From: Gammaproteobacteria bacterium
Lineage (GTDB): Bacteria; Pseudomonadota; Gammaproteobacteria; UBA4575
Assembly: GCA_965215055.1 (NCBI GenBank)
Contig: OZ244046.1
Location: forward strand, 1,391,202-1,455,201
Length of the DNA: 64,000 nucleotides
Direction of reading: 5' to 3'
Numbering within the stretch: the stretch's first letter is position 1; every line of letters starts with the position of its first letter. Positions 1 through 64,000 of this stretch are shown here, in pieces. Below the pieces are notes generated by a model. That model was not told where the DNA came from, ran no database searches, and saw only the letters and a program-made list of their open reading frames with translations. The position numbers and the translations under genes were made by a program.

Positions 1-64
1 AGAAAACAGGCTGGCAATGCAATACCCGTTCCGATGGTGCGAGCAGTAATAAGAGAGGTAATGA

Positions 65-787
65 GTGCGGCAAGTCAAAACGCGGGACGGAATCAGGAAG
101 CACGAACCCTACCCGATAAACGAGTTTCCAGAATCAGTTATTGAATCTGTCTGCAAGCGTATTGTCCACTTGAAAGCAGTGGGTCATGCGGATATGACCG
201 GCGATCAGTTCAGCAGGATATTCTCGGATTCAATATCAGGCCAATCACACGGCAAGCCAATAGGGATTGCAGATGTGTCTTGGAACGGCTGCTGTTGGTC
301 AGTTAAGACTGTTCAGCATAAGAACCCACACACTGCGGGGAAAATTCGCCTAATCAGTGGCAGGAATAGCCCTGTATACTCATCTGGTATCAATGATCCG
401 TTTTCTGATTTGCAGGCTACTGGCCAATCTGTACTCGATATATACAATGACAGAATCAACAAGGCAAAGTGGGATCACGACGACCCTCGCCTTGTAGTAT
501 TGGTTCGCAATATGGCTATACAGGAGTTCACACTGTTTGAACGGCCTATCTATCCGTTAGTGGTAAATAGCTATCACTGGAAGGTGAATAAAAATAATAA
601 TCTTGAAGGCTTTGAAGAAGATCAACATGTATTCACTTGGCAGCCTCACGGTTCACAGTTCACAATCCATGAACCAATTCCACCTAGTGCAACACGGTTT
701 TTAATCAATCGGGAGCCAGGTTTACTGGAGATGAAACACGTCCTAAGACTGGTAAAATTCAAACCTAACTGGGTGGAGATTCTTTAG
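65..787 (+). CDS. hypothetical protein (GTG start) in DNA that replaces the 5' part of speA
   Basis: 240-codon ORF from track. No motif I recognise. In-frame stops at 47-64 upstream. Confidence 0.4.
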   Translation: MRQVKTRDGIRKHEPYPINEFPESVIESVCKRIVHLKAVGHADMTGDQFSRIFSDSISGQSHGKPIGIADVSWNGCCWSVKTVQHKNPHTAGKIRLISGRNSPVYSSGINDPFSDLQATGQSVLDIYNDRINKAKWDHDDPRLVVLVRNMAIQEFTLFERPIYPLVVNSYHWKVNKNNNLEGFEEDQHVFTWQPHGSQFTIHEPIPPSATRFLINREPGLLEMKHVLRLVKFKPNWVEIL

Positions 788-807
788 CTTGTGTGTCAAG
801 TATATAG

Positions 808-1296
808 TTCCCCGATATTTGGGGGCTGAGTCAGATCTTTCCAATCCTGCCACTGCATCGCCTGCAAGAATTTCCTTCGCGCAAGGCGCGGTTGCATGAC
901 CTGACCTGCGACTCGGACGGACAGATACATCACTACGTGGAAGATAATGCCATCAGGCCGTACCTGTCTCTGCACGAATTTCACTCCCGACAAGATTATA
1001 TTCTGGGCTTTTTTCTGATAGGGGCTTACCAGGAGATACTTGGTGACATGCATAATCTATTCGGCAATACGTATGCAGTCAATGTAGAGATAAATGCCGA
1101 CGGCAACCATCGGATTTGCGAGCAGAAGCCCGGTAACACCATTGAGGAGATACTGTCTTGCATACACGTCGATAGTGCGGATATGCGCCAAACCTGGCTG
1201 GAAAAACTTTCCCGAACAGGGGTGTCTGTAAAGGCTGGAAAACTCGCGCTACAGGAACTGGAAACCTTCCTCAAGTCAAACAACTACTTGAGTTGA
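808..1296 (+). pseudogene. speA: 3' remnant of biosynthetic arginine decarboxylase (last ~160 codons only)
   Basis: Frame of ORF 892-1296 stays open upstream to a TAG at ~805-807. Translation FPDIWGLSQIFPILPLHRLQEFPSRKARLHDLTCDSDGQIHHY...GAYQEILGDMHNLFG matches the conserved SpeA C-terminal region (E. coli LPDAWGIDQLFPVLPL..LLDITCDSDG..GAYQEILGNMHNLFG). No SpeA-like sequence 5' of 805. Confidence 0.7.
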
Positions 1297-1361
1297 TATC
1301 CCGCAAATCAATTTTATTAGAAGAAAATGCAGGGTTGCCTTAATGAAACGATAGCCCTTAA

Positions 1362-2408
1362 CTAATGACTGACAAAATCCAGCATACGGCTGGTCGAGCG
1401 GTAGGCTTTCTTGCGAATCTCTTCATCTACAAAAATCTCGTTTTCACCTGACTCCAACACCGCTTCCAGGTTATGCAGGCCGTTCATGGCCATCCACGGG
1501 CAGTGCGCACAACTCTTGCAGGTCGCGCCTTCTCCTGCGGTAGGGGCTTCAATGAAGATCTTGTCCGGTGCCTGCTGTTTCATTTTGTAGAAAATGCGGT
1601 TGTCCGTCGCAACGATGAATTTCTGATGCGGCAACTCCTTGGCTGCTTTTATCAGTGCCGTAGTTGAACCTACGACGTCTGCGACATCGATAACGGCTGC
1701 CGGAGATTCGGGATGCACCAGGATAGCGGCTTCGGGGTGCTGTTCCATTAAATCCCCCAATGCGCGCGCCTTGAATTCTTCATGTACGATACATGCGCCC
1801 TGCCACAGTGTCATGTCCGCACCGGTAACCCGTTCAATGTAACGCCCAAGATGCTTGTCCGGCGCCCACAGTATTTTTTTATCCAGGTCCGTGAGGTGTG
1901 AAATGACCTTTAGCGCAATGCTGGAAGTGACTACCCAATCTGCACGCGCCTTTACTTCGGCACTGGTATTGGCATAGACCACTACTTCATGATCCGGGTA
2001 CTGATCGCAGAACTCGCTGAATTCTTTTATCGGACAGCCAAGATCAAGTGAGCAGGTCGCCTCCAGTGTCGGCATTAACACACGCTTTTCCGGGTTTAAT
2101 ATCTTCGCGGTTTCGCCCATGAACCGAACACCTGCGACGATAAGCGTTGTTGCCGGATGATGGTTGCCGAAGCGCGCCATTTCCAAGGAATCGGATACGC
2201 AGCCGCCCATTTCCTCGGCAATTATTTGTAAGTCTTCATGCGTGTAGTAGTGCGCAACCAGCACGGCATCTTCCTGTTTGAGCAGGCGTTTTATGGCCGC
2301 GATTTTTTCCTCTCTCTGTTGCGGAGAATAAACGGGTAGGCTCGATTGGATAACCGCCGTTTCAGGCACGGCAAATTCGACTGACGAACCTGACATACTA
2401 AAAGCCAT
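1362..2408 (-). CDS. nadA: quinolinate synthase
   Basis: Full-length NadA-like sequence with conserved Cys ligands ([24 protein letters not shown]). Confidence 0.9.
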
Positions 2409-2534
2409 GGTAGTTCATGTACTTTATATATAAGGGTGTGAAGGGGAAATCAAGCCTAAAAAACCTATAACTTGAAGTCACACTCTACTCCGAAGTCATT
2501 TTGAGGTGTTATTGTTCATAAACACGAGTAGAGT

Positions 2535-3848
2535 ATGATCAACATAGACTCAAAGTGTTGCATAATGCGATCTCACTTTTCCCTTCTGGCTCTATGCCTG
2601 TGCCTAGCTACCCTTCAGGCTTGTAAAAGCACAACAAGTCTCAGTGCTCCCATGTTGGACCCCATTTCTGTGCCAACACTCGAAGGCACAAAGCCCATTG
2701 CTTTCAGGAAAATCGTCTTGAAAATCCCCCATCATCGTCCGATTGGTAAGCTATCTAGGGGTCTTCTGTGCCTAAAAAAAGATGATTTTACGCTATCTGG
2801 TGGGCGTCACCAACTGAACACTGATCGGTTCAATGAAATCTTTCACACCGAGCTTCAACTCGCAAACTACAAAGTTGTCGGTGACCCGGATGCTTTGTTC
2901 GAAGACCCAGAGATCAAATCGGCAGAATATTTAATCGCTGGCCTAGTCAAGAGCATAGAGGCGAACGTGTGCTATCCAAAGAGTAGGTCTGGAAATTACA
3001 GTTCCTCGAGTGCGGCGGTCTACATGGAAGTAGAGTGGCAGATTTTTGATGCGTTGCGGCGCAAGATTGTAGAGAAAGTGCACACACAGGGTTCATCCAA
3101 GGTTGGTATAAGCTATAACGGTATTGGGAAGGCGTTTGATAATGCCTTCGCGCTTGCGACGCGGAATCTGCTCGCAGACAAGAAATTTTATCAACTCGTG
3201 CACATAAGCGACGCGGAGAACCAATACACTGATCAAGTTAAAAAAGACAACGACTGGAAGCTTGCAGCTTTGAACACTGTGAAAATATCAACAGTTAATG
3301 GAGAGGTCGACATAGACTTACTGAAACAAGCTACTGCGGTCGTGCGGTCTGCACTCGGCCATGGTAGCGGTTTCGTGATCGGAGAGGGGTTTCTCGTCAC
3401 TAGTGAGCATGTCGTCGCTGGAGCGAAGAAGGTCAGGTTAATTTTTGGTGATGGCGCGGAGATCGATGCGAATGTAGTGATTGTCGATGATCGCAGAGAT
3501 GTCGCGTTGATTCATTTCACCGATAGCTTCATAAGACCTTTGTTGCCCATAAGGCCCACAAGCGTGGAGGTTGGGGAGGAAGTTTATTCGTTTGGTGCGC
3601 CTTTGAGTGAGAAATATAGCGGCACGCTCCGAAAAGGCGTTGTTAGTGCCCATCGCAGGGTCCAAGGCCTCGATTACATACAAAGCGACGCTCCTGTCAA
3701 TCCTGGAAACTCTGGCGGGCCGTTGATCGACAGAAACGGTTCTGTGGTAGGTATCTCGGTGTCAGGTCTTTTGTATGATAGCTCTGTGGAGCAAGGGGTA
3801 AACTTTTTTATTCCTATCAAAGAGGTACTCGCCGCTTTAAGGAAGTAG
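2535..3848 (+). CDS. lipoprotein with unknown N-terminal domain and C-terminal trypsin-like (S1) serine protease domain. True start probably ~2565
   Basis: Lipobox LALCLCLATLQAC. C-terminal GSGFVIGEGFLVTSEHVV...GNSGGPLIDRNGSVVGISVSG (His and Ser active-site motifs of DegP-type proteases). Lower GC than flanking core genes. Confidence 0.6.
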   Translation: MINIDSKCCIMRSHFSLLALCLCLATLQACKSTTSLSAPMLDPISVPTLEGTKPIAFRKIVLKIPHHRPIGKLSRGLLCLKKDDFTLSGGRHQLNTDRFNEIFHTELQLANYKVVGDPDALFEDPEIKSAEYLIAGLVKSIEANVCYPKSRSGNYSSSSAAVYMEVEWQIFDALRRKIVEKVHTQGSSKVGISYNGIGKAFDNAFALATRNLLADKKFYQLVHISDAENQYTDQVKKDNDWKLAALNTVKISTVNGEVDIDLLKQATAVVRSALGHGSGFVIGEGFLVTSEHVVAGAKKVRLIFGDGAEIDANVVIVDDRRDVALIHFTDSFIRPLLPIRPTSVEVGEEVYSFGAPLSEKYSGTLRKGVVSAHRRVQGLDYIQSDAPVNPGNSGGPLIDRNGSVVGISVSGLLYDSSVEQGVNFFIPIKEVLAALRK

Positions 3849-3954
3849 CTTCCATATACCGCACCGGATAAGGAGGACTATACAAGGAGATATATAGTTA
3901 ATGCGATATATGACCCATTACTTACCATGCTAAGGGAGGAACAAGATAAGTAAA

Positions 3955-4239
3955 CTAGTGCTGCCATCGGTTCCTACACACAGCAGAGTACTTGTCGCAA
4001 CCAGTAGAGGTGATCCAGTCGTTTCTACCTCTATATTCAACCTCAGAAACCTGTCTTTCAGCCTCTCTAGTTCGTCGTGCTGCGTCTTCCATGCTGTAAT
4101 CAGGCCGCCATTCTCGCTCATAACTTGCATTGATTCTGGCTTGGGCTTCATCTATTTTCGGATCGCCTGTAGGCCAAGCTCCCGCATTGCTGAACATAAA
4201 GGCTCCGAATAGCATCAATATCAGTAGTTTAATCTTCAT
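3955..4239 (-). CDS. small secreted hypothetical protein
   Basis: N-terminal signal peptide MKIKLLILMLFGAFMFSNAGA. AT-rich context. Confidence 0.4.
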   Translation of the reverse strand: MKIKLLILMLFGAFMFSNAGAWPTGDPKIDEAQARINASYEREWRPDYSMEDAARRTREAERQVSEVEYRGRNDWITSTGCDKYSAVCRNRWQH

Positions 4240-4433
4240 AGTTATCTCCTTTTAGGTTAGTCATTTCTTCCGTCTCTTATCTGCCCTATGAAACTTGCAA
4301 GCTACTTTTCGTGAAATCTTCTTGCGAACCCTGCCTTTACAAGCGGCTGCCATAAATCGTCTCTGTTTGGCAGTCTTGCTAGGCATGTCGTTTTTATCCT
4401 TGTAAAGAGTATATGCAGGTATTTAATCAACAG

Positions 4434-4739
4434 TCAACCTCCTCTTGGTATCTGATCCTCTGGACTTGACCATACATTCGCTATTCTTTTCCAGTGTTCA
4501 TTATTAGTCGGGTTAAAGTCATGGAGGTGGTCATACGAATCTGTGATATTTATCCACGCCTTAATTGCTTCATAGCGCCGGATATACTGCCCTCGCTTTG
4601 TATCGAAAGTCTGCTTTTCCGTATCAGACATGGCTAATCTTATATGTATTTCGTCAATCTCGTCATCTGCCAAGTATACTTTTGTGCATATTCGCTTTCG
4701 GCAGTTCTCTTTCAGGGTTTTCAACTTGCCAAACTTCAT
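4434..4739 (-). CDS. hypothetical protein (101 aa) immediately downstream of the giant NTPase gene
   Basis: ORF from track, no recognisable motif. AT-rich. Confidence 0.35.
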   Translation of the reverse strand: MKFGKLKTLKENCRKRICTKVYLADDEIDEIHIRLAMSDTEKQTFDTKRGQYIRRYEAIKAWINITDSYDHLHDFNPTNNEHWKRIANVWSSPEDQIPRGG

Positions 4740-4817
4740 TCTACGAACCTGATCTTCCTTAAAAGCCGATACGATGTCATTCCAACTAGGCTTTGGACAT
4801 CGTTCTGAATGAAGGCA

Positions 4818-7800
4818 CTAGATTTCATGCTGTGCCTCTCGTTCCTCGTCTTCGGTGTGGGCGTTCTCGATCTCGGTATTGAGTCGGCGAAGCATGGTTT
4901 TGGCCCAGCGTTGCACTTGCCCCCGTGGATGATCATTCAGCGTGCTTAGCGGCGCTTGGTAAAGCTCGTAATAGGCTCCTAATGCTCCCCACCAAACGAA
5001 GGTATGTATATTGCGAGAGATAGCTTGCAGCACATCCTGACGGTCGCCGAACTCGTCGAGTAGCCGCGTCATGACTTGATGCAGCAAGCGTTTGGTGGCA
5101 TCAACTCGATAAGTGTTGAGTACCGGCACGATCGCTGCTGTGAAAGCCGGTGCGCGCTCCGGGTTAGCATGGCACCAAGCGAACAAGGTATCCTGGGGAA
5201 GGCTCAAGATTGGGGGATTCTCCCCGCGCATGGAAGAACCCAGGCCGTTCAAGACAGATTCAAAGTGCAACGCTTGCCTTCGGTCAGAAACGATTGCTTG
5301 ACCAATGAGAGGCCAAGTTATTTCGGGAAAGTTAGACAGCAGTATGGGAATCATAGGCTCCAAAAGCCGCCCATGGTGCTGCTCAGCAATTTTGACCAGC
5401 GCACGCGCCAGCACCAAGGCTATGGTACAAGCGTCGCGGTCCTGCCGGCCATGCTTCAGCATCCACTCAGTGATTGTCTCGAAGTGGTAAGCTACCATTG
5501 TTTCACGCGGTGGCTGTTCCCACCGGGCTATATTTTCTGCAGACTTAAGGATTTGTGGTCGTAGGTCATCGAGCTTATCGAGTGCACCATGAACATACTT
5601 CCCCATTAGGCTCACAGCTACTGCAAACGCTTCCATATTGTGGTCGAGCATCGCATCAAACAAGGGCGCTACCACAGGGGCAGGAACCTTAGCAAGCACT
5701 CCACCAAATTTCCAGCACTCTAATTGTTCAGGATCCAGCAAGCCCTCCTGAAGAGCATCAATAATCAACTCGATATCTGATGGGGTGATGCCGATTCGCA
5801 AACAAATTAGGGGAAGTGCTGATGCAAGCTCGGGCGATTGTGCCGCCTTCCGTTTAAAATCATCCACGACATCTGGATGGTTCTCAACGATACCCTTTAC
5901 ATACCCTGAAAGCAGATCGAAGTTACGCTCTTCCGGCACTTCTACGACAGCGGAGGTGATTGGTTTCAGCCAGTCCAGCGGTGACTCAGCAGAGGTGGCG
6001 ATAGACTTTCCAAAGATATAAGCTTTACGCTGCTGACCTTGGCTGACTCGGAGCAGAATTCTCTTAAGGGTCGCTGGTGGTTGTTTGACGATCTCGACTG
6101 CTAGCACACGCACTGCCTCAGCTTGGCGCTGTTCGAGTGTATCGAAATCTAACTTTTCTTCACAAGGAAAGTCCCATGGCATCTCGGTGACGAGGAAACG
6201 CACGCGCGCTTCTATATCCTTCGGCTGCAGCTTGGCAATCAATGTCTTGACCCGACTGATCATTTCATGATCATCGTCGGTAGCATCGTGCTTGAGGAAA
6301 TGACCAAGACTTTCCAGTGCCTCTACCCACTGATCAACTTTATCGCCTACCTGGTCGACCACTGTTTCCACGGTATCAATGAGACCATGCTCAATCAGTG
6401 AGTGTAGATGACGGCCGAGACTGGCGCGAGCAGCGATACCGGAGTCGTCGTCCTGCTCAGCAAATTGAGCAAGGTACATCACACAATTCTTAATATAGTC
6501 AGTTGCCTTCTCGTTTGTGTCTGGACGCCAATCTTTTAGAGCTGGTCGGGACCCGTGAATCTCTGCGCCCACATAACGCGAGAAATAATCCGTCTTCACT
6601 CCAGCAATCAGAGCTTTGACGACAATAGAGCGTTGTACAGGATTGTTAGTTTTGGTTGCTTCATTCAGGATGGAGAGCCGCGAATTGCCATCGGCGGCAG
6701 TGTTACCAGCCAGCATAGGAAAGAGTGCTTTGAACTGATTGGCGGCGTTGTTGTGGATATGTTGTTTGTTCTCGGCAACTGCGAGGCGTAGCAGGAGTCG
6801 GGTGCCATCCTCAAAGGTGTCAGAACAAAAGGCAATTTTCTCCAGTGCCAAGACAAGGTGACAGTGCACGTCGCCTTTGATCTCCGACAGATTCTCAATT
6901 TCTATCAAGGAGCGCTTAATCTGGTCCACAACAACTCTAGAGTTGATTTCGGCAAAAGCTGACAGCACCTCGGCGTGGTCCGCCTTGTAAACTCCTTCGG
7001 AGCCATCGAACGGTCCATCCCGACGGCAGACATGAGCAACCACTTTCTGGGAAATGTCAGTCGTGTTAAGCAGGGCGAGCTGCCGAGCAGCCCGGATTTT
7101 GAGATTGGAACTAGTATCGCCGGCCAGTACCTCATCCCATTTATCTGGGGTCCACCTTTGCCACTGACTCTCGGCTAGTCTCATGGCGACCGGGCGAGGC
7201 TGAAGAATAGCTAATCTTCCTCTCCGTTGAACAACGCCTCGCTCGGTAAGTTGCTGGAAAGCGTCGTGTAGGTCTTCGACCGTAAGATTACAGCTCACGT
7301 GGGCAATCTCACCGAGTTCAGTTGAGTCCTCTATCTCGACTAAGCCAAATGTGGCCAGTAACGCCGCCGACTTGCGTAACAGGTCGGGCTTATGAGGCTT
7401 GCGTCCCAGGACGAATGCGTCGACAAGATCATGGTCCTCGACATGAGCAACGGGTATGCCCTCAGTCCATGCTTTCCTGATGCGGATGGCGATTCTCGGG
7501 AAGCCTTTGGAGAAATGCACAAGCCGTCGCTGGTCTTCGGACGGCAAGCCCAGTGGCACTTGATTGACGATGGCCTCAATAACAGAAAGTGGTGCCTCCT
7601 CAACCTTGAATGTCATCTTATCCAACGTTTCCAACGTTCCAGGAGGTATCTCGCTGTCGATAGTGACTAGTGAAAGATGGCTACACTCACGCGAAACTAT
7701 GCCAGTGAGAATCCTATGCGTTCCAGGAGTACAACAATCGACGACCACAATGGCGCGCTGCCCCATATCCACCAGATTTTGAACGATGTTATTGATAGAT

Positions 7801-8849
7801 TCCGAGTCGGCCTCGGACTCGTTGGCATAAAGCACGATGTTGCTAACGAAGAGGTCCTCTTCGTTAGCGGAACCAAGAGCTTCAAGTGTCAATCGGGATT
7901 TGCCGACGCCCGATAGTCCGACTATGCGGACAACACCTTTTGGTTTTGTTACCCGCTCACGCAGCCAGGTACGCAACACGGGAAGACGCTCGTCATCGAC
8001 CCGGAGCGAGCTGTCATGCTCGGCGCGACCAGCCCAGTGGGACCAGGAGCGGAAGGGACCAATGGTTCCGGGCTGTGTCTGCTCCTTCACCCAGGTAGCA
8101 ACAGCGGGGTGGCTATTTGTCCACGCAGCGATCTGGTCGGCGTCGCGAAACTGGACTTGGTCATCGTCGATGGTGATACCAGTGCCACGAAGTGCTTCCA
8201 GAATCCGCATTTCTCGTTTTTTGATATCCTTGTAGACGTAACGATGGGCACACAGCATAATGTAGCGACCGCCATCCTCAATAGTCGAGCCCACCATACC
8301 CTTGACCGATCCTGCTTTGGTCAGAACATCGCTGCCTGCCTTGGCCGGCGTAATTTTGCTCGCTTTTAATTGGAACTGATTGAGCCGTGAAGGAAGGAAT
8401 GGTGTATGGTCAGGGCCGTCGTCCCATCTGATGTGTCCGTCTTCGCCTTCATCAGGGGTAGTAATTTTGCTGGCCACATGGACGTTATAAGCTGGCAGCC
8501 CATTGGCTGCGGCTTCCGCATGTAGTATCCGCTCTAAAAATAGGGAGAATGTCCGCTCGGTTAGAAATGCGATGTGCTCCCCTGTCACTTCGAATGGGCG
8601 GTGTTTTACAATGGTGGTCATAGGACGAGACTTACTTCCTTGAAGGGTAGAGATCGCGGCTGGGTTAGCCTTCAGCAACCGCAGCAGGTTAACGACAGAA
8701 GCAGCAGGCTTCACAGTTCCAGACTCATATTTTGTGAAGGCGCGTGGCCCACCACCCAATAGTTCACCGGCCTCTACTTGGGAAAGGCCAAGCTCTTTTC
8801 GAATAGCGCGGATTTCATCAGGGTCGATCTCGTTTTTATTTTCTTTCAT
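4818..8849 (-). CDS. 1,343-aa multidomain protein: N-terminal MqsA-type (XRE) HTH, unknown middle region, P-loop NTPase, ~900-aa alpha-helical (HEAT/ARM-like) repeat tail. Candidate defence-type STAND-like NTPase
   Basis: aa 14-66 IRKELGLSQVEAGELLGGGPRAFTKYESGTVKPAASVVNLLRLL aligns with the MqsA C-terminal HTH (VRKKLSLTQKEASEIFGGGVNAFSRYEKGNAQPHPSTIKLLRVL). Walker A GLSGVGKS (aa 311-318, nt ~7896-7919). Walker B-like AIVVVDCC (aa 366-373). No stop in 4 kb. Confidence 0.65.
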   Translation of the reverse strand: MKENKNEIDPDEIRAIRKELGLSQVEAGELLGGGPRAFTKYESGTVKPAASVVNLLRLLKANPAAISTLQGSKSRPMTTIVKHRPFEVTGEHIAFLTERTFSLFLERILHAEAAANGLPAYNVHVASKITTPDEGEDGHIRWDDGPDHTPFLPSRLNQFQLKASKITPAKAGSDVLTKAGSVKGMVGSTIEDGGRYIMLCAHRYVYKDIKKREMRILEALRGTGITIDDDQVQFRDADQIAAWTNSHPAVATWVKEQTQPGTIGPFRSWSHWAGRAEHDSSLRVDDERLPVLRTWLRERVTKPKGVVRIVGLSGVGKSRLTLEALGSANEEDLFVSNIVLYANESEADSESINNIVQNLVDMGQRAIVVVDCCTPGTHRILTGIVSRECSHLSLVTIDSEIPPGTLETLDKMTFKVEEAPLSVIEAIVNQVPLGLPSEDQRRLVHFSKGFPRIAIRIRKAWTEGIPVAHVEDHDLVDAFVLGRKPHKPDLLRKSAALLATFGLVEIEDSTELGEIAHVSCNLTVEDLHDAFQQLTERGVVQRRGRLAILQPRPVAMRLAESQWQRWTPDKWDEVLAGDTSSNLKIRAARQLALLNTTDISQKVVAHVCRRDGPFDGSEGVYKADHAEVLSAFAEINSRVVVDQIKRSLIEIENLSEIKGDVHCHLVLALEKIAFCSDTFEDGTRLLLRLAVAENKQHIHNNAANQFKALFPMLAGNTAADGNSRLSILNEATKTNNPVQRSIVVKALIAGVKTDYFSRYVGAEIHGSRPALKDWRPDTNEKATDYIKNCVMYLAQFAEQDDDSGIAARASLGRHLHSLIEHGLIDTVETVVDQVGDKVDQWVEALESLGHFLKHDATDDDHEMISRVKTLIAKLQPKDIEARVRFLVTEMPWDFPCEEKLDFDTLEQRQAEAVRVLAVEIVKQPPATLKRILLRVSQGQQRKAYIFGKSIATSAESPLDWLKPITSAVVEVPEERNFDLLSGYVKGIVENHPDVVDDFKRKAAQSPELASALPLICLRIGITPSDIELIIDALQEGLLDPEQLECWKFGGVLAKVPAPVVAPLFDAMLDHNMEAFAVAVSLMGKYVHGALDKLDDLRPQILKSAENIARWEQPPRETMVAYHFETITEWMLKHGRQDRDACTIALVLARALVKIAEQHHGRLLEPMIPILLSNFPEITWPLIGQAIVSDRRQALHFESVLNGLGSSMRGENPPILSLPQDTLFAWCHANPERAPAFTAAIVPVLNTYRVDATKRLLHQVMTRLLDEFGDRQDVLQAISRNIHTFVWWGALGAYYELYQAPLSTLNDHPRGQVQRWAKTMLRRLNTEIENAHTEDEEREAQHEI

Positions 8850-8854
8850 AATGT

Positions 8855-8865
8855 ACCTTAAAGGT
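8855..8865. promoter_or_regulatory. MqsA-type operator-like palindrome ACCT-TAA-AGGT 6-16 nt upstream of the start codon of the giant HTH-NTPase gene
   Basis: Plus strand atgtACCTTAAAGGTcat directly adjacent to the ATG at 8849-8847 (minus). MqsA is known to bind ACCT-N(2-4)-AGGT palindromes. Confidence 0.5.
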
Positions 8866-9130
8866 CATATATTAAATAATAAGCACCATTATGGTATATA
8901 TTTTTTATGGTGTCAAGATTTGATTCTAATATGAGGTTGTTGAGTTCTCTTACACCACCTCTTCTCCTACGCAACCTCTTAATGTATTTCTCGGTGGTCC
9001 TCGCCAGAACTTTGATTGATCACTGATTTCGAGAAGTTGTTCTGAAGAAGGAGTGGGAGTCATGTTGTTTTACCTGAAATAGGGAATAGTAGGCGTAAAA
9101 TAACTTGCTTGTTACCAACCTTTTGTCTTC

Positions 9131-10935
9131 ATGGCCGAAACTGATTACATCACTCCGGAAATTGCGGGGACTCTACCTGGCCTGCTGAATGAGCGCATAT
9201 CACGGTCACCTGCTTCAGTGGCGTATGGCTATTATGATGATGAAAAACAAGCTTGGCAGTACTTGAACTGGCAGCAAGTTGCGCAACGGGTCGCCGCCAT
9301 TCAGGCCGCTTTGCGGCAGGAGCAGCTTGTAAAGGGTGACCGTGTTGCCATCATGTTGCGCAATTGCCCCGAGTGGATAGCATTTGATCTTGCAGCACTA
9401 AGTCTGGGTTTGGTTACGGTGCCCTTGTACACCCATGACTCGTTTGAGAACGTAGCTTACGTGGTTCAGGACGCAGGCGTGAGGCTTATGCTTGTTCAAA
9501 ACCGGCGTCAGTGGCGACAGTTAGCACAGACAGGCTTGGGCAGCGACTCATTGCAGCGAGTGGTTACTGTCGAGCCGATTGCTCACCAGGATACCTTGGT
9601 CGTATCCATGCAAATGTGGCTGGCAGGCCACGCGGATGCCAAGTTTCATAGAATCCCCATCGATACGGATGAACTGGCAACGATTATCTATACTTCTGGC
9701 ACAACCGGGCGTCCCAAGGGGGTCATGTTGAGCCACAGAAATATCCTGTCCAATGCGTATGCGGCTTTGCAATGTGCGGATTTCTTCGCGCACGACGTGT
9801 TTTTATCTTTTTTGCCGTTATCTCATGCCTTGGAACGCACCTCAGGTTGTTATCTGCCGATGATGGCGAATGCGAAGGTATATTTTGCGCGTTCGGTGCA
9901 GCAATTGGCGCAAGACATCCAGGAAGTTCGCCCGACCGTGCTTGTATCGGTACCACGCATCTACGAAATGATATATGCAAAGGTCCTCGACTCGTTACGG
10001 CAACAATCTTTATTCGGGCAAAAGATATTTGCATGGACGCAGTACGTCGGCTGGCGTCGGTTTCGGTTCATGTCAGGTAGAGCCGGTTGGCACTGGAGTC
10101 TATTGAGCTGGCCTTTGTTGAACCGCCTGGTTGCCAGAAAGATCAATCAGAAGCTTGGTGGAAGATTGCGCTACGCCATTGCCGGCGGCGCTGCGCTGAG
10201 CAAGACAATTGCAAAGTTTTTTGTCAGCCTGGGTGTACCGCTTTACCAGGGTTATGGGATGACGGAAAGCAGCCCTGTAATCAGTGTCGGCCGACCGCAA
10301 GATAATGATCCGTTCAGTGTTGGCAAGGTGCTGCCAAGCTTGGAAATCAGGGTTACTGAAGATGGCGAGCTGTGCACGCGCAGCGATTGCGTAATGCTGG
10401 GCTATTACAAGAATGAAGATGCTACACGAGAAGTTGTAGACGATGAGGGCTGGTTGCATACGGGAGACATGGCTGCCGTAAGCGATGATGGGTATTTGTA
10501 TATCACGGGCAGAATCAAGGACATCATAGTCCTGGCAAATGCTGAAAAGGTACCACCGCAAGATATGGAGACTGCAATTTGTGCGGATGCTTTGTTTGAT
10601 CAGGTTATGGTGTTGGGTGAGGGTAGGCCTTTTCTGGTAGCCCTGCTGGTATTGCATGAGGCAGAGTGGCGGAAACGGAAGGTACTCTTGGCTTCGATGC
10701 TACGGGAACGGAAAGTTTGCAGTCATCGCGGGCGCGAAAATATATATTGAAGCGTTTGTCAGGTTGCCTAAGGGAGTTTCCCGGTTATGCTCAAATACGA
10801 AGGGTCAGTCTCTATCTTGATCCGTGGACGATTGAGAATGGTTTGCTGACACCGACTCTGAAAATAAAAAGGGCACAACTTCAGCGGCGGTTTGAAAAAG
10901 ATATAGAGGCTATGTACGAATCTCTGGCGCACTGA
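9131..10935 (+). pseudogene. long-chain-fatty-acid--CoA ligase (FadD-like, AMP-binding) with an apparent frameshift near 10670-10690. Genuine pseudogene or sequencing error
   Basis: ORF 9131-10750 carries the AMP-binding signature TSGTTGRPKGVMLSHRN. The conserved C-terminal end (FPGYAQIRRVSL..PWTIENGLLTPTLKIKRAQL) continues in ORF 10666-10935 in another frame. Confidence 0.6.
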
Positions 10936-10976
10936 ATCGCTTTGATGTCATCGGCGGCCAAAAGATTACGCGGGAG

Positions 10977-11504
10977 TCACTGCTTGACCTGTATCAACAT
11001 GGCGTCAATCCCGTTTGTGCGCAAATGCCCGCGTATTTGCTCCAGGTACTGTCGGTTGCTGACAGGACCGATACGTACCCTGTGCCACGTCTCGTTGTTT
11101 ACGCTTACCGACTGAACGTTAGCTGTCACGTTCAGCTGTGCCAAGCGTGTTTTCAGGTTGTCGGCATCATCCAATTGTTGGAATGAACCGACCTGCAACA
11201 GGTATTCTCCGGTAAGTATTGTACGTTCCCTGTGCGCAGGGTTTTTCGTCTCTTCCTCAGGGATTACAACTTCCAGTTCCGGCAATATGGTGTAGAAGTC
11301 GAATGTACGTTGTGCAGGTGGCTTGCCGCTTGTCCCGCCTTGTTCATCATGAGCCGTGGAGCCTGTCTGTAATGGGTCGGCCTGGTGGTCATCGGTGCTT
11401 GTTATCTTTGCAATGCCCAGCCCTATCAGAATACCCAGCGTCAGCCAAATCCAGGCACGGGGATTTCTTTGAGACCGGATCGGTCGTCTCTTTGCGCCGG
11501 ACAT
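10977..11504 (-). CDS. SPOR domain-containing protein (FtsN/DedD-like), N-terminal TM helix
   Basis: C-terminal YLLQVGSF...WHRVRIGP SPOR-like sequence. TM segment WIWLTLGILIGLGIA. Confidence 0.65.
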   Translation of the reverse strand: MSGAKRRPIRSQRNPRAWIWLTLGILIGLGIAKITSTDDHQADPLQTGSTAHDEQGGTSGKPPAQRTFDFYTILPELEVVIPEEETKNPAHRERTILTGEYLLQVGSFQQLDDADNLKTRLAQLNVTANVQSVSVNNETWHRVRIGPVSNRQYLEQIRGHLRTNGIDAMLIQVKQ

Positions 11505-11509
11505 CAGTT

Positions 11510-13261
11510 CTACATGTGCCGAGGAGCGCTTACGTCAAGCAGTGTAAGGCCATTTTGTAATATGATCTGCGTTGCCCGAATCAGTTTGAGACGTGCTTCT
11601 CGCAGTGGCGGATCGTCGACTAAAACCTGGTGAGCGTTGTAGAAACTGTGAAAGGCATTTGCAAGGTCGCGCAAATAGTTGACCATGACGTGAGGAGAAA
11701 GCTGCTCAGCTGCCGTTAGAACCTTCTCCGGAAATTGATCCAGGTGCTTTATCAAATCCAGCTCCTGTTCTTCAGCCAGAAGGGCTGCATCCGCTTTAAC
11801 GAGATTGTGTTCCCGGCCACCGGCCTGCCCAAAAATGCTGCAAATTCTTGCATGTGCATATTGTACATAATAAACGGGGTTGTCTTGTGTTTGTGAAGTC
11901 GCCAAGTCCAGGTCAAAATCCAGGTGCTGTTCACACCTGCGCATCACGTAAAAAAAACGCGCGGCATCTTTGCCAATCCGTTTTCGCAATTGGCGCAAGG
12001 TGATGAATTCACCAGCGCGGGTAGACATGGCAAGTTTGTTTTTGCCTTCATACAAATTTGCAAACTGTACCAACAGGATACGCAGCCGGTTTGAATCTTT
12101 GCCAAGTGCCCCGACAGCAGCTTTTACACGTGCAATGTAGCCGTGATGGTCAGCACCCCATACGTCAATCAGTTGATCAAACCCGCGTTCATATTTTTCC
12201 AGATGATAGGCAACGTCTGATGCGAAATAGGTGGTTTGGCCGTTTTTACGTACCAGCACCCGGTCCTTCTCGTCACCAAATGCAGTGCTGCGAAACCAAA
12301 GTGCACCATCTTTGTTATACGTGTGGCCGCTATGAGTTAATTTGTCAAGCGCAGTCTGTACTTTGTTCTCCGTTACCAAGGTTCGCTCTGAGTACCAGTT
12401 GTCAAAATATACCCCGAAGTGTTCCAAATCATCCTTGATATCGTCAGTGATAATATCCAGTGCGCGTTTGCCGAAGGTTGCATAATCAGACTCGCCAAGT
12501 AATTCTTTGGCTATGTTGATAATGGCGTTTATGTAAGCCTCTTGATCCTTGTCTTGCAATTCATGCGGGTCCGGTAGCCGTGGTAGCCAAGTCTGTACCG
12601 GATGGTGGAATTGATTTTCATATTCCCTGTGCAGGGAGGCGGCGATGTCCCAAATATAGTCGCCCTGGTAGGCGTTGTCTGGAAAGGCAAGTGTTTCACC
12701 ACACAATTCCAGGTATCTCAGCCACACCGACGTCGTCAGAATATCAATCTGTCGGCCCGTATCGTTTACGTAGTATTCGCGATAGACTTCGTAACCAACC
12801 GCTTCAAGTAAATTGGCGATAGTCGCCCCGTAAGCGGCGCCGCGTCCGTGACCGACGTGTAAAGGACCTGTGGGGTTTGCGGAGACGAATTCGATCTGTA
12901 TCTTGTTACTGGCGTATTTGTCCGTGCTGCCGAAGCTGTCTTTTTTACTCAAGATTTGATTGAGAGTCTCGCCGTGAAGTCCGGTGTGCACGTGGAAGTT
13001 GAGAAACCCTGCACCTGCGATTTCGATTTTGGCGATTGCATCATCATCGGGTATGTGGTTGACAATCTTTTCTGCCATCTTGCGCGCCGGCACGTTCATG
13101 CGCCCCGCAAGTTGTAATGCCAGGTTGCTGGCGAAATCGCCATGGGCCTTGTCCTTGCTGCGCGTAACATGGATATCGATTTTTACATCTGCCGGCAGGT
13201 CGCCCCGAGCCTGCAAGCTGGATACGGCGTCCCGCAATAATTGAATAATGTGTAATTGCAT
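11510..13261 (-). CDS. argS: arginine--tRNA ligase
   Basis: Class I HIGH motif SANPTGPLHVGHGRGAAYG. Full-length ArgS-like, 583 aa. Confidence 0.95.
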   Translation of the reverse strand: MQLHIIQLLRDAVSSLQARGDLPADVKIDIHVTRSKDKAHGDFASNLALQLAGRMNVPARKMAEKIVNHIPDDDAIAKIEIAGAGFLNFHVHTGLHGETLNQILSKKDSFGSTDKYASNKIQIEFVSANPTGPLHVGHGRGAAYGATIANLLEAVGYEVYREYYVNDTGRQIDILTTSVWLRYLELCGETLAFPDNAYQGDYIWDIAASLHREYENQFHHPVQTWLPRLPDPHELQDKDQEAYINAIINIAKELLGESDYATFGKRALDIITDDIKDDLEHFGVYFDNWYSERTLVTENKVQTALDKLTHSGHTYNKDGALWFRSTAFGDEKDRVLVRKNGQTTYFASDVAYHLEKYERGFDQLIDVWGADHHGYIARVKAAVGALGKDSNRLRILLVQFANLYEGKNKLAMSTRAGEFITLRQLRKRIGKDAARFFYVMRRCEQHLDFDLDLATSQTQDNPVYYVQYAHARICSIFGQAGGREHNLVKADAALLAEEQELDLIKHLDQFPEKVLTAAEQLSPHVMVNYLRDLANAFHSFYNAHQVLVDDPPLREARLKLIRATQIILQNGLTLLDVSAPRHM

Positions 13262-13334
13262 CAGAAAAGCCGGTTAACCGGAAAGGCGTTGCATTATACC
13301 TGTTGCTTTTGTATGCGACTTGCCATCTTCTTTT

Positions 13335-15353
13335 TTACTCCATTTCCAGCGGGTCTACTTCAATGTTCCAGCGGACTCGCTTGGCGAGGGGGCGTTGTTG
13401 AATAATGTGCGCCCAGTTGCCCAGTTGTTGCTGCATGACTTTTCTACTGGGAGAGGTGAGGATCAGTTGGCTTTGATACATTCCAGCTTTGCGTGCCAAC
13501 AAGGCTGGAATAGGCCCCATGATTTTGAGTCGGGATGAGTTTTTTGCGGACATTAAGTTTTTGACGTCTTGCAAGAATCGTTGTTGCAGGTTTTTCTGGC
13601 GTGCGCGTGCATGTATCAAGGTCATGCAAGTATAGGGAGGTAGCGCACAGCCCTTGCGCGTTTTCAAGGCCTCTTCGGAAAAGACGTCATAACCATCGGC
13701 CAGCAAGCGAGTAAGTAACGGATGCTCGGGTTGATGAGTCTGTAATAATACCTTTCCCTTGTCAGCCCCGCGGCCTGCTCTGCCAGCGACTTGTATTACC
13801 AACTGTGCAAGGCGTTCCATGGCGCGGAAATCCGTGCTGAATAAACCATGATCAACATTGAGAATGCCCACCAGCGTTACCTTCGGAAAGTCATGGCCTT
13901 TGGACAGCATTTGTGTGCCAATGATGATTTGATACTTGCCGCGATGGATATCATCCAGCTTGGTTTGTAATGCATGCTTTTTGCGGGTGCTGTCGCGATC
14001 AATTCGGGTAACGGCTGTGTCGGGAAATAGTTTTCTCAGCTTGTTTTCAATTCGCTGTGTGCCTTCTCCCAGCCATAGCAGGTTGTTGCGGCGGCATTGT
14101 GGGCATGTATCGGGGGCATCCTCTTCTTTCAGGCAATAATGACACTTCATGATTTTTCGCTTTTTATAGAAGGTCATTCGAGCGTCGCAGCGCGAGCATT
14201 CGGCTATCCAGCTACAATCCTGACAAAATAAGACGGGCGCATAGCCGCGACGATTCAAGAAAAGCAGAACTTGGCGTTTTTTACTCAACTCGGACTCGAT
14301 CGCTTCCAGAAGATCAATGGATAAGCCTCCGGAAGCCATCCTGGTGCGCATGTCAATCAGTTCTACCTGCGGGATTTCCGCCTGCCGGGCACGTTGGCTA
14401 AGTACCAGTTTTTGATATTTTTTTGTATTGACATTGTGCTGGCTTTCAAAGGAAGGGGTTGCACTACCCAGAATGATGGGGATTGATGCGCGTTTGGCGC
14501 GATAGACGGCGATATCGCGGGCATGATACAAGAATCCTTCCTGTTGTTTGAATGACAGGTCGTGTTCTTCATCAACAATAATCAAACCAAGATTTTTGAA
14601 AGGTAAAAAAACGGCAGAGCGTGTCCCTACGATTATTTGTGTCGTTCCGTTACTGGCTGCAAGCCAAGCCTGGGCGCTTTCACTTGCGTTCAGGTTCGAG
14701 TGCATTACGGCAATCTGTCCTCCCAGCCTTGCCTTGATGCGTCGTACCAGTTGCAGGGTCAGTCCGATTTCAGGTACAAGAATGAGGACTTGTCTGTCGC
14801 TGCGAATCACGTCTTTGGCCAAGGCAAGATAAACCTCGGTTTTACCACTGCCGGTAACTCCGGCAAGCAAATAGCTGTTGAACTCGTTCAGTCTTTTTTG
14901 AATTTGAGTATAGGCGCGTTGTTGCTCTTCATTAAGGGTAAGGCGTTGTAAAGAATGGCTCGGAATTGTGTCATTACGGCTTCGATAGAAAATCTTGCCT
15001 GGTGATGTAATGAATTGCCTATTGCGCAATGTTCTGGGCATTGCAGCACCAAGTACTTCCCCTAATGGTTGCTGGTAATAACTGGCGACCCAAAATAGTA
15101 CCTCCAGCAAAGGCTGATCGAGCACGGGCTGCTCGTCAAGAATTTTGGTAACGGTTCTCAGTTTACTGAGTGGCAGGGCACTGTGGTCGCTCTTGTCAAT
15201 GACGATACCGGTAAGTGTACGTTGCCCGAACGGTACTTGTACGCGCACGCCGATTTCAATACTATCGGTGGCCGGTTTTTCAGGTGCCAGGTATTCAAAG
15301 TTTTGGTATAGTGGTACAGGCAGTGCAATTTGCAGAATGGACGCTGATTTCAT
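13335..15353 (-). CDS. priA: primosomal protein N' (replication restart helicase)
   Basis: Walker A GVTGSGKT, DEEH box, Cys4-type zinc-finger region CQDCSWIAECSRCDARMTF...CHYC...CPQC. Confidence 0.95.
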   Translation of the reverse strand: MKSASILQIALPVPLYQNFEYLAPEKPATDSIEIGVRVQVPFGQRTLTGIVIDKSDHSALPLSKLRTVTKILDEQPVLDQPLLEVLFWVASYYQQPLGEVLGAAMPRTLRNRQFITSPGKIFYRSRNDTIPSHSLQRLTLNEEQQRAYTQIQKRLNEFNSYLLAGVTGSGKTEVYLALAKDVIRSDRQVLILVPEIGLTLQLVRRIKARLGGQIAVMHSNLNASESAQAWLAASNGTTQIIVGTRSAVFLPFKNLGLIIVDEEHDLSFKQQEGFLYHARDIAVYRAKRASIPIILGSATPSFESQHNVNTKKYQKLVLSQRARQAEIPQVELIDMRTRMASGGLSIDLLEAIESELSKKRQVLLFLNRRGYAPVLFCQDCSWIAECSRCDARMTFYKKRKIMKCHYCLKEEDAPDTCPQCRRNNLLWLGEGTQRIENKLRKLFPDTAVTRIDRDSTRKKHALQTKLDDIHRGKYQIIIGTQMLSKGHDFPKVTLVGILNVDHGLFSTDFRAMERLAQLVIQVAGRAGRGADKGKVLLQTHQPEHPLLTRLLADGYDVFSEEALKTRKGCALPPYTCMTLIHARARQKNLQQRFLQDVKNLMSAKNSSRLKIMGPIPALLARKAGMYQSQLILTSPSRKVMQQQLGNWAHIIQQRPLAKRVRWNIEVDPLEME

Positions 15354-15588
15354 GGTAATCGTTGACGAAGCAGCCCTTCGGGATAGACGCGCGGTCAGCC
15401 CACTCTACTTTCTCGTAGCACCTGTGAGACTTCTAACAGACATCTGATTTGGCAGCTTTTCACCAGGTGTGCAGGGCTGAGGCCGGTTCAACCCTTGTCA
15501 GGGGCAGTTCTTTGTTTGTGCTGACGCAGCAATCATAGCACAAGCTTTTATCGTGGTTTTGTGGGAAAATAAAAGGTAACGTATCTTC

Positions 15589-17016
15589 ATGTCTGAACTC
15601 CCCGGCGAGCCTGATCAGTTCCAAATATTTGTTATTTTCCGAGTGAGACCTTTTTCAAGCATGACTCAAAAAGCTGTTCATCTGTTCGTTCTGGGTTGCC
15701 TGCTGTGTTTTGCAACGGCAACTACCGCCGCGCTGCCCGTCAGTGTTGATGGACAACCATTGCCTACCTTGGCATCCATGCTGGAGAGAACTACGCCCGC
15801 TGTAGTAAATATTTCTACTACCGGAAAGGCCGTGGTGCGTGATCCGTTTTTTGATGATCCGTTCTTTCGCCGCTTTTTTGATATGCCGGAACGACGACGG
15901 GAAAGACGCGTCAAGGGGCTTGGGTCGGGGGTAATTATTGATGCGGATAATGGCTACATTGTAACCAATTCACATGTAATTGATAAGGCCGAAGACATCG
16001 TTGTGACACTGGAAGATGGCCAGCGATTTGATGCCCAAGTCATCGGTAAAGATGCTGGTGCCGATATTGCCGTGATTAAAATTGAAGCGAAACGTTTGCA
16101 GGAAATTTCACTGGGTGATTCCGATGACTTGCGGCAGGGGGATTTTGTCGTGGCGATTGGAAATCCGTTTGGCCTGGGGCAGACCGTAACCTCGGGAATT
16201 GTCAGTGCCCTGGGACGTAGTGGACTTGGTATAGAGTCTTATGAGGACTTTATTCAAACCGATGCTTCTATCAACCCTGGAAACTCCGGCGGCGCCCTGG
16301 TGAATTTACGCGGTGAACTGGTTGGTATCAACACTGCTATTTATGCACCCAGTGGCGGCAATATCGGGATTGGTTTTGCAATTCCCGTCAACATGGCTCA
16401 ACAGATTACGGCACAGTTGATCGAACATGGTGAAGTGAGACGCGGTCGTCTGGGCCTGGTTGCGCAAGATCTGACTCCTGAATTGGCGGAAGCCTTTGGC
16501 ATATCCCGCAACAAGGGTGTTGTAGTGGCGCGGGTGGAAACGAGTTCTCCAGCAGACAAGGCGGGTATTCAGGTAGGAGACGTCATAGTTGCGGTAAACA
16601 AAAGCAAAGTGGAAAGTGCGGCGCAGGTGCGTAATGCAATTGGCCTGTTGCGCATTGGCAATCGAGTTAATATCAAGATATTACGCGATGGTAAGTCCAA
16701 ATCGCTCACCGCTGTCATTGAAGAAAAAGTCAAAAAGAACATTAGCGGGGAATCCCTCAGCAGTAAATTGACCGGGGTGGAATTCAGGCAAGTCCCGGAA
16801 AACGCCGCTCGTGGCACTGCTGCTGGTATAGAGGTCGTGCGCGTAAGTGGAAGGGCGCGCTCGGCAGGGCTGCGAAGAGGCGACATTATTATCAGCGTGA
16901 ATAGAAAGCGCGTGAAAACCATTCGCGACATGAAGGCCGCAATCAAGAAGAATCCGAGTGCGATATTGCTGAATATCCAGCGGGATATGCAAGGCCTGTT
17001 TATTCTTATTCGCTAA
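15589..17016 (+). CDS. periplasmic serine endoprotease DegP/DegQ/MucD family with two PDZ domains. Likely true start ~15661 (MTQKAVHLF signal peptide)
   Basis: Catalytic triad motifs NSHVI, D, GNSGGALVN. Two PDZ-like segments. Confidence 0.9.
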   Translation: MSELPGEPDQFQIFVIFRVRPFSSMTQKAVHLFVLGCLLCFATATTAALPVSVDGQPLPTLASMLERTTPAVVNISTTGKAVVRDPFFDDPFFRRFFDMPERRRERRVKGLGSGVIIDADNGYIVTNSHVIDKAEDIVVTLEDGQRFDAQVIGKDAGADIAVIKIEAKRLQEISLGDSDDLRQGDFVVAIGNPFGLGQTVTSGIVSALGRSGLGIESYEDFIQTDASINPGNSGGALVNLRGELVGINTAIYAPSGGNIGIGFAIPVNMAQQITAQLIEHGEVRRGRLGLVAQDLTPELAEAFGISRNKGVVVARVETSSPADKAGIQVGDVIVAVNKSKVESAAQVRNAIGLLRIGNRVNIKILRDGKSKSLTAVIEEKVKKNISGESLSSKLTGVEFRQVPENAARGTAAGIEVVRVSGRARSAGLRRGDIIISVNRKRVKTIRDMKAAIKKNPSAILLNIQRDMQGLFILIR

Positions 17017-17064
17017 TCGTGAAGGACGTTGTTCAGGCGTGAAAATTTTTATAGAGTAGTCTTT

Positions 17065-17298
17065 TCAACCGCCTGTAACAGGAGGGAAAAATGCAACTTC
17101 ATCTCCTTCCTTCACTTCTTTGCTGAAGTCGGCATATTCATGGTTGACCGCGACCAGGAGTCGCTCTGGTCGCTCCATGTTATTTGTTGCCTGCCGCCAA
17201 ATTTTTTCAACTGTCGTGGTTCCGGTGATTAACAAATGGTCGCTATCTCGTCCCATGGTTTCCCGCAGGCTGGCAAAGTACTTTACATGTACAGTCAT
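17065..17298 (-). CDS. moaD: molybdopterin synthase sulfur-carrier subunit
   Basis: 77 aa ending FPPVTGG. Confidence 0.8.
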   Translation of the reverse strand: MTVHVKYFASLRETMGRDSDHLLITGTTTVEKIWRQATNNMERPERLLVAVNHEYADFSKEVKEGDEVAFFPPVTGG

Positions 17299-17387
17299 TT
17301 TTCAGATACGGTAGCCGAATGCTTATACTACTTGTAAAACTAAATGGTACCATCGCATGGCAATGAAGGCAGCATGGCAGGCACATC

Positions 17388-17867
17388 GTGAGAAAATTCA
17401 CGCATTTTAATCAAGCGGGCGAGGCGCACATGGTGGACGTGGGCGAAAAAACCGTCAGCCACCGGGTTGCAATAGCCGGGGGACGCATCCGTATGCAGGC
17501 GGAAACGCTGCAACAGGTACAAAACAGGGGGCATAAGAAAGGTGATGTCCTTGGCGTAGCGCGTATTGCCGGTATTATGGCGGCCAAGAGAACGTCGGAA
17601 CTGGTGCCGTTGTGTCACCCTTTGTCATTGACTACTGTGGAGATCGAGTTCGACATTGAACAGGCATCTGCCTCGATATATTGCAGGGCAACCACGGAAA
17701 CCCATGGCCCAACTGGTGTGGAAATGGAAGCTCTTACGGCAGTGCAGATCGCCTTGTTGACGATTTACGATATGTGTAAAGCCGTTGACCGAGGCATGAT
17801 CTTACAAGATATCAAATTACTGAAAAAAACAGGTGGGACGTCTGGCACGTGGGTGTGCAAGGACTAG
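17388..17867 (+). CDS. moaC: cyclic pyranopterin monophosphate synthase
   Basis: Conserved MoaC sequence ([13 protein letters not shown]). Confidence 0.9.
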
Positions 17868-17889
17868 TTTGTTTTAGTCTTGCAAAAGC

Positions 17890-18951
17890 ATGCCGATGAA
17901 TGAATCTTTCAGCGATCGGATTCTGACGTGGTTCGATCAATATGGCCGTAAAGATTTGCCTTGGCAGCGTGGTCGAAGCCCTTATGGTATCTGGGTTTCC
18001 GAGATCATGTTGCAGCAGACACGTGTTGAAACCGTAATTCCATATTATGAGAAATTCATACGCAGGTTTGCAAACGTGGAACAGCTTGCGCATGCACCAC
18101 TTGATGAAGTGTTACACCATTGGACGGGTCTAGGCTACTATGCGCGGGCAAGGAATTTGCACAAGGCTGCCAGGCAGCTATGCGAGAAACATCATGGTGT
18201 TTTCCCGCAAACCTTTGATGAAGTCGTTGCGCTGCCAGGTGTTGGTCGTTCTACGGCCGCCGCAATCTTGGCCCTGAGCTTTGATCAGCGGCACGCCATT
18301 TTGGACGGCAATGTAAAGCGTGTGTTGACCAGGTATTTTGCGGTAACGGGTTGGCCTGGTAATCGCTCAATTGAAACAAAACTCTGGCAACACGCGGAAT
18401 CATTATTGCCACAAAATGAGGTTGGGCGGTATACGCAGGCGATGATGGATTTGGGGGCTACACTGTGCACGCGCACCAATCCGGGTTGTGCAGGTTGCCC
18501 GATTCGTTTCGGGTGCATGGCCTTTAGGCAGCAACGTCAGTTGGAATTTCCTACTCCGAAACCTGTGCGAAATTTGCCCCGCCGTAAAGTGCTGGTTGCC
18601 CTGCTTCAAAATCGCGAAGGCGAAGTGTGGCTGGAAAAACGCCCGCCCGTCGGTATTTGGGGAGGTCTGTACAGCTTCCCTGAATTTGTGGATGAATCCA
18701 GTATGCAGAGATGGCTTGAGAAAACATGCAAAATGGGTCGTTCTAAAGTTACCGTATTGCCGACTGTCACCCATATTTTTTCTCACTTTCAACTGCACAT
18801 GTATCCAAAACTGGTGCAACTGCAACGATTTCCCAACGTTGTGATGGAAGACGGCCTCGGGGTTTGGTATAAAGGCGGTGAACAAAAAATTGGATTGGCA
18901 TCGCCGATCAAGAAGACCTTACGACTGGTAACAGAAGGGAGACTCCCATGA
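17890..18951 (+). CDS. mutY: A/G-specific adenine DNA glycosylase
   Basis: HhH-GPD and 4Fe-4S cluster loop [18 protein letters not shown]-terminal NUDIX-like domain. Confidence 0.9.
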
Positions 18952-19223
18952 CGCGCACGGTACAATGCGTGAAGCTCGGTAGAGAAGCCGAGGGCTTGGA
19001 ATATATGCCATATCCCGGGGAATTGGGCCAGAAGATTTATGATAGTGTTTCGAAAGAAGGCTGGGAAATGTGGGTCAATCATCAAACGATGCTGATGAAC
19101 GAATACAGGCTCACTCCCGTTGACCCGAAAGCGCGTAAATTCCTGGAAGAGGAAATGGAAAAGTTCTTTTTTGGTGAAGGCTCGGCAAGGCCAAAAGAGT
19201 TTGTCGACCCCAATGCTCAATAA
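18948..19223 (+). CDS. yggX: Fe(2+)-trafficking protein YggX
   Basis: 91 aa [31 protein letters not shown]. Classical mutY-yggX pairing. Confidence 0.9.
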
Positions 19224-19303
19224 CGAGCACACGTCGAGCAGGCATTGACATCTCATATACAGGCTCGTCTAATTGCGCGCTACAAACTATCCTTCTGATA
19301 TCT

Positions 19304-19379
19304 GGCCAGGTAGCTCAGTCGGTAGAGCAGTGGACTGAAAATCCTCGTGTCGGTGGTTCGATTCCGCCCCTGGCCACCA
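19304..19379 (+). tRNA. tRNA-Phe (anticodon GAA)
   Basis: 76-nt cloverleaf GGCCAGGTAGCTCAGTCGGTAGAGCAGTGGACTGAAAATCC..GGTTCGATTCC..CCTGGCCACCA, close to E. coli tRNA-Phe. Confidence 0.9.
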
Positions 19380-19485
19380 TATAATCAAATGTATCTATAC
19401 GAGCTTGAAACTATTCAGATGTATTTATAGCCATATTATTCACTCCCTGATTTTCTCTTACATCCCCATAACACGTGAATGATGT

Positions 19486-20922
19486 ATGAAGCTTCCCCTG
19501 TTTTTTCTCTACAGTATATTTTTTCTGGCTTCTTGCTCGCTGACACCTGAATACCAGCGACCTTCTGTCGAACAATATTTAGGAAAAAAGTTTAGCCAAG
19601 CTCGCGTTGAACCTTCAGCAGAAGTGTTGAATACCGTTTCATGGTGGAAAGGATTCGACGACCCTATTATTAATAGCCTTGTTGAAACAGCATTAAAACA
19701 CAATCTCGATGTAAAAGTAGCAGCGGCAAATGTATTGGAGACTGAAGCTCTCGTGAGATCTGCAACTGGAAATCGTTGGCCGGAAGTAAGCGCACAGGCC
19801 TCAGGTGAGCGCAGTTTTACAGGCAATGACTTGAAAGCGGGTCCGGAAAGACTGTATACGACAACATATCTGTTGGGTGCTTCTGTTTCTTGGCAGACGG
19901 ATTTGTTCGGAAAGTTGCGCAGTGCTGAAAAAGCGTCAATAGCAGGTTGGCAGGCTTCACAAACTGATCGTGAGGCACTGATACATACCATTATTGCAAA
20001 TGTAATCCGTCAACGCGTGCAATTGGCGATTGCGATGCAACGTTTGGATGTTGCCAAAGATATTTTGAAAAGCCGTGAACATACACTGGATATCGTAAAT
20101 CGAAGATATCGTCACGGTGTTGCAACTACTTCTGCAGTCGACGTGCGTCTGGCACGAGAGAACGTGTATTCTGCACAAGCAAACATCGCGGCCCAGGAAC
20201 GGAATACTGTTCTTGCTCGACATGCCCTGGATATTTTACTTGGTAAAAAACCTGGAACCGTATTCTCGGCCCCTGGTGAATTAAAAGACCTTCCCGAATT
20301 GGACGATGCTGTGGCGGGTGTTCCCGCACAATTACTGGATCGGCGTCCTGATCTTCGCGCCGCAGAATTTCGTGTGATCGCCAGTAATGAACGTATAGGA
20401 GTTGCAATTGCAGATTTGTATCCTGATTTAACAATTACGGTTGGTGGTGGATGGCGAGGTGCGGAGATGTCGGAGTTGTTTTTGTCAGATACCTTGTCCG
20501 GAAGGTTGCTTGGTGAACTGACACAAACACTATTTTCTGGAGGTCGTTTACGGGCAGAAACTGATGCAGCAAGGGCACGTTTGCAAGCACAGGCAAGCAC
20601 TTATGCGAATGAAGTACTGCGAGCAATTCGAGAAGTAGAAGATGCACTTGTTAAAAATCGTAAATTAAAAGAGCAGCTGGAAAAGGTTAATGAGCAAGTG
20701 AGCGAAGCACGATTGGCTGAGGAACTGTCACGTGGTCGATATTCGAGGGGAGTAGAAAATTTACTAACAGTATTGGAAACTGAGCGTCGAAGACAAAATG
20801 CAGAGGACTCTCTATTACAAGTTGAATTAGATTATTGGAATGCGCGCATTGATTTGTATCTGGCACTAGGCGGTGACTGGTTGGAAAATGGATATGGGCG
20901 CATCGCTAATGCAATAAAATAA
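19486..20922 (+). CDS. RND efflux outer-membrane factor lipoprotein (NodT/TolC family)
   Basis: Lipobox FLASCSL. Two OEP repeats. Confidence 0.85.
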   Translation: MKLPLFFLYSIFFLASCSLTPEYQRPSVEQYLGKKFSQARVEPSAEVLNTVSWWKGFDDPIINSLVETALKHNLDVKVAAANVLETEALVRSATGNRWPEVSAQASGERSFTGNDLKAGPERLYTTTYLLGASVSWQTDLFGKLRSAEKASIAGWQASQTDREALIHTIIANVIRQRVQLAIAMQRLDVAKDILKSREHTLDIVNRRYRHGVATTSAVDVRLARENVYSAQANIAAQERNTVLARHALDILLGKKPGTVFSAPGELKDLPELDDAVAGVPAQLLDRRPDLRAAEFRVIASNERIGVAIADLYPDLTITVGGGWRGAEMSELFLSDTLSGRLLGELTQTLFSGGRLRAETDAARARLQAQASTYANEVLRAIREVEDALVKNRKLKEQLEKVNEQVSEARLAEELSRGRYSRGVENLLTVLETERRRQNAEDSLLQVELDYWNARIDLYLALGGDWLENGYGRIANAIK

Positions 20923-20934
20923 ACCTGCAGTCGT

Positions 20935-22095
20935 ATGAAAAAAATATCAAAAACTTATCGCTGGATAATCCAACCGATATTGGTAGTCGCTATTTTATTG
21001 GCGGGTTTTATTGGTGCAATGAACTTTTCGATGTTCGAGGATGAGCCACGCAAGTCGGAAAAAGTAAGTTATGCACCACTGGTTCGCGTAATAGAAACTG
21101 AGGTGAGTACTCAACAAATTGTCGTACATGGTAATGGAACCTTACAAGCGCGCACACGTATTAACATTGTCCCGCAAGTTGGTGGGCGCATTACTTATAT
21201 ACATCCCGAATTGCGTGCAGGTGGAAAATTCAAAGCCAGTGAAGTTTTGATAGAAATTGAGAGAATCGATTATGAGCTTGCTGTCACTCAAAATGAAGCC
21301 GAGGTTGCGGGTGCACACACGGCACTGGAGTTGGAAATAGCAAGGGCTGAAGCAGCCCGTGAGGAGTGGCAGGAAATCAACCCGGGCATGTCCATTCCAA
21401 CTCTTGTAGGACGTGAGCCACAAATTGCAGAAGCCAAGGCTGAACTGGAATCGGCGCAGGCACGGTTAACACAGGCCCGTTTGAATTTGGAACGCACTCG
21501 GATTCGCATGCCGTTTGCAGGTCGTGTAGTGGAGGCAATGATCGACGTGGGAGAGGTTATTTCCGCTAATCAACAAGTGGGGGTTGTATACGGTTCAGAA
21601 CGTTTTGAAATACCAATCCCACTTGAAATTGAAAAACTTGCCTGGATTGACGTGGCTCAAAAAGGAATTGCAGGCAGTACTGTCAAGGTTCATGTAAATA
21701 TTGGCACACAGGAACGTGAGCTGCATGGTGAAGTGACACGTATAGAAAGCGAGCTCCAGGAAATTTCACGATTCGCGCGCGTAGTCGTGACGTTACTGTC
21801 GCAAGATATCCCTGATGATCTCAATTCGAAAGTTATTCCTGGTTTATTTGTGGATGTGTCGATAATAAGCAAACAATTCGTAGAGGTAACAACACTACCA
21901 AGGGCCAGCTTACGACGAGGGGACGTACTGTGGACAATTGATAAAGGCCAATTACGGTTTATAGAACCGAATATTGTTTACAAATCGGAAAAAGAAATCG
22001 TTGTGCGTCATCTCAAACAAGGCACTCAGGTAGTAATGAACGATTTGGCAGTGGTTACTGAAGGGATGAATGTCCGGGTAGCCAGTGACACATAG
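20935..22095 (+). CDS. efflux RND periplasmic adaptor (HlyD/MFP family)
   Basis: N-terminal TM, coiled-coil and beta-barrel MFP regions. Operon position. Confidence 0.85.
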   Translation: MKKISKTYRWIIQPILVVAILLAGFIGAMNFSMFEDEPRKSEKVSYAPLVRVIETEVSTQQIVVHGNGTLQARTRINIVPQVGGRITYIHPELRAGGKFKASEVLIEIERIDYELAVTQNEAEVAGAHTALELEIARAEAAREEWQEINPGMSIPTLVGREPQIAEAKAELESAQARLTQARLNLERTRIRMPFAGRVVEAMIDVGEVISANQQVGVVYGSERFEIPIPLEIEKLAWIDVAQKGIAGSTVKVHVNIGTQERELHGEVTRIESELQEISRFARVVVTLLSQDIPDDLNSKVIPGLFVDVSIISKQFVEVTTLPRASLRRGDVLWTIDKGQLRFIEPNIVYKSEKEIVVRHLKQGTQVVMNDLAVVTEGMNVRVASDT

Positions 22096-22101
22096 TGGTA
22101 A

Positions 22102-25100
22102 ATGCAACAGGAAAAATATAAAGGTCTTTTTGCATGGTTTGTACATAACCATGTAGCTGCCAACTTGTTGATGATATCACTGCTTGTCAGTGGATTTGTT
22201 CTCGCGCTGACAATGAGGGTTGAAATTTTTCCAGAAATTGATCCACGTACAGTAACAGTTACCGTACCGTATCCCGGGTCAACGCCTGATGAAGTAGAAG
22301 AAAGTATTAATCGTCGTGTCGAGGAAGCAATTACAGGAATTGAAGGGATTAAAAAAATACGTTCAGTTGCTGCAGAAGGGGTGGGTACAGTAACTGCTGA
22401 ATTGGACGATCATGTTGATGACCGAGAGATACTGGACGATATAAAAACAGCAGTAGAGGCCATACAAGATTTTCCGCCCGAAGATGCAGAAGATGAAGAA
22501 ATTGTTGACACGTCTCCAAAACGATTCGTAATTACTATAGCCCTTTATGGCGATGTATCTGAGCGTGCTTTACGCGAATTAGCTTACCGTGTTCGTGATG
22601 ACTTGACTTCACAGCATGGAATTTCCATTGCAGACGTTACCGGTGTGCGAGATTACGAAATTGGCGTGGAAGTAAGCGAAGCTTCGTTACGTAAATTCAG
22701 CTTGACTTTCAATGAAGTTGCAGAAGCAATCAGGCAGTTTTCAATAAATTTACCTGGGGGCACTATTCGCTCCGAAGCAGGCGAAATTTTATTGAGGACT
22801 GACCACCAAGCCTATGATCAAAGTGATTTTGAAAAAATCGTGTTACGCACAAATTCAGATGGCACGGTCTTAAACCTGGATGATGTTGCTACCGTAAATG
22901 ATGGGTTTAAGGCTGTTGATGAGCTGAGTTTATTCAACGGCAGACCAGCGGCATTTGTGGATATTCTGCAAGTAGGCGATCAACAAGTTTTAGAAATCGA
23001 AGAAAAGGTTAAGAGTTATGTAAATGAACTTGTGTTGCCTGCAGGTGTTAATGCCACTACATGGTCTAATTATGCCGACCGCTTGCGTGGTCGCATAGAC
23101 TTACTGGTACGTAATGGGTTGATGGGGTTGATGCTGGTATTTGGTGTGCTGGTTTTGTTCTTGAATCTGAAGCTTGCGTTCTGGACCACGATGGGTATCC
23201 CGATCTCTTTTTTGGGCGCATTTGTTGTTATTGCGATATCAGGTGGAACTATAAACATGATTTCCCTGTTTGCGTTTATCGTTGTACTTGGCATTGTAGT
23301 GGATGATGCAATTATTGTCGGAGAAAGCATTTATTCAAAACGTGAGGAAGGTGTGCCACCGATACAGGCGGCCATAGATGGTCTGAAAGACGTGATGACG
23401 CCCGTTACGATCGGGATACTGACAACGGTGATTGCATTTGTGCCCATGTTTTTTACTTCAGGAAGAATAGGGCAAATCTTGGTGGCGATCCCCTTAGTGG
23501 TTATAAGCGTTTTATTAATATCGCTTGTGGAGGCTTTTTTTATTTTACCGGCACACCTGTCCAACGTAAAAACAAGTGGTATTGACGGTGCGATTCCATT
23601 ATTACAGGGAAAATTGCGCAATGGATTGCAGTTTCTTATTAACAGGGTGTATATGCCTACACTGAGTCGTGCACTGAAAGCGCCCTACATCGTCGTTGCA
23701 ATTGCATTGTCAATGCTGATGTTGACACTCGGCGCCATGAATGGTGGTCACTTGAAAACCGTATTTTTCCCGCCCATTGATGGCGATGAAATTGCAGCCA
23801 GACTTCGCATGCCCAACGGCACACCTGCAAGTGAGACTGAGGCGGCCATCCGCCATATGCTGGCCATGGCTGATAAAACACGTGCCGAATACGATAAAAA
23901 ATTACCACCGGAACTGGGCTCAATATTCAGAAATATATCTGCAAATGTCGGGTCTACACCTTTTTCAGGCCGTCGTGCCGGTGGAGGTAGATCTTCATCC
24001 AGAGGTTCGCATTTTGGCGAAATTAAAATTGAGTTATTAGCGGGAGAACTGAGGCCTTTCAGTGCCTCGGAGATCGAGTCACGGTGGCGTGAACTGATAG
24101 GTGAGATTCCAGGTGCCGAGTTGAACTTTTTCAGTAGTATTTTTGGAGCCGGCTCTGATATATATGTTGAACTGGCGCATGATAAATTTGACACTCTTTT
24201 GTTTCTATCTGAACGGGTAAAAGAAGTTATCAGTCAGTATGAAGGTGTAGTAGAAATAAAAGACAGCTTCAACGTTGGTAAGCCCGAATTGCAGTTAGAG
24301 TTGACCCAAGAGGGATTGGCCGCCGGCCTGACACTGAGCGATTTGGCACGACAGGTGCGCCAGGGATTCTATGGTGAAGAGGCACAGCGCGTCCAGCGTG
24401 GACGTGATGACATCAAAGTGCTAGTGCATTACTCGGAGCATGAACGCCGAGACCTAAGTAGCATTTATAATATGCGCGTACGACTTAATAATGGCAATGA
24501 AGTGCCATTACGTACAGTAGCAAAAGTCAGAGAAGCAAGAGGATTTTCAACTATCGAGCGTGCCAACCAACGCAGAATAGTTGATGTTACTGCAAAGGTG
24601 GAAGCCGACAAAGCTAATGCAAATGAGATCAATAAAAATTTAAGAGAAAATATCCTTCCGAAACTCAAGTCAGAATTTCCTGGTCTTTCCTATAGTTTTG
24701 AAGGGGCACAAAAAGCACGAAAAGACAGTTTTGGCAGTCTGTTACGTGCACTGGTGATTGCAGTTCTGGGGATATTTGTGTTACTTGCCGTACAGCTACG
24801 TAGTTACACCCAGCCGCTGATTATTATGTCGGTAATTCCTATCGGAATTATAGGTGCAGTCATAGGCCACGTCTTACTTGGTTTTCCAATTAGCTTCTTT
24901 TCCTTCTTTGGTATTGTTGCTTTAACCGGTGTGGTGATAAACGATTCACTAATACTGATGGATATGATTAATCGCTTGCGTAACCAGGGTGAAGAACTGG
25001 CTGATGCGATACTGAAGGCGGGTCAGCGAAGATTTCGTCCAATTATGTTTACAACACTAACGACCTGTGCTGGCTTGGCACCTATCATATTAGAAAAAAG

Positions 25101-25269
25101 TTTACAGGCACAGTTTCTTATACCAATGGCGATAAGTCTTGCTGCCGGCGTGGTGTTTGCAACAATGATAACTTTAGTCCTTGTTCCTTCGCTTTATGTA
25201 ATCAGGTATCAAAGTATGGAGCGTTTGCGCAATTTAAGTAAGTTGGTCGGCACGGTGACCAGCGCTTAA
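22102..25269 (+). CDS. RND efflux permease (AcrB/HAE family, 12 TM)
   Basis: 1055 aa with AcrB-like N-terminus and two large periplasmic loops. Confidence 0.9.
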   Translation: MQQEKYKGLFAWFVHNHVAANLLMISLLVSGFVLALTMRVEIFPEIDPRTVTVTVPYPGSTPDEVEESINRRVEEAITGIEGIKKIRSVAAEGVGTVTAELDDHVDDREILDDIKTAVEAIQDFPPEDAEDEEIVDTSPKRFVITIALYGDVSERALRELAYRVRDDLTSQHGISIADVTGVRDYEIGVEVSEASLRKFSLTFNEVAEAIRQFSINLPGGTIRSEAGEILLRTDHQAYDQSDFEKIVLRTNSDGTVLNLDDVATVNDGFKAVDELSLFNGRPAAFVDILQVGDQQVLEIEEKVKSYVNELVLPAGVNATTWSNYADRLRGRIDLLVRNGLMGLMLVFGVLVLFLNLKLAFWTTMGIPISFLGAFVVIAISGGTINMISLFAFIVVLGIVVDDAIIVGESIYSKREEGVPPIQAAIDGLKDVMTPVTIGILTTVIAFVPMFFTSGRIGQILVAIPLVVISVLLISLVEAFFILPAHLSNVKTSGIDGAIPLLQGKLRNGLQFLINRVYMPTLSRALKAPYIVVAIALSMLMLTLGAMNGGHLKTVFFPPIDGDEIAARLRMPNGTPASETEAAIRHMLAMADKTRAEYDKKLPPELGSIFRNISANVGSTPFSGRRAGGGRSSSRGSHFGEIKIELLAGELRPFSASEIESRWRELIGEIPGAELNFFSSIFGAGSDIYVELAHDKFDTLLFLSERVKEVISQYEGVVEIKDSFNVGKPELQLELTQEGLAAGLTLSDLARQVRQGFYGEEAQRVQRGRDDIKVLVHYSEHERRDLSSIYNMRVRLNNGNEVPLRTVAKVREARGFSTIERANQRRIVDVTAKVEADKANANEINKNLRENILPKLKSEFPGLSYSFEGAQKARKDSFGSLLRALVIAVLGIFVLLAVQLRSYTQPLIIMSVIPIGIIGAVIGHVLLGFPISFFSFFGIVALTGVVINDSLILMDMINRLRNQGEELADAILKAGQRRFRPIMFTTLTTCAGLAPIILEKSLQAQFLIPMAISLAAGVVFATMITLVLVPSLYVIRYQSMERLRNLSKLVGTVTSA

Positions 25270-25412
25270 AAAATAATAGACAAGAGTGAGGGACAGCCTG
25301 AAACTATCCATCAATTGAGGGAGCCTGGTATTGGACTGAAAGTAAGCGGGTTGGAGGTACTCTATCTCAGAATAATCCGATTCACCTTATTATTGTTGGT
25401 TACTTTCTTGGC

Positions 25413-26117
25413 TTAACCCGCTGCTGCATTCGTCACTGCGCTTTTCTCAGGGTTTCCAATTCTGTCAAAGAAGTAGGCGCTGAGTATTCCCAGCACAACC
25501 CAGAAGATTGCATTAGTGGCAAGAGACGCGTAATGAAAGTAAGTTCTCAACTCTTCAGATGCCAAACCCCCGTGAACTTCGGGTTGTGGTGCGCCAAACA
25601 GGTGCGGCAGTATTATTAACGCTGTACCAATTATACCAAACAACTTGAGATCCGGTTGAAAAGCGATAATCCATAGCCCTGCTGCCGTAGCAATGACAGT
25701 TATCAACCACCACACTTGCCGTATTTCCAATCCCGCAGCAGCGTCACCGGGAAGCTCTGGCGGCAGACCAAAAGAGGGTGCAAGGTGAAATGCAGCAAAG
25801 CCTGCAAGTCCCCACAATATACCTCTGCGCCAGGTAACGGCTCCTCGAAGGGCATAACATGCCGTCAACAACAGACCGAATCCGATGCTGATGATCACGC
25901 TATTCATTGCGGTGAAAAAAGTTCGCTCGGCACCATCTGCAGGCGCCCATGGTTCTTCATTTTGATGCGTGTCACCTTCGTCGCTATCTGTAACTTCGAA
26001 GGCCTCCGCTTCAATGATCGAGGGGACAATTATAAAGTGTTGCATGCCCGCAAGCAGCAGGCCGGCAATTCCTCCTGCCAGAAGTGCGGCAAGAAATACC
26101 CTGTTAAAAGCTTTCAA
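25413..26117 (-). CDS. cbtA: cobalt transporter subunit CbtA
   Basis: Multi-TM protein with acidic/His loop, CbtA-like. Follows cbtB. Confidence 0.7.
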   Translation of the reverse strand: MKAFNRVFLAALLAGGIAGLLLAGMQHFIIVPSIIEAEAFEVTDSDEGDTHQNEEPWAPADGAERTFFTAMNSVIISIGFGLLLTACYALRGAVTWRRGILWGLAGFAAFHLAPSFGLPPELPGDAAAGLEIRQVWWLITVIATAAGLWIIAFQPDLKLFGIIGTALIILPHLFGAPQPEVHGGLASEELRTYFHYASLATNAIFWVVLGILSAYFFDRIGNPEKSAVTNAAAG

Positions 26118-26139
26118 TTATATTTGAACCCGAGAGGGC

Positions 26140-26334
26140 CTAGTGACAGGGAAAAGCGAGCCCGTGTCGAATATCATGTGCTGCGTTGTGAAGAGCTTCT
26201 GGCCCGAAACCCACAGCGGCAATAATAAGCGCGCTTGTAAGAACTGCTGCCATGACGGCATATACTGTACCCCACGGCATAACTCCAGCTTGAATTTGAG
26301 CTAATAGACCTGTTGCTTCTTTAACTGTGCTCAT
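26140..26334 (-). CDS. cbtB: cobalt transporter subunit CbtB
   Basis: 64 aa, one TM, C-terminal His-rich HNAAHDIRHGLAFPCH typical of CbtB. Confidence 0.7.
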   Translation of the reverse strand: MSTVKEATGLLAQIQAGVMPWGTVYAVMAAVLTSALIIAAVGFGPEALHNAAHDIRHGLAFPCH

Positions 26335-26403
26335 TATCTACTTCTCCTTTGCAAATTTCGATTAATGGTATCGGAGTGAAGAGTGTTGGCAATACATTTG
26401 TCA

Positions 26404-26661
26404 GGCGACGACATGCGTTATGAACTCCTCATTTACTATACTTATGATTAGATACCGTCAAACAAACCGTTTCACAAGCCCAAGCTTACTGCATTTGAGA
26501 GTTTTTATCACTATTTGTTATGATGCATGCACTTGGTCTAATGAACAGCCTATCAAAAAGATAAGTTTGCAATCAAAGACTTTGTTATTATCAATCCCAT
26601 AGGAGTTGGCTATGGATCAACGAGGTATTCCCCCTGCAATACTTGATCGCTATTGCGGAAT
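26404..26661. repeat. copy A of a ~260-bp repeat: inverted duplicate of the lysR-scnB divergent promoter region
   Basis: Reverse complement matches 29434-29695 at >95% (e.g. atgaactcctc..tatgattagataccgtcaaacaaaccgtttcacaagccc...aatcccataggagttggctatggatcaacgagg). Confidence 0.85.
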
Positions 26662-26704
26662 TTGGTCTCGTATCTCGTTATGCCGCAGTTTTGCCGATAT
26701 AGGG

Positions 26705-27175
26705 TTAGAGCCCTAATTCCGTCAATCCGGGATGATCATCTGGACGCGGGCCTTGTTCCCACAGAAATTTCCGCTCAGACTCAAGAATAGGAACGTCGTT
26801 GATGCTGGCCTCACGCCGACGCATGAGTCCACGCTCATCAAATTCCCAGTTTTCATTGCCATGGGCACGGAACCAGTTACCCGAATCATCGCGCCACTCG
26901 TATTGAAAACGCACCGCGATGCGATCGTCATGGAACGTCCAGAGTTCTTTAATCAAGCGGTAGTCGAGTTCACGTACCCACTTGCGTTTAAGAAACGCGA
27001 CGATCTCCTCTCGCCCATGAAGAAATTCTGCACGATTACGCCAAAGACTGTCTTCAGTATAAGCAAGTGAAATTTTTTCCGGGTCACGTGAATTCCATGC
27101 ATTCTCTGCCATTCTGATTTTCTGTATGGCATCCTCTCGGGTAAACGGAGGCAGTGGCGGTCGTTCAGCAGACAT
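26705..27175 (-). CDS. DUF1348 family protein
   Basis: [52 protein letters not shown] matches the DUF1348 signature. Confidence 0.65.
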
Positions 27176-27270
27176 TGTTGTCCCCCCTTATTTGATGATT
27201 ACTACCAAGTGCAGTATACCGGACGGCATATTTCCGTAAAAGTTCAAATGTCTTCCCTTGTATCTGGACG

Positions 27271-27603
27271 TTGCTTGGTATTATTGACGAAGAAAGTGTG
27301 CCATATCCAAAAACACGGAGGCAGCAAGATGTGAAGCGGCAATTGAAGGACAAATTTGTTGATGCGATAACAAGCGGTAACAGGCCGATACGCATCTTCT
27401 TTTTCGGAGGGGTATTCATCGCGTATTTTATGATGACGATACTGGCTGATATTCTTGGCGTGAATATGGCGATAGGCAGGGATATCGATCTACCGAGTGC
27501 TGTAGTGATGATGGTTTCTTTGCTTATTGGTTTTGGTATCTCGTTCAGTGTTATACACTTTGCCGACGCTATCAAACGACAACGCGAGGAGGACGAACGC
27601 TAA
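27271..27603 (+). CDS. small membrane protein (2 TM), hypothetical
   Basis: Hydrophobic segments IRIFFFGGVFIAYFMMTILADILGV and VVMMVSLLIGFGISFSVI. Confidence 0.4.
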   Translation: MLGIIDEESVPYPKTRRQQDVKRQLKDKFVDAITSGNRPIRIFFFGGVFIAYFMMTILADILGVNMAIGRDIDLPSAVVMMVSLLIGFGISFSVIHFADAIKRQREEDER

Positions 27604-27615
27604 GGAATGAAGCTT

Positions 27616-27939
27616 TTACGCACCGGTATGCCAAACCAGGGCATAGTCTGATTTATCCACCTTGTTTCGATTGTCGGTGATGATGATCTCAGCTCCATGT
27701 AATTTAGTGGCTTGATTGATATTGCTGCTGAAAATCAATTTTCGAAACTGTTCATAGTCAATGTGGCTGAAAACGTCTTCCTGGCGTTGAAGGAAGGAAT
27801 GCAGGTCCGGCAAGGTAAAACGCCAACACCTCTGCTCAACGCTGAAACACCGCTCCTGTTGCAGCTTCTGCAGTTGGGCCTTGTTTCTCTGGGCTACTCG
27901 TTCAAAAAAAGAAATCAGTGCTTGTTCAATGGCCTGCAT
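27616..27939 (-). CDS. hypothetical protein downstream of cynS
   Basis: ORF from track, co-directional with cynS/lysR. Confidence 0.35.
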   Translation of the reverse strand: MQAIEQALISFFERVAQRNKAQLQKLQQERCFSVEQRCWRFTLPDLHSFLQRQEDVFSHIDYEQFRKLIFSSNINQATKLHGAEIIITDNRNKVDKSDYALVWHTGA

Positions 27940-28011
27940 TGAAAAAATCGTCTCGACGCGCGAGATAAAGTACCATCCAGAAAAGTGCTGCTAGCCAGGG
28001 CCGGCGGGCGA

Positions 28012-28452
28012 TCACCATGTAGCATAACGCAGGAATTTGCCGTTCAGGGTGATAACGACACGATCACCCTTTGGGTCCTCCTGTTTATCAATATCCATTG
28101 AAAAGTCAATGGCGCTCATAATTCCGTCACCAAACTTTTCATGGATGATTTCCTTGATAGTATCGCCATATACGCCGACAATTTCATATAGCCGATAGAC
28201 CACCGGGTCCTGCGGAACCGTCTTTTCCCATGATTTATGAGGATACTCTTGCAGTGCCGCACAGACTTCATCGTCGAGCTCAAGAATTTCACAAAGTCTT
28301 TTGGCCGCATCCGCAGGCATGCTATTCATTCCAAGGCATGCTGATGTGACCCATGTTGCACCCATATTCAACTTGTCTGCGATACCTTCCCAGGTTAATT
28401 TTCCAGCCTTCTTTTTCGCGATGATGAGATCAGTCATTTCCTGTTTAGTCAT
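28012..28452 (-). CDS. cynS: cyanate hydratase (cyanase)
   Basis: C-terminal [51 protein letters not shown] aligns with E. coli CynS ([51 protein letters not shown]). Confidence 0.9.
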   Translation of the reverse strand: [146 protein letters not shown]

Positions 28453-28489
28453 TATTGTGCCTCCTGTTGATATAGCGGTCTGTTTTGTT

Positions 28490-29497
28490 TCAAATTATTT
28501 TTTCCAAACTTGTAGTCCCAAGTTTTTGATCTTCTAACAGGGAACAAGGTTTCCGCCTGCGAATGAGTGCTTGCTGTAGCTTGTGAGTGGACCAATTTGA
28601 TGCCAGCCTTGAAAAGGCCAGACAAGCCGGACTCCTGTAACCATCTTTGCGGTAGACCAAAGTAATTGCTTTACAAGGCATTTCCGGGGTCAGTTCAATC
28701 GAGTGAAGTTGGCACTTCATTTGGATAATACTGCTTGGTAGCACGGTGGCAAGCGTGCCGAGCCGGACCATTTCTATGATTACACTAAGCGAGTTGGTTT
28801 CAACCGTAATATGCGGCATGATGCCTTGGTCAAGACAATACTGGTCTATATGGCGCCGCAATGCAAAATCAGTATTGAGTAGTGCTAACGACTCCTGTTC
28901 AAACTCCTGTACACCCATTTGCTTGTTCTGATATTTGGCATGAGGGTGGGCATTGCCGACTGCAATGTGGAGCATTTCTTCAAAAAGTATGTCCGTCTGG
29001 ACTTCTAGTGATCGCGTCTTGGCCGAAAACGGTTTGCTAAAAACAATACCGATGTCAACATGATCTTCGGCTACGGCTATTTCAATATCGTCTTGAGGCA
29101 TTTCCAATGTACTCAAACTGATGTTGGGATAGCTCGTATTAAAGTCTTCCAGCAATGGACAAGCCAAACAGTCAGTGATGGGAGTCCATCCCAGGCGAAG
29201 TGAGCCGCGACTCAGGTTTTGCACGTCGTGAATAGCGCGTGTCCCTGCCTCCAAGTCTCTACGGGCACAACGAGCATAGTGCAAATAAGCCTCGCCGGCA
29301 TCGGTCAATCGTACCGTACGTCCGGTTCGGTCCAGTAACGGTGTCTGCAACAGTTCTTCTAAATGTTTGATCTGCTGAGATAAGGTTGGCTGAGAAACGT
29401 GCAATGCTTTAGCGGCCCGGGTGTAGCTGCCGTATTCCGCAATAGCAATCAAGTATTGCAGGGCGCGGGGGAAAATACCTCGTTGATCCATAGTCAA
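28490..29497 (-). CDS. LysR-family transcriptional regulator (CynR-like position, divergent from scnBAC)
   Basis: N-terminal HTH LQYLIAIAEYGSYTRAAKALHVSQPTLSQQIKHLE. LysR substrate-binding domain. Confidence 0.9.
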   Translation of the reverse strand: MTMDQRGIFPRALQYLIAIAEYGSYTRAAKALHVSQPTLSQQIKHLEELLQTPLLDRTGRTVRLTDAGEAYLHYARCARRDLEAGTRAIHDVQNLSRGSLRLGWTPITDCLACPLLEDFNTSYPNISLSTLEMPQDDIEIAVAEDHVDIGIVFSKPFSAKTRSLEVQTDILFEEMLHIAVGNAHPHAKYQNKQMGVQEFEQESLALLNTDFALRRHIDQYCLDQGIMPHITVETNSLSVIIEMVRLGTLATVLPSSIIQMKCQLHSIELTPEMPCKAITLVYRKDGYRSPACLAFSRLASNWSTHKLQQALIRRRKPCSLLEDQKLGTTSLEKII

Positions 29498-29695
29498 CTC
29501 CTATGGGATTGATAATAACAAAGTCTTTGATTGCAAACTTATCTTTTTGATAGGCTGTTCATTAGACCAAGTGCATGCATCATAACAAATAGTGATAAAA
29601 ACTCTCAAATGCAGTAACTTGGGCTTGTGAAACGGTTTGTTTGACGGTATCTAATCATAAGTATAGTAAGAGGAGTTCATAACTATGTCGTCGCC
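29434..29695. repeat. copy B of the ~260-bp repeat: native lysR 5' end plus lysR-scnB intergenic promoter region plus first 11 nt of scnB
   Basis: See copy A. Contains candidate LysR-box dyad cTTATCtttttGATAGg at ~29538-29554. Confidence 0.85.
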
Positions 29696-30116
29696 TACCA
29701 GACAGAAAGTAATGAAGCATCTTGATATTGTCGGCCATTTACAGCCGGCTTTGCATCAACCCCAGCATGCACCATTTCCAGATGAGGTTGATAATGCCCA
29801 TTTCAGAGCCTATATGCGGACATCTCATGATGTTGGCGGTGAACCGGATGTGTCCATCCCTTGGCAGGAAAAAGAAGAAGAGCAGTGGGAACTGAATACC
29901 TACGTGACTTGCGAATGCCTGGCTTGGCGCGGTGTCTGGAACGCCGAGGAGAGGCGCCGTCGGCAGAATGTTGACTTGGGGCAGACTCAGTATCTGGGCT
30001 TACCCTATTACGGACGATGGCTGCTTTCCGCTGCGAGGATTATGGTCGATAAGCAGCACGTCACACTCACTGAGTTAATGAATAAGATTGATGAGGTCAA
30101 GAAACGCTATGAGTAG
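29685..30116 (+). CDS. scnB: thiocyanate hydrolase beta subunit (nitrile hydratase beta N-terminal-like)
   Basis: Gene order and sizes (143/118/232 aa) match scnB-scnA-scnC of Thiobacillus thioparus SCNase. NHase-beta-like sequence. Confidence 0.65.
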   Translation: MSSPTRQKVMKHLDIVGHLQPALHQPQHAPFPDEVDNAHFRAYMRTSHDVGGEPDVSIPWQEKEEEQWELNTYVTCECLAWRGVWNAEERRRRQNVDLGQTQYLGLPYYGRWLLSAARIMVDKQHVTLTELMNKIDEVKKRYE

Positions 30117-30462
30117 AAGTCACCACGCTGACAAAGCTACGGGGAAAGGCGACCCCCAGTGTTTTTTGGGTGAAGCGGGCCCACCCAAGTTCAAGGTGGG
30201 CGATCGTGTGCGGGTAAGAGATTTGCCAGATATTTTTTATACCCGCTGTCAGGTTTATACTCGCGGTGCGGTGGGAACAGTGGCAGTTGTAACTCATGAA
30301 AGCCCTGCCCCAGAGGACGAGGCTTGGGATAATGTTGACGCTCCCGAGTGGTTTTACATTGTGCGATTTCGGCAGAAAGACCTTTGGTCTGATTATCCCG
30401 ATGCTTACCCGAACGATACGCTACAGACTGAATTTTCCGAGCGTTGGCTAGAGTCGGCATAA
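30088..30462 (+). CDS. scnA: thiocyanate hydrolase alpha subunit (nitrile hydratase beta C-terminal SH3-like barrel). Probable start ~30109 (MSRSHH)
   Basis: KFKVGDRVRVRDLP...YTRCQVYTRGAVGTV NHase-beta C-terminal-type motif. Confidence 0.65.
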   Translation: MMRSRNAMSRSHHADKATGKGDPQCFLGEAGPPKFKVGDRVRVRDLPDIFYTRCQVYTRGAVGTVAVVTHESPAPEDEAWDNVDAPEWFYIVRFRQKDLWSDYPDAYPNDTLQTEFSERWLESA

Positions 30463-31208
30463 ATCTTGACCTAACTTTTAAGGATACAGTACAGAGCAGA
30501 GAGGAAAAACAAATGGCAGAGAAGCATAAAGCTGCACCCATGGTTGATGAGGTCAGCGATTTTGAGGTACTTGAAGTTGCCGTTCGTGAGCTTGCTATTG
30601 AAAAGGGTCTTTTCACCGCTGAGGATCATCGGCGATTTGCGGAGTTTGCGCACAGCATAGGCCCCTTACCGGCAGCACGTCTTGTCGCCAAGGCATGGTT
30701 AGACCCCGAGTTCAAGAAACTTGCCTTGGAGGATGGCTTTACGGCCAGCAAGGAAGTCGGTATTGACTGGCTGAATCCAACCGGGTTTGGCACACCAAGC
30801 GATTACTGCGACTTACGCGTTCTGGAAGACACGCCTGAAGTGAAGCACGTTGTCGTGTGTACGCTGTGCTCGTGTTACCCCAGGCCAATTCTTGGTCATT
30901 CACCGGAATGGTATCGAACGCCGAATTATCGCCGCCGCTTGGTTCGCTGGCCGCGGCAGGTACTTGCGGAATTTGGTCTTCAGCTTCCCGAGGACATAGA
31001 AATAAGAGTAGAAGACTCAAACCAGAAGTGCCGTTTCATGGTACTGCCGATGCGTCCAGAAGGCACTGATGGTTGGGACGAAGATCAGCTTGCTTCGATT
31101 GTAACCAGGGATTGTATGATTGGCATAGCGTTACCACACCCTGACAGAAAAGCGGACGATAAAAGGCCAGTGCATCCAGCGGTTAACCCGGTGGCGCACG
31201 ACCATTAA
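30444..31208 (+). CDS. scnC: thiocyanate hydrolase gamma subunit (nitrile hydratase alpha-type, Co/Fe-binding). Probable start ~30513 (MAEKHK)
   Basis: Metal-centre signature VCTLCSCYPRPILG (CxLCSC) of nitrile hydratase alpha / SCNase gamma. Confidence 0.8.
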   Translation: MARVGINLDLTFKDTVQSREEKQMAEKHKAAPMVDEVSDFEVLEVAVRELAIEKGLFTAEDHRRFAEFAHSIGPLPAARLVAKAWLDPEFKKLALEDGFTASKEVGIDWLNPTGFGTPSDYCDLRVLEDTPEVKHVVVCTLCSCYPRPILGHSPEWYRTPNYRRRLVRWPRQVLAEFGLQLPEDIEIRVEDSNQKCRFMVLPMRPEGTDGWDEDQLASIVTRDCMIGIALPHPDRKADDKRPVHPAVNPVAHDH

Positions 31209-31220
31209 ACGGCACAAGGC

Positions 31221-31607
31221 ATGGCTAACTTGGGTAAGAAAAGACTTTGGCACCAAGACGACTCATCAGACCCTGATCAGTCACCAATCTCGTTGCTTGA
31301 GAAAATCCGCAGCCAGGGAAAAGTCTGGGAAGATCTGGCTGACAAGTATGGCGTAACCAACCCTGATCCTCCTTGGAAGATCAGCATGCTTTCAATATGC
31401 GAGGCACTTGCGGCCAACGATTGTCTTGGCACGCTTGAGCGCCGTGCTGCCGAGGACGATCTTTCTGAGACTATTTACCGTGACGTTCCTCAACCTGAGC
31501 GGCAACTTTTGACTTTGGCACATACCATGATTCAGCAAGGCCTACTGGATGAAGGCGAGCTCACTCGTCGAATAGAGCAAGTCAGTAGGCGTCTCAACAG
31601 TGTCTGA
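31221..31607 (+). CDS. hypothetical protein in the slot of a nitrile-hydratase/SCNase accessory (activator) protein
   Basis: Position directly after scnC. No firm motif. Confidence 0.35.
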   Translation: MANLGKKRLWHQDDSSDPDQSPISLLEKIRSQGKVWEDLADKYGVTNPDPPWKISMLSICEALAANDCLGTLERRAAEDDLSETIYRDVPQPERQLLTLAHTMIQQGLLDEGELTRRIEQVSRRLNSV

Positions 31608-31699
31608 AAGCAAGTACCAGCTATTCATGGGAAAGGAAAGGAGCCATGATGATTTTTGAATATGATGGTGCACTTACTTTTTTACAAGGAAATTGATCA

Positions 31700-32515
31700 A
31701 TGGCAGACCGCACCGGTGTACACATCAAGATTGAGGACCTTGCTCACCGCTATACTCCGAAAAGCCCGATTACCTTTGATGAGGTTAATATAGAGGCGCA
31801 GCCGGGAGATTCGCTCGTCATCATCGGTCGTTCCGGTTGTGGTAAATCGACTCTTCTCCACGTGTTGGCTGGCCTGCTGCACCCCACCAAGGGCACGGTC
31901 CACATTGGTGGTGCACAGGTTCAAAAACCGTCCTCACGTTGGGTGATGATGTTCCAGGCCCCTCATCTTTTTCCCTGGATGACAGTTTCACATAATGTTG
32001 GCATCGGCCTCCATTTTGCTCATTGGCCCAGGAAAAAAATGCAGGAGCGCGTTACCGAGGTGCTCGGCCTTGTTGCGCTTGAAGACTATGCCCGCAGCAA
32101 CGTGCAGGATCTTTCTGGTGGACAGCAGCAGCGCGTCGCGCTTGCCCGCTCGCTGGTGATGGAACCCGAATTACTTCTTTTGGATGAACCCTTTTCGGCA
32201 CTTGACGCCTTTACCCGTGCGACCTTGCAGAAAGACGTTCGTTCCATAGTGAAACAACTGGGTATAAACATGGTGATGGTTACCCACGACATCGATGAGG
32301 CGGTGTTAATGGCCGACCGTGCATTGGTTATGGCTGGAGAACCCGGCAGGATCGTTCACGATTTCAGCGTTGATCTTGCCGACCCGCGTGAACGTCAGGA
32401 CCCGGCTGTTCAGTCCATGCGTTCACGCCTGATGCAGATTTTCCATGATGCGGCGCAGCCGTTGGAAAGTGCCGACACGGAAGCTGTTGGTGAACTACAC
32501 CCCAGTCCTGGCTGA
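31700..32515 (+). CDS. ABC transporter ATP-binding protein (NitT/TauT family; nitrate/cyanate-type)
   Basis: Walker A GRSGCGKST, ABC signature LSGGQQQRVALAR, Walker B LLLDEPF. Confidence 0.85.
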   Translation: MADRTGVHIKIEDLAHRYTPKSPITFDEVNIEAQPGDSLVIIGRSGCGKSTLLHVLAGLLHPTKGTVHIGGAQVQKPSSRWVMMFQAPHLFPWMTVSHNVGIGLHFAHWPRKKMQERVTEVLGLVALEDYARSNVQDLSGGQQQRVALARSLVMEPELLLLDEPFSALDAFTRATLQKDVRSIVKQLGINMVMVTHDIDEAVLMADRALVMAGEPGRIVHDFSVDLADPRERQDPAVQSMRSRLMQIFHDAAQPLESADTEAVGELHPSPG

Positions 32516-32577
32516 TCGACATTCAGTATTCGTGAGCATATACTTAAACTTAAATTAACCAAACGAGGAAGCCCGAC

Positions 32578-33858
32578 ATGAAAAAAGTTTATCAAAGACA
32601 TGGTGACGGGATACGAGAAGACTCAGATCTCGTCTTGGAGTATGACCCGCTTTTCAAAGGCGTATTAGGTACAGGTATCAACCGGCGAGATTTTCTTGCA
32701 ATGGGCGGCCTTGCTGCGTTAAGTGGTGCGATGCCATTTCCCACCTTTGCGAAAAAGAAGTGGGACCCGGTAGTTAAAATCTGTTACATCCCCATAACTG
32801 ACGCGGCTGCACTGCTTGTTGCGCATGAATTGGGTTTATTCAAGGCGGAAGGCATTGATTCCGTTCGCCCAACGCTCATCCGAGGCTGGTCGCCGCTGGT
32901 TGAAGCATTTGCAGCACATCGCTTCAATCTCACGCACATGCTGATTCCGATTCCGGTCTGGATGCGCTATAACAACAAATTCCCTATAAAAATTACGGCG
33001 TGGGATCATACCAACGGCTCCGCCGTTCTTGTTGGCAAGGATAGTGGTATCAATACTCCCGAGGATTTCGGAGGTAAGCAGTTTGCAGTGCCGTACTGGT
33101 ATTCGATCCATAACATTGTTTCACAAAGAATAATGAAGGCAGCGGGGATTACTCCGGTGATTCGGCCGCAGAGTGCAAAGCTTGCTCCGAACGAGTGCAA
33201 CTACCTCGTTTTACCACCTCCTGCCATGCCGCCTGCACTTGCAGCAAGAACGATTGACGGTTATTGCGTGGCTGAACCTTTCAATGCTTTGGGTGAACTC
33301 AAGGCAGGAGGCAAGGTGCTGCGCTTTACCGGTGATGTTTGGAAGGGTCATCCCTGCTGTGTTGTAGTAATGCATGAAGATGACGCCATGGACCCTGATC
33401 GTGCAGCTTGGGCACAAGGGATACATAATGCTGTAATTGCTGCGCAAATTCATCTTGCCGAGAATAGAGAGGCGATGTCAGAAATGCTTTCTCGTGAAGG
33501 CAAAAGGTACTTGCCATTCCCGAAAGAAGTAATCAAGCGGGCGATGATGTTCTACGATCCAGCTTATTACAACAATCCTGCGGCGATCCAGCATCCGGAG
33601 TGGGGTCAGGATCGCATCAACTTCCAGGGTTGGCCATATCCATCTGCCACCAGGCTTGTTACAAACGACCTGAAGGATACGGTACTTACTGGTAATGCCA
33701 AGTTCCTTAAAGATCTTACCCCTGATCACGTTGCAGGTGACCTGGTCAACTATAACTACGTCAAGAACTCGCTGGAAGCCAATCCCAAGTGGCGAGACGA
33801 TGCCAGCGTTCCTAAGACAGGTGATCCCTATGTACGCACAGAGGTGTTTGAACTTTGA
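32578..33858 (+). CDS. ABC transporter periplasmic substrate-binding protein (NrtA/CynA-like) with Tat signal
   Basis: Twin-arginine motif NRRDFLAMGGLAALSGA. NrtA-like fold signature. Confidence 0.8.
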   Translation: MKKVYQRHGDGIREDSDLVLEYDPLFKGVLGTGINRRDFLAMGGLAALSGAMPFPTFAKKKWDPVVKICYIPITDAAALLVAHELGLFKAEGIDSVRPTLIRGWSPLVEAFAAHRFNLTHMLIPIPVWMRYNNKFPIKITAWDHTNGSAVLVGKDSGINTPEDFGGKQFAVPYWYSIHNIVSQRIMKAAGITPVIRPQSAKLAPNECNYLVLPPPAMPPALAARTIDGYCVAEPFNALGELKAGGKVLRFTGDVWKGHPCCVVVMHEDDAMDPDRAAWAQGIHNAVIAAQIHLAENREAMSEMLSREGKRYLPFPKEVIKRAMMFYDPAYYNNPAAIQHPEWGQDRINFQGWPYPSATRLVTNDLKDTVLTGNAKFLKDLTPDHVAGDLVNYNYVKNSLEANPKWRDDASVPKTGDPYVRTEVFEL

Positions 33859-34679
33859 GCAACGGCATTGCACTTTCTGAGGAAAACCAATCTTCCCGCG
33901 TCCTCAAGTCAGCGGGAAAACGTTTGTTCAATTGGGCGGCCGGCTTGGCCATCCTGTTTGCTCTTTGGTGGGTCGGCGGCTATCTTATCTATATCAACCC
34001 TTATACGACGGATTTTGCTGGTTTCCGTCCCATCCCCACCTTCATGGCGTTCCCAGAGCTTTGGATGGATGGCACGATTCCGAATGCTGTTATGTCAAGT
34101 GGTTACCGATTGGGTGTTGGGCTTCTTATTGCCATTGGATGTGGCATACCAATCGGTATTCTCCTTGGCCGCAGCAAGACGTTTCGCGAGCTGAGCAATT
34201 CTCCGTTTCAGTTGTTGCGCATGATCAGTCCGCTCTCTTGGGAGCCGATTGCAGTAATTGTGTTTGTTACCTGGAACCAGTCGATCATTTTTCTTATTGC
34301 AGTAGCTTCAGTCTGGCCGGTAGTGTTTGCGACGGCTGCCGGCTTGGCCAAAGTAGACCCATCCTGGTTCAAGGTAGCGCGCAATCTTGGTGCCAAGCGT
34401 TGGCACATGTTGACGCAGATTATTCTGCCAGCAATTACTTTTGACATTATGACGGGTATTCGCCTTGCTCTTGGCGTTGCGTGGATCGTCCTCGTACCGG
34501 CGGAATTTCTTGGAGTAACCTCTGGGCTTGGCTATTCCATCAATGATGCGCGAGAAACACTCTCCTATAGTCACCTCACTGCAATGGTGCTCGTTATTGG
34601 GGTCATTGGCTATATACTTGACAGCACCTGTGCGTTTGCCATCAAGCGTTTCAGTTGGCACCATGCAGCGGAACACTAG
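33855..34679 (+). CDS. ABC transporter permease (NitT/TauT family)
   Basis: 6-TM permease, overlaps the SBP gene by 4 nt. Confidence 0.85.
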   Translation: MSNGIALSEENQSSRVLKSAGKRLFNWAAGLAILFALWWVGGYLIYINPYTTDFAGFRPIPTFMAFPELWMDGTIPNAVMSSGYRLGVGLLIAIGCGIPIGILLGRSKTFRELSNSPFQLLRMISPLSWEPIAVIVFVTWNQSIIFLIAVASVWPVVFATAAGLAKVDPSWFKVARNLGAKRWHMLTQIILPAITFDIMTGIRLALGVAWIVLVPAEFLGVTSGLGYSINDARETLSYSHLTAMVLVIGVIGYILDSTCAFAIKRFSWHHAAEH

Positions 34680-34731
34680 CCGGTTGCATCCCGTACAAAA
34701 TCGAGCTGCACACTAGGCAAGGGGAAACGAA

Positions 34732-34962
34732 GTGAGTGAAAGCAAAGTTATTGATGCGCGCAATACTTTTTGTCCTGGACCGCTTATGGAACTCATTACC
34801 TATATGAAACAAGCCAATGTGGGAGATACGCTCGAACTGCTATCAACCGATCAGGGTACAGCTTCCGATGTTCCGGAGTGGGTTGACAAAGTTGGGCACG
34901 AGATGATCAGCAGTGAAAAAGTCGACGAAGTCTGGCATATTAAGGTTCGCAAGACTAAATAG
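34732..34962 (+). CDS. tusA: TusA-like sulfurtransferase
   Basis: 76 aa with CPGP motif (DARNTFCPGPLMEL). Confidence 0.8.
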   Translation: MSESKVIDARNTFCPGPLMELITYMKQANVGDTLELLSTDQGTASDVPEWVDKVGHEMISSEKVDEVWHIKVRKTK

Positions 34963-35006
34963 CATGCAGTTGGGGAATGGTAAGTATGTTGAGTAGGAGA
35001 ATATAG

Positions 35007-36140
35007 ATGAGAATCCTGGTAGTTGGTGGTGGTACGGGCGGTACCATTGTAGCCAATAATCTTGCGCGTCGGTTGGTCAGAGAAACTCGCTCCGGCAAAG
35101 TTTCAATCACCATGCTGTCGGCTTCTGACCAGCATATATATCAGCCTGGCCTGTTTTACGTCGCGTTTGGACAGATGACTCCGGATCAACTATATCGCGA
35201 TCAAGCAAGCTTGCTTGAGTCCAATATCGAATTTCATGTAGACCCGGTCGAGCAGTTCCAGCTCGATCAAAATCAGGTAAGAACTGAAAGTGGCAATACT
35301 TATGAATATGACACTCTTGTGATAGCAACCGGCTCGCGCATGGTGCCCGAGGAAATTCCCGGGTTGGCAGATGCAGCCGAGTTCTTCTACACTGAGAAAA
35401 GCGCGGTGAAAATGTTCAAACGTTTGCGTGAATTTCAAGGTGGCAAAGTTGCCATTATTGTCGGCGTGCCGCATAAGTGTCCGATAGCCCCGGTTGAGCT
35501 CACGTTTGCCTTGCACGATTATTTCAAAACACGTGGCATCCGCGACAAAGTCGAAATTAAATACCACTATCCGATTGGCCGTATTCACAGCATTGAGAAC
35601 GTTGCCAAGTGGGCAACACCAGAGTTTGAGCGTATCGGTATTGAGTACGAGACGCTGTTCAATGTCAAGGAAGTGGATGCGAAAAACAAGATAGTGAAGA
35701 GTGAAGAAGGTACGGAAACCTCCTATGACCTGCTCATTTCCATACCTGCGCATCGTGGTATGGAAGTGATTGAGAAGGATCAGCTTGGCCAAGGCGGATG
35801 GATCCCGACTGATCGTCATCAACTCACCATGGATGGTCATGACAACGTCTACATAGTAGGTGATACTACCAACCTGCCAGTCAGTAAAACGGGTTCAGCA
35901 GCGCACTTTGAGGCAGAAGTGATTGCCGAGAACATTGCCTCAATTATCAAAATCGGCACCCCGGTACGTGAATACGATGGCAAGGTCTACTGCTTTATTG
36001 AAACCGGCCATGACAGTGCCACCTACGCCATGTTCAACTACATTAATCCTCCTGACCTGAAGCAGCCAAACAAGTCAATGCACTGGTTTAAGATGTCTTA
36101 TAACCAGATGTACTGGACCAGCGTACGCGGCTTGCTTTAA
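35007..36140 (+). CDS. FAD-dependent pyridine-nucleotide-disulfide oxidoreductase, sulfide:quinone oxidoreductase-like
   Basis: N-terminal FAD-binding ILVVGGGTGG. Conserved Cys in VPHKCPIAPVE and C-terminal VYCFIETGHD resembling SQR redox cysteines. Confidence 0.65.
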   Translation: MRILVVGGGTGGTIVANNLARRLVRETRSGKVSITMLSASDQHIYQPGLFYVAFGQMTPDQLYRDQASLLESNIEFHVDPVEQFQLDQNQVRTESGNTYEYDTLVIATGSRMVPEEIPGLADAAEFFYTEKSAVKMFKRLREFQGGKVAIIVGVPHKCPIAPVELTFALHDYFKTRGIRDKVEIKYHYPIGRIHSIENVAKWATPEFERIGIEYETLFNVKEVDAKNKIVKSEEGTETSYDLLISIPAHRGMEVIEKDQLGQGGWIPTDRHQLTMDGHDNVYIVGDTTNLPVSKTGSAAHFEAEVIAENIASIIKIGTPVREYDGKVYCFIETGHDSATYAMFNYINPPDLKQPNKSMHWFKMSYNQMYWTSVRGLL

Positions 36141-36152
36141 GGAGGCCATGTC

Positions 36153-36593
36153 ATGACCGCTCAGGCAGAGACAGAGACGCCTCCCGCCGGAACAGCTAGT
36201 ACCGGCGATCTGCAGCAGCTCACCGAGCTCGCGACACTTGTCACCTCCGCTCGGGATGCAATGTCGGACGAGATTGTCACCCGGTTAGCCTCGGCAGTGA
36301 GCGAGGGCATTACCTTGCTCGATCGCCTCACGCGCAATGAGGGGCTGATGCGTTTGATTCGGGCACTTGATCGCCCGGAAAATCAGGACCTTCTGATTAG
36401 CTTGTCCAATGCCATCACTGCAATGAGTCGAGATCTCGCAACTACTTCTTCGCCAGCCAAAGGCGGTATTGGAGGGATATTACAACTGGCTCGCGAGCCA
36501 GCCACGCAGGAGGGGGTTCGATTGCTTTCGCTATTCAGCCAGCATCTGAGAGAGAGCGTTCGTGAACTGCATCAGCACGACGCTAATAGCTGA
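36153..36593 (+). CDS. DUF1641 domain protein (frequent partner of SQR-like/NADH-dehydrogenase-like flavoproteins)
   Basis: Helical 146-aa protein immediately after the flavoprotein gene. Confidence 0.55.
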   Translation: MTAQAETETPPAGTASTGDLQQLTELATLVTSARDAMSDEIVTRLASAVSEGITLLDRLTRNEGLMRLIRALDRPENQDLLISLSNAITAMSRDLATTSSPAKGGIGGILQLAREPATQEGVRLLSLFSQHLRESVRELHQHDANS

Positions 36594-36615
36594 AATTTAA
36601 AATTTAACAGCCAAG

Positions 36616-36650
36616 AAGGGGCGCGGGAGAGAGGTGCCCCTTTGGCTTTT
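36616..36650. terminator. bidirectional rho-independent terminator between convergent DUF1641 and OMP genes
   Basis: aaggggc-gcgggagagaggt-gcccctt hairpin followed by tggctttt. Confidence 0.5.
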
Positions 36651-36684
36651 CTAGCTTTCGAGTATCTTCTATCTTCGCTTCAGA

Positions 36685-38217
36685 CTATTTGAACCGATAC
36701 TGAAGCATCGCCCAGAACTTCTGGGTGTCATTGCTGAACTCATCGGCGTCGTAACTGGTGTATTTTACTAACCCAAGCCATTTCTTTGTAAACGGCTTGG
36801 CAAACAACATGCTCCACTCATCCCCGTAGTCTTTCATTCTGACTCCATTTACGCTCTTCTTGTCAGCTTCATATTTGTGATACTGGAAGACCAGCTTGGA
36901 CGGGCCGATCAATCCTTTCACTACATATGTAACACTGGTGTCCTTGAGGCCTCGGGCGGGAGTATTGGACCCACCAGGGCCGCCTACGAACTTGTCAGCC
37001 CAACCATTGAAGGCGTGTACCGTAGAAAGGGGGGTTTGCACAGCATTCACGCCGTTGCCTTCCAGAACTTCGTGACCTACCTTCAAAACCATCGGTTTGC
37101 CAAGTGCCGTGAAGGCACCGCCAAGCTCGATATTGTAGTAGTCGTTGTCATCCAGAGTGTCAAGGGCGTCATCCTCGGGGTCCTGGTTTGCCCATTCCAG
37201 CTCGGAAAGCAGGGTTAAATTATCGTTTAACTTGTGTTTGCCCAAAAATCGCACGCCCCAGGTATCGGAATCAAAAGGAAATTGAAGGCTACCTACGGCC
37301 ATTCCCATTGGTTGCCCTGTTACAGGGTTTATATTGGGGGGAGTAAATACAGGTACTGTTCCACCTTCACCTTCTTTAGGCGGGGTTCGCGAATTGTCTT
37401 TAAAGTCCAGTATGTAACGGTAGGCGGTCAGCTTTCCAAAGGGAAGTTTGTAAGAGATGTTAATGAGGTGGGAGTCATCCATATCATATTCATTGAATAC
37501 TGAATCCTTACCGAACAGTCGATTTACCTTATCAATATAGGAGTAAGAGATACTGAGGTTCTTGATTGATGAGTTGTCGATTCTGAAGGCATCAAAGGAC
37601 TGGTTATTATTGCGCCAGATAACGTCGCCTACCCAGCGATGATTATCATAGATGATGAGCTGTCTTCCCAACTTGAATGAAGTGTTGCCACTGCAGGGAC
37701 CTGGTGCCATCGGGCAACCGCCGGTTGGACTGCGCCAGCCGATGTAGAATTCTTCAACTTCTTCAAAATTGTTATCTGGAATAATGGCATGTCCCTCTGC
37801 GACGCGACTTGCACCCAGAAGATTCGGTGGAGCAAGCTTTAAGTCTTCGTCAAGGTTCAATGCATTATCACTGCCTAATCGCGTTGCTGCTTCTACCGAA
37901 CCACGGAAGTAAAAGCCATGATAGCGAGCTGTGGTATAGCCCAGTACGGCACGCAGGCTTAGCAGATCGGCGTCATCGGCGGCATTCAAGGGAGACGTTG
38001 GGGGGAGATCTTCGTCATTCACATCTTCATAGCGCATACGCAGCCAAACGTCGGGCTTGCCGCTCATCATTGCGTGTTGAATTTCAGTTGTATTTGGTAA
38101 AAACTTGCCGCGGTGGACGTTGGGAACATCGGGTAAGCCTGCTGCCCAGGCACTTTGTGCGATCATAAAAATGATAGCAGTGGTTATGAGACACGAAAGC
38201 GACTTGAAATTGATCAT
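36685..38217 (-). CDS. outer-membrane beta-barrel protein / putative porin (signal peptide)
   Basis: Signal peptide MINFKSLSCLITTAIIFMIAQSAWA. Alternating amphipathic beta-strand pattern. Aromatic C-terminus. Confidence 0.5.
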   Translation of the reverse strand: MINFKSLSCLITTAIIFMIAQSAWAAGLPDVPNVHRGKFLPNTTEIQHAMMSGKPDVWLRMRYEDVNDEDLPPTSPLNAADDADLLSLRAVLGYTTARYHGFYFRGSVEAATRLGSDNALNLDEDLKLAPPNLLGASRVAEGHAIIPDNNFEEVEEFYIGWRSPTGGCPMAPGPCSGNTSFKLGRQLIIYDNHRWVGDVIWRNNNQSFDAFRIDNSSIKNLSISYSYIDKVNRLFGKDSVFNEYDMDDSHLINISYKLPFGKLTAYRYILDFKDNSRTPPKEGEGGTVPVFTPPNINPVTGQPMGMAVGSLQFPFDSDTWGVRFLGKHKLNDNLTLLSELEWANQDPEDDALDTLDDNDYYNIELGGAFTALGKPMVLKVGHEVLEGNGVNAVQTPLSTVHAFNGWADKFVGGPGGSNTPARGLKDTSVTYVVKGLIGPSKLVFQYHKYEADKKSVNGVRMKDYGDEWSMLFAKPFTKKWLGLVKYTSYDADEFSNDTQKFWAMLQYRFK

Positions 38218-38354
38218 GGCCTTTTCCCCCCAAATTAAATAAGAAACCCGTGGCTTTTGTTGTTATTGGTGTTCTAAAACCACATCTTCGAACTTGTTAT
38301 GACCACCCTATTGTAATAGAAACATAATATAAAAGGATAGTACGTTATTCGTCC

Positions 38355-38400
38355 AAGACTTTGTTGTTATTGAATCCATAGGAGTTGACTATGAATCAAG
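38355..38400. repeat. copy C: partial (~46 bp, ~80% identical) copy of the lysR-start/promoter repeat, upstream of the OMP gene
   Basis: aagactttgttgttattgaatCCATAGGAGTTGACTATGaatcaag versus copy B aagactttgttattatcaatCCCATAGGAGTTGACTATGgatcaac. Confidence 0.6.
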
Positions 38401-38443
38401 ATTCAATATCCGTCCTATCAAGAAAGAACATCGTTTGAACTGT

Positions 38444-38776
38444 CTAGGCGACGCTGCCAAATCCTTTATCTACTGCGCCTGCGGGAACCTGCAGACCGGC
38501 GAGCCTGCATCCCTGCGCCACAGGGCCGCCCGGAAACAGACTATACAGGTATTTCATGCCGCCTTTATGGTGAAACTTCTCATCCAGTGCATCGTGAAGC
38601 TCACGCATGTTGATATGACTGGCTTCATGGTGCGAGTAATACTCCTGCAATGCTTGCAATACTTCCAGGTGGTCATCACCAAGTGTCAATCCCTCCGCTG
38701 CTGCTGCGTCTCTTGCACTATCTTTACTCCAGTCTTCAGGCACGTAAGAACCTGTTTGCTCACTTGCACTGGACAC
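38444..38776 (-). CDS. TusE/DsrC-family sulfur-relay-like protein lacking the C-terminal cysteine
   Basis: MKYLYSLFPGGPVAQGCRLAGLQVP aligns with E. coli TusE [25 protein letters not shown]. Ends GFGSVA instead of ..KCI. Confidence 0.7.
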   Translation of the reverse strand: MSSASEQTGSYVPEDWSKDSARDAAAAEGLTLGDDHLEVLQALQEYYSHHEASHINMRELHDALDEKFHHKGGMKYLYSLFPGGPVAQGCRLAGLQVPAGAVDKGFGSVA

Positions 38777-38929
38777 TATGCTGCTCCTCGTTTCTTTCCT
38801 CGTAAGAGACTAGTTCAATTATACTATGGAAATCAAGCAGAATCGGGGCGATTACTGTTCGATTAAACATCAAAACAACGCCGTCTGCATTTGTATCAAG
38901 TTATATAGCTTTTTTAGCCCTGTTGAATA

Positions 38930-39727
38930 TCATCGATCACGCTTGAAATAGTATCCGCAGATCCATTTTCTCCGTACGAGTTCAGGAAGAATTTTTTGCA
39001 GTTGGGCATCAATATTTTCCCGGGTCGCCAAACTCTCGCATTCGCCCAAAGATAAGCCATTTTGAATTTTATCTATCACCCACCAGCAAGCGTGGTCTAT
39101 CTTGTGAACGACTGGTTTAAAATTATCTCTGGCGATACATAAATACTGGGGACCGGAAATCGCATCGATTTCCTGGGATTTATCTTGTTCACGGTTAGCG
39201 CGCCAGATTTCGTGGATAGGGTAGCTCGACCTCAGTACGGACAGGGAGGCACTTGGCCTGAAACATATATATTGATAATGATCGTGATGTAACGTGGGCA
39301 GGGAATTGAAATCAAATAGCGGATCGTCTTTTGCGTAATAGGCTTGCTCATAAGCCCACTCGAGTTTTGCCATATCAGGCAGATATTGATAATCAATCAA
39401 CTCTGCGTGATCTTCGATCCAGTCTTGTAAAAACAGTGGGAATGACTCCCCGTACAGGTTCAAATTTTGACTTGTCGCCGGGTATTTATAAAAATATTCA
39501 TTTGCGATTTGTTTGAAGTACCTTTTTCCCAGGATCTTTTTACAGCATGGATAGCTTTGTGCCAGGGCGTCAATGTGGGCGGTGCGTGCCGTATTACGGT
39601 AAATATCAAGTCTCTCTTCCGGTGTGAGTTTTTTATTGGTGGAAGATAATAGGGCGCAGACAGAACTGGTTTTGCGGTTTCTCAAGCTGTCCCAGAACTG
39701 CTGTTGCAAGCTGGTCAACTGGTTCAT
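38930..39727 (-). CDS. bufC: DUF2063 protein (BufC-like partner of the MNIO enzyme)
   Basis: DUF2063-like N-terminus. Translationally coupled (4-nt overlap) to the DUF692 gene. Confidence 0.7.
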   Translation of the reverse strand: MNQLTSLQQQFWDSLRNRKTSSVCALLSSTNKKLTPEERLDIYRNTARTAHIDALAQSYPCCKKILGKRYFKQIANEYFYKYPATSQNLNLYGESFPLFLQDWIEDHAELIDYQYLPDMAKLEWAYEQAYYAKDDPLFDFNSLPTLHHDHYQYICFRPSASLSVLRSSYPIHEIWRANREQDKSQEIDAISGPQYLCIARDNFKPVVHKIDHACWWVIDKIQNGLSLGECESLATRENIDAQLQKILPELVRRKWICGYYFKRDR

Positions 39728-40629
39728 GTCCTGTTACCCAAGCCGGGTTGGGCACTCTTTTTTATTTGCTGTGAGCCATGTGGTTTTACCGATTGCCTGT
39801 ACCATCGTGCCTTTTCTGCTTCTTGCAGCAGAGTTGAGAAAGCCGGTAGATCGTTATCCCACTCGATTATCGTCGGGGCCGAACAGCCATGTTTCAAGAT
39901 CTCCTGGTACAGCTTCCATACCGGCTCAGATACCTCGTGGTTGTGCGCATCGAGCAGATAGGCGCCTTTATGTTCATACCCGGCCAAGTGTATTTCGGCA
40001 ACCAGATAAAGCGGAATATTCTTTACATACTCCTGCGCATCAATCTGATTGTTATATTGACTGACGTAGATGTTGTTCAAGTCAAGCAGAATCTTACTGC
40101 TTGATTTTTCTGCAACGGCAGTCAAGAATTCCCATTCATGCAACGTTGAGCATTCAAAGCTCAAATAGCTGGAGACATTCTCGACTACTAGAGTTGTTTC
40201 CAGATAATCCTGTATTTTTTTAATGCGGCGGCTGACGTGGTTTACTACTTCTTCCGTATAAGGTAGCGGCAGCAGGTCATTTGCATACTGTTTCTTGAAA
40301 GAAGTCCAACATAAATGATCCGAGATACACAAAGGCTCAAGCTCGTCAGCAAGTTTTTTTATTTTACTCAAATAGGTGAAATCAATCGGGTCCGTTCCAC
40401 CTAACGACATGCCAACGCAATGCAGTGTTACCGGATAATCACGTCGTATGGCATAAGCCTGTTGTCTGGCATAACCACCATCGGCCAAATGATTGTCTGC
40501 GAGAAGCTCGAAAAAATCCACACGGGGCTTTGTCGCCAGAATTTCCTTTACATGGGGTGAGCGAAGCCCTACTCCAATCTCTGGTGCAGGGGGCTTCGCG
40601 TTACTGGAAGAGGGAACATTTCCCATCAC
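39724..40629 (-). CDS. bufB: DUF692 / MNIO (multinuclear non-heme iron oxidase, MbnB/BufB-like) RiPP-modifying enzyme
   Basis: TIM-barrel DUF692 signature (EIGVGLR..DFFEL..LHCVGMSLGG..ISDHLCW). Confidence 0.8.
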   Translation of the reverse strand: MMGNVPSSSNAKPPAPEIGVGLRSPHVKEILATKPRVDFFELLADNHLADGGYARQQAYAIRRDYPVTLHCVGMSLGGTDPIDFTYLSKIKKLADELEPLCISDHLCWTSFKKQYANDLLPLPYTEEVVNHVSRRIKKIQDYLETTLVVENVSSYLSFECSTLHEWEFLTAVAEKSSSKILLDLNNIYVSQYNNQIDAQEYVKNIPLYLVAEIHLAGYEHKGAYLLDAHNHEVSEPVWKLYQEILKHGCSAPTIIEWDNDLPAFSTLLQEAEKARWYRQSVKPHGSQQIKKSAQPGLGNRT

Positions 40630-40644
40630 TGGTTGTTGTTTTGG

Positions 40645-40932
40645 TTATTTAGCGGGCTTGACTGCTTTGACAACGCCTCCTGCAATTTTCGTACAGGTCC
40701 CTTCTGGCACATAAATCCATTCAGTAGCCATATTATCTTCTTTAGCCTGACCGGCACATTTATGTGAGCCGTCCAAGGCACCGCAGTCATTTTTCCCTGC
40801 TTTGGAAACTCCGGCACATTTTTCCCAATTTGCAGGCGCATCAGGCACTGCCATGGCATTTTGTACAGCCATGCTGGAGCCGATAGCTAAAATTCCAGCC
40901 ATAGTAGATTTTATTACGGTTCGTCTATTCAT
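40645..40932 (-). CDS. bufA: DUF2282 secreted Cys-containing precursor peptide (bufferin BufA1-like)
   Basis: Sec signal peptide then core with 4 Cys ([26 protein letters not shown]...[10 protein letters not shown]). Sits immediately upstream of the MNIO gene. Confidence 0.7.
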
Positions 40933-41174
40933 TATCTATATTCTCCCGTGTTGATTGATTAACTTTTTGATGCGTTTCATCGCTATCCCATTAGATACAT
41001 TACGAGATATATTGTTCACATAGTCGTGAAAGTTTTTAGGCAGGAAGTCTGCGACTTTAGCTTTTTTCCAGTTTGCACAATATACTTTCCGTTTAGCTTG
41101 CGGGCTCGCTTGTTTTACAATACTTCAGCATTCGTTTTCAGTAAAGCAATGCCGCATTCATAAGGAAAAATGCA

Positions 41175-42137
41175 ATGGTACTGAAGCGGACAGGGCATAT
41201 TCCGTCAACACGGGACCGGTTTCGGGGCTGCCTGCTGGGTCTTGCCACAGGTGACGCCCTGGGCGTTACGCTGGAGTTCAAGAGCCCTGGCACGTTTGAA
41301 CCGATCAATGAAATGCTCGGCGGCGGCTCGTTCAATCTGGAACCAGGCCAATGGACAGATGACACATCAATGGCCCTGTGCCTTGCCACGAGTCTGGTTG
41401 AATGCGGATTCGACGTGCGAGATCAGATGGAGCGTTACGTGCAGTGGTATAGCAACGGTTACCTATCCTCGACCGGCGAGTGTTTCGATATTGGCAACGC
41501 GACTCGTGATGCCCTCGTTCGATTCAGGGATACTGGTGAGCCGTATGCAGGTTCAACGGAACCCGATACAGCAGGGAACGGCTCACTGATGCGTCTTGCT
41601 CCGGTTCCGATGTTCTACGCCCACGATACTACAAAGGCCATTGAACAGAGTGGGGAAAGTTCGAGAACAACACATGGTGCTGATGAAGCAGTAGATGCCT
41701 GTCGCTACTACGGCGGTCTTCTGGTTGCTGCCTTGCAGGGTGTGACAAAGAAGGCACTTCTTTCCTCCCACTTTTGTCCGGTTCAGGGTTTTTGGCAGCG
41801 TCATGCGTTAGCGAAGAACGTTGCTACCGTTGCCGCAGGCTCCTTTATTCACAATGAGCCGCCAGAAATTGAAGGCACAGGCTACGTCGTCAAGGCTTTA
41901 GAAGCAGCACTATGGGCATTTAGCCGATCTTCCAACTTTCGCGACGGGGCCCTGCTCGCCGTCAATCTGGGAAACGATGCCGACACCACCGGGGCCATCT
42001 ACGGTCAACTTGCCGGAGCCCATTACGGAGTAGGTGCCATCCCGCTCGAATGGCGAAAAAAGTTGACAATGGGCGCGGAGATCGAACTACTGGCCGACCA
42101 ACTGCTTGAACGTTCCATGTCACTCCCGGTAACGTGA
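41175..42137 (+). CDS. ADP-ribosylglycohydrolase family protein (DraG-like)
   Basis: N-terminal RFRGCLLGLATGDALGVTLEF and C-terminal GNDADTTGAIYGQLAGAHYG metal-binding motifs. Confidence 0.85.
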   Translation: MVLKRTGHIPSTRDRFRGCLLGLATGDALGVTLEFKSPGTFEPINEMLGGGSFNLEPGQWTDDTSMALCLATSLVECGFDVRDQMERYVQWYSNGYLSSTGECFDIGNATRDALVRFRDTGEPYAGSTEPDTAGNGSLMRLAPVPMFYAHDTTKAIEQSGESSRTTHGADEAVDACRYYGGLLVAALQGVTKKALLSSHFCPVQGFWQRHALAKNVATVAAGSFIHNEPPEIEGTGYVVKALEAALWAFSRSSNFRDGALLAVNLGNDADTTGAIYGQLAGAHYGVGAIPLEWRKKLTMGAEIELLADQLLERSMSLPVT

Positions 42138-42147
42138 ATCAAACAGC

Positions 42148-43446
42148 CTAGTGATGACTTTGCGGCCGAGTCAACCACTTTGGGTCCGTGGCAGGAGGTG
42201 CAGACAGGCTGTGCAGAAAGGCTTCAAGTTGCTGCATTTCAACCGGATTCAGGTTTAGAGATTTAATTTCATTGTGACCGATCATTGCTGGCGGTGCACG
42301 GTTATAGTGTTCTACCACCTCATCAAGACGGTTCAGTTGACCGGCGTGCATATATGGACCGGTTTCAGCGACGTTCCTGAGCGAGGGGACTTTATGCGCG
42401 CCAACTGTCTCATCTCCCGTCCTGGTAAAGCGCAACTCTGCACATTCCTTACTTGCTGCGTCGCTGAATGACCCCAGACAATTAAAGGTATCCGCACGTA
42501 CGACTCGTACCGCGCTAACGCGGCCTAGGCCAGGAAGCTGACCGGGTGGTGAGAGCACTCCCGTGTTATGAAATTCGTTATTGGTGAAGAGTGGCCCGTT
42601 GTGACAATTGATGCATTGTGCCTTACCTATGAACAATCCCAGCCCGGCGACTTCATCACGAGTAAGCGCAGACATTTTTTCAGAATTGTTTTCCATTACG
42701 CCTTCAACATAGAGATCAAATCGTGAAGCCCCTGGCAGCAGCAAGCGCTCATACGCCGCAATAGATTTGGCAATGTTTACAAACACTTTTGTCACTACGT
42801 TCTTGTTTTCAGGTGACATCAATTGCCAAGCACTATTCCACTCTTTTATACCTACCGACCCTGCTTGGCCACTGGCCAGGCGGGCAACGGTTGGAAAACG
42901 TGAGCTATCAGATAAATCCGGAAAAGGCTCATACAATGTTTCATACAGGGCTCGGTAATTTTCGTCCCGAGATACTAAAAGCGCGTACTGCATACGGGAG
43001 CCGGCGTGTTCTATCGGGGACTCCAGTGGCGACAAGGCTTGTGACCAGAGACTGTCTTTACGGCCATCCCAAAACATCCATGGACTATAAGCGGCTCCAA
43101 TAATACTCATCGTGTTGCGTATTCCAGCTTTGTTGCCTTGGGCAACTTTCAGATCATCGGTAAAAAATCGCTCAGGTCGATGACAGGTAGCACAAGAGAC
43201 GTTTTCATTACCACTTAACCGCGTGTCAAAGAACAATTGATAACCGAAGCTGGCTGCCTGCGGATTGTTTGCTACTGCGTTACTGCCGTCATCAGGTACG
43301 GGTGGAAGGCTACCGATCCAGAGTGATTGCAGCGTTTTGATTTCAGCAGATGTCCAGGTTCTCGGTTGGGTAGATATCCAGACACCTGCGAGGACTATTC
43401 CAATAACAACGATGACGGATAAAAGGATTCGGAAAACATTCGGCAT
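42148..43446 (-). CDS. di-haem cytochrome c peroxidase (CCP/MauG family)
   Basis: Two CxxCH motifs (CATCH, CINCH). N-terminal TM/signal. Confidence 0.85.
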   Translation of the reverse strand: MPNVFRILLSVIVVIGIVLAGVWISTQPRTWTSAEIKTLQSLWIGSLPPVPDDGSNAVANNPQAASFGYQLFFDTRLSGNENVSCATCHRPERFFTDDLKVAQGNKAGIRNTMSIIGAAYSPWMFWDGRKDSLWSQALSPLESPIEHAGSRMQYALLVSRDENYRALYETLYEPFPDLSDSSRFPTVARLASGQAGSVGIKEWNSAWQLMSPENKNVVTKVFVNIAKSIAAYERLLLPGASRFDLYVEGVMENNSEKMSALTRDEVAGLGLFIGKAQCINCHNGPLFTNNEFHNTGVLSPPGQLPGLGRVSAVRVVRADTFNCLGSFSDAASKECAELRFTRTGDETVGAHKVPSLRNVAETGPYMHAGQLNRLDEVVEHYNRAPPAMIGHNEIKSLNLNPVEMQQLEAFLHSLSAPPATDPKWLTRPQSHH

Positions 43447-43457
43447 GGTTCCGTATT

Positions 43458-43895
43458 TTACAGGTTGAGGTCGAAGGTTATCTGGTCACTTGCGTTTCCG
43501 TCAGTCACTGTCACCGTTACTGTCCACAGCCCGCCCATGTGAAATTTCATACCCTCAACCAGATAATTACCTTTCCCCAGGTTCCGGGTCATTTGTGGAC
43601 GGGTGGGTAATCCGTGGTCGTGTGCCGGCATGCCGCCGTCAACGCTGATTTCCGCATCAGGTACCGGTTCCCCGGTTACATCTTTAACGTGAATGATCCA
43701 GGCATGTATGGTATTGATCACGACAGGCTCAAGTTTGCTTGTAAAGCCTACTTGGAAAAGTCCGTTTTCAGTGAGCCTGGTCGTCTCGACACGGGATGCA
43801 GTTTGCCCCGAATCGCCGTGCGCCATCACGCATAGTATCAGCAGCAGGAGTGAACATGAGAGTTTTACGGTTTTCATAGTTCCGATTTTTAGCAA
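43458..43895 (-). CDS. secreted protein with His/Met-rich putative metal (Cu)-binding motifs
   Basis: Signal peptide. Motifs DGGMPAHDHG and KFHMGG. Confidence 0.4.
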   Translation of the reverse strand: MLKIGTMKTVKLSCSLLLLILCVMAHGDSGQTASRVETTRLTENGLFQVGFTSKLEPVVINTIHAWIIHVKDVTGEPVPDAEISVDGGMPAHDHGLPTRPQMTRNLGKGNYLVEGMKFHMGGLWTVTVTVTDGNASDQITFDLNL

Positions 43896-43906
43896 GTCGT
43901 AAAAAT

Positions 43907-44590
43907 TTATGATTTCAGTTTTTTATGTATGCGTGCGTAGCCACCATTGATCAACCAGTAATTTAATTGTAGAAGTATGGCCAGTGCAATAAGCAAGGGT
44001 ATGTAGCCCCAGTCGCGGCCCCCGACTCTGAAAGGAAACACCGCAGTGTAAACGCTATCATTACCTGGATTTTCAGTTGTTACGATGCCGATGTAGTTCC
44101 CTTCCTCCCTGAATTGATGCAGCGCGAGAAACACCCCGTACGGTTGAACCGAAGGCGGCTGGTAAAATACGGTATGCTGGTCCAAATCATCAATTTTGTC
44201 GATATCTTTCCGCTTGGCAAAGCGTCCGCGGTTGTGTACGTCCCTGATAATGCGAAACTCAATTGGCGACTCTCGCAGACTATCATGTAGATATTCCATA
44301 ACGAATACACTTTCGTCAGCGTGCGGAATATCTTCACAGAACTCTTCATGTCGACTTGTCTGGGGTTGGTAGATCGTGAAATGTGCTTTATAGAAACCGA
44401 TTTGGATTACACACAAATCATCCTCGAGAAACACGCCTCCATGCGCGTGTGCCTCGGCGCAATAAAGCACCAGGCATGCAAGCAGGAGCCATTTAAGTTT
44501 TGTTCGCGTATCACCGACTGAAATACCCGTACTTTGCGTATTCTTCATGCTAGTCAAGCCATGAAAAATACCGTCTACGGATGATGACAA
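43907..44590 (-). CDS. membrane-anchored hypothetical protein (N- and C-terminal TM) downstream of cox genes
   Basis: ORF from track, hydrophobic termini. Confidence 0.4.
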   Translation of the reverse strand: MSSSVDGIFHGLTSMKNTQSTGISVGDTRTKLKWLLLACLVLYCAEAHAHGGVFLEDDLCVIQIGFYKAHFTIYQPQTSRHEEFCEDIPHADESVFVMEYLHDSLRESPIEFRIIRDVHNRGRFAKRKDIDKIDDLDQHTVFYQPPSVQPYGVFLALHQFREEGNYIGIVTTENPGNDSVYTAVFPFRVGGRDWGYIPLLIALAILLQLNYWLINGGYARIHKKLKS

Positions 44591-44653
44591 TGCAGTGAAA
44601 AGCGGGTGACGGTAATCAGGGGGTCGAAAATTGAAACGCGAACTTCAGAAGGA

Positions 44654-45016
44654 TTAGTGTTCGGCAGCATTGTGATGATGTTCTACCACGGGCGCCTCAT
44701 CCACGCCAAAGAATTGGGCGCGGCCCAGGTAAGTGTAATCACCTTCTATGGACATCATTCCTACAAGCACGAGTAATACGACTGGTGGCACCAGTATGGC
44801 AGTGATGAGTGCCAGTCGTTCCCACGCCATGTGCATAAAAATAGCGACGATAAATCCGGCTTTCAGCATCATGAAGATCAGGATCAGGTTCCATCGCATA
44901 TACCCCTGGAATTGGAGATAATCCACCATGTACGAAGCCGCACTGAATACAAACAGCAAGATCCAAATCCAAATGTAGATACTAAGCGGGTGTTGTTGTC
45001 CTTCTGCTTCTGCCAT
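44654..45016 (-). CDS. cytochrome c oxidase subunit IV-like small membrane protein
   Basis: 3-TM 120-aa protein terminating the cox cluster. Confidence 0.55.
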   Translation of the reverse strand: MAEAEGQQHPLSIYIWIWILLFVFSAASYMVDYLQFQGYMRWNLILIFMMLKAGFIVAIFMHMAWERLALITAILVPPVVLLVLVGMMSIEGDYTYLGRAQFFGVDEAPVVEHHHNAAEH

Positions 45017-45025
45017 TGTTCTTTC

Positions 45026-45703
45026 TCACCATAAATAAAAGAATGCGAAAATGAATACCCATACCAAGTCTACGAAGTGCCAGTACAGGCCGGCGATTTC
45101 TACTATATCGTAGCCTTTTTTCTCGTAGCGTCCATTGAGCACGCCGATTGCGACGTACACCAGGTAGACAACACCGCCACTGACGTGACCACCGTGAAAA
45201 CCCGTGATCATAAAAAAACATGCACCAAACTGTGCGGCGCCAAACGGGTTACTCCAAGGACGTACCCCTTCATCAACGATCAGCTTGGTCCACTCAAAGG
45301 CCTGCATACCAACAAAGAGAAGTCCAAATGTGGCAGTGATGAGTAGAAACGTCGCGGTTTTTGCACGGTCACGTCGGTATCCGTAATTTACCGCAAGTGC
45401 CATGGTACCGCTGCTGGTGATCAACACGAAAGTCATAATGGCGATGAGAATAAGAGGAATAGGTGCGCCGCCAAAACTTAATGCAAAGATCTCGCTTGCA
45501 TTTGGCCAGGGGACGGTGGCGCTGATGCGCACCTTCATGTAGCCAGTCAGGAATGAAGTGAAGATAAACGTATCGCTGAGCAGAAAGATCCACATCATGG
45601 CCTTGCCCCAGTGGACCTTGAATACTTCTTTTTCTGCCGCCCAATCCGATACGAGATCGGTTACAACGTCATTTGCCGTGGCTTCTCCCGGATTCTGTGC
45701 CAT
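45026..45703 (-). CDS. cytochrome c oxidase subunit III family protein
   Basis: GFHGGHV and YWHFVDLVW subunit-III motifs. Confidence 0.8.
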   Translation of the reverse strand: MAQNPGEATANDVVTDLVSDWAAEKEVFKVHWGKAMMWIFLLSDTFIFTSFLTGYMKVRISATVPWPNASEIFALSFGGAPIPLILIAIMTFVLITSSGTMALAVNYGYRRDRAKTATFLLITATFGLLFVGMQAFEWTKLIVDEGVRPWSNPFGAAQFGACFFMITGFHGGHVSGGVVYLVYVAIGVLNGRYEKKGYDIVEIAGLYWHFVDLVWVFIFAFFYLW

Positions 45704-45723
45704 GTGTATTTATAATTCCCGAT

Positions 45724-46389
45724 TTATGTTGATAACAGCAGTGCGAACAGCACCAGCCAGACCAAAAGCAAGAAATGCCAGTAAATTGTACATAACTCGA
45801 CACTCATGCGAATTTTATAAACCTCGGCATCACCTTGCAGCTTGAATACAGTTTTACTCCATACCCACAGTCCTCCAAAAATATGCAAGGCATGCAGTGC
45901 CGTCAGCACGTAGAAAAATGCGTTGGACGGGTTAGAGGTAAGGAAGTAACCCGAATCATGCAATGCTTGCCAGGCCCACAATTGGCCGATGATAAAGGCA
46001 AAAGTCAAAAGGCCTGCAATCATCAGGTTGGACTTCACCGCGTTGAGTTGACTGCGTATTACCGCATTGCGTGCGAGCTGAAAGAAAATGCTTGCTGCAA
46101 CAAGGGCTCCAGTATTAAGCCACAAAATTCCGGGTTCAGGCAGTGGTGCCCAATCGCCGTATTCCATGCGTTGAAAATAGGCACTGATAAACAGCGAAAA
46201 TAGTGAACTTGCAACGGCGAGAAATACAATCAGGCCGATTTTTGCCGCAGGAATAGAGAATGCTCCTCCGACGTGATGCTGTCCAATAGCACCTTCCTCG
46301 GCCCAGGGTTGAACGTTAATGGTTTGGCGGATGAGCCAAAACACAACGGCACCCATAATCAGGGCTAAAACGATAAGTGTTGCCGTCAT
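45724..46389 (-). CDS. second cytochrome c oxidase subunit III family paralogue
   Basis: TALHALHIFGG...IYWHFLLLVW subunit-III-like. Confidence 0.7.
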   Translation of the reverse strand: MTATLIVLALIMGAVVFWLIRQTINVQPWAEEGAIGQHHVGGAFSIPAAKIGLIVFLAVASSLFSLFISAYFQRMEYGDWAPLPEPGILWLNTGALVAASIFFQLARNAVIRSQLNAVKSNLMIAGLLTFAFIIGQLWAWQALHDSGYFLTSNPSNAFFYVLTALHALHIFGGLWVWSKTVFKLQGDAEVYKIRMSVELCTIYWHFLLLVWLVLFALLLST

Positions 46390-48234
46390 CTAGGTTTCCA
46401 TTTCGTGCCTGGAATTTTCGCCTGGTTCTTCAGTTTGGGGGATAAAATCTTCTTTTGCACCCGGCACGCTGTAGGAATATGCCCAACGATACACCACTGG
46501 TAACTCGGCACCCCAGTTACCGTGTTTGGGTACCAAGTCGGGCGTCTGCCATTCAATCGTTGTGGCACGCCAGGGGTTGCGCTCGGCCTTTTTACCTTTG
46601 AAAAGGCTCCAGATGATATTAACCAGGAACAGGAACTGGGCAATTGCGACGACTATTGCTGCAATGGTAATACTCATGTTCGCAGCCTGTACGGAATCTG
46701 GCAGGAACTCAGTCGTGCCATTGGCAAAGTAACGGCGTGGTACACCGAGAATACCGATATAGTGCATGGGCAGGTAAATCGCGTAAGTACCGAGAAAAGT
46801 CAGCCAGAAATGGATTTTACCCATGGCGTCATTCAACATGCGGCCCGTAAACAGGGGGAACCAGTGGTAGATACCTCCGAATACCACCAGGAAGGGCGAT
46901 ACGCCCATCACCATGTGGAAATGTCCGACGACAAAATAGGTGTCGGATAATGGCACGTCTACAACCACGTTACCCAGGAACAGACCCGTTATACCGCCGT
47001 GTATAAATGTGAAGACAAAGCCAATGGCAAAGAGCATGGGTACCGTCAGATGTATGTTGCCTTCCCAAAGCGTAAGCACCCAGTTATACACTTTGATTGC
47101 AGTAGGCACGGCAATGATCAATGTAGTCGTGGCAAAAAAGAAACCAAAGTAGGGATTCATGCCACTTACGTACATATGGTGAGCCCACACTATAAAGCTC
47201 AAGCCGCCGATAGCGACAATTGCCCACACCATCATGCGGTAACCGAAAATGTTTTTCCGTGCGTGTGTACTGATCAAATCGGAGACAATGCCGAAAGCCG
47301 GTAATGCCACAATATAGACTTCCGGATGTCCAAAGAACCAAAACAGGTGCTGAAACAATATCGGACTGCCGCCCTCGTGACTCAAATTTTCACCGAGAGA
47401 AGAGATGGCAGGCATGAAGAAACTGGTGCCCAGGGCCTTATCCAGAGTCATCATGATGACGCTGACCAATAATGCCGGGAACGCCAGCAAGCCCAGGATA
47501 GTTGCCATGATGATACCCCACACGGACAGTGGCATACGCATCAGGGTCATACCGCGCGTACGTGCCTGAAACGCGGTAGTAACATAATTAAGTCCTCCCA
47601 TGGTAAAGGCGACCACGAACAGGCCGAGCGATACGGTCATACAGATGATTCCCCAATCTGCTCCCGCAGAGCCTTCAGTAATAGCTTGGGGCGGATACAA
47701 GGTCCAGCCGGCACCGGTCGGGCCTTCCGGTACGAAAAAGCTCGCGCACAATACCAGTACGGACAGCAGGTATACCCAGTAACTGAGCATGTTCATATAG
47801 GGGAAAGCCATGTCACGTGCGCCGCACATCAACGGCACCAGCAGATTGCCAAAGCCGCCGAGAAAGAAAGCCGTCAGCATGAAGACGATCATAATCATGC
47901 CGTGCATCGTTACTGCCTGGTAATACTCATCGGGCTGAATCAAATCGAATGCACCGGGAAAACCCAATTGCAGTCGCATCATGCCGGACAGTATCAACGC
48001 GATAACCCCTACCGCCGTTGCAGTAATGATGTACTGAATACCGATTATCTTATGATCCTGGCTCCAAACATACATACCAATCCAGGTTTTCGGGTGAGCC
48101 AGATGTTGTTCCTTGTCGGCCAATGCAACGTGCGCCATTACAATATCCTCGCTGTTCTCTGTATTACTGCTGTCAAGCCTGTATTTAATATCTTCATTGT
48201 TACTACAAAGTATTGATGTAGGCAACAATATCAT
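46390..48234 (-). CDS. ctaD: cytochrome c oxidase subunit I (probable true start ~48138, MAHVALAD)
   Basis: Canonical haem-copper oxidase subunit I (WFFGHPEVY, HHMY etc.). Confidence 0.95.
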   Translation of the reverse strand: MILLPTSILCSNNEDIKYRLDSSNTENSEDIVMAHVALADKEQHLAHPKTWIGMYVWSQDHKIIGIQYIITATAVGVIALILSGMMRLQLGFPGAFDLIQPDEYYQAVTMHGMIMIVFMLTAFFLGGFGNLLVPLMCGARDMAFPYMNMLSYWVYLLSVLVLCASFFVPEGPTGAGWTLYPPQAITEGSAGADWGIICMTVSLGLFVVAFTMGGLNYVTTAFQARTRGMTLMRMPLSVWGIIMATILGLLAFPALLVSVIMMTLDKALGTSFFMPAISSLGENLSHEGGSPILFQHLFWFFGHPEVYIVALPAFGIVSDLISTHARKNIFGYRMMVWAIVAIGGLSFIVWAHHMYVSGMNPYFGFFFATTTLIIAVPTAIKVYNWVLTLWEGNIHLTVPMLFAIGFVFTFIHGGITGLFLGNVVVDVPLSDTYFVVGHFHMVMGVSPFLVVFGGIYHWFPLFTGRMLNDAMGKIHFWLTFLGTYAIYLPMHYIGILGVPRRYFANGTTEFLPDSVQAANMSITIAAIVVAIAQFLFLVNIIWSLFKGKKAERNPWRATTIEWQTPDLVPKHGNWGAELPVVYRWAYSYSVPGAKEDFIPQTEEPGENSRHEMET

Positions 48235-49555
48235 TCATTTTTTCTTCATTGATGCTGAGCACCATGGATTCCATTTGCCTGCCGGTTGCATCTTGCGGAT
48301 GAGCACCACGAATTCCGTGTTTGAAGTTCTTCAATTGAGTCACCAGGTACCAGTCACTCATCCCTGCAATCCTGGGAGCGTTGACTGCCCATCTGCCTTC
48401 CGCCTGTTTTCCGTGGCATTTGCTGCAAGTAGTATAAAGTCGTTTACCTCTTTCGATATCACCCGCTACGGTGTGCGGCGCGGGTTTATCAGGCAGGGTT
48501 TGAATATAGGCAGCAATATTTTCCATTGCAGCTTCATCTGCAAGGATTGTTGCCATTGGTGCCATTTGTTGTCCGAAGGTATCCCGTGTATCGGCACCCC
48601 GCACGCCATGCTTGAAATACGCGAGTTGACGCTTTATATACCAATCTTCCTGCCCGCTGATCTTGGGTGCGTTGAGTTCGCGCTTGCCTTCACCCTCCGA
48701 GCCGTGACACGCAACGCACGTCTGGTACAGGGTTTTGCCCACGGCGACATTAGCTGGCGGGTGAGCGGATAACTGTGCGTATGTAGATTGCCGAGCCAAC
48801 CACGCCCGGTAATCTTTTTCTTCTTCAACCACCACCCTGCCGCGCATCGTGTGATGGCCGATACCACATAACTCTTCACAGAGAATTTCAAAAGAGCCGA
48901 TACGGGTAGGGGTTAACCACTGCCACGTTATCATGCCGGGGACCAAGTCCATCTTCACGCGGAATTGCGGTACCGTGAAATTATGCAATACGTCTTTAGA
49001 GCGCAACAGGAACTTGACGGGCTGGTCTAACGGTATATGTAACTCATTACCGGGGATCAGGACATCATCCTGTCCGTAAGGGTCTTCTTCATTCATACCG
49101 AATGGATTATCGATACTTATTTTCCTCGCATCGGTCGTGCCCAATCTGCCGTCCTCACCGGGAAGCCGAAAGCTCCATTGCCATTGTTGTCCGACAACCT
49201 CAACGATTGCGGAATGCTCGGGAGGCGATACAAACTTGCCCCAGACGAATAATCCAGGCGCAAGCATCGCCACCACACCCACCGTAGTGATGGCCGTAAG
49301 CCAAGCCTCCAGTTTTTTGTTTTCCGGTTCATATTTGGCGCGCTGGTTTTTACTTTTGTTGCGGTAGCGCAGAATGGCATAAGCCATGAACAGGTTAGCC
49401 GCGACGAAAACGATACCGCATACGATAAACGTGATAGTTACAGTGAGATCAATAGCGCCCCAATTGGAAGCCAACTCAGTGAAGTACCACGGGCTGAGAA
49501 AGTGAAAGATCACTGACCCAACGACTAATACAATCAATATAATGGCAATGGCCAT
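48203..49555 (-). CDS. ctaC: cytochrome c oxidase subunit II with C-terminal di-haem cytochrome c extension (caa3-type)
   Basis: CuA motif CEELCGIGHHTM plus CVACHG and CSKCHG haem c motifs. Confidence 0.9.
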   Translation of the reverse strand: MAIAIILIVLVVGSVIFHFLSPWYFTELASNWGAIDLTVTITFIVCGIVFVAANLFMAYAILRYRNKSKNQRAKYEPENKKLEAWLTAITTVGVVAMLAPGLFVWGKFVSPPEHSAIVEVVGQQWQWSFRLPGEDGRLGTTDARKISIDNPFGMNEEDPYGQDDVLIPGNELHIPLDQPVKFLLRSKDVLHNFTVPQFRVKMDLVPGMITWQWLTPTRIGSFEILCEELCGIGHHTMRGRVVVEEEKDYRAWLARQSTYAQLSAHPPANVAVGKTLYQTCVACHGSEGEGKRELNAPKISGQEDWYIKRQLAYFKHGVRGADTRDTFGQQMAPMATILADEAAMENIAAYIQTLPDKPAPHTVAGDIERGKRLYTTCSKCHGKQAEGRWAVNAPRIAGMSDWYLVTQLKNFKHGIRGAHPQDATGRQMESMVLSINEEKMNDIVAYINTL

Positions 49556-49611
49556 ACTTAAGACCCCTTATCTACAAGCTTCTCTGTTAGACGTATTGGT
49601 GCTTGGCGTTA

Positions 49612-50514
49612 TCACCATGTTATCCCGCCACTGCACTGACAATCCACGAAAATCAAGGTAAACAAACCAAGCAAATATAAAATCGAGAATCCGAATAGCC
49701 TGCGTGTACCATGGTTAGTGATAGGCTTGCGTGCAAAATCTATGGTCAATACCAGGTAAACGCCCCACAACGCAATCGCCAGGATCAAATAAGTCAAGCC
49801 CACCAGTTGAAACCAGTACATTGCGGCACTTGCGGGTAGCAATGCAACAGTATACAGCAACATGCGAAGCTTGGTCGCATGGTCACCACCGACCACGGAC
49901 AAAATCGGCAGCTTGGCCTGACGATATTCATCAACGCGCAACAGTGCCAACGCCCAAAAGTGGGGGGGTTGCCAGATAAACATGATTGCAAACATCACCA
50001 ATGCCGGCCAGCCAACCTCATTAGTCACGGCGGCCCAGCCGATCACGGGCGGTAATGCGCCGGCTATGCCTCCAATTTCCGTACACATCGGGGAAGAACG
50101 CTTGAGCCATCTGGTATAAATGATTACGTAGAAAAACGTCGTACCCGCAGCCAGGTAAGCCGTCAGGGGATTAACCAGGTAAAACAAAATAGCAAAAGAC
50201 CACAAGCTGAGCATAACCCCCAACCACAAGGCCTGTTGCGGGTGCAGCCGAGATGACGGTAGTGCGCGCATGCGAGTGCGTGCCATTTGTTTATCAATTT
50301 CCCGATCTACAAAATTATTGAGTGCACCGCTTGCAGCTGAGGCAAGACCCGTACCCAGCAAGGTCAGTATCACCAAGTCCAAGGCTACCTCGCCATTGCT
50401 GGCCAGCCACATGCCCGTAAACGTGGTAACCAGCACCAATACCGCAATGCGCGGTTTGCACAACTCGAGAAAATCACTCGCTTGACTGCGAACTACAGTT
50501 GTTGTCGCGCTCAA
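49612..50514 (-). CDS. ctaB: protohaem IX farnesyltransferase (haem O synthase)
   Basis: UbiA-family with CyoE/CtaB-like sequence. Confidence 0.9.
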   Translation of the reverse strand: MSATTTVVRSQASDFLELCKPRIAVLVLVTTFTGMWLASNGEVALDLVILTLLGTGLASAASGALNNFVDREIDKQMARTRMRALPSSRLHPQQALWLGVMLSLWSFAILFYLVNPLTAYLAAGTTFFYVIIYTRWLKRSSPMCTEIGGIAGALPPVIGWAAVTNEVGWPALVMFAIMFIWQPPHFWALALLRVDEYRQAKLPILSVVGGDHATKLRMLLYTVALLPASAAMYWFQLVGLTYLILAIALWGVYLVLTIDFARKPITNHGTRRLFGFSILYLLGLFTLIFVDCQCSGGITW

Positions 50515-50986
50515 GATGTAATACCCCGTCGTGGATTATGAATCGAGATGGTATGCAACTCTTTAACTTGTCAGCAAAATATCGCGGTACTACAGCTTCC
50601 AGACCGCCCTGCGGATATTTTCAGATATAAACTGAAATCGAAAATCAAACGTCTTTGTAACTCGCTGTGAAACACTCGCCAACTTGCCATTTTCATACTA
50701 CGCAACCTAGAAGGCCACCATCCATAATGTCCGCCCAGCACGTCTTCAAAAATCTACAGAGAACCGTTTACGTGGATAATGGGATGATAACTGACTCGGA
50801 CAAAATTTTCCAATTACTTTGTCTCGGATAAAATATGCCTAAATGTATATACCGTGCGAGAATTCCTGGTCACGTTACCTGCAGGCAATTATTCATTACC
50901 CATATTGAAATAATGTTGTAGCACATATCAGTTTATACTACGTGGGCGTTATACGTTGAATACAAGCAACAAAACGGAGAGCGATT

Positions 50987-52009
50987 TTGAAAGCAGTTGG
51001 CCTATATAAATATCTTCCGATTCACCAAGCTGATGCCCTGCTCGACCTGGAAGTAGAAAAGCCCGGCCCCGGGGCGAGAGAATTGCTCGTCAACGTACAT
51101 GCTATTGCCGTCAACCCGGTAGACACGAAAATGCGGGCGCCGCAAGACAAGGTCGAAGACACGCCGCGCATATTGGGCTGGGACGCCGCGGGTATCGTTA
51201 CAGCCGTTGGCCCTGGCGCAAATTTATTCAGGCCCGGAGACGAAGTATTTTATGCCGGCAGCTTTATTCGGCCCGGATGCAATAGTGAATTTCACGTTGT
51301 GGACGAACGTATCGTTGGCAGCAAGCCCAAAAGTCTGGATTTTACGCAGGCGGCAGCCTTGCCTCTTACCAGCATTACTGCCTGGGAGGCATTATTCGAC
51401 CGCCTGGGTATAAGCCGCCATGGCGAAAATCAAGGTAAACAACTACTTATTCTGGGCGGAGCCGGGGGTGTAGGCTCGATTGCAACGCAACTTGCCAAGC
51501 AGCTTGCAAAGCTCGTGGTAACCGCCAGCACCTCTCGTTCTCAATCACGCAAGTGGTGCAAGGAACTGGGCGCGGATCATATTATAAATCACTATACAGA
51601 CATTCCGCAGCAGGTCGCCAAGCTTGGCATCGATGGTTACGACTTTATTCTGTGCTGCAATGATACAGATGAACACTGGCAATCAATGGCCACGGTGATA
51701 GCTCCGCAGGGCAAAATCTGCTCCATTGTTGAAACTGCAGCGGACGTGGACCTTGGGGCATTAAAGAGTAAGAGCGCGACGTTTGTCTGGGAATTCATGT
51801 TCACGCGCTCCATGTACGAAACCGAAGACATGATTCAACAACACCATTTGCTTGATAACGTGGCCGAGCTGGTCGATGCGGGCACCGTCAAGACAACCAT
51901 GAACAAGTTACTGAAGCCTATAAATGCCAGCAACTTGAAAAAGGCGCATGCTGAAATTGAAAGCAGGCATACAATAGGCAAAATTGTGCTGCAAGGTTGG
52001 GCAGCGTAG
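50987..52009 (+). CDS. zinc-binding alcohol dehydrogenase / quinone oxidoreductase family (MDR) protein
   Basis: GGAGGVGSIATQLAK Rossmann motif, MDR fold. Confidence 0.8.
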   Translation: MKAVGLYKYLPIHQADALLDLEVEKPGPGARELLVNVHAIAVNPVDTKMRAPQDKVEDTPRILGWDAAGIVTAVGPGANLFRPGDEVFYAGSFIRPGCNSEFHVVDERIVGSKPKSLDFTQAAALPLTSITAWEALFDRLGISRHGENQGKQLLILGGAGGVGSIATQLAKQLAKLVVTASTSRSQSRKWCKELGADHIINHYTDIPQQVAKLGIDGYDFILCCNDTDEHWQSMATVIAPQGKICSIVETAADVDLGALKSKSATFVWEFMFTRSMYETEDMIQQHHLLDNVAELVDAGTVKTTMNKLLKPINASNLKKAHAEIESRHTIGKIVLQGWAA

Positions 52010-52019
52010 AAAACGTTTT

Positions 52020-52904
52020 CTATCCGAGCGTGAGAAAATCACGCCATTGGTCATTCAGGTCGCCGACTGCAACGAACGGCGGATTCAGAAGAGAATCTTT
52101 AGTGTTATAGCGCAATGGCATCAACTCCTGGTCTACCAGCCAGCCTCCTGCTTCCTGCACCACGCACTGGGCTGCCGCGGTATCCCATTCCGAAGTTGGG
52201 CCAAAACGGGGATAGATATCAGCTGCTCCTTCAGCCACCAGGCAAGTTTTGATGGAACTGCCTATGCTGATCAACTCGTATTTACCCACCCGTGCCAACA
52301 ATGCCTGTAATGATTTTCCTGCATTCGAGCGGCTGCCGCATATTGTCGGGGTATTGCCTGGCATGGAACGGCGCGTATTGATTCGGTGCGCAGGTTTATT
52401 CACTCGCTGCTTGAAGGCACCATTATCTTTCGTTGCAAAATAACAGATTTTTTGAGTTGGCACGTACACCACGCCCAGGCTTGTATCCTGGTCTGTTATC
52501 AGCGCGATGTTCACGGCGAACTCGCCGTTCCTTTTAACAAACTCCCTGGTTCCGTCTAACGGGTCGATGAGCCAATAATTCGTCCAGGCGGACCTCTCGC
52601 TATAAGGTATTTCGCCCGATTCTTCCGAAAGTATGGGGATATCAGGAGTCAGCATCCGTAACTGCTCGGATATCAGGCAGTGTGAGGCCATATCTGCGGT
52701 CGTCAGAGGGGAGTGATCATTTTTCTCCTCGACCTCGAACCCATGTCGGTATATTTTCATAATCTCCGCACCGGCCTGCCTGGCAATCTCACAAACCGGA
52801 TTGACCAGTTCTCGCAGCAGCGCGCTATCTATTTTCTTCATCGCCGTATGATGGCGAGCATTCACGAGCGGGATGCCGGGCCTGGATTTTTTGCGGGTAG
52901 ACAA
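52020..52904 (-). CDS. cysQ: 3'(2'),5'-bisphosphate nucleotidase CysQ (inositol monophosphatase family). Start likely internal (MKKIDSAL)
   Basis: Motifs EESGE and WLIDPLDGT. Confidence 0.8.
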   Translation of the reverse strand: MSTRKKSRPGIPLVNARHHTAMKKIDSALLRELVNPVCEIARQAGAEIMKIYRHGFEVEEKNDHSPLTTADMASHCLISEQLRMLTPDIPILSEESGEIPYSERSAWTNYWLIDPLDGTREFVKRNGEFAVNIALITDQDTSLGVVYVPTQKICYFATKDNGAFKQRVNKPAHRINTRRSMPGNTPTICGSRSNAGKSLQALLARVGKYELISIGSSIKTCLVAEGAADIYPRFGPTSEWDTAAAQCVVQEAGGWLVDQELMPLRYNTKDSLLNPPFVAVGDLNDQWRDFLTLG

Positions 52905-53321
52905 TCACCTGTGCCCCCATGTCTTGAAACGCTTTTTACAGTACTTCAACAACGTTTCATAGTTGGGAAAATGCAGGTAATAGCCATCCTCCGCAGGCGA
53001 ATCGAACTCACAATAATCGTTGGAATGATCGCGACAGATCTGTGGGCGCGTCTCGTAAATTCCACAACCACCGTTATCTTGCAGGTGTGTACAGCGAGCA
53101 GACACCATCATCCACCAGCCTTCCTCGTCTTTATAGACTTCGATTCCCTCATGCGACACTTGCCACAGCATGTGCTCATAGTCCAGCTTACTTCTCGGCG
53201 TCGCAAGCTCTTCAGTAACATAGGTACAACAATATGAATTCGTACAATAGCCGCATTTATTCTCAGCAGTGATCGCGGTACCTGGTTCAAGCTTTACTTT
53301 GATATCTGTCAACCGTGTCAT
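52905..53321 (-). CDS. YkgJ-family cysteine-cluster protein
   Basis: CGYCTNSYCC and later Cys-rich motifs. Confidence 0.55.
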   Translation of the reverse strand: MTRLTDIKVKLEPGTAITAENKCGYCTNSYCCTYVTEELATPRSKLDYEHMLWQVSHEGIEVYKDEEGWWMMVSARCTHLQDNGGCGIYETRPQICRDHSNDYCEFDSPAEDGYYLHFPNYETLLKYCKKRFKTWGHR

Positions 53322-53327
53322 CTGCTC

Positions 53328-53612
53328 TCACTTATCTTTGTGAGGCTTTTTTGGTGGTGGCTTGAATCGAACAACCGTAGAGGTCTTGGGTTCATCCGCA
53401 AAATGTGGCCGGTCCTTGTTTTCAATCCCTGCTTGTTCGGCTAACTCGCGTTCACGCGCGGCGATCAAGCTGAAACAGTCGCGAATGTCCTTAATAGTTT
53501 GTTCAGGCAGGGGGTGGCGCATACCGGGACCAGGAGTCGTATCCCTTACTATCTGCGCCAGCAGTTTGCGCATTACCACCAGTATGCGCTGTTCTTTACT
53601 TCTGCTGACCAT
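53328..53612 (-). CDS. hypothetical protein
   Basis: ORF from track. Confidence 0.35.
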   Translation of the reverse strand: MVSRSKEQRILVVMRKLLAQIVRDTTPGPGMRHPLPEQTIKDIRDCFSLIAARERELAEQAGIENKDRPHFADEPKTSTVVRFKPPPKKPHKDK

Positions 53613-53791
53613 TTGAAAAGCACGTCTTTGTACATATCGTGATAGCTAAATATCGAATATCCACTTAGTCCTAGCCTAGCAGATTATGTTATATATACCA
53701 TCGTTCTTTCTCGGCCTTAATACTTGGCGCGGACGCAAATAAAATAATAGAGTTACTGCCATTCGGGCATGAGTATATTATTCAAATAACC

Positions 53792-54241
53792 ATGTTCAAA
53801 TCTATTGCTGCATTCGTCGGAGAGAGAATATCAACTCAACAGCAAGAGATTGACGATCAGCACGTGATGCACCTGGCCGCCGCCGCATTACTGCTGGAAG
53901 TGAGCCGCGCGGATTTTGATATTCAGGACGAAGAGCTTGAGATTATTGCCACGGCGTTACAGAAGAGATTCGATTTCACCCAGGAAGAAGTACGCAACTT
54001 GGTTAACTTGGCACTTACCGAACAGGAAGCGCACGTCTCGATTCATCCGTTTGTAAAAATTATCAACGACGGCTGCACTCCGCAGGAGAAAAAGATGTTG
54101 CTACAGGATTTATGGAGCGTTGCCTATGCTGATGACAAGCTGGACAAATACGAAGAATATCAAATAAGAAAAATTGCCGACTTGCTACACCTGCCGCACA
54201 GCACCTTTATTCAGACCAAGTTGAAAGTTTTGGAGGGCTAG
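53792..54241 (+). CDS. TerB-family (tellurite-resistance-like) protein
   Basis: TerB-like helical domain. Confidence 0.55.
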   Translation: MFKSIAAFVGERISTQQQEIDDQHVMHLAAAALLLEVSRADFDIQDEELEIIATALQKRFDFTQEEVRNLVNLALTEQEAHVSIHPFVKIINDGCTPQEKKMLLQDLWSVAYADDKLDKYEEYQIRKIADLLHLPHSTFIQTKLKVLEG

Positions 54242-54313
54242 GCCAAAGCAGCACAGAAAATATTTAGGCTAATTCAAAATCAGAATTTGAATTAGCCTAA
54301 AGCTTGAATCCAG

Positions 54314-54928
54314 CTAGGCATCATTTCTGCAAAAGCGGTACAAGGCAATTTCGCCAAGCAGGTTTGGCAGCAATTTAATCGTCAAGCTATGCCGGTGGGC
54401 GTAATCCACCGCGGTGCGCTGTATGATTTTTATATTCAGTTCTTCACACAGATTTTCGAAGTCACGGATTGAACAGAGGTGGATATTAGGCGTGTCATAC
54501 CACTCGTTCGGCAGTGTTCTTGTAATCGGCATATGCCCATGCAGGCCAAGTTGCAAGCGACTCTTCCAATGCGCCATATTAGGGAACGTGACAATACCTT
54601 CCCTGCCTATGCGCATCATCTCCTCCAGCAGCTTTTCCGGGTGTTGAATCGCTTGCAGCGTTTGCGTCATTACCACGTAATCAAAAGAATTTTCATCAAA
54701 AAACTCGGTAATGCCTGCATCGAGGTTAGTTTGAATAACCTGTACCCCCTTCTCCACGCACTGAAGTATGTTCTCTTCATCTATTTCCAGGCCATACCCC
54801 GTTACATTGCAGGTTTTCTTCAAATGGGCAAGCAGAGTACCGTCGCCGCAACCCAGGTCGAGTATGCGAGTATCAGGTTTGATCCACTCGCAGATAATCT
54901 CCAGGTCCGGGCGCAGCACTGCATTCAT
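54314..54928 (-). CDS. metW: methionine biosynthesis protein MetW
   Basis: SAM-MTase-like ILDLGCGDG and MetW-like sequence. Overlaps metX by 4 nt. Confidence 0.9.
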
Positions 54929-56064
54929 GTCCGTATGGTATCCAGGTAGGCACGAAGGGCATTGTGATAGGTGGGAATTGCCATCAGAAACGCGTCGTGT
55001 CCGAGTTCAGCCTCAATCTCCATGTAACTTACCTCCTTGTTGGCGGCAATCAGGGCGCGGGCGATTTCCCGTGAACGCGAGGGTGAAAATCTCCAATCGC
55101 CAGTGAAAGAAACGACCAGGAAATTGGCCTCCGTTGCCTTGAATGCCTTGGCCAGATCATTATCAAAATTAAGTGCCGGATCAAAATAATCCAGCACCTT
55201 GGTCATGATGAGATAAGTGTTTGCATCAAACCGGTCGACAAAGGATTCACCCTGGTAGCGCAAGTAACTTTCCACCTGGAACTCTACGTCAAAGCCGAAA
55301 TTCAGCTTGCCTTCGCGCAAATCACGCCCGAACTTTTCACGCATCGCGTCATCGGACAGATAAGTAATGTGTCCGAGCATACGCGCCAGCATCAACCCGC
55401 GGCGTGGAATCGTGTCATGCTCGTAATAACGCCCCTCGTAGAAATCAGGGTCAGAAAATATCGCTTGGCGCGCCACCTCGTTGAAAGCGATGTTCTGTGC
55501 CGTAAGTTTGGGTGCCGCTGCAATTACCAGCGCGTGACGCAACTGCTTTGGAAAGTCGATCGCCCACTGCATCACCTGCATCCCCCCCAGGCTGCCGCCG
55601 ATGACGGCCGCCCATTGCTCAATGCCCAGTTCCTCGGCCAGGTAGCGTTGACTCACCACCCAGTCATGCACCGTCACGACCGGGAAATCGAGCCCGTAAG
55701 GCTTGCCCGTAGCGGGATTCGTGGTAACGGGTCCGCTGCTGCCTTTGCAGCCGCCCAGGTTATTGGGGCATACGACAAAAAAGCGGTTCGTATCAAACGG
55801 CTTGCCGGGGCCGATGCAATTATCCCACCACCCTGGTTTGCGATCCTGCTCACCGTGATAGCCTGCGGCGTGTTGATCTCCTGAGAGGGCGTGGCAGATC
55901 AACAGTGCATTGGTTTTACGTGGATTTAATTCCCCGTAAGTCTCATAGGCAAGCGTAAATTCCGGCAGCGTGTGCCCGCAATCGAGAGACAGGCTCCTCT
56001 TGATAGTTCTGGATTGAGCCTCGACAAGGCCGACCGAATCTTCGGGAAATGAGCGCGTAGTCAT
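54925..56064 (-). CDS. metX: homoserine O-acyltransferase MetX
   Basis: alpha/beta hydrolase GGSLGGMQ nucleophile motif, MetX-like. Confidence 0.9.
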
Positions 56065-56083
56065 TTTAATGCTTCAAGGCCAG

Positions 56084-56635
56084 CTAAAAGTAAATCGAAG
56101 CAAGAAGGATTTTTATGCAATACAAGGCGATTACGACTACCAGTGGAGAGAGGTCAAACATTCCGATAGGGGGGATGTACCTTCTCACCGGTCGCAGCAA
56201 AGGGCCCGTAACCGTGCGCAGTACGGACGCAAGCGGGTTGTTTTGCACGTACGGGGCAGCCCAACTGAGCAACGCCAATATGATGATTGCGAAAATAAAC
56301 AAATTAATCACCATGTCCACGAGCCCGAATAAGGTAGAGATAATAAGTGGACCAAGCATTATTTTTTTCCCGACCAGCAAGCTCCTGATAAGCAATTCCG
56401 CAAACTTGAGCACAATAACCAGTGCCAGTGCCCCGCTATCAAGGCGGCCGGTGCCGGGCAGCCATCTCCTCAATGGTTGAAGGGCCGGGCTGGTAATCGT
56501 CACTATGAACTGTGAGAACGGGTTATAAAAATCAGCGTTGGTTGCCTCCAGCAACATGCGAATAATGATCGCGTAAATGTACAAGGTAAATAAAATATCC
56601 ACCAGGAAATCAATGACGTTGAGAAAAGGATTCAT
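56084..56635 (-). CDS. yggT: YggT family membrane protein
   Basis: Duplicated YGGT domain. Classical proC-yggT neighbourhood. Confidence 0.8.
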   Translation of the reverse strand: MNPFLNVIDFLVDILFTLYIYAIIIRMLLEATNADFYNPFSQFIVTITSPALQPLRRWLPGTGRLDSGALALVIVLKFAELLIRSLLVGKKIMLGPLIISTLFGLVDMVINLFIFAIIILALLSWAAPYVQNNPLASVLRTVTGPLLRPVRRYIPPIGMFDLSPLVVVIALYCIKILLASIYF

Positions 56636-56637
56636 GT

Positions 56638-57585
56638 CTACTTGTCCTCGGAGGAATTCGTAACCGAAGTCGATGCAGCAAGCTGTTGAGCCTTCTCAGC
56701 CGCGTTGGTGATGGCTGCACAAATAATGTCTTTCACGTTTCCTTGATCCAGTGTCTTGATTGCCGTTTCGGTAGTGCCGCCTTTCGAAGTAACCGCTTGT
56801 CGCAGTTCTTGCGGAGTCTTACCAGTCTTTTCAATCAGTCTTGTCGCACCCGCCGCCGTATGAATGACGAGCTGTCGCGCCTGCTCCTCATCCAGGCCCA
56901 GTGATTGACCGGCCTTCATCATCGCTTCGATCAAATAGAAAAAATAAGCCGGGCCACTGCCCGACACCGCGGTAACCGCATCCAGCATGGCTTCCTGCGG
57001 CAGCCACAGGCTGAAGCCTACGCTGTCGAGGATGGCCCCTGCAATTTCACGTTGTTCAGGGGATACCCTCGGATTTGCGTACATGCCAGCCGCACCGGAT
57101 TGAACCAGGGCAGGGGTGTTGGGCATACAACGCACGATGGCCAATTCACCACCAAGCCAGGCATCCATATCCTTGACGGGTATTCCGGCGGCAATGGAAA
57201 TGATCAGCGGGCGTGTAGACTGACATTGCACTGCTATTTGTTCACATGCAAGGCGCATTGCCTGGGGCTTCACGGCCAGCACGACGATATCGGCAAGCGT
57301 GAGCACCGCTTCCGTTTGCGAGAACACGCCACACTGCTCAAACTGCCCTTTCAGCTTGGCAGATACTTCCGGGTCGGTATCCACGATGGCAATGTCTTGC
57401 GCCGGCCAGCCGCTGTCCAGCAGACCGCTCGCCATGGCTTGTCCCATGTTGCCACCACCGATAAAAACGATTTTCATGCCTGCTGACATTTGACTCATCA
57501 ACCTACGATATCCTCTTTCCAAATATGGCGGTACCCACGCGCACGATAGTTGCGCCTTCGGCAATTGCCGCCTCCAGATCTCCAC
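56638..57585 (-). CDS. proC: pyrroline-5-carboxylate reductase (true start probably ~57498)
   Basis: MKIVFIGGGNMGQAMASGL Rossmann motif. ProC-like throughout. Confidence 0.9.
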   Translation of the reverse strand: MEIWRRQLPKAQLSCAWVPPYLERGYRRLMSQMSAGMKIVFIGGGNMGQAMASGLLDSGWPAQDIAIVDTDPEVSAKLKGQFEQCGVFSQTEAVLTLADIVVLAVKPQAMRLACEQIAVQCQSTRPLIISIAAGIPVKDMDAWLGGELAIVRCMPNTPALVQSGAAGMYANPRVSPEQREIAGAILDSVGFSLWLPQEAMLDAVTAVSGSGPAYFFYLIEAMMKAGQSLGLDEEQARQLVIHTAAGATRLIEKTGKTPQELRQAVTSKGGTTETAIKTLDQGNVKDIICAAITNAAEKAQQLAASTSVTNSSEDK

Positions 57586-58279
57586 TCATCCCCATGGATA
57601 ATGTATCAAGATTCAGCCCGAATTGATTCAGATGTTCAAGCAGCTTGCGCAATTGTGCAAACCGCTGGCGTTGCCGGCCAACGTCATTATCGGCTTGAGG
57701 GATTGCCATCAGCCCCCGCAGCCTGATTTGCGGCAAGCTTTGCAGTGCCCTTGCCAGGTCCAACGCCTCTTTGACAGACACGCCCGACTTCGAGGCTTCA
57801 TGGTCAACGTTCACCTGGATACAAACCTGCAAAGGTGCCAGTGTCGCAGGGCGTTGGGTACTGAGACGCTCGGCGATAATCAAGCGATCTACACTATGCA
57901 CCCAGTCAAAATGCTGTGCAACAAGCCTGGTCTTGTTTTTTTGTACGGGGCCGATGAAATGCCAGCGTAATTCCCTGTCTTCAAGCGCAGTTATTTTTTT
58001 TACAGCCTCCTGGACGTAACTTTCACCAAATTCGTGTTGGCCACGGAGCCTGGCTTCAAACACGTCACCGGCAGGCATGGTTTTACTCACGGCTACGAGA
58101 CAAACACTGCCGGGCGCACGTTGGTACCTGGCCTCCATCCGCTTGATGTCCGCTTTTACACTGGCCAGCCGCGAGCCTATTTGTGAATTCATAGCACCTT
58201 TTACACTATATGACATGGGTTGCCCAAGTTCAGATAAATAATCTTCCTGTTTCGTTTTAGTGATGAAACGGCATATCAT
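57503..58279 (-). CDS. yggS: YggS-family PLP homeostasis protein (start probably internal)
   Basis: CLVAVSKT PLP-lysine motif and YggS-like sequence. Confidence 0.85.
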   Translation of the reverse strand: MICRFITKTKQEDYLSELGQPMSYSVKGAMNSQIGSRLASVKADIKRMEARYQRAPGSVCLVAVSKTMPAGDVFEARLRGQHEFGESYVQEAVKKITALEDRELRWHFIGPVQKNKTRLVAQHFDWVHSVDRLIIAERLSTQRPATLAPLQVCIQVNVDHEASKSGVSVKEALDLARALQSLPQIRLRGLMAIPQADNDVGRQRQRFAQLRKLLEHLNQFGLNLDTLSMGMSGDLEAAIAEGATIVRVGTAIFGKRIS

Positions 58280-60291
58280 TGGAGAGCATGGACACGCAAC
58301 AAGGTCAGCTCAACTGGATTGCCAATTACATCTGGGGTATCGCGGACGACGTGCTGCGCGACCTCTACGTGCGCGGCAAATACCGGGATGTAATCCTGCC
58401 GATGACCGTGCTGCGTCGCCTGGACGTAGTGCTGGAAGACACCAAGAAAGCAGTACTGGACATGCAGCAAAAGCTTGATGAAGCCGGTGTGGTCGAGCAG
58501 GACTCCGCCTTGCGCTCGGCGGCCGGACAGGCGTTCTACAACACCTCCCCCTTTACGATGCGCGATCTGAAAGCCCGTGCAAGCCAGCAGCAACTACGCA
58601 AGGACTTCGAGGCCTATCTCGACGGCTTCTCGCCCAACGTCCAGGACATCCTCCGGAACTTCGAGTTCCGCGACCGGGTTCTGCGTCTTTCCAGGGCCGA
58701 TGCCTTGGGTACGTTGATCGAAAAACTCACCTCGCCCGACGTTAACCTGAGCCCCGACCCGGTCAGAAACGCCGATGGCTCCATCAAGCATCCTGGCCTC
58801 GACAACCACGGCATGGGCACCATCTTCGAGGAACTGGTACGCCGTTTCAACGAGGAGAACAACGAAGAAGCAGGCGAACATTGGACGCCGCGCGACGCCG
58901 TCAAGCTCATGGCGAATCTCGTGTTTCTCCCGGTCGCTGACAAGCTCGCCGACAGCACCTACCTGCTCTACGATGGAGCCTGTGGCACCGGTGGTATGTT
59001 GACAGTGGCCGAGAAAACGTTGCAGGAACTGGCGGACAAATGCGGCAAAACGATCTCCACCCACCTCTACGGCCAGGAGATCAACGCTGAAACCTACGCC
59101 ATCTGCAAGGCTGACCTGCTGCTCAAGGGCGAAGGTGATGCAGCAGACAACATCATCGGTGGCCCGGAGCACTCGACACTCTCGAACGATGCCTTTCCAT
59201 CACGCGAGTTCGACTTCATGCTTTCCAATCCTCCTTACGGCAAGAGTTGGAAAAGCGACCTGGAACGTATGGGAGGCAAGAGTGAGATGCGCGACCCGCG
59301 CTTTTTGATCGAGCACGCGGGGGGGGGGGGGGGGGGGGGGGGGGTACCCCACGAATATTCGCTGGTAACGCGCACGTCAGACGGTCAGATGCTGTTTCTC
59401 GCCAACATGCTGAGCAAGATGAAGCAGGGTACGAAACTCGGCAGCCGCATTGCCGAAGTCCACAATGGCAGTTCCCTCTTTACTGGCGATGCCGGCCAGG
59501 GCGAGAGCAATATCCGCAGATGGATTATCGAGAAAGACTGGCTGGAAGCCATCGTCGCGCTACCACTCAACATGTTCTACAACACCGGCATTGCTACCTA
59601 CATCTGGGTGCTCACCAATCGCAAGCCCGAGCACCGCAGGGGCAAGGTGCAACTCATTGACGCCACCGAGTGGTGCCAGCCGTTGCGCAAGAATCTCGGC
59701 AAGAAAAACTGCGAGTTGGATGAGATCGACATCGAGCGTATCTGCAAAGTGTTCCTCGACTTCGAGGAGACAGAGCAAAGCAAGATATTCGACAACGCCG
59801 CCTTCGGTTACTGGAAGGTAACCGTCGAGCGACCCCTGCGTATCGAGGGTGCGGACCCGAATCGTGCCTACAAGGCCCAGGAAATCAAAAAACTCAAGGA
59901 AAACGGCGAACGTAACGCAGCCGCTCCACCTGTCATCAAGAAGATCCACAAGAAAGGCACTGCACCGGAACCGTTGCATGGTCTTTTTGAAGCCATCATC
60001 AACGACAAGCCTGCGGTAGTCGAGTACGAACCCGACACCGACCTGCGCGATACCGAGCAGGTTCCGCTCACCGAAGAGGGTGGCATCGAAGCGTTCCTGG
60101 AACGCGAAGTCCTGCCCTATGCCCCGAATGCCTGGTACCTTGCAGACAAGGCAAAGATCGGTTACGAAATCAGCTTTACCCGCCACTTCTACAAGCCGCA
60201 ACCCATGCGTTCATTGGACGAAATTCGCACTGACATTCTGGCATTGGAAAAGGAGACCGAGGGGATATTGGGCGAAATTTTGGGAAAGTGA
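58279..60291 (+). CDS. hsdM: type I restriction-modification DNA methyltransferase subunit M
   Basis: N6-adenine MTase motif LSNPPYGKSW. HsdM N-terminal domain. Contains poly-G tract (see repeat feature). Confidence 0.9.
   Translation: MESMDTQQGQLNWIANYIWGIADDVLRDLYVRGKYRDVILPMTVLRRLDVVLEDTKKAVLDMQQKLDEAGVVEQDSALRSAAGQAFYNTSPFTMRDLKARASQQQLRKDFEAYLDGFSPNVQDILRNFEFRDRVLRLSRADALGTLIEKLTSPDVNLSPDPVRNADGSIKHPGLDNHGMGTIFEELVRRFNEENNEEAGEHWTPRDAVKLMANLVFLPVADKLADSTYLLYDGACGTGGMLTVAEKTLQELADKCGKTISTHLYGQEINAETYAICKADLLLKGEGDAADNIIGGPEHSTLSNDAFPSREFDFMLSNPPYGKSWKSDLERMGGKSEMRDPRFLIEHAGGGGGGGGVPHEYSLVTRTSDGQMLFLANMLSKMKQGTKLGSRIAEVHNGSSLFTGDAGQGESNIRRWIIEKDWLEAIVALPLNMFYNTGIATYIWVLTNRKPEHRRGKVQLIDATEWCQPLRKNLGKKNCELDEIDIERICKVFLDFEETEQSKIFDNAAFGYWKVTVERPLRIEGADPNRAYKAQEIKKLKENGERNAAAPPVIKKIHKKGTAPEPLHGLFEAIINDKPAVVEYEPDTDLRDTEQVPLTEEGGIEAFLEREVLPYAPNAWYLADKAKIGYEISFTRHFYKPQPMRSLDEIRTDILALEKETEGILGEILGK
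59319..59344. repeat. 26-nt homopolymeric G tract inside hsdM (encodes Gly8 in frame)
   Basis: gcacgcGGGGGGGGGGGGGGGGGGGGGGGGGGtacc read directly. Confidence 0.9.
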
Positions 60292-60393
60292 AGCAATGCA
60301 GTGGATTGGTTAGCGAATCTGATTAAATTAACATTTAATGCTAAAAATGTTAATTTACTCGTCGCTTATTAACGTTTCTTTAAGGATTTCAGT

Positions 60394-61563
60394 ATGGATC
60401 GCGGAGAAATCGGCAGTTACGAAATCACGAGCACGGGGGGTGAACAGGTTCATGCTTTCGTACCTGCACCGTTGCCACCCACTCCACCCCTGGCGTTGGA
60501 CAGCCTTCAGCAAACGTTTGAACTGGCGACGCTCGCCCTGGGGAAGCTCGAAGGTGTCGCCGCACTGCTGCCAAACCTGACGCTGTTCCACCATGCCTAC
60601 GTGCGCAAAGAGGCAGTGCTTTCTTCTCAGATAGAGGGGATACAGTCGTCGTTTTTTGATCGCCTGCTCTATGAACTGGAAGAACCCCCCGGCTCGTTGC
60701 TGGATGACGGCGTCGAAGTCTCGAACTATGTGGCAGCACTGGGGCATGGTCTGCACCTTCTGAAAAGAGGTATTCCATTATGCAACCGGTTGATCTGCGA
60801 GATTCACGGTGTGTTATTGCAGAAAGGACGAGAAAACGACAAGACACCCGGTGAGTTCCGCCGTTCGCAGAACTGGATTGGCGGCACCCGACCCGGCAAC
60901 GCGGTATTCGTGCCCCCGCCGTACACCGCTGTGCCGGACTGCATGGCTGACCTGGAACGCTTTCTGAACGCAGAGGACGACGGGCTGCCGGTATTGGTCC
61001 GCGCAGGGCTCGCCCATGTACAGTTCGAGACTATCCATCCCTTCCTCGACGGCAACGGGCGCGTAGGAAGGCTGCTTATTGTTCTTTTGCTTTGCCAGTC
61101 CAGCGTATTGCGGGAACCGCTGCTGTATTTGAGTCTTTACTTCAAGCAGCACCGAAGTACTTATTACGATTTGTTATCCCACGTGCGCCGCACCGGTGAC
61201 TGGGAAGCGTGGCTTACCTTTTTCCTGGAAGGTGTACAGGTGACGGCGGCAGATGCAGTTGACACGGCACACCGATTGCTGGATATGTTTGCATCGCACC
61301 GTACCGTTATCGAACAAAGTGGTCGTCGCGCAGGGTCCGCCTTGCGCGTGTACGAAGTGCTGAAGGAGCGTCCGATTCTTTCCTTGTCCGAAGCTTGCAA
61401 GCGCACGACACTTTCTTTTCCTGCCGTTTCCAGGGCGATGAACCTCCTGGTGGAAAAGGGAGTGGCACTTGAAGTTCCGGTCAAGCGTCGCGGTCGGCTG
61501 TTCGCGTATAACCAATATCTTTCCATCCTCAATGAAGGAACCGAACTGGAGGCCACTCCATGA
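60394..61563 (+). CDS. Fic/DOC family protein embedded between hsdM and hsdS
   Basis: Fic motif HPFLDGNGRVGR. Confidence 0.85.
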   Translation: MDRGEIGSYEITSTGGEQVHAFVPAPLPPTPPLALDSLQQTFELATLALGKLEGVAALLPNLTLFHHAYVRKEAVLSSQIEGIQSSFFDRLLYELEEPPGSLLDDGVEVSNYVAALGHGLHLLKRGIPLCNRLICEIHGVLLQKGRENDKTPGEFRRSQNWIGGTRPGNAVFVPPPYTAVPDCMADLERFLNAEDDGLPVLVRAGLAHVQFETIHPFLDGNGRVGRLLIVLLLCQSSVLREPLLYLSLYFKQHRSTYYDLLSHVRRTGDWEAWLTFFLEGVQVTAADAVDTAHRLLDMFASHRTVIEQSGRRAGSALRVYEVLKERPILSLSEACKRTTLSFPAVSRAMNLLVEKGVALEVPVKRRGRLFAYNQYLSILNEGTELEATP

Positions 61564-62933
61564 ACGGAGTAGTTGCCAATAGACTCAAACCATACCCGGC
61601 TTACAAGGACTCCGGCGTCGAGTGGCTGGGGGAAGTGCCGGAGCATTGGGAGGTGCGGCGAGGTAAGCAGATTTTTCGTTGCATTAATGTTCGCTCTAAT
61701 ACAGGGCAAGAAGAACTACTAACTGTTTCATCTAACCACGGCGTTGTGTCTCGGCAATCTGTCAACGTAACGATGTTCAAAGCAGAGTCATACATTGGCT
61801 ATAAGCTCTGTTGGCCTAAGGACCTTGTAATTAACAGTCTCTGGGCATGGGCACGAGGATTAGGTGTATCAGAGCGCCATGGAATCATTAGCGGCGCTTA
61901 TGGTGTTTATCGACCAAATCAATTTGCTAAACCAAAATTTATCCACTTACTCGTCCGCTCAATGCCTTTCCAGTGGGAATTACGTGTACGTTCAAAGGGC
62001 ATTTGGATTTCAAGACTTCAATTGACAGATGATGCTTTCCTTTGTGCCTCTCTTCCCCTCCCACCCCTCCCCGAACAAACTGCCATTGTGCGGTACCTGG
62101 ACTATGTAGACCGTCGGGTACAGCGACTTACGCAAGCGAAGCAGAAGTTGGTAGCCCTGCTCAAAGAGCAGAAGCAGGTCATCATCCATCGCACCGTTAC
62201 CCGCGGCCTCGACCTGGACGTACCCATGAAAGACTCTGGCATCGAATGGCTGGGCGAAGTGCCCGCACATTGGGAGGTGGTTCCAGTGAAGCGTAACTAC
62301 GAGATTCAACTCGGGAAGATGCTTCAGAACAAGCCTGATAGCCCGAGTGATATAGAAGTACCCTATCTGAAAGCACAGCATGTTCAGTGGTTTGCTGTAA
62401 ATGCGGGGTCTGCTCCGAAGATGTGGGCAAGTCCACATGATGTTGAGCAGTTCGGGATAGCCACCGGTGACCTACTCGTCTGTGAAGGAGGAGAAGGTGG
62501 GCGGTCAGGGATTGTGCGGGACATTTTACATGGGTTCATCATTCAAAATGCCCTACATCGGGTTCGATCTCACGATAACTGTCTGAATACCTACTTGCTG
62601 TATTTGATGAATTCAGTATCAGCGACTGGATGGTTCGATGCTGTAAGTAACAAGGCTACTATCGCCCATTTTACACGAGAGAAATTCGGTTCTTTAATGA
62701 TGCCACTCCCACCGCTCCCCGAACAAACTGCCATTGCCAAATACCTCGACAAAGTAACTGCTGACATAGATGTTGCTATTGACCGCACTCGTCGCTGGGT
62801 TGAGCTATTGAACGAATACCGCACCCGCCTGATCGCCGACGTGGTTACCGGCAAACTTGACGTGCGTGAAACGGCAACAAGGCTACCTGTCGAACCTGAC
62901 AAGCCGGGCAAAATAGCAGAAAAATGCACATAA
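61560..62933 (+). CDS. hsdS: type I restriction-modification specificity subunit S
   Basis: Two target-recognition halves, each starting SG(V/I)EWLGEVP(E/A)HWEV and followed by the conserved LPPLPEQTAI(V/A)(R/K)YLD repeats. Confidence 0.85.
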   Translation: MNGVVANRLKPYPAYKDSGVEWLGEVPEHWEVRRGKQIFRCINVRSNTGQEELLTVSSNHGVVSRQSVNVTMFKAESYIGYKLCWPKDLVINSLWAWARGLGVSERHGIISGAYGVYRPNQFAKPKFIHLLVRSMPFQWELRVRSKGIWISRLQLTDDAFLCASLPLPPLPEQTAIVRYLDYVDRRVQRLTQAKQKLVALLKEQKQVIIHRTVTRGLDLDVPMKDSGIEWLGEVPAHWEVVPVKRNYEIQLGKMLQNKPDSPSDIEVPYLKAQHVQWFAVNAGSAPKMWASPHDVEQFGIATGDLLVCEGGEGGRSGIVRDILHGFIIQNALHRVRSHDNCLNTYLLYLMNSVSATGWFDAVSNKATIAHFTREKFGSLMMPLPPLPEQTAIAKYLDKVTADIDVAIDRTRRWVELLNEYRTRLIADVVTGKLDVRETATRLPVEPDKPGKIAEKCT

Positions 62934-62985
62934 ACCACGTGTCGAAATCAGGGGAGACTGGTATTATCAATAGCAAGGGGGTGTC

Positions 62986-64000
62986 ATGATCAAATATAAA
63001 ACCGGCGACATTCTTGCTGAAAAGGCTGAAGCCTTGGTCAACACCGTCAACTGCGTTGGCTTCATGGGGCGCGGCATAGCAAAGCGATTCAAGGAGACCT
63101 TCCCCGATAATTTCAAAGCCTATGCTGCGAGATGTAAGCATGATGAAATGCAGCCGGGGCACGTGTTCGTCTTCGAGACGGGCCAGGTTCTACCTCCTCG
63201 CTATATCATCAATTTCCCGACCAAGCGGCACTGGCGAGGCAAAAGCCGTATCGAGGACATTGAGTCCGGTTTGGTGTCGCTCGTAAAAGAAATCCAGTCG
63301 CGTGACATTCGCTCGATCGCAATTCCTCCTCTCGGCTGCGGCCTGGGGGGGTTACACTGGCCGGACGTGCGTGCCCATATGCAAGAAGCCCTGGGTGAAC
63401 TGGTTGACGTGGAGATCGTCATATTCGAGCCAAGCGAGGAACCTGGGGATGAACGGGCTAATCGTTCAAGCAGTGTCCCGAACATGACGGTCGGACGCGC
63501 TGTGCTGGTTGAGTTGATGGACCGCTATCTTCGCGGCTTGCTGGACCCCTTTGTGACGCTACTGGAAGTGCATAAATTGATGTACTTCATGCAAGTTGCG
63601 GGCGAACCATTGAAACTGAAGTTTGTTAAAGAATCTTATGGGCCATACGCTCAAAATCTTCGGCACGTGTTGAATGTCATCGAGGGACACCTGATATCCG
63701 GTTTTGCCGGTGGTGGTGACGTGCCCGACAAACAACTGGAACTGGTGCCGGGTGCGCTCGAGGATGCCCGCGCGTTTCTTGAGGACAAAGCTGAAACTCT
63801 GGCTCGCTTTGCAAGAGTTTCTGATCTCGTCAAAGGATTTGAATCTTCATTCGGCCTGGAACTGCTTTCCACGGTTCACTGGGTTGCTCAAAAGGAAACT
63901 CCCCGAACCTTTGAAGACGTGGTGAAAAAAACTTACGCCTGGAACGATAGAAAGAAGCAGTTTTCTCGTCGCCAACTCAAGATTGCAATTGACGCACTAT
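62986..64000 (+). CDS. darG: DarG-like macrodomain protein (DNA ADP-ribosyl glycohydrolase antitoxin-like). Runs off the window end
   Basis: N-terminus MIKYKTGDILAEKAEALVNTVNCVGFMGRGIAKRFKETFP..YIINFPTKRHWRGKS..IAIPPLGCGLGGL matches the DarG macrodomain. No stop before 64000. Confidence 0.7.
   Translation, partial: MIKYKTGDILAEKAEALVNTVNCVGFMGRGIAKRFKETFPDNFKAYAARCKHDEMQPGHVFVFETGQVLPPRYIINFPTKRHWRGKSRIEDIESGLVSLVKEIQSRDIRSIAIPPLGCGLGGLHWPDVRAHMQEALGELVDVEIVIFEPSEEPGDERANRSSSVPNMTVGRAVLVELMDRYLRGLLDPFVTLLEVHKLMYFMQVAGEPLKLKFVKESYGPYAQNLRHVLNVIEGHLISGFAGGGDVPDKQLELVPGALEDARAFLEDKAETLARFARVSDLVKGFESSFGLELLSTVHWVAQKETPRTFEDVVKKTYAWNDRKKQFSRRQLKIAIDAL

Follow-up and report, generated by a model that had tools for sequence, protein, structure and literature searches.

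Which process is served by a locus that sets a cyanase, a thiocyanate hydrolase (SCNase), an ABC importer and sulfur-handling proteins side by side? The question arises from positions 28012-36593 of the 64,000-nucleotide stretch of DNA analysed here, which we call the window. We consider, with a probability of roughly 0.8, that the locus is a thiocyanate-utilisation cluster working through the carbonyl sulfide (COS) pathway according to the full scheme set out below. Functions were assigned throughout by homology and synteny (Table 1). Neighbour counts refer to 52 related loci with full flanks, and the search for COS hydrolases covered 83 loci.

Table 1. Features of the thiocyanate locus and its flanks, in window coordinates.
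Feature	Position	Strand	Evidence
cbtA, putative cobalt transporter subunit	25413..26117	-	Pfam CbtA E 1.9e-45
cbtB, small putative cobalt transporter subunit	26140..26334	-	Pfam CbtB E 3.8e-12
DUF1348/SnoaL-like protein, peripheral neighbour	26705..27175	-	Pfam DUF1348 E 1e-66
Conserved 107-aa protein	27616..27939	-	downstream of cynR-cynS
cynS, cyanase	28012..28452	-	TIGR00673 171 bits (cutoff 113); Pfam Cyanate_lyase and CYNS_N
CynR-type LysR regulator	28490..29497	-	NF008416 CynR equivalog 347 bits (cutoff 277)
Divergent intergenic control region	29498..29684		ribosome-binding site AAGAGGAG ahead of scnB, seen in the sequence itself
scnB, SCNase beta	29685..30116	+	PDB 2DD4_B E 3.8e-63, residues 1-141; Pfam NHase_beta_N
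scnA, SCNase alpha	30109..30462	+	PDB 2DD4_A E 5e-47
scnC, SCNase gamma (catalytic)	30513..31208	+	PDB 2DD4_C E 2.4e-118; TIGR03887
P15K-like maturation/activator protein	31221..31607	+	59% identity to the post-scnC ORF of T. thioparus DSM 505
ABC transporter ATPase, NitT/TauT family	31700..32515	+	Pfam ABC_tran
Periplasmic substrate-binding protein	32578..33858	+	Pfam NMT1_2 E 3e-35; twin-arginine leader RRDFLAMGG
ABC transporter permease	33855..34679	+	Pfam BPD_transp_1
TusA-family sulfur carrier	34732..34962	+	Pfam TusA E 1.6e-19; Cys14 of CPGP motif
Type III-like sulfide:quinone oxidoreductase (SQR), 377 aa	35007..36140	+	human SQOR E 4.5e-37
146-aa all-helical partner, divergent DUF1641-family member	36153..36593	+	starts 12 nt after SQR stop
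Terminator-like hairpin, then UUUUCU	36609..36647	+	fold energy -23.4 kcal/mol, z-score -1.3 (statistically unexceptional; called from form alone)
510-aa putative outer-membrane protein with signal peptide	36685..38217	-	weak Alginate_exp

All 12 genes listed by the first-pass annotation were recovered as ORFs at their coordinates, and their families stand as assigned, the DUF1641 label being weaker. Its core reading, an SCNase and a cyanase together with a NitT/TauT-family ABC importer and sulfur-handling proteins, is also supported. The genes had been described as running in one direction; cynS and cynR are in fact minus-strand genes, and a 187-nt spacer separates them from the divergently oriented scnB. 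The 4-nt overlaps described there come down to a single case, where TTGA opens the permease gene within the end of the binding-protein gene. The scnB/scnA overlap measures 8 nt and the other junctions are gaps of 12-92 nt. The scnA reading frame opens at 30088, with a likely ATG start at 30109 or alternatively at 30091, and gene calls on identical contigs give 117 and 123 aa; the scnC frame opens at 30444, with its start called at 30513. A promoter scan of the spacer yielded nothing above chance and therefore no promoter site is claimed. The short junctions and the terminal hairpin fit one transcription unit from scnB to the gene of the 146-aa protein, which the hairpin probably ends.

Chance does not account for the clustering of these genes: dozens of genomes, drawn from several classes of proteobacteria, carry this set. 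In 51 of the 52 loci (gamma-, beta- and alphaproteobacteria), scnBAC comes together with the P15K-like gene and all three ABC genes. The order scnBAC, activator, NitT/TauT ABC transporter, TusA, SQR and small protein is found in 40, Thiobacillus thioparus DSM 505 included. Berben et al. 2017 (PMC5328954, Fig. 3) published this layout, citing Kantor et al. 2015, and read the gene sets of DSM 505 and Thioalkalivibrio thiocyanodenitrificans in the same way; PMC5458468, which also cites Kantor et al. 2015, terms it a conserved operon. Both organisms share with the window the order scnB-scnA-scnC, P15K, NitT/TauT ABC, TusA, SQR and a final hypothetical gene, with a cyanase and a cobalt transporter nearby. 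Proteins of the window and of the DSM 505 operon (locus L080) are 53-80% identical. Unlike that operon, the window lacks the DsrE/peroxiredoxin-like gene and a second permease (many relatives have two copies), keeps cynS behind the CynR-type regulator on the opposite strand, carries the cobalt system CbtAB upstream, also on the opposite strand, and has a putative outer-membrane protein gene convergent at its 3′ end. The cluster is best read as a trimmed, compact variant of the operon already described in Thiobacillus, and so as largely ordinary.

In the scheme that we propose, thiocyanate would enter across the outer membrane, for which the neighbouring 510-aa protein may be the channel. A Tat-exported NMT1_2-type protein would bind it and the NitT/TauT-family ABC transporter would import it. 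The cytoplasmic cobalt enzyme ScnBAC, matured by the P15K-like protein and supplied with cobalt by CbtAB, would then hydrolyse SCN-, releasing COS and ammonia. COS would in turn be split into H2S and CO2 by a hydrolase whose gene lies elsewhere and which is probably of the beta-carbonic-anhydrase type. The type III-like SQR would oxidise H2S on two cysteines; quinone would receive the electrons, and TusA would take over the sulfane sulfur, which would be oxidised further in the cytoplasm. Its DUF1641-family partner would be an obligatory subunit and would most likely serve to bring the flavoprotein into contact with quinone in the membrane. Lastly, the divergent CynR-type regulator would control the operon and the cyanase would handle cyanate. 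Of this scheme, what the genes are, how they are ordered and how far they are conserved is shown by the sequences, whereas the substrate of the transporter, the inducer, the COS step, the transfer of sulfur and the part played by the partner protein are inferred.

A reading with the same mechanism and a different physiological emphasis deserves tentative consideration, although we hold it to be less probable. The locus would serve mainly nitrogen acquisition and detoxification, ammonia being drawn from thiocyanate and cyanate, and TusA, SQR and the partner would only remove toxic sulfide without feeding energy-yielding sulfur oxidation. The regulator is indeed a CynR orthologue with which the cyanase is co-transcribed. 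As in the Escherichia coli cyn system (CynR regulator, CynS cyanase), the two are of CynR and CynS type, the regulator passing the CynR equivalog model and the cyanase the CynS model; in contrast to that system, the window has neither the cynT carbonic anhydrase nor cynX. CynR-like regulators are found in 48 of the 52 loci, in 33 of them divergent and less than 600 nt from scnB, and cynS in 33. The regulator likely controls the locus and, as it faces the thiocyanate hydrolase operon, we infer that its effector may be thiocyanate. The hydrolase and the importer also occur without the sulfur triad (TusA, SQR and partner) in 12 of the 52 loci, nearest relatives included: the whole triad is absent from L001-L009, the loci closest by ScnC identity, so the hydrolase can do without sulfide handling. 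Furthermore, almost all other loci with the triad have a DsrE-like gene ahead of TusA; the window locus has none, so that the sulfur relay may be incomplete. This missing protein and the triad-less closest relatives count against the scheme proposed above. In Methylacidiphilum, a sulfide-induced operon encodes a type III SQR, TusA and DsrE2, and the SQR was interpreted as a detoxification enzyme (PMC10205796). However, the triad, complete in 40 of the 52 loci and partial in none, is retained there under selection, in known sulfur-oxidising lineages (Thiobacillus, Thiodiazotropha, Thiogranum, Thiohalophilus). Electrons delivered to quinone would be energetically conserved under either label.

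It is unlikely that the ABC transporter carries another anion (cyanate, nitrate, bicarbonate or sulfonate) while thiocyanate enters by a separate route. The named models nearest to the ATPase and permease describe nitrate, taurine, sulfonate and SaoA/SaoP transporters (SaoA, ntrCD, TauB and SsuB for the ATPase), and those nearest to the binding protein are SsuA, SaoX and taurine models, all of these matches being below cutoff. The adjoining cyanase would also favour import of another anion. Among characterised structures the binding protein is nearest to NrtA and CmpC domains, and its PDB matches are distant ones (3UN6, 1e-17; NrtA, 8e-11). This distant kinship to characterised binders is a further point against the proposed scheme. 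Yet no component passes a substrate-specific model, in 51 of the 52 loci the transporter genes, that of the binding protein among them, come after scnBAC and the activator, both with and without cynS in the locus, and a cytoplasmic hydrolase requires an anion importer. We retain thiocyanate import as the preferred reading, with the NMT1_2 protein as candidate thiocyanate binder. The earlier label ‘NrtABC-type’ holds at the family level only, since nitrate-transporter cutoffs are reached by no component.

A complete route from thiocyanate to quinone-linked oxidation had been claimed in the first-pass annotation. Its SCNase and SQR are present, but the route is incomplete within the locus, the COS-to-H2S step being encoded elsewhere. 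The annotation had also looked in vain for an expected COS hydrolase or carbonic anhydrase, and the window indeed contains no beta-carbonic anhydrase. Across the 83 loci, the 10 kb to either side of scnC never include a COS hydrolase of the carbonic-anhydrase type; the absence here is therefore the rule and not a gap. It nevertheless counts against the proposed scheme that one step rests on genes outside these loci. A separate beta-CA-family COS hydrolase was reportedly described in T. thioparus by Ogawa et al. in 2013. The lack of such a gene near scnC, and the conserved neighbours without assigned function at scn loci, could also be accommodated if the sulfur triad or such a neighbour (e.g. 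the DUF1348 protein) took sulfur directly from COS, replacing free COS hydrolase and free H2S. This is very improbable, given the reported T. thioparus enzyme: DUF1348 genes occur in only 10 of the 52 loci (Thiobacillus among them), and the triad is also found in haloarchaea without thiocyanate hydrolase, so that it is a general sulfide or sulfane-sulfur module. To our knowledge, direct sulfur removal from COS by such proteins has no precedent.

Judged by their sequences, the ScnBAC subunits are close homologues of the crystallised T. thioparus SCNase. They share with the THI115 enzyme (2DD4, 2DD5, 2DXB, 2DXC, 2ZZD) the three-subunit architecture, the VCTLCSC motif and gamma Arg136, and the alignments are near full-length (E 2e-118, 4e-63 and 5e-47 for ScnC, ScnB and ScnA), with differences at both termini of gamma and of beta. 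ScnB and ScnA correspond to the N- and C-terminal halves of the nitrile hydratase (NHase) beta subunit, and ScnC is NHase alpha-like. The earlier assignment to a CxLCSC-type SCNase is supported by the cobalt-site motif in ScnC, the TIGR03887 score and the 2DD4 matches of all three subunits. That ScnBAC is instead a nitrile hydratase acting on organic nitriles, the alternative named in the first-pass annotation, is hardly credible: the proteins belong to that superfamily and VCTLCSC is common to cobalt-type nitrile hydratases, but ScnC fails the NHase alpha model (212 bits, cutoff 250) and passes the SCNase equivalog (395 bits, cutoff 291), its best nitrile hydratase in the PDB scores E 6e-62 against 2e-118 for SCNase, the anion-pocket Arg136 is retained (alignment to 2DD4_C), the split beta subunit is an SCNase architecture, and the window ORFs include no amidase gene near scnBAC. 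The P15K-like protein (128 aa, encoded in 51 of the 52 loci) gives a weak NHase_beta_N match (22.3 bits, gathering score 21.5); a maturation or activator role of P15K is credited to Kataoka 2006 in PMC5458468.

Some flanking genes could assist the pathway. CbtAB is the probable metal supply of the cobalt-dependent hydrolase; in 29 of the 52 loci cbtAB is found no more than 10 kb from scnC, often inside the operon, and an Rfam search found no cobalamin riboswitch in the whole window. The 510-aa protein may possibly be an anion entry channel. Its Alginate_exp match (23 bits) is below the gathering score and no PDB relative was found; the gene lies beside the cluster in 17 of the 52 loci, and in two of these loci, L014 and L022, it follows the partner gene in the same orientation. 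The 107-aa protein, encoded in 27 of the 52 loci, gave no significant match in family searches.

The SQR retains the FAD motif and two redox cysteines, Cys158 and Cys329, both aligned with human SQOR. Among NCBIfam models, the one for type III SQR matches it best (326 bits, E 3e-97), with a score below the cutoff of 525. Known type III systems are Methylacidiphilum fumariolicum MFUM_v2_0219-0221 (PMC10205796) and Caldivirga maquilingensis SqrC (summarised in PMC9666304). The two redox cysteines are shared with these, and the Phe after the second Cys and the Phe in the C-terminal helix of the window SQR resemble SqrC F337 and F362 (PMC9666304). The window SQR adjoins TusA, as type III SQR accompanies sulfur carriers (PMC10205796). 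In contrast to these enzymes, its tail forms just one C-terminal helix, which is nearly invariant and has a low hydrophobic moment. Moreover, SQRs of the window type are always followed by a DUF1641-family gene, whereas none is mentioned for those enzymes (PMC10205796, PMC9666304).

The DUF1641 label stands through orthologues of the 146-aa protein: 11 of 41 match PF07849, three checked individually pass its gathering score of 21 (26-33 bits), and close relatives are named ‘YjgD (DUF1641 family)’ in public sources. The window copy itself has no DUF1641 match even at E<=10. DUF1641 proteins are known quinone-conduit scaffolds (Ncp with Ndh, ForE with ForC, HucM with Huc; PMC13524794, PMC8808070), and a complex of SQR with its DUF1641 protein can therefore be put forward as a testable hypothesis. 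Like these scaffolds, the 146-aa protein is small and helical and its gene directly follows that of a cofactor-bearing oxidoreductase that has to reach quinone in the membrane, and SQR and NDH-2 belong to the same two-dinucleotide-binding-domain flavoprotein superfamily. The partner enzyme is here an SQR in place of NDH-2, formate dehydrogenase or hydrogenase, and it occurs in a proteobacterium, while Ndh-Ncp is described as exclusive to Bacillota (PMC13524794, PMC8808070). Sequence-profile and fold searches found no similarity between the 146-aa protein and solved Ncp, ForE or HucM. The all-or-none triad of TusA, type III-like SQR and DUF1641 protein goes beyond the literature searched. In it, the sulfide-oxidising enzyme is always paired with a small protein whose family has lately been found to ferry quinones.

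The gene map of the thiocyanate locus was built from an ORF listing and family scans, and is collected in the table together with the features that surround it. It agrees with the gene inventory of the first-pass annotation, whose observations were largely correct and whose interpretation is supported. Two points of layout are revised. All genes had been placed in a single direction, but cynS and its regulator lie on the minus strand and diverge from the rest. The 4-nt overlaps that had been described apply to the junction of the substrate-binding protein and permease genes only; scnB and scnA overlap by 8 nt, and at all remaining junctions the genes are 12-92 nt apart. Promoter and terminator scans found no excess over the shuffled expectation, and no promoter or LysR box was assigned.

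Genes and other features of the thiocyanate locus and its surroundings
Feature	Position	Strand	Remark
CbtA/CbtB cobalt transporter genes	25413-26334	minus	
DUF1348/SnoaL-like (NTF2-fold) protein	26705-27175	minus	
107-aa protein	27616-27939	minus	downstream of cynR-cynS; no family match
cynS, cyanase	28012-28452	minus	TIGR00673, 171 bits vs cutoff 113
LysR regulator, CynR type	28490-29497	minus	CynR equivalog passed, 347 bits vs 277
Spacer, regulator to scnB		divergent	187 nt
scnB	29685-30116	plus	
scnA	30109-30462	plus	30109 is the likely start
scnC	30513-31208	plus	30513 is the called start
Accessory protein, 128 aa	31221-31607	plus	
ABC ATPase	31700-32515	plus	
NMT1_2 substrate-binding protein, 426 aa	32578-33858	plus	twin-arginine leader
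Permease	33855-34679	plus	
TusA	34732-34962	plus	
SQR-family flavoprotein, 377 aa	35007-36140	plus	
Partner protein, 146 aa	36153-36593	plus	
Stem-loop followed by UUUUCU	36609-36647		terminator form; z-score only -1.3, not statistically exceptional
510-aa signal-peptide protein	36685-38217	minus	Alginate_exp match below threshold
DsrC/TusE-family protein	38444-38776	minus	Pfam DsrC, E 4e-20
Bufferin-type RiPP cluster	38930-40932	minus	BufA1/DUF2282 precursor, MbnB/TglH/ChrH-family (DUF692) enzyme, HvfC/DUF2063 protein (Pfam)
Region downstream of the locus	41175-50514		ADP-ribosylglycohydrolase, CCP/MauG di-haem peroxidase, YtkA-domain protein; cytochrome c oxidase gene set with COX3, COX4_pro and others (precomputed Pfam, identical contig)

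Three successive ORFs carry the Pfam domains NHase_beta_N, NHase_beta_C and NHase_alpha. This is the architecture of thiocyanate hydrolase (SCNase), in which the beta and alpha subunits correspond to the N- and C-terminal halves of nitrile hydratase beta and the gamma subunit to nitrile hydratase alpha. ScnB, ScnA and ScnC align nearly end to end with chains beta, alpha and gamma of the crystallised Thiobacillus thioparus enzyme (PDB entry 2DD4; E 3.8e-63, 5.2e-47 and 2.4e-118). ScnC has the same cobalt-site motif, VCTLCSC, as the T. thioparus enzyme and the same residues Y-P-R after it, which include the substrate-pocket Arg136 (the position occupied by Trp in the variant of PDB 3VYG); in the alignment with 2DD4_C the entire stretch vvctlcscyprpilg is identical. 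The alternative that scnBAC encodes a nitrile hydratase, named in the first-pass annotation, is disfavoured by the model scores. The gamma subunit passes TIGR03887, the NCBI equivalog for 'thiocyanate hydrolase subunit gamma' (395.3 bits, cutoff 291.45), and falls below the cutoff of TIGR01323 for nitrile hydratase alpha (211.8 vs 249.85 bits). The top true nitrile hydratase in the PDB matches it at E 6e-62. By all available sequence criteria ScnBAC is a thiocyanate hydrolase (EC 3.5.5.8), and this is its predicted activity. The 128-aa protein shares 59% identity with the ORF that follows scnC in T. thioparus DSM 505 and marginally matches the N-terminal domain of nitrile hydratase beta; on both counts it would fit the P15K activator, which according to a citation in PMC5458468 was described by Kataoka et al. 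2006.

A scan for ScnC with one genome per species returned at least 510 loci encoding a relative, which indicates that SCNase is far more widespread in this species-representative genome set than would be expected from the small number of cultured thiocyanate oxidisers. The hosts include Thiobacillus, Thiodiazotropha, Thiogranum, Thiohalophilus, Sulfuritalea and many metagenome-assembled genomes (MAGs). The closest relatives of the window ScnC (loci L001-L009, L025, L054, L057 and L060) are found on small gammaproteobacterial MAG chromosomes of 1.6-2.8 Mb, which retain the hydrolase, the importer, cynR-cynS and the putative outer-membrane protein and carry no TusA, SQR or DUF1641-like gene.

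Of the loci returned by the scan, the best 80 were analysed by tblastn with all window proteins, each locus being taken with flanks of at most 10 kb on either side; the conservation counts cover the 52 loci with full flanks. The P15K-like activator and the three ABC genes each occur in 51 of them, and the CynR-like regulator in 48 (in 33 it is divergent and within 600 nt of scnB). Lower counts were obtained for cynS (33/52), cbtAB (29/52), the 107-aa protein (27/52), the 510-aa putative outer-membrane protein (17/52) and the DUF1348 protein (10/52). TusA, SQR and the partner are complete in 40 loci, absent from 12 and partial in none.

The order scnBAC, activator, NitT/TauT ABC genes, TusA, SQR and small protein is common to the window, to T. 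thioparus DSM 505 (L080) and to 40 of the 52 loci. Berben et al. 2017 (PMC5328954) describe the DSM 505 locus as scnABC, a hypothetical protein, four NitT/TauT ABC subunits, a DsrE/F-like peroxiredoxin, a TusA-related sulfurtransferase, a sulfide:quinone oxidoreductase and, in last position, another hypothetical protein; upstream of these are genes for a cyanase and for a subunit of a cobalt transporter. The window locus is therefore a further, trimmed member of a published operon type. It has the gene order of the scn operon of Berben 2017/Kantor 2015, but that operon includes a DsrE/peroxiredoxin-like gene and four ABC subunits and the window has neither. Indeed, tblastn with queries from L080 and from the related locus L015 found no DsrE-like protein and no second permease in the window. 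The gap between the permease and TusA genes is just 52 nt here, whereas the DsrE-like gene directly precedes TusA in almost every other triad-bearing locus. In the nearest relatives by ScnC identity (L001-L009, 89-90%) the whole TusA-SQR-partner block is absent, and a stepwise loss of the sulfur module is suggested for the lineage of the closest ScnC relatives.

The transporter had been described as 'NrtABC-type', which holds at the level of the NitT/TauT family: this is all that the window components share with the NrtABC/CynABD nitrate-cyanate transporters, and the cutoffs of the nitrate-transporter models are not passed (ntrB 127.7 bits vs 209; ntrCD 197.7 vs 291.8). The nearest models of the ATPase and permease (SaoA/SaoP, nitrate, taurine, sulfonate) and of the binding protein (SsuA, SaoX, taurine) all remain under cutoff, and the top model of the binding protein, SsuA_fam, gives 63.5 bits vs 163.5. 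The closest solved relative of the binding protein is an uncharacterised Staphylococcus aureus protein (1e-17); the binding protein also matches the NrtA-like regulatory domains of CmpC/NrtC (~5e-15) and NrtA itself (8e-11). Because synteny with the hydrolase is near-perfect, we infer that thiocyanate is the substrate.

Several neighbouring genes recur near other scn loci. The 510-aa protein, which has no relative in the PDB, is co-oriented after the DUF1641-like gene in two related loci (L014 and L022) and is a possible anion channel of the outer membrane. Many relatives carry cbtAB within the scn operon itself, flanked by the permease and DsrE-like genes. No cobalamin riboswitch was found upstream of cbtAB, and Rfam gave one tRNA only in the whole window. 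The 107-aa protein follows the regulator even in loci without cynS (L010, L011), and the DUF1348 protein is near scn in Thiobacillus too (L066, L067, L071). The DsrC/TusE-family gene is not near scn in any other locus examined; its product keeps the internal cysteine (QGCRLAGL), and the penultimate C-terminal cysteine typical of DsrC is absent.

The carbonyl sulfide (COS) hydrolase of T. thioparus THI115 is a beta-carbonic anhydrase (beta-CA)-family enzyme. The first-pass annotation had expected a COS hydrolase or carbonic anhydrase and had found none in the locus, and our searches were likewise empty. The beta-CA zinc site CxDxR...HxxCG is present in no ORF of the window, and a motif scan that covered the window together with 83 loci returned nothing. 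In the same set, tblastn with Escherichia coli Can gave nothing below E 0.29. It follows that the absence of a COS hydrolase is not peculiar to the window but is the rule across the related loci; the operon listing of Berben et al. also contains no beta-CA-type gene (PMC5328954). The lack is thus no anomaly, being the same in every related locus examined. The step from COS to H2S must be encoded elsewhere, and since the absence is common to all related loci, the enzyme is to be sought elsewhere in the genome. Of the complete thiocyanate route that had been proposed, the hydrolase, the importer and the sulfur genes are present, whereas the gene for the COS-to-H2S step is not in the locus.

The SQR-family flavoprotein opens directly with the FAD Rossmann motif MRILVVGGGTGG and has no signal peptide. 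Cys158 (PHKCPIAP) and Cys329 (VYCFIETG) line up with the two catalytic cysteines of human SQOR, which also leads the ranking of PDB relatives (4.5e-37), followed by the SQRs of Acidianus (5e-28) and Aquifex (3e-16), then by flavocytochrome c sulfide dehydrogenases and finally by NDH-2 enzymes. Among NCBIfam families, NF049943 (type III SQR, selenoprotein subtype) ranks first with E 3.4e-97; the score of 326 bits is below the cutoff of 525 of a model built for the selenocysteine subtype, and the families listed included none for the cysteine form. Phe330 directly after the second cysteine and Phe361 within the C-terminal helix correspond in position to F337 and F362, the quinone-site residues of the Caldivirga type III enzyme (PMC9666304). 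The tail ...HWFK..YN.MYW..VRGLL, at least 90% conserved and of low helical hydrophobic moment, ends all 53 of 53 SQR orthologues in the loci. Most of these are exactly 377 aa long, and the longer calls stem from upstream start codons chosen in ORF calling. The idea of an SQR devoid of a membrane anchor is weakened: one C-terminal helix with a quinone-site Phe is kept, and the Caldivirga enzyme is reported to be membrane-bound in a manner that depends on its own C-terminal helices (PMC9666304). The position of SQR beside TusA is a known association, since Methylacidiphilum has a type III SQR-TusA-DsrE2 operon, which is sulfide-induced (PMC10205796).

The last protein of the locus had been named a DUF1641 protein. 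The window copy itself has no match to Pfam DUF1641 (PF07849) at E<=10, but 11 of 41 partner orthologues do match the family (best E 4e-8). Three orthologues checked singly scored 26-33 bits, over the gathering score of 21, in a C-terminal segment that aligns with residues ~102-135 of the window partner. Close relatives carry the JGI and UniRef names 'YjgD (DUF1641 family)' and 'DUF1641 domain-containing'. Comparison of the partner family with two annotated DUF1641 proteins by hhalign aligned the expected motif, with weak probabilities of 0.3% and 21% that fall short of proof (the Halopiger DUF1641 protein gave 21% at E 1e-3). The AlphaFold monomer, built with 46 homologues, is an all-helical, poor model (pLDDT 61, pTM 0.29), and a Foldseek search of this low-confidence model against the PDB gave noise only. 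None of Ncp, ForE and HucM was among the hits when PDB sequences were searched with a profile of the partner family. Taken at the level of sequence, the window partner is a probable, divergent DUF1641 member. Its gene typically starts 12 nt past the SQR stop codon, as it does in the window, and the two genes are found together in 40 of 40 loci.

Searching plasmid records by tblastn, with the SQR as query, led to neighbourhoods without any thiocyanate hydrolase. In Halopiger, TusA, an FAD oxidoreductase (~40% identity with the window SQR) and a DUF1641 protein are encoded together; Halobaculum has the same set with the oxidoreductase-DUF1641 pair duplicated in tandem, and Haloarcula marismortui has TusA, the oxidoreductase and a small hypothetical protein. 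Burkholderia thailandensis carries the oxidoreductase with DUF1641, and in Ralstonia solanacearum an unannotated, recognisable DUF1641-like ORF follows the oxidoreductase. Because haloarchaea possess it, and Burkholderia and Ralstonia its oxidoreductase-DUF1641 pair, without the hydrolase, the TusA-SQR-DUF1641 module appears to be ancient, independent of thiocyanate metabolism and recruited by the scn operon. The triads reside on haloarchaeal plasmids and the pairs on Burkholderia and Ralstonia megaplasmids (positions 2754-6929 in L089, 3715-5732 in L084, 2708-4508 in L088, 3956-5609 in L085 and 2923-4655 in L087). Several of them are near genes for a metallo-beta-lactamase-fold hydrolase, DsrE and thioredoxin.

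Recent work has shown that DUF1641 proteins act as scaffolds for soluble oxidoreductases and bring quinone to them. Menaquinone binding depends on ForE, as does the formate:menadione activity of ForC (PMC8808070). Ncp (YjlC) and the NDH-2 enzyme Ndh form a 4:4 tube complex which sequesters menaquinone, and HucM has an equivalent role in the Huc hydrogenase (PMC13524794). The Ndh-Ncp arrangement was reported to be exclusive to Bacillota, SQRs being used only as an outgroup (PMC13524794). A link between DUF1641 and SQR appeared in no paper of the literature searched. As in Ndh-Ncp, ForCE and Huc, the window partner adjoins a predicted quinone-reducing oxidoreductase and is co-inherited with it. 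By analogy, the type III-like SQR and its invariably adjacent DUF1641-family partner could form a similar complex, in which the partner would extract quinone from the membrane and deliver it to the flavoprotein, TusA would serve as the dedicated acceptor of sulfane sulfur, and the scn operon would have recruited an ancient TusA-SQR-DUF1641 module. We hold this proposal to be tentative, with a probability of about 0.3, because membrane attachment of the Caldivirga type III SQR reportedly depends on that enzyme's own C-terminal helices (PMC9666304), because the window SQR retains its C-terminal helix, because the partner is a divergent family member, and because neither the structural model nor the Foldseek, PDB profile and hhalign comparisons gave a firm relationship.

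In the mechanism that we propose, uptake, cobalt supply with maturation, and thiocyanate hydrolysis draw on strong homology, and the COS, SQR/TusA and regulator/cyanase steps on inference. The ABC system would import SCN-, possibly once the anion has passed through the adjacent putative outer-membrane protein. Cobalt would be provided by CbtAB and the enzyme matured by the P15K-like protein. ScnBAC is predicted to catalyse SCN- + 2 H2O -> COS + NH3 + OH-, and COS would be converted to H2S by an enzyme encoded elsewhere. SQR would then oxidise H2S and pass electrons to quinone, with access through the DUF1641-family subunit, while its sulfane sulfur would go to TusA. The CynR-type regulator may sense cyanate or thiocyanate, and cyanase would remove cyanate.

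The thiocyanate aspect of the locus adds little, as the operon type is published and a trimmed copy is also present in a small-genome metagenome-assembled bacterium. The 'hypothetical protein' that closes the published operon, in turn, would be a DUF1641-family member, and it is an inseparable companion of SQR. If the proposed complex exists, DUF1641-scaffolded quinone reductases would gain a fourth class and their first member for sulfide, and an Ndh-Ncp-style flavoprotein pairing would be known for the first time from outside Bacillota. A DUF1641 identity of the partner would thereby bear on the route by which a sulfide oxidase of the cytoplasm gains access to the quinone pool.
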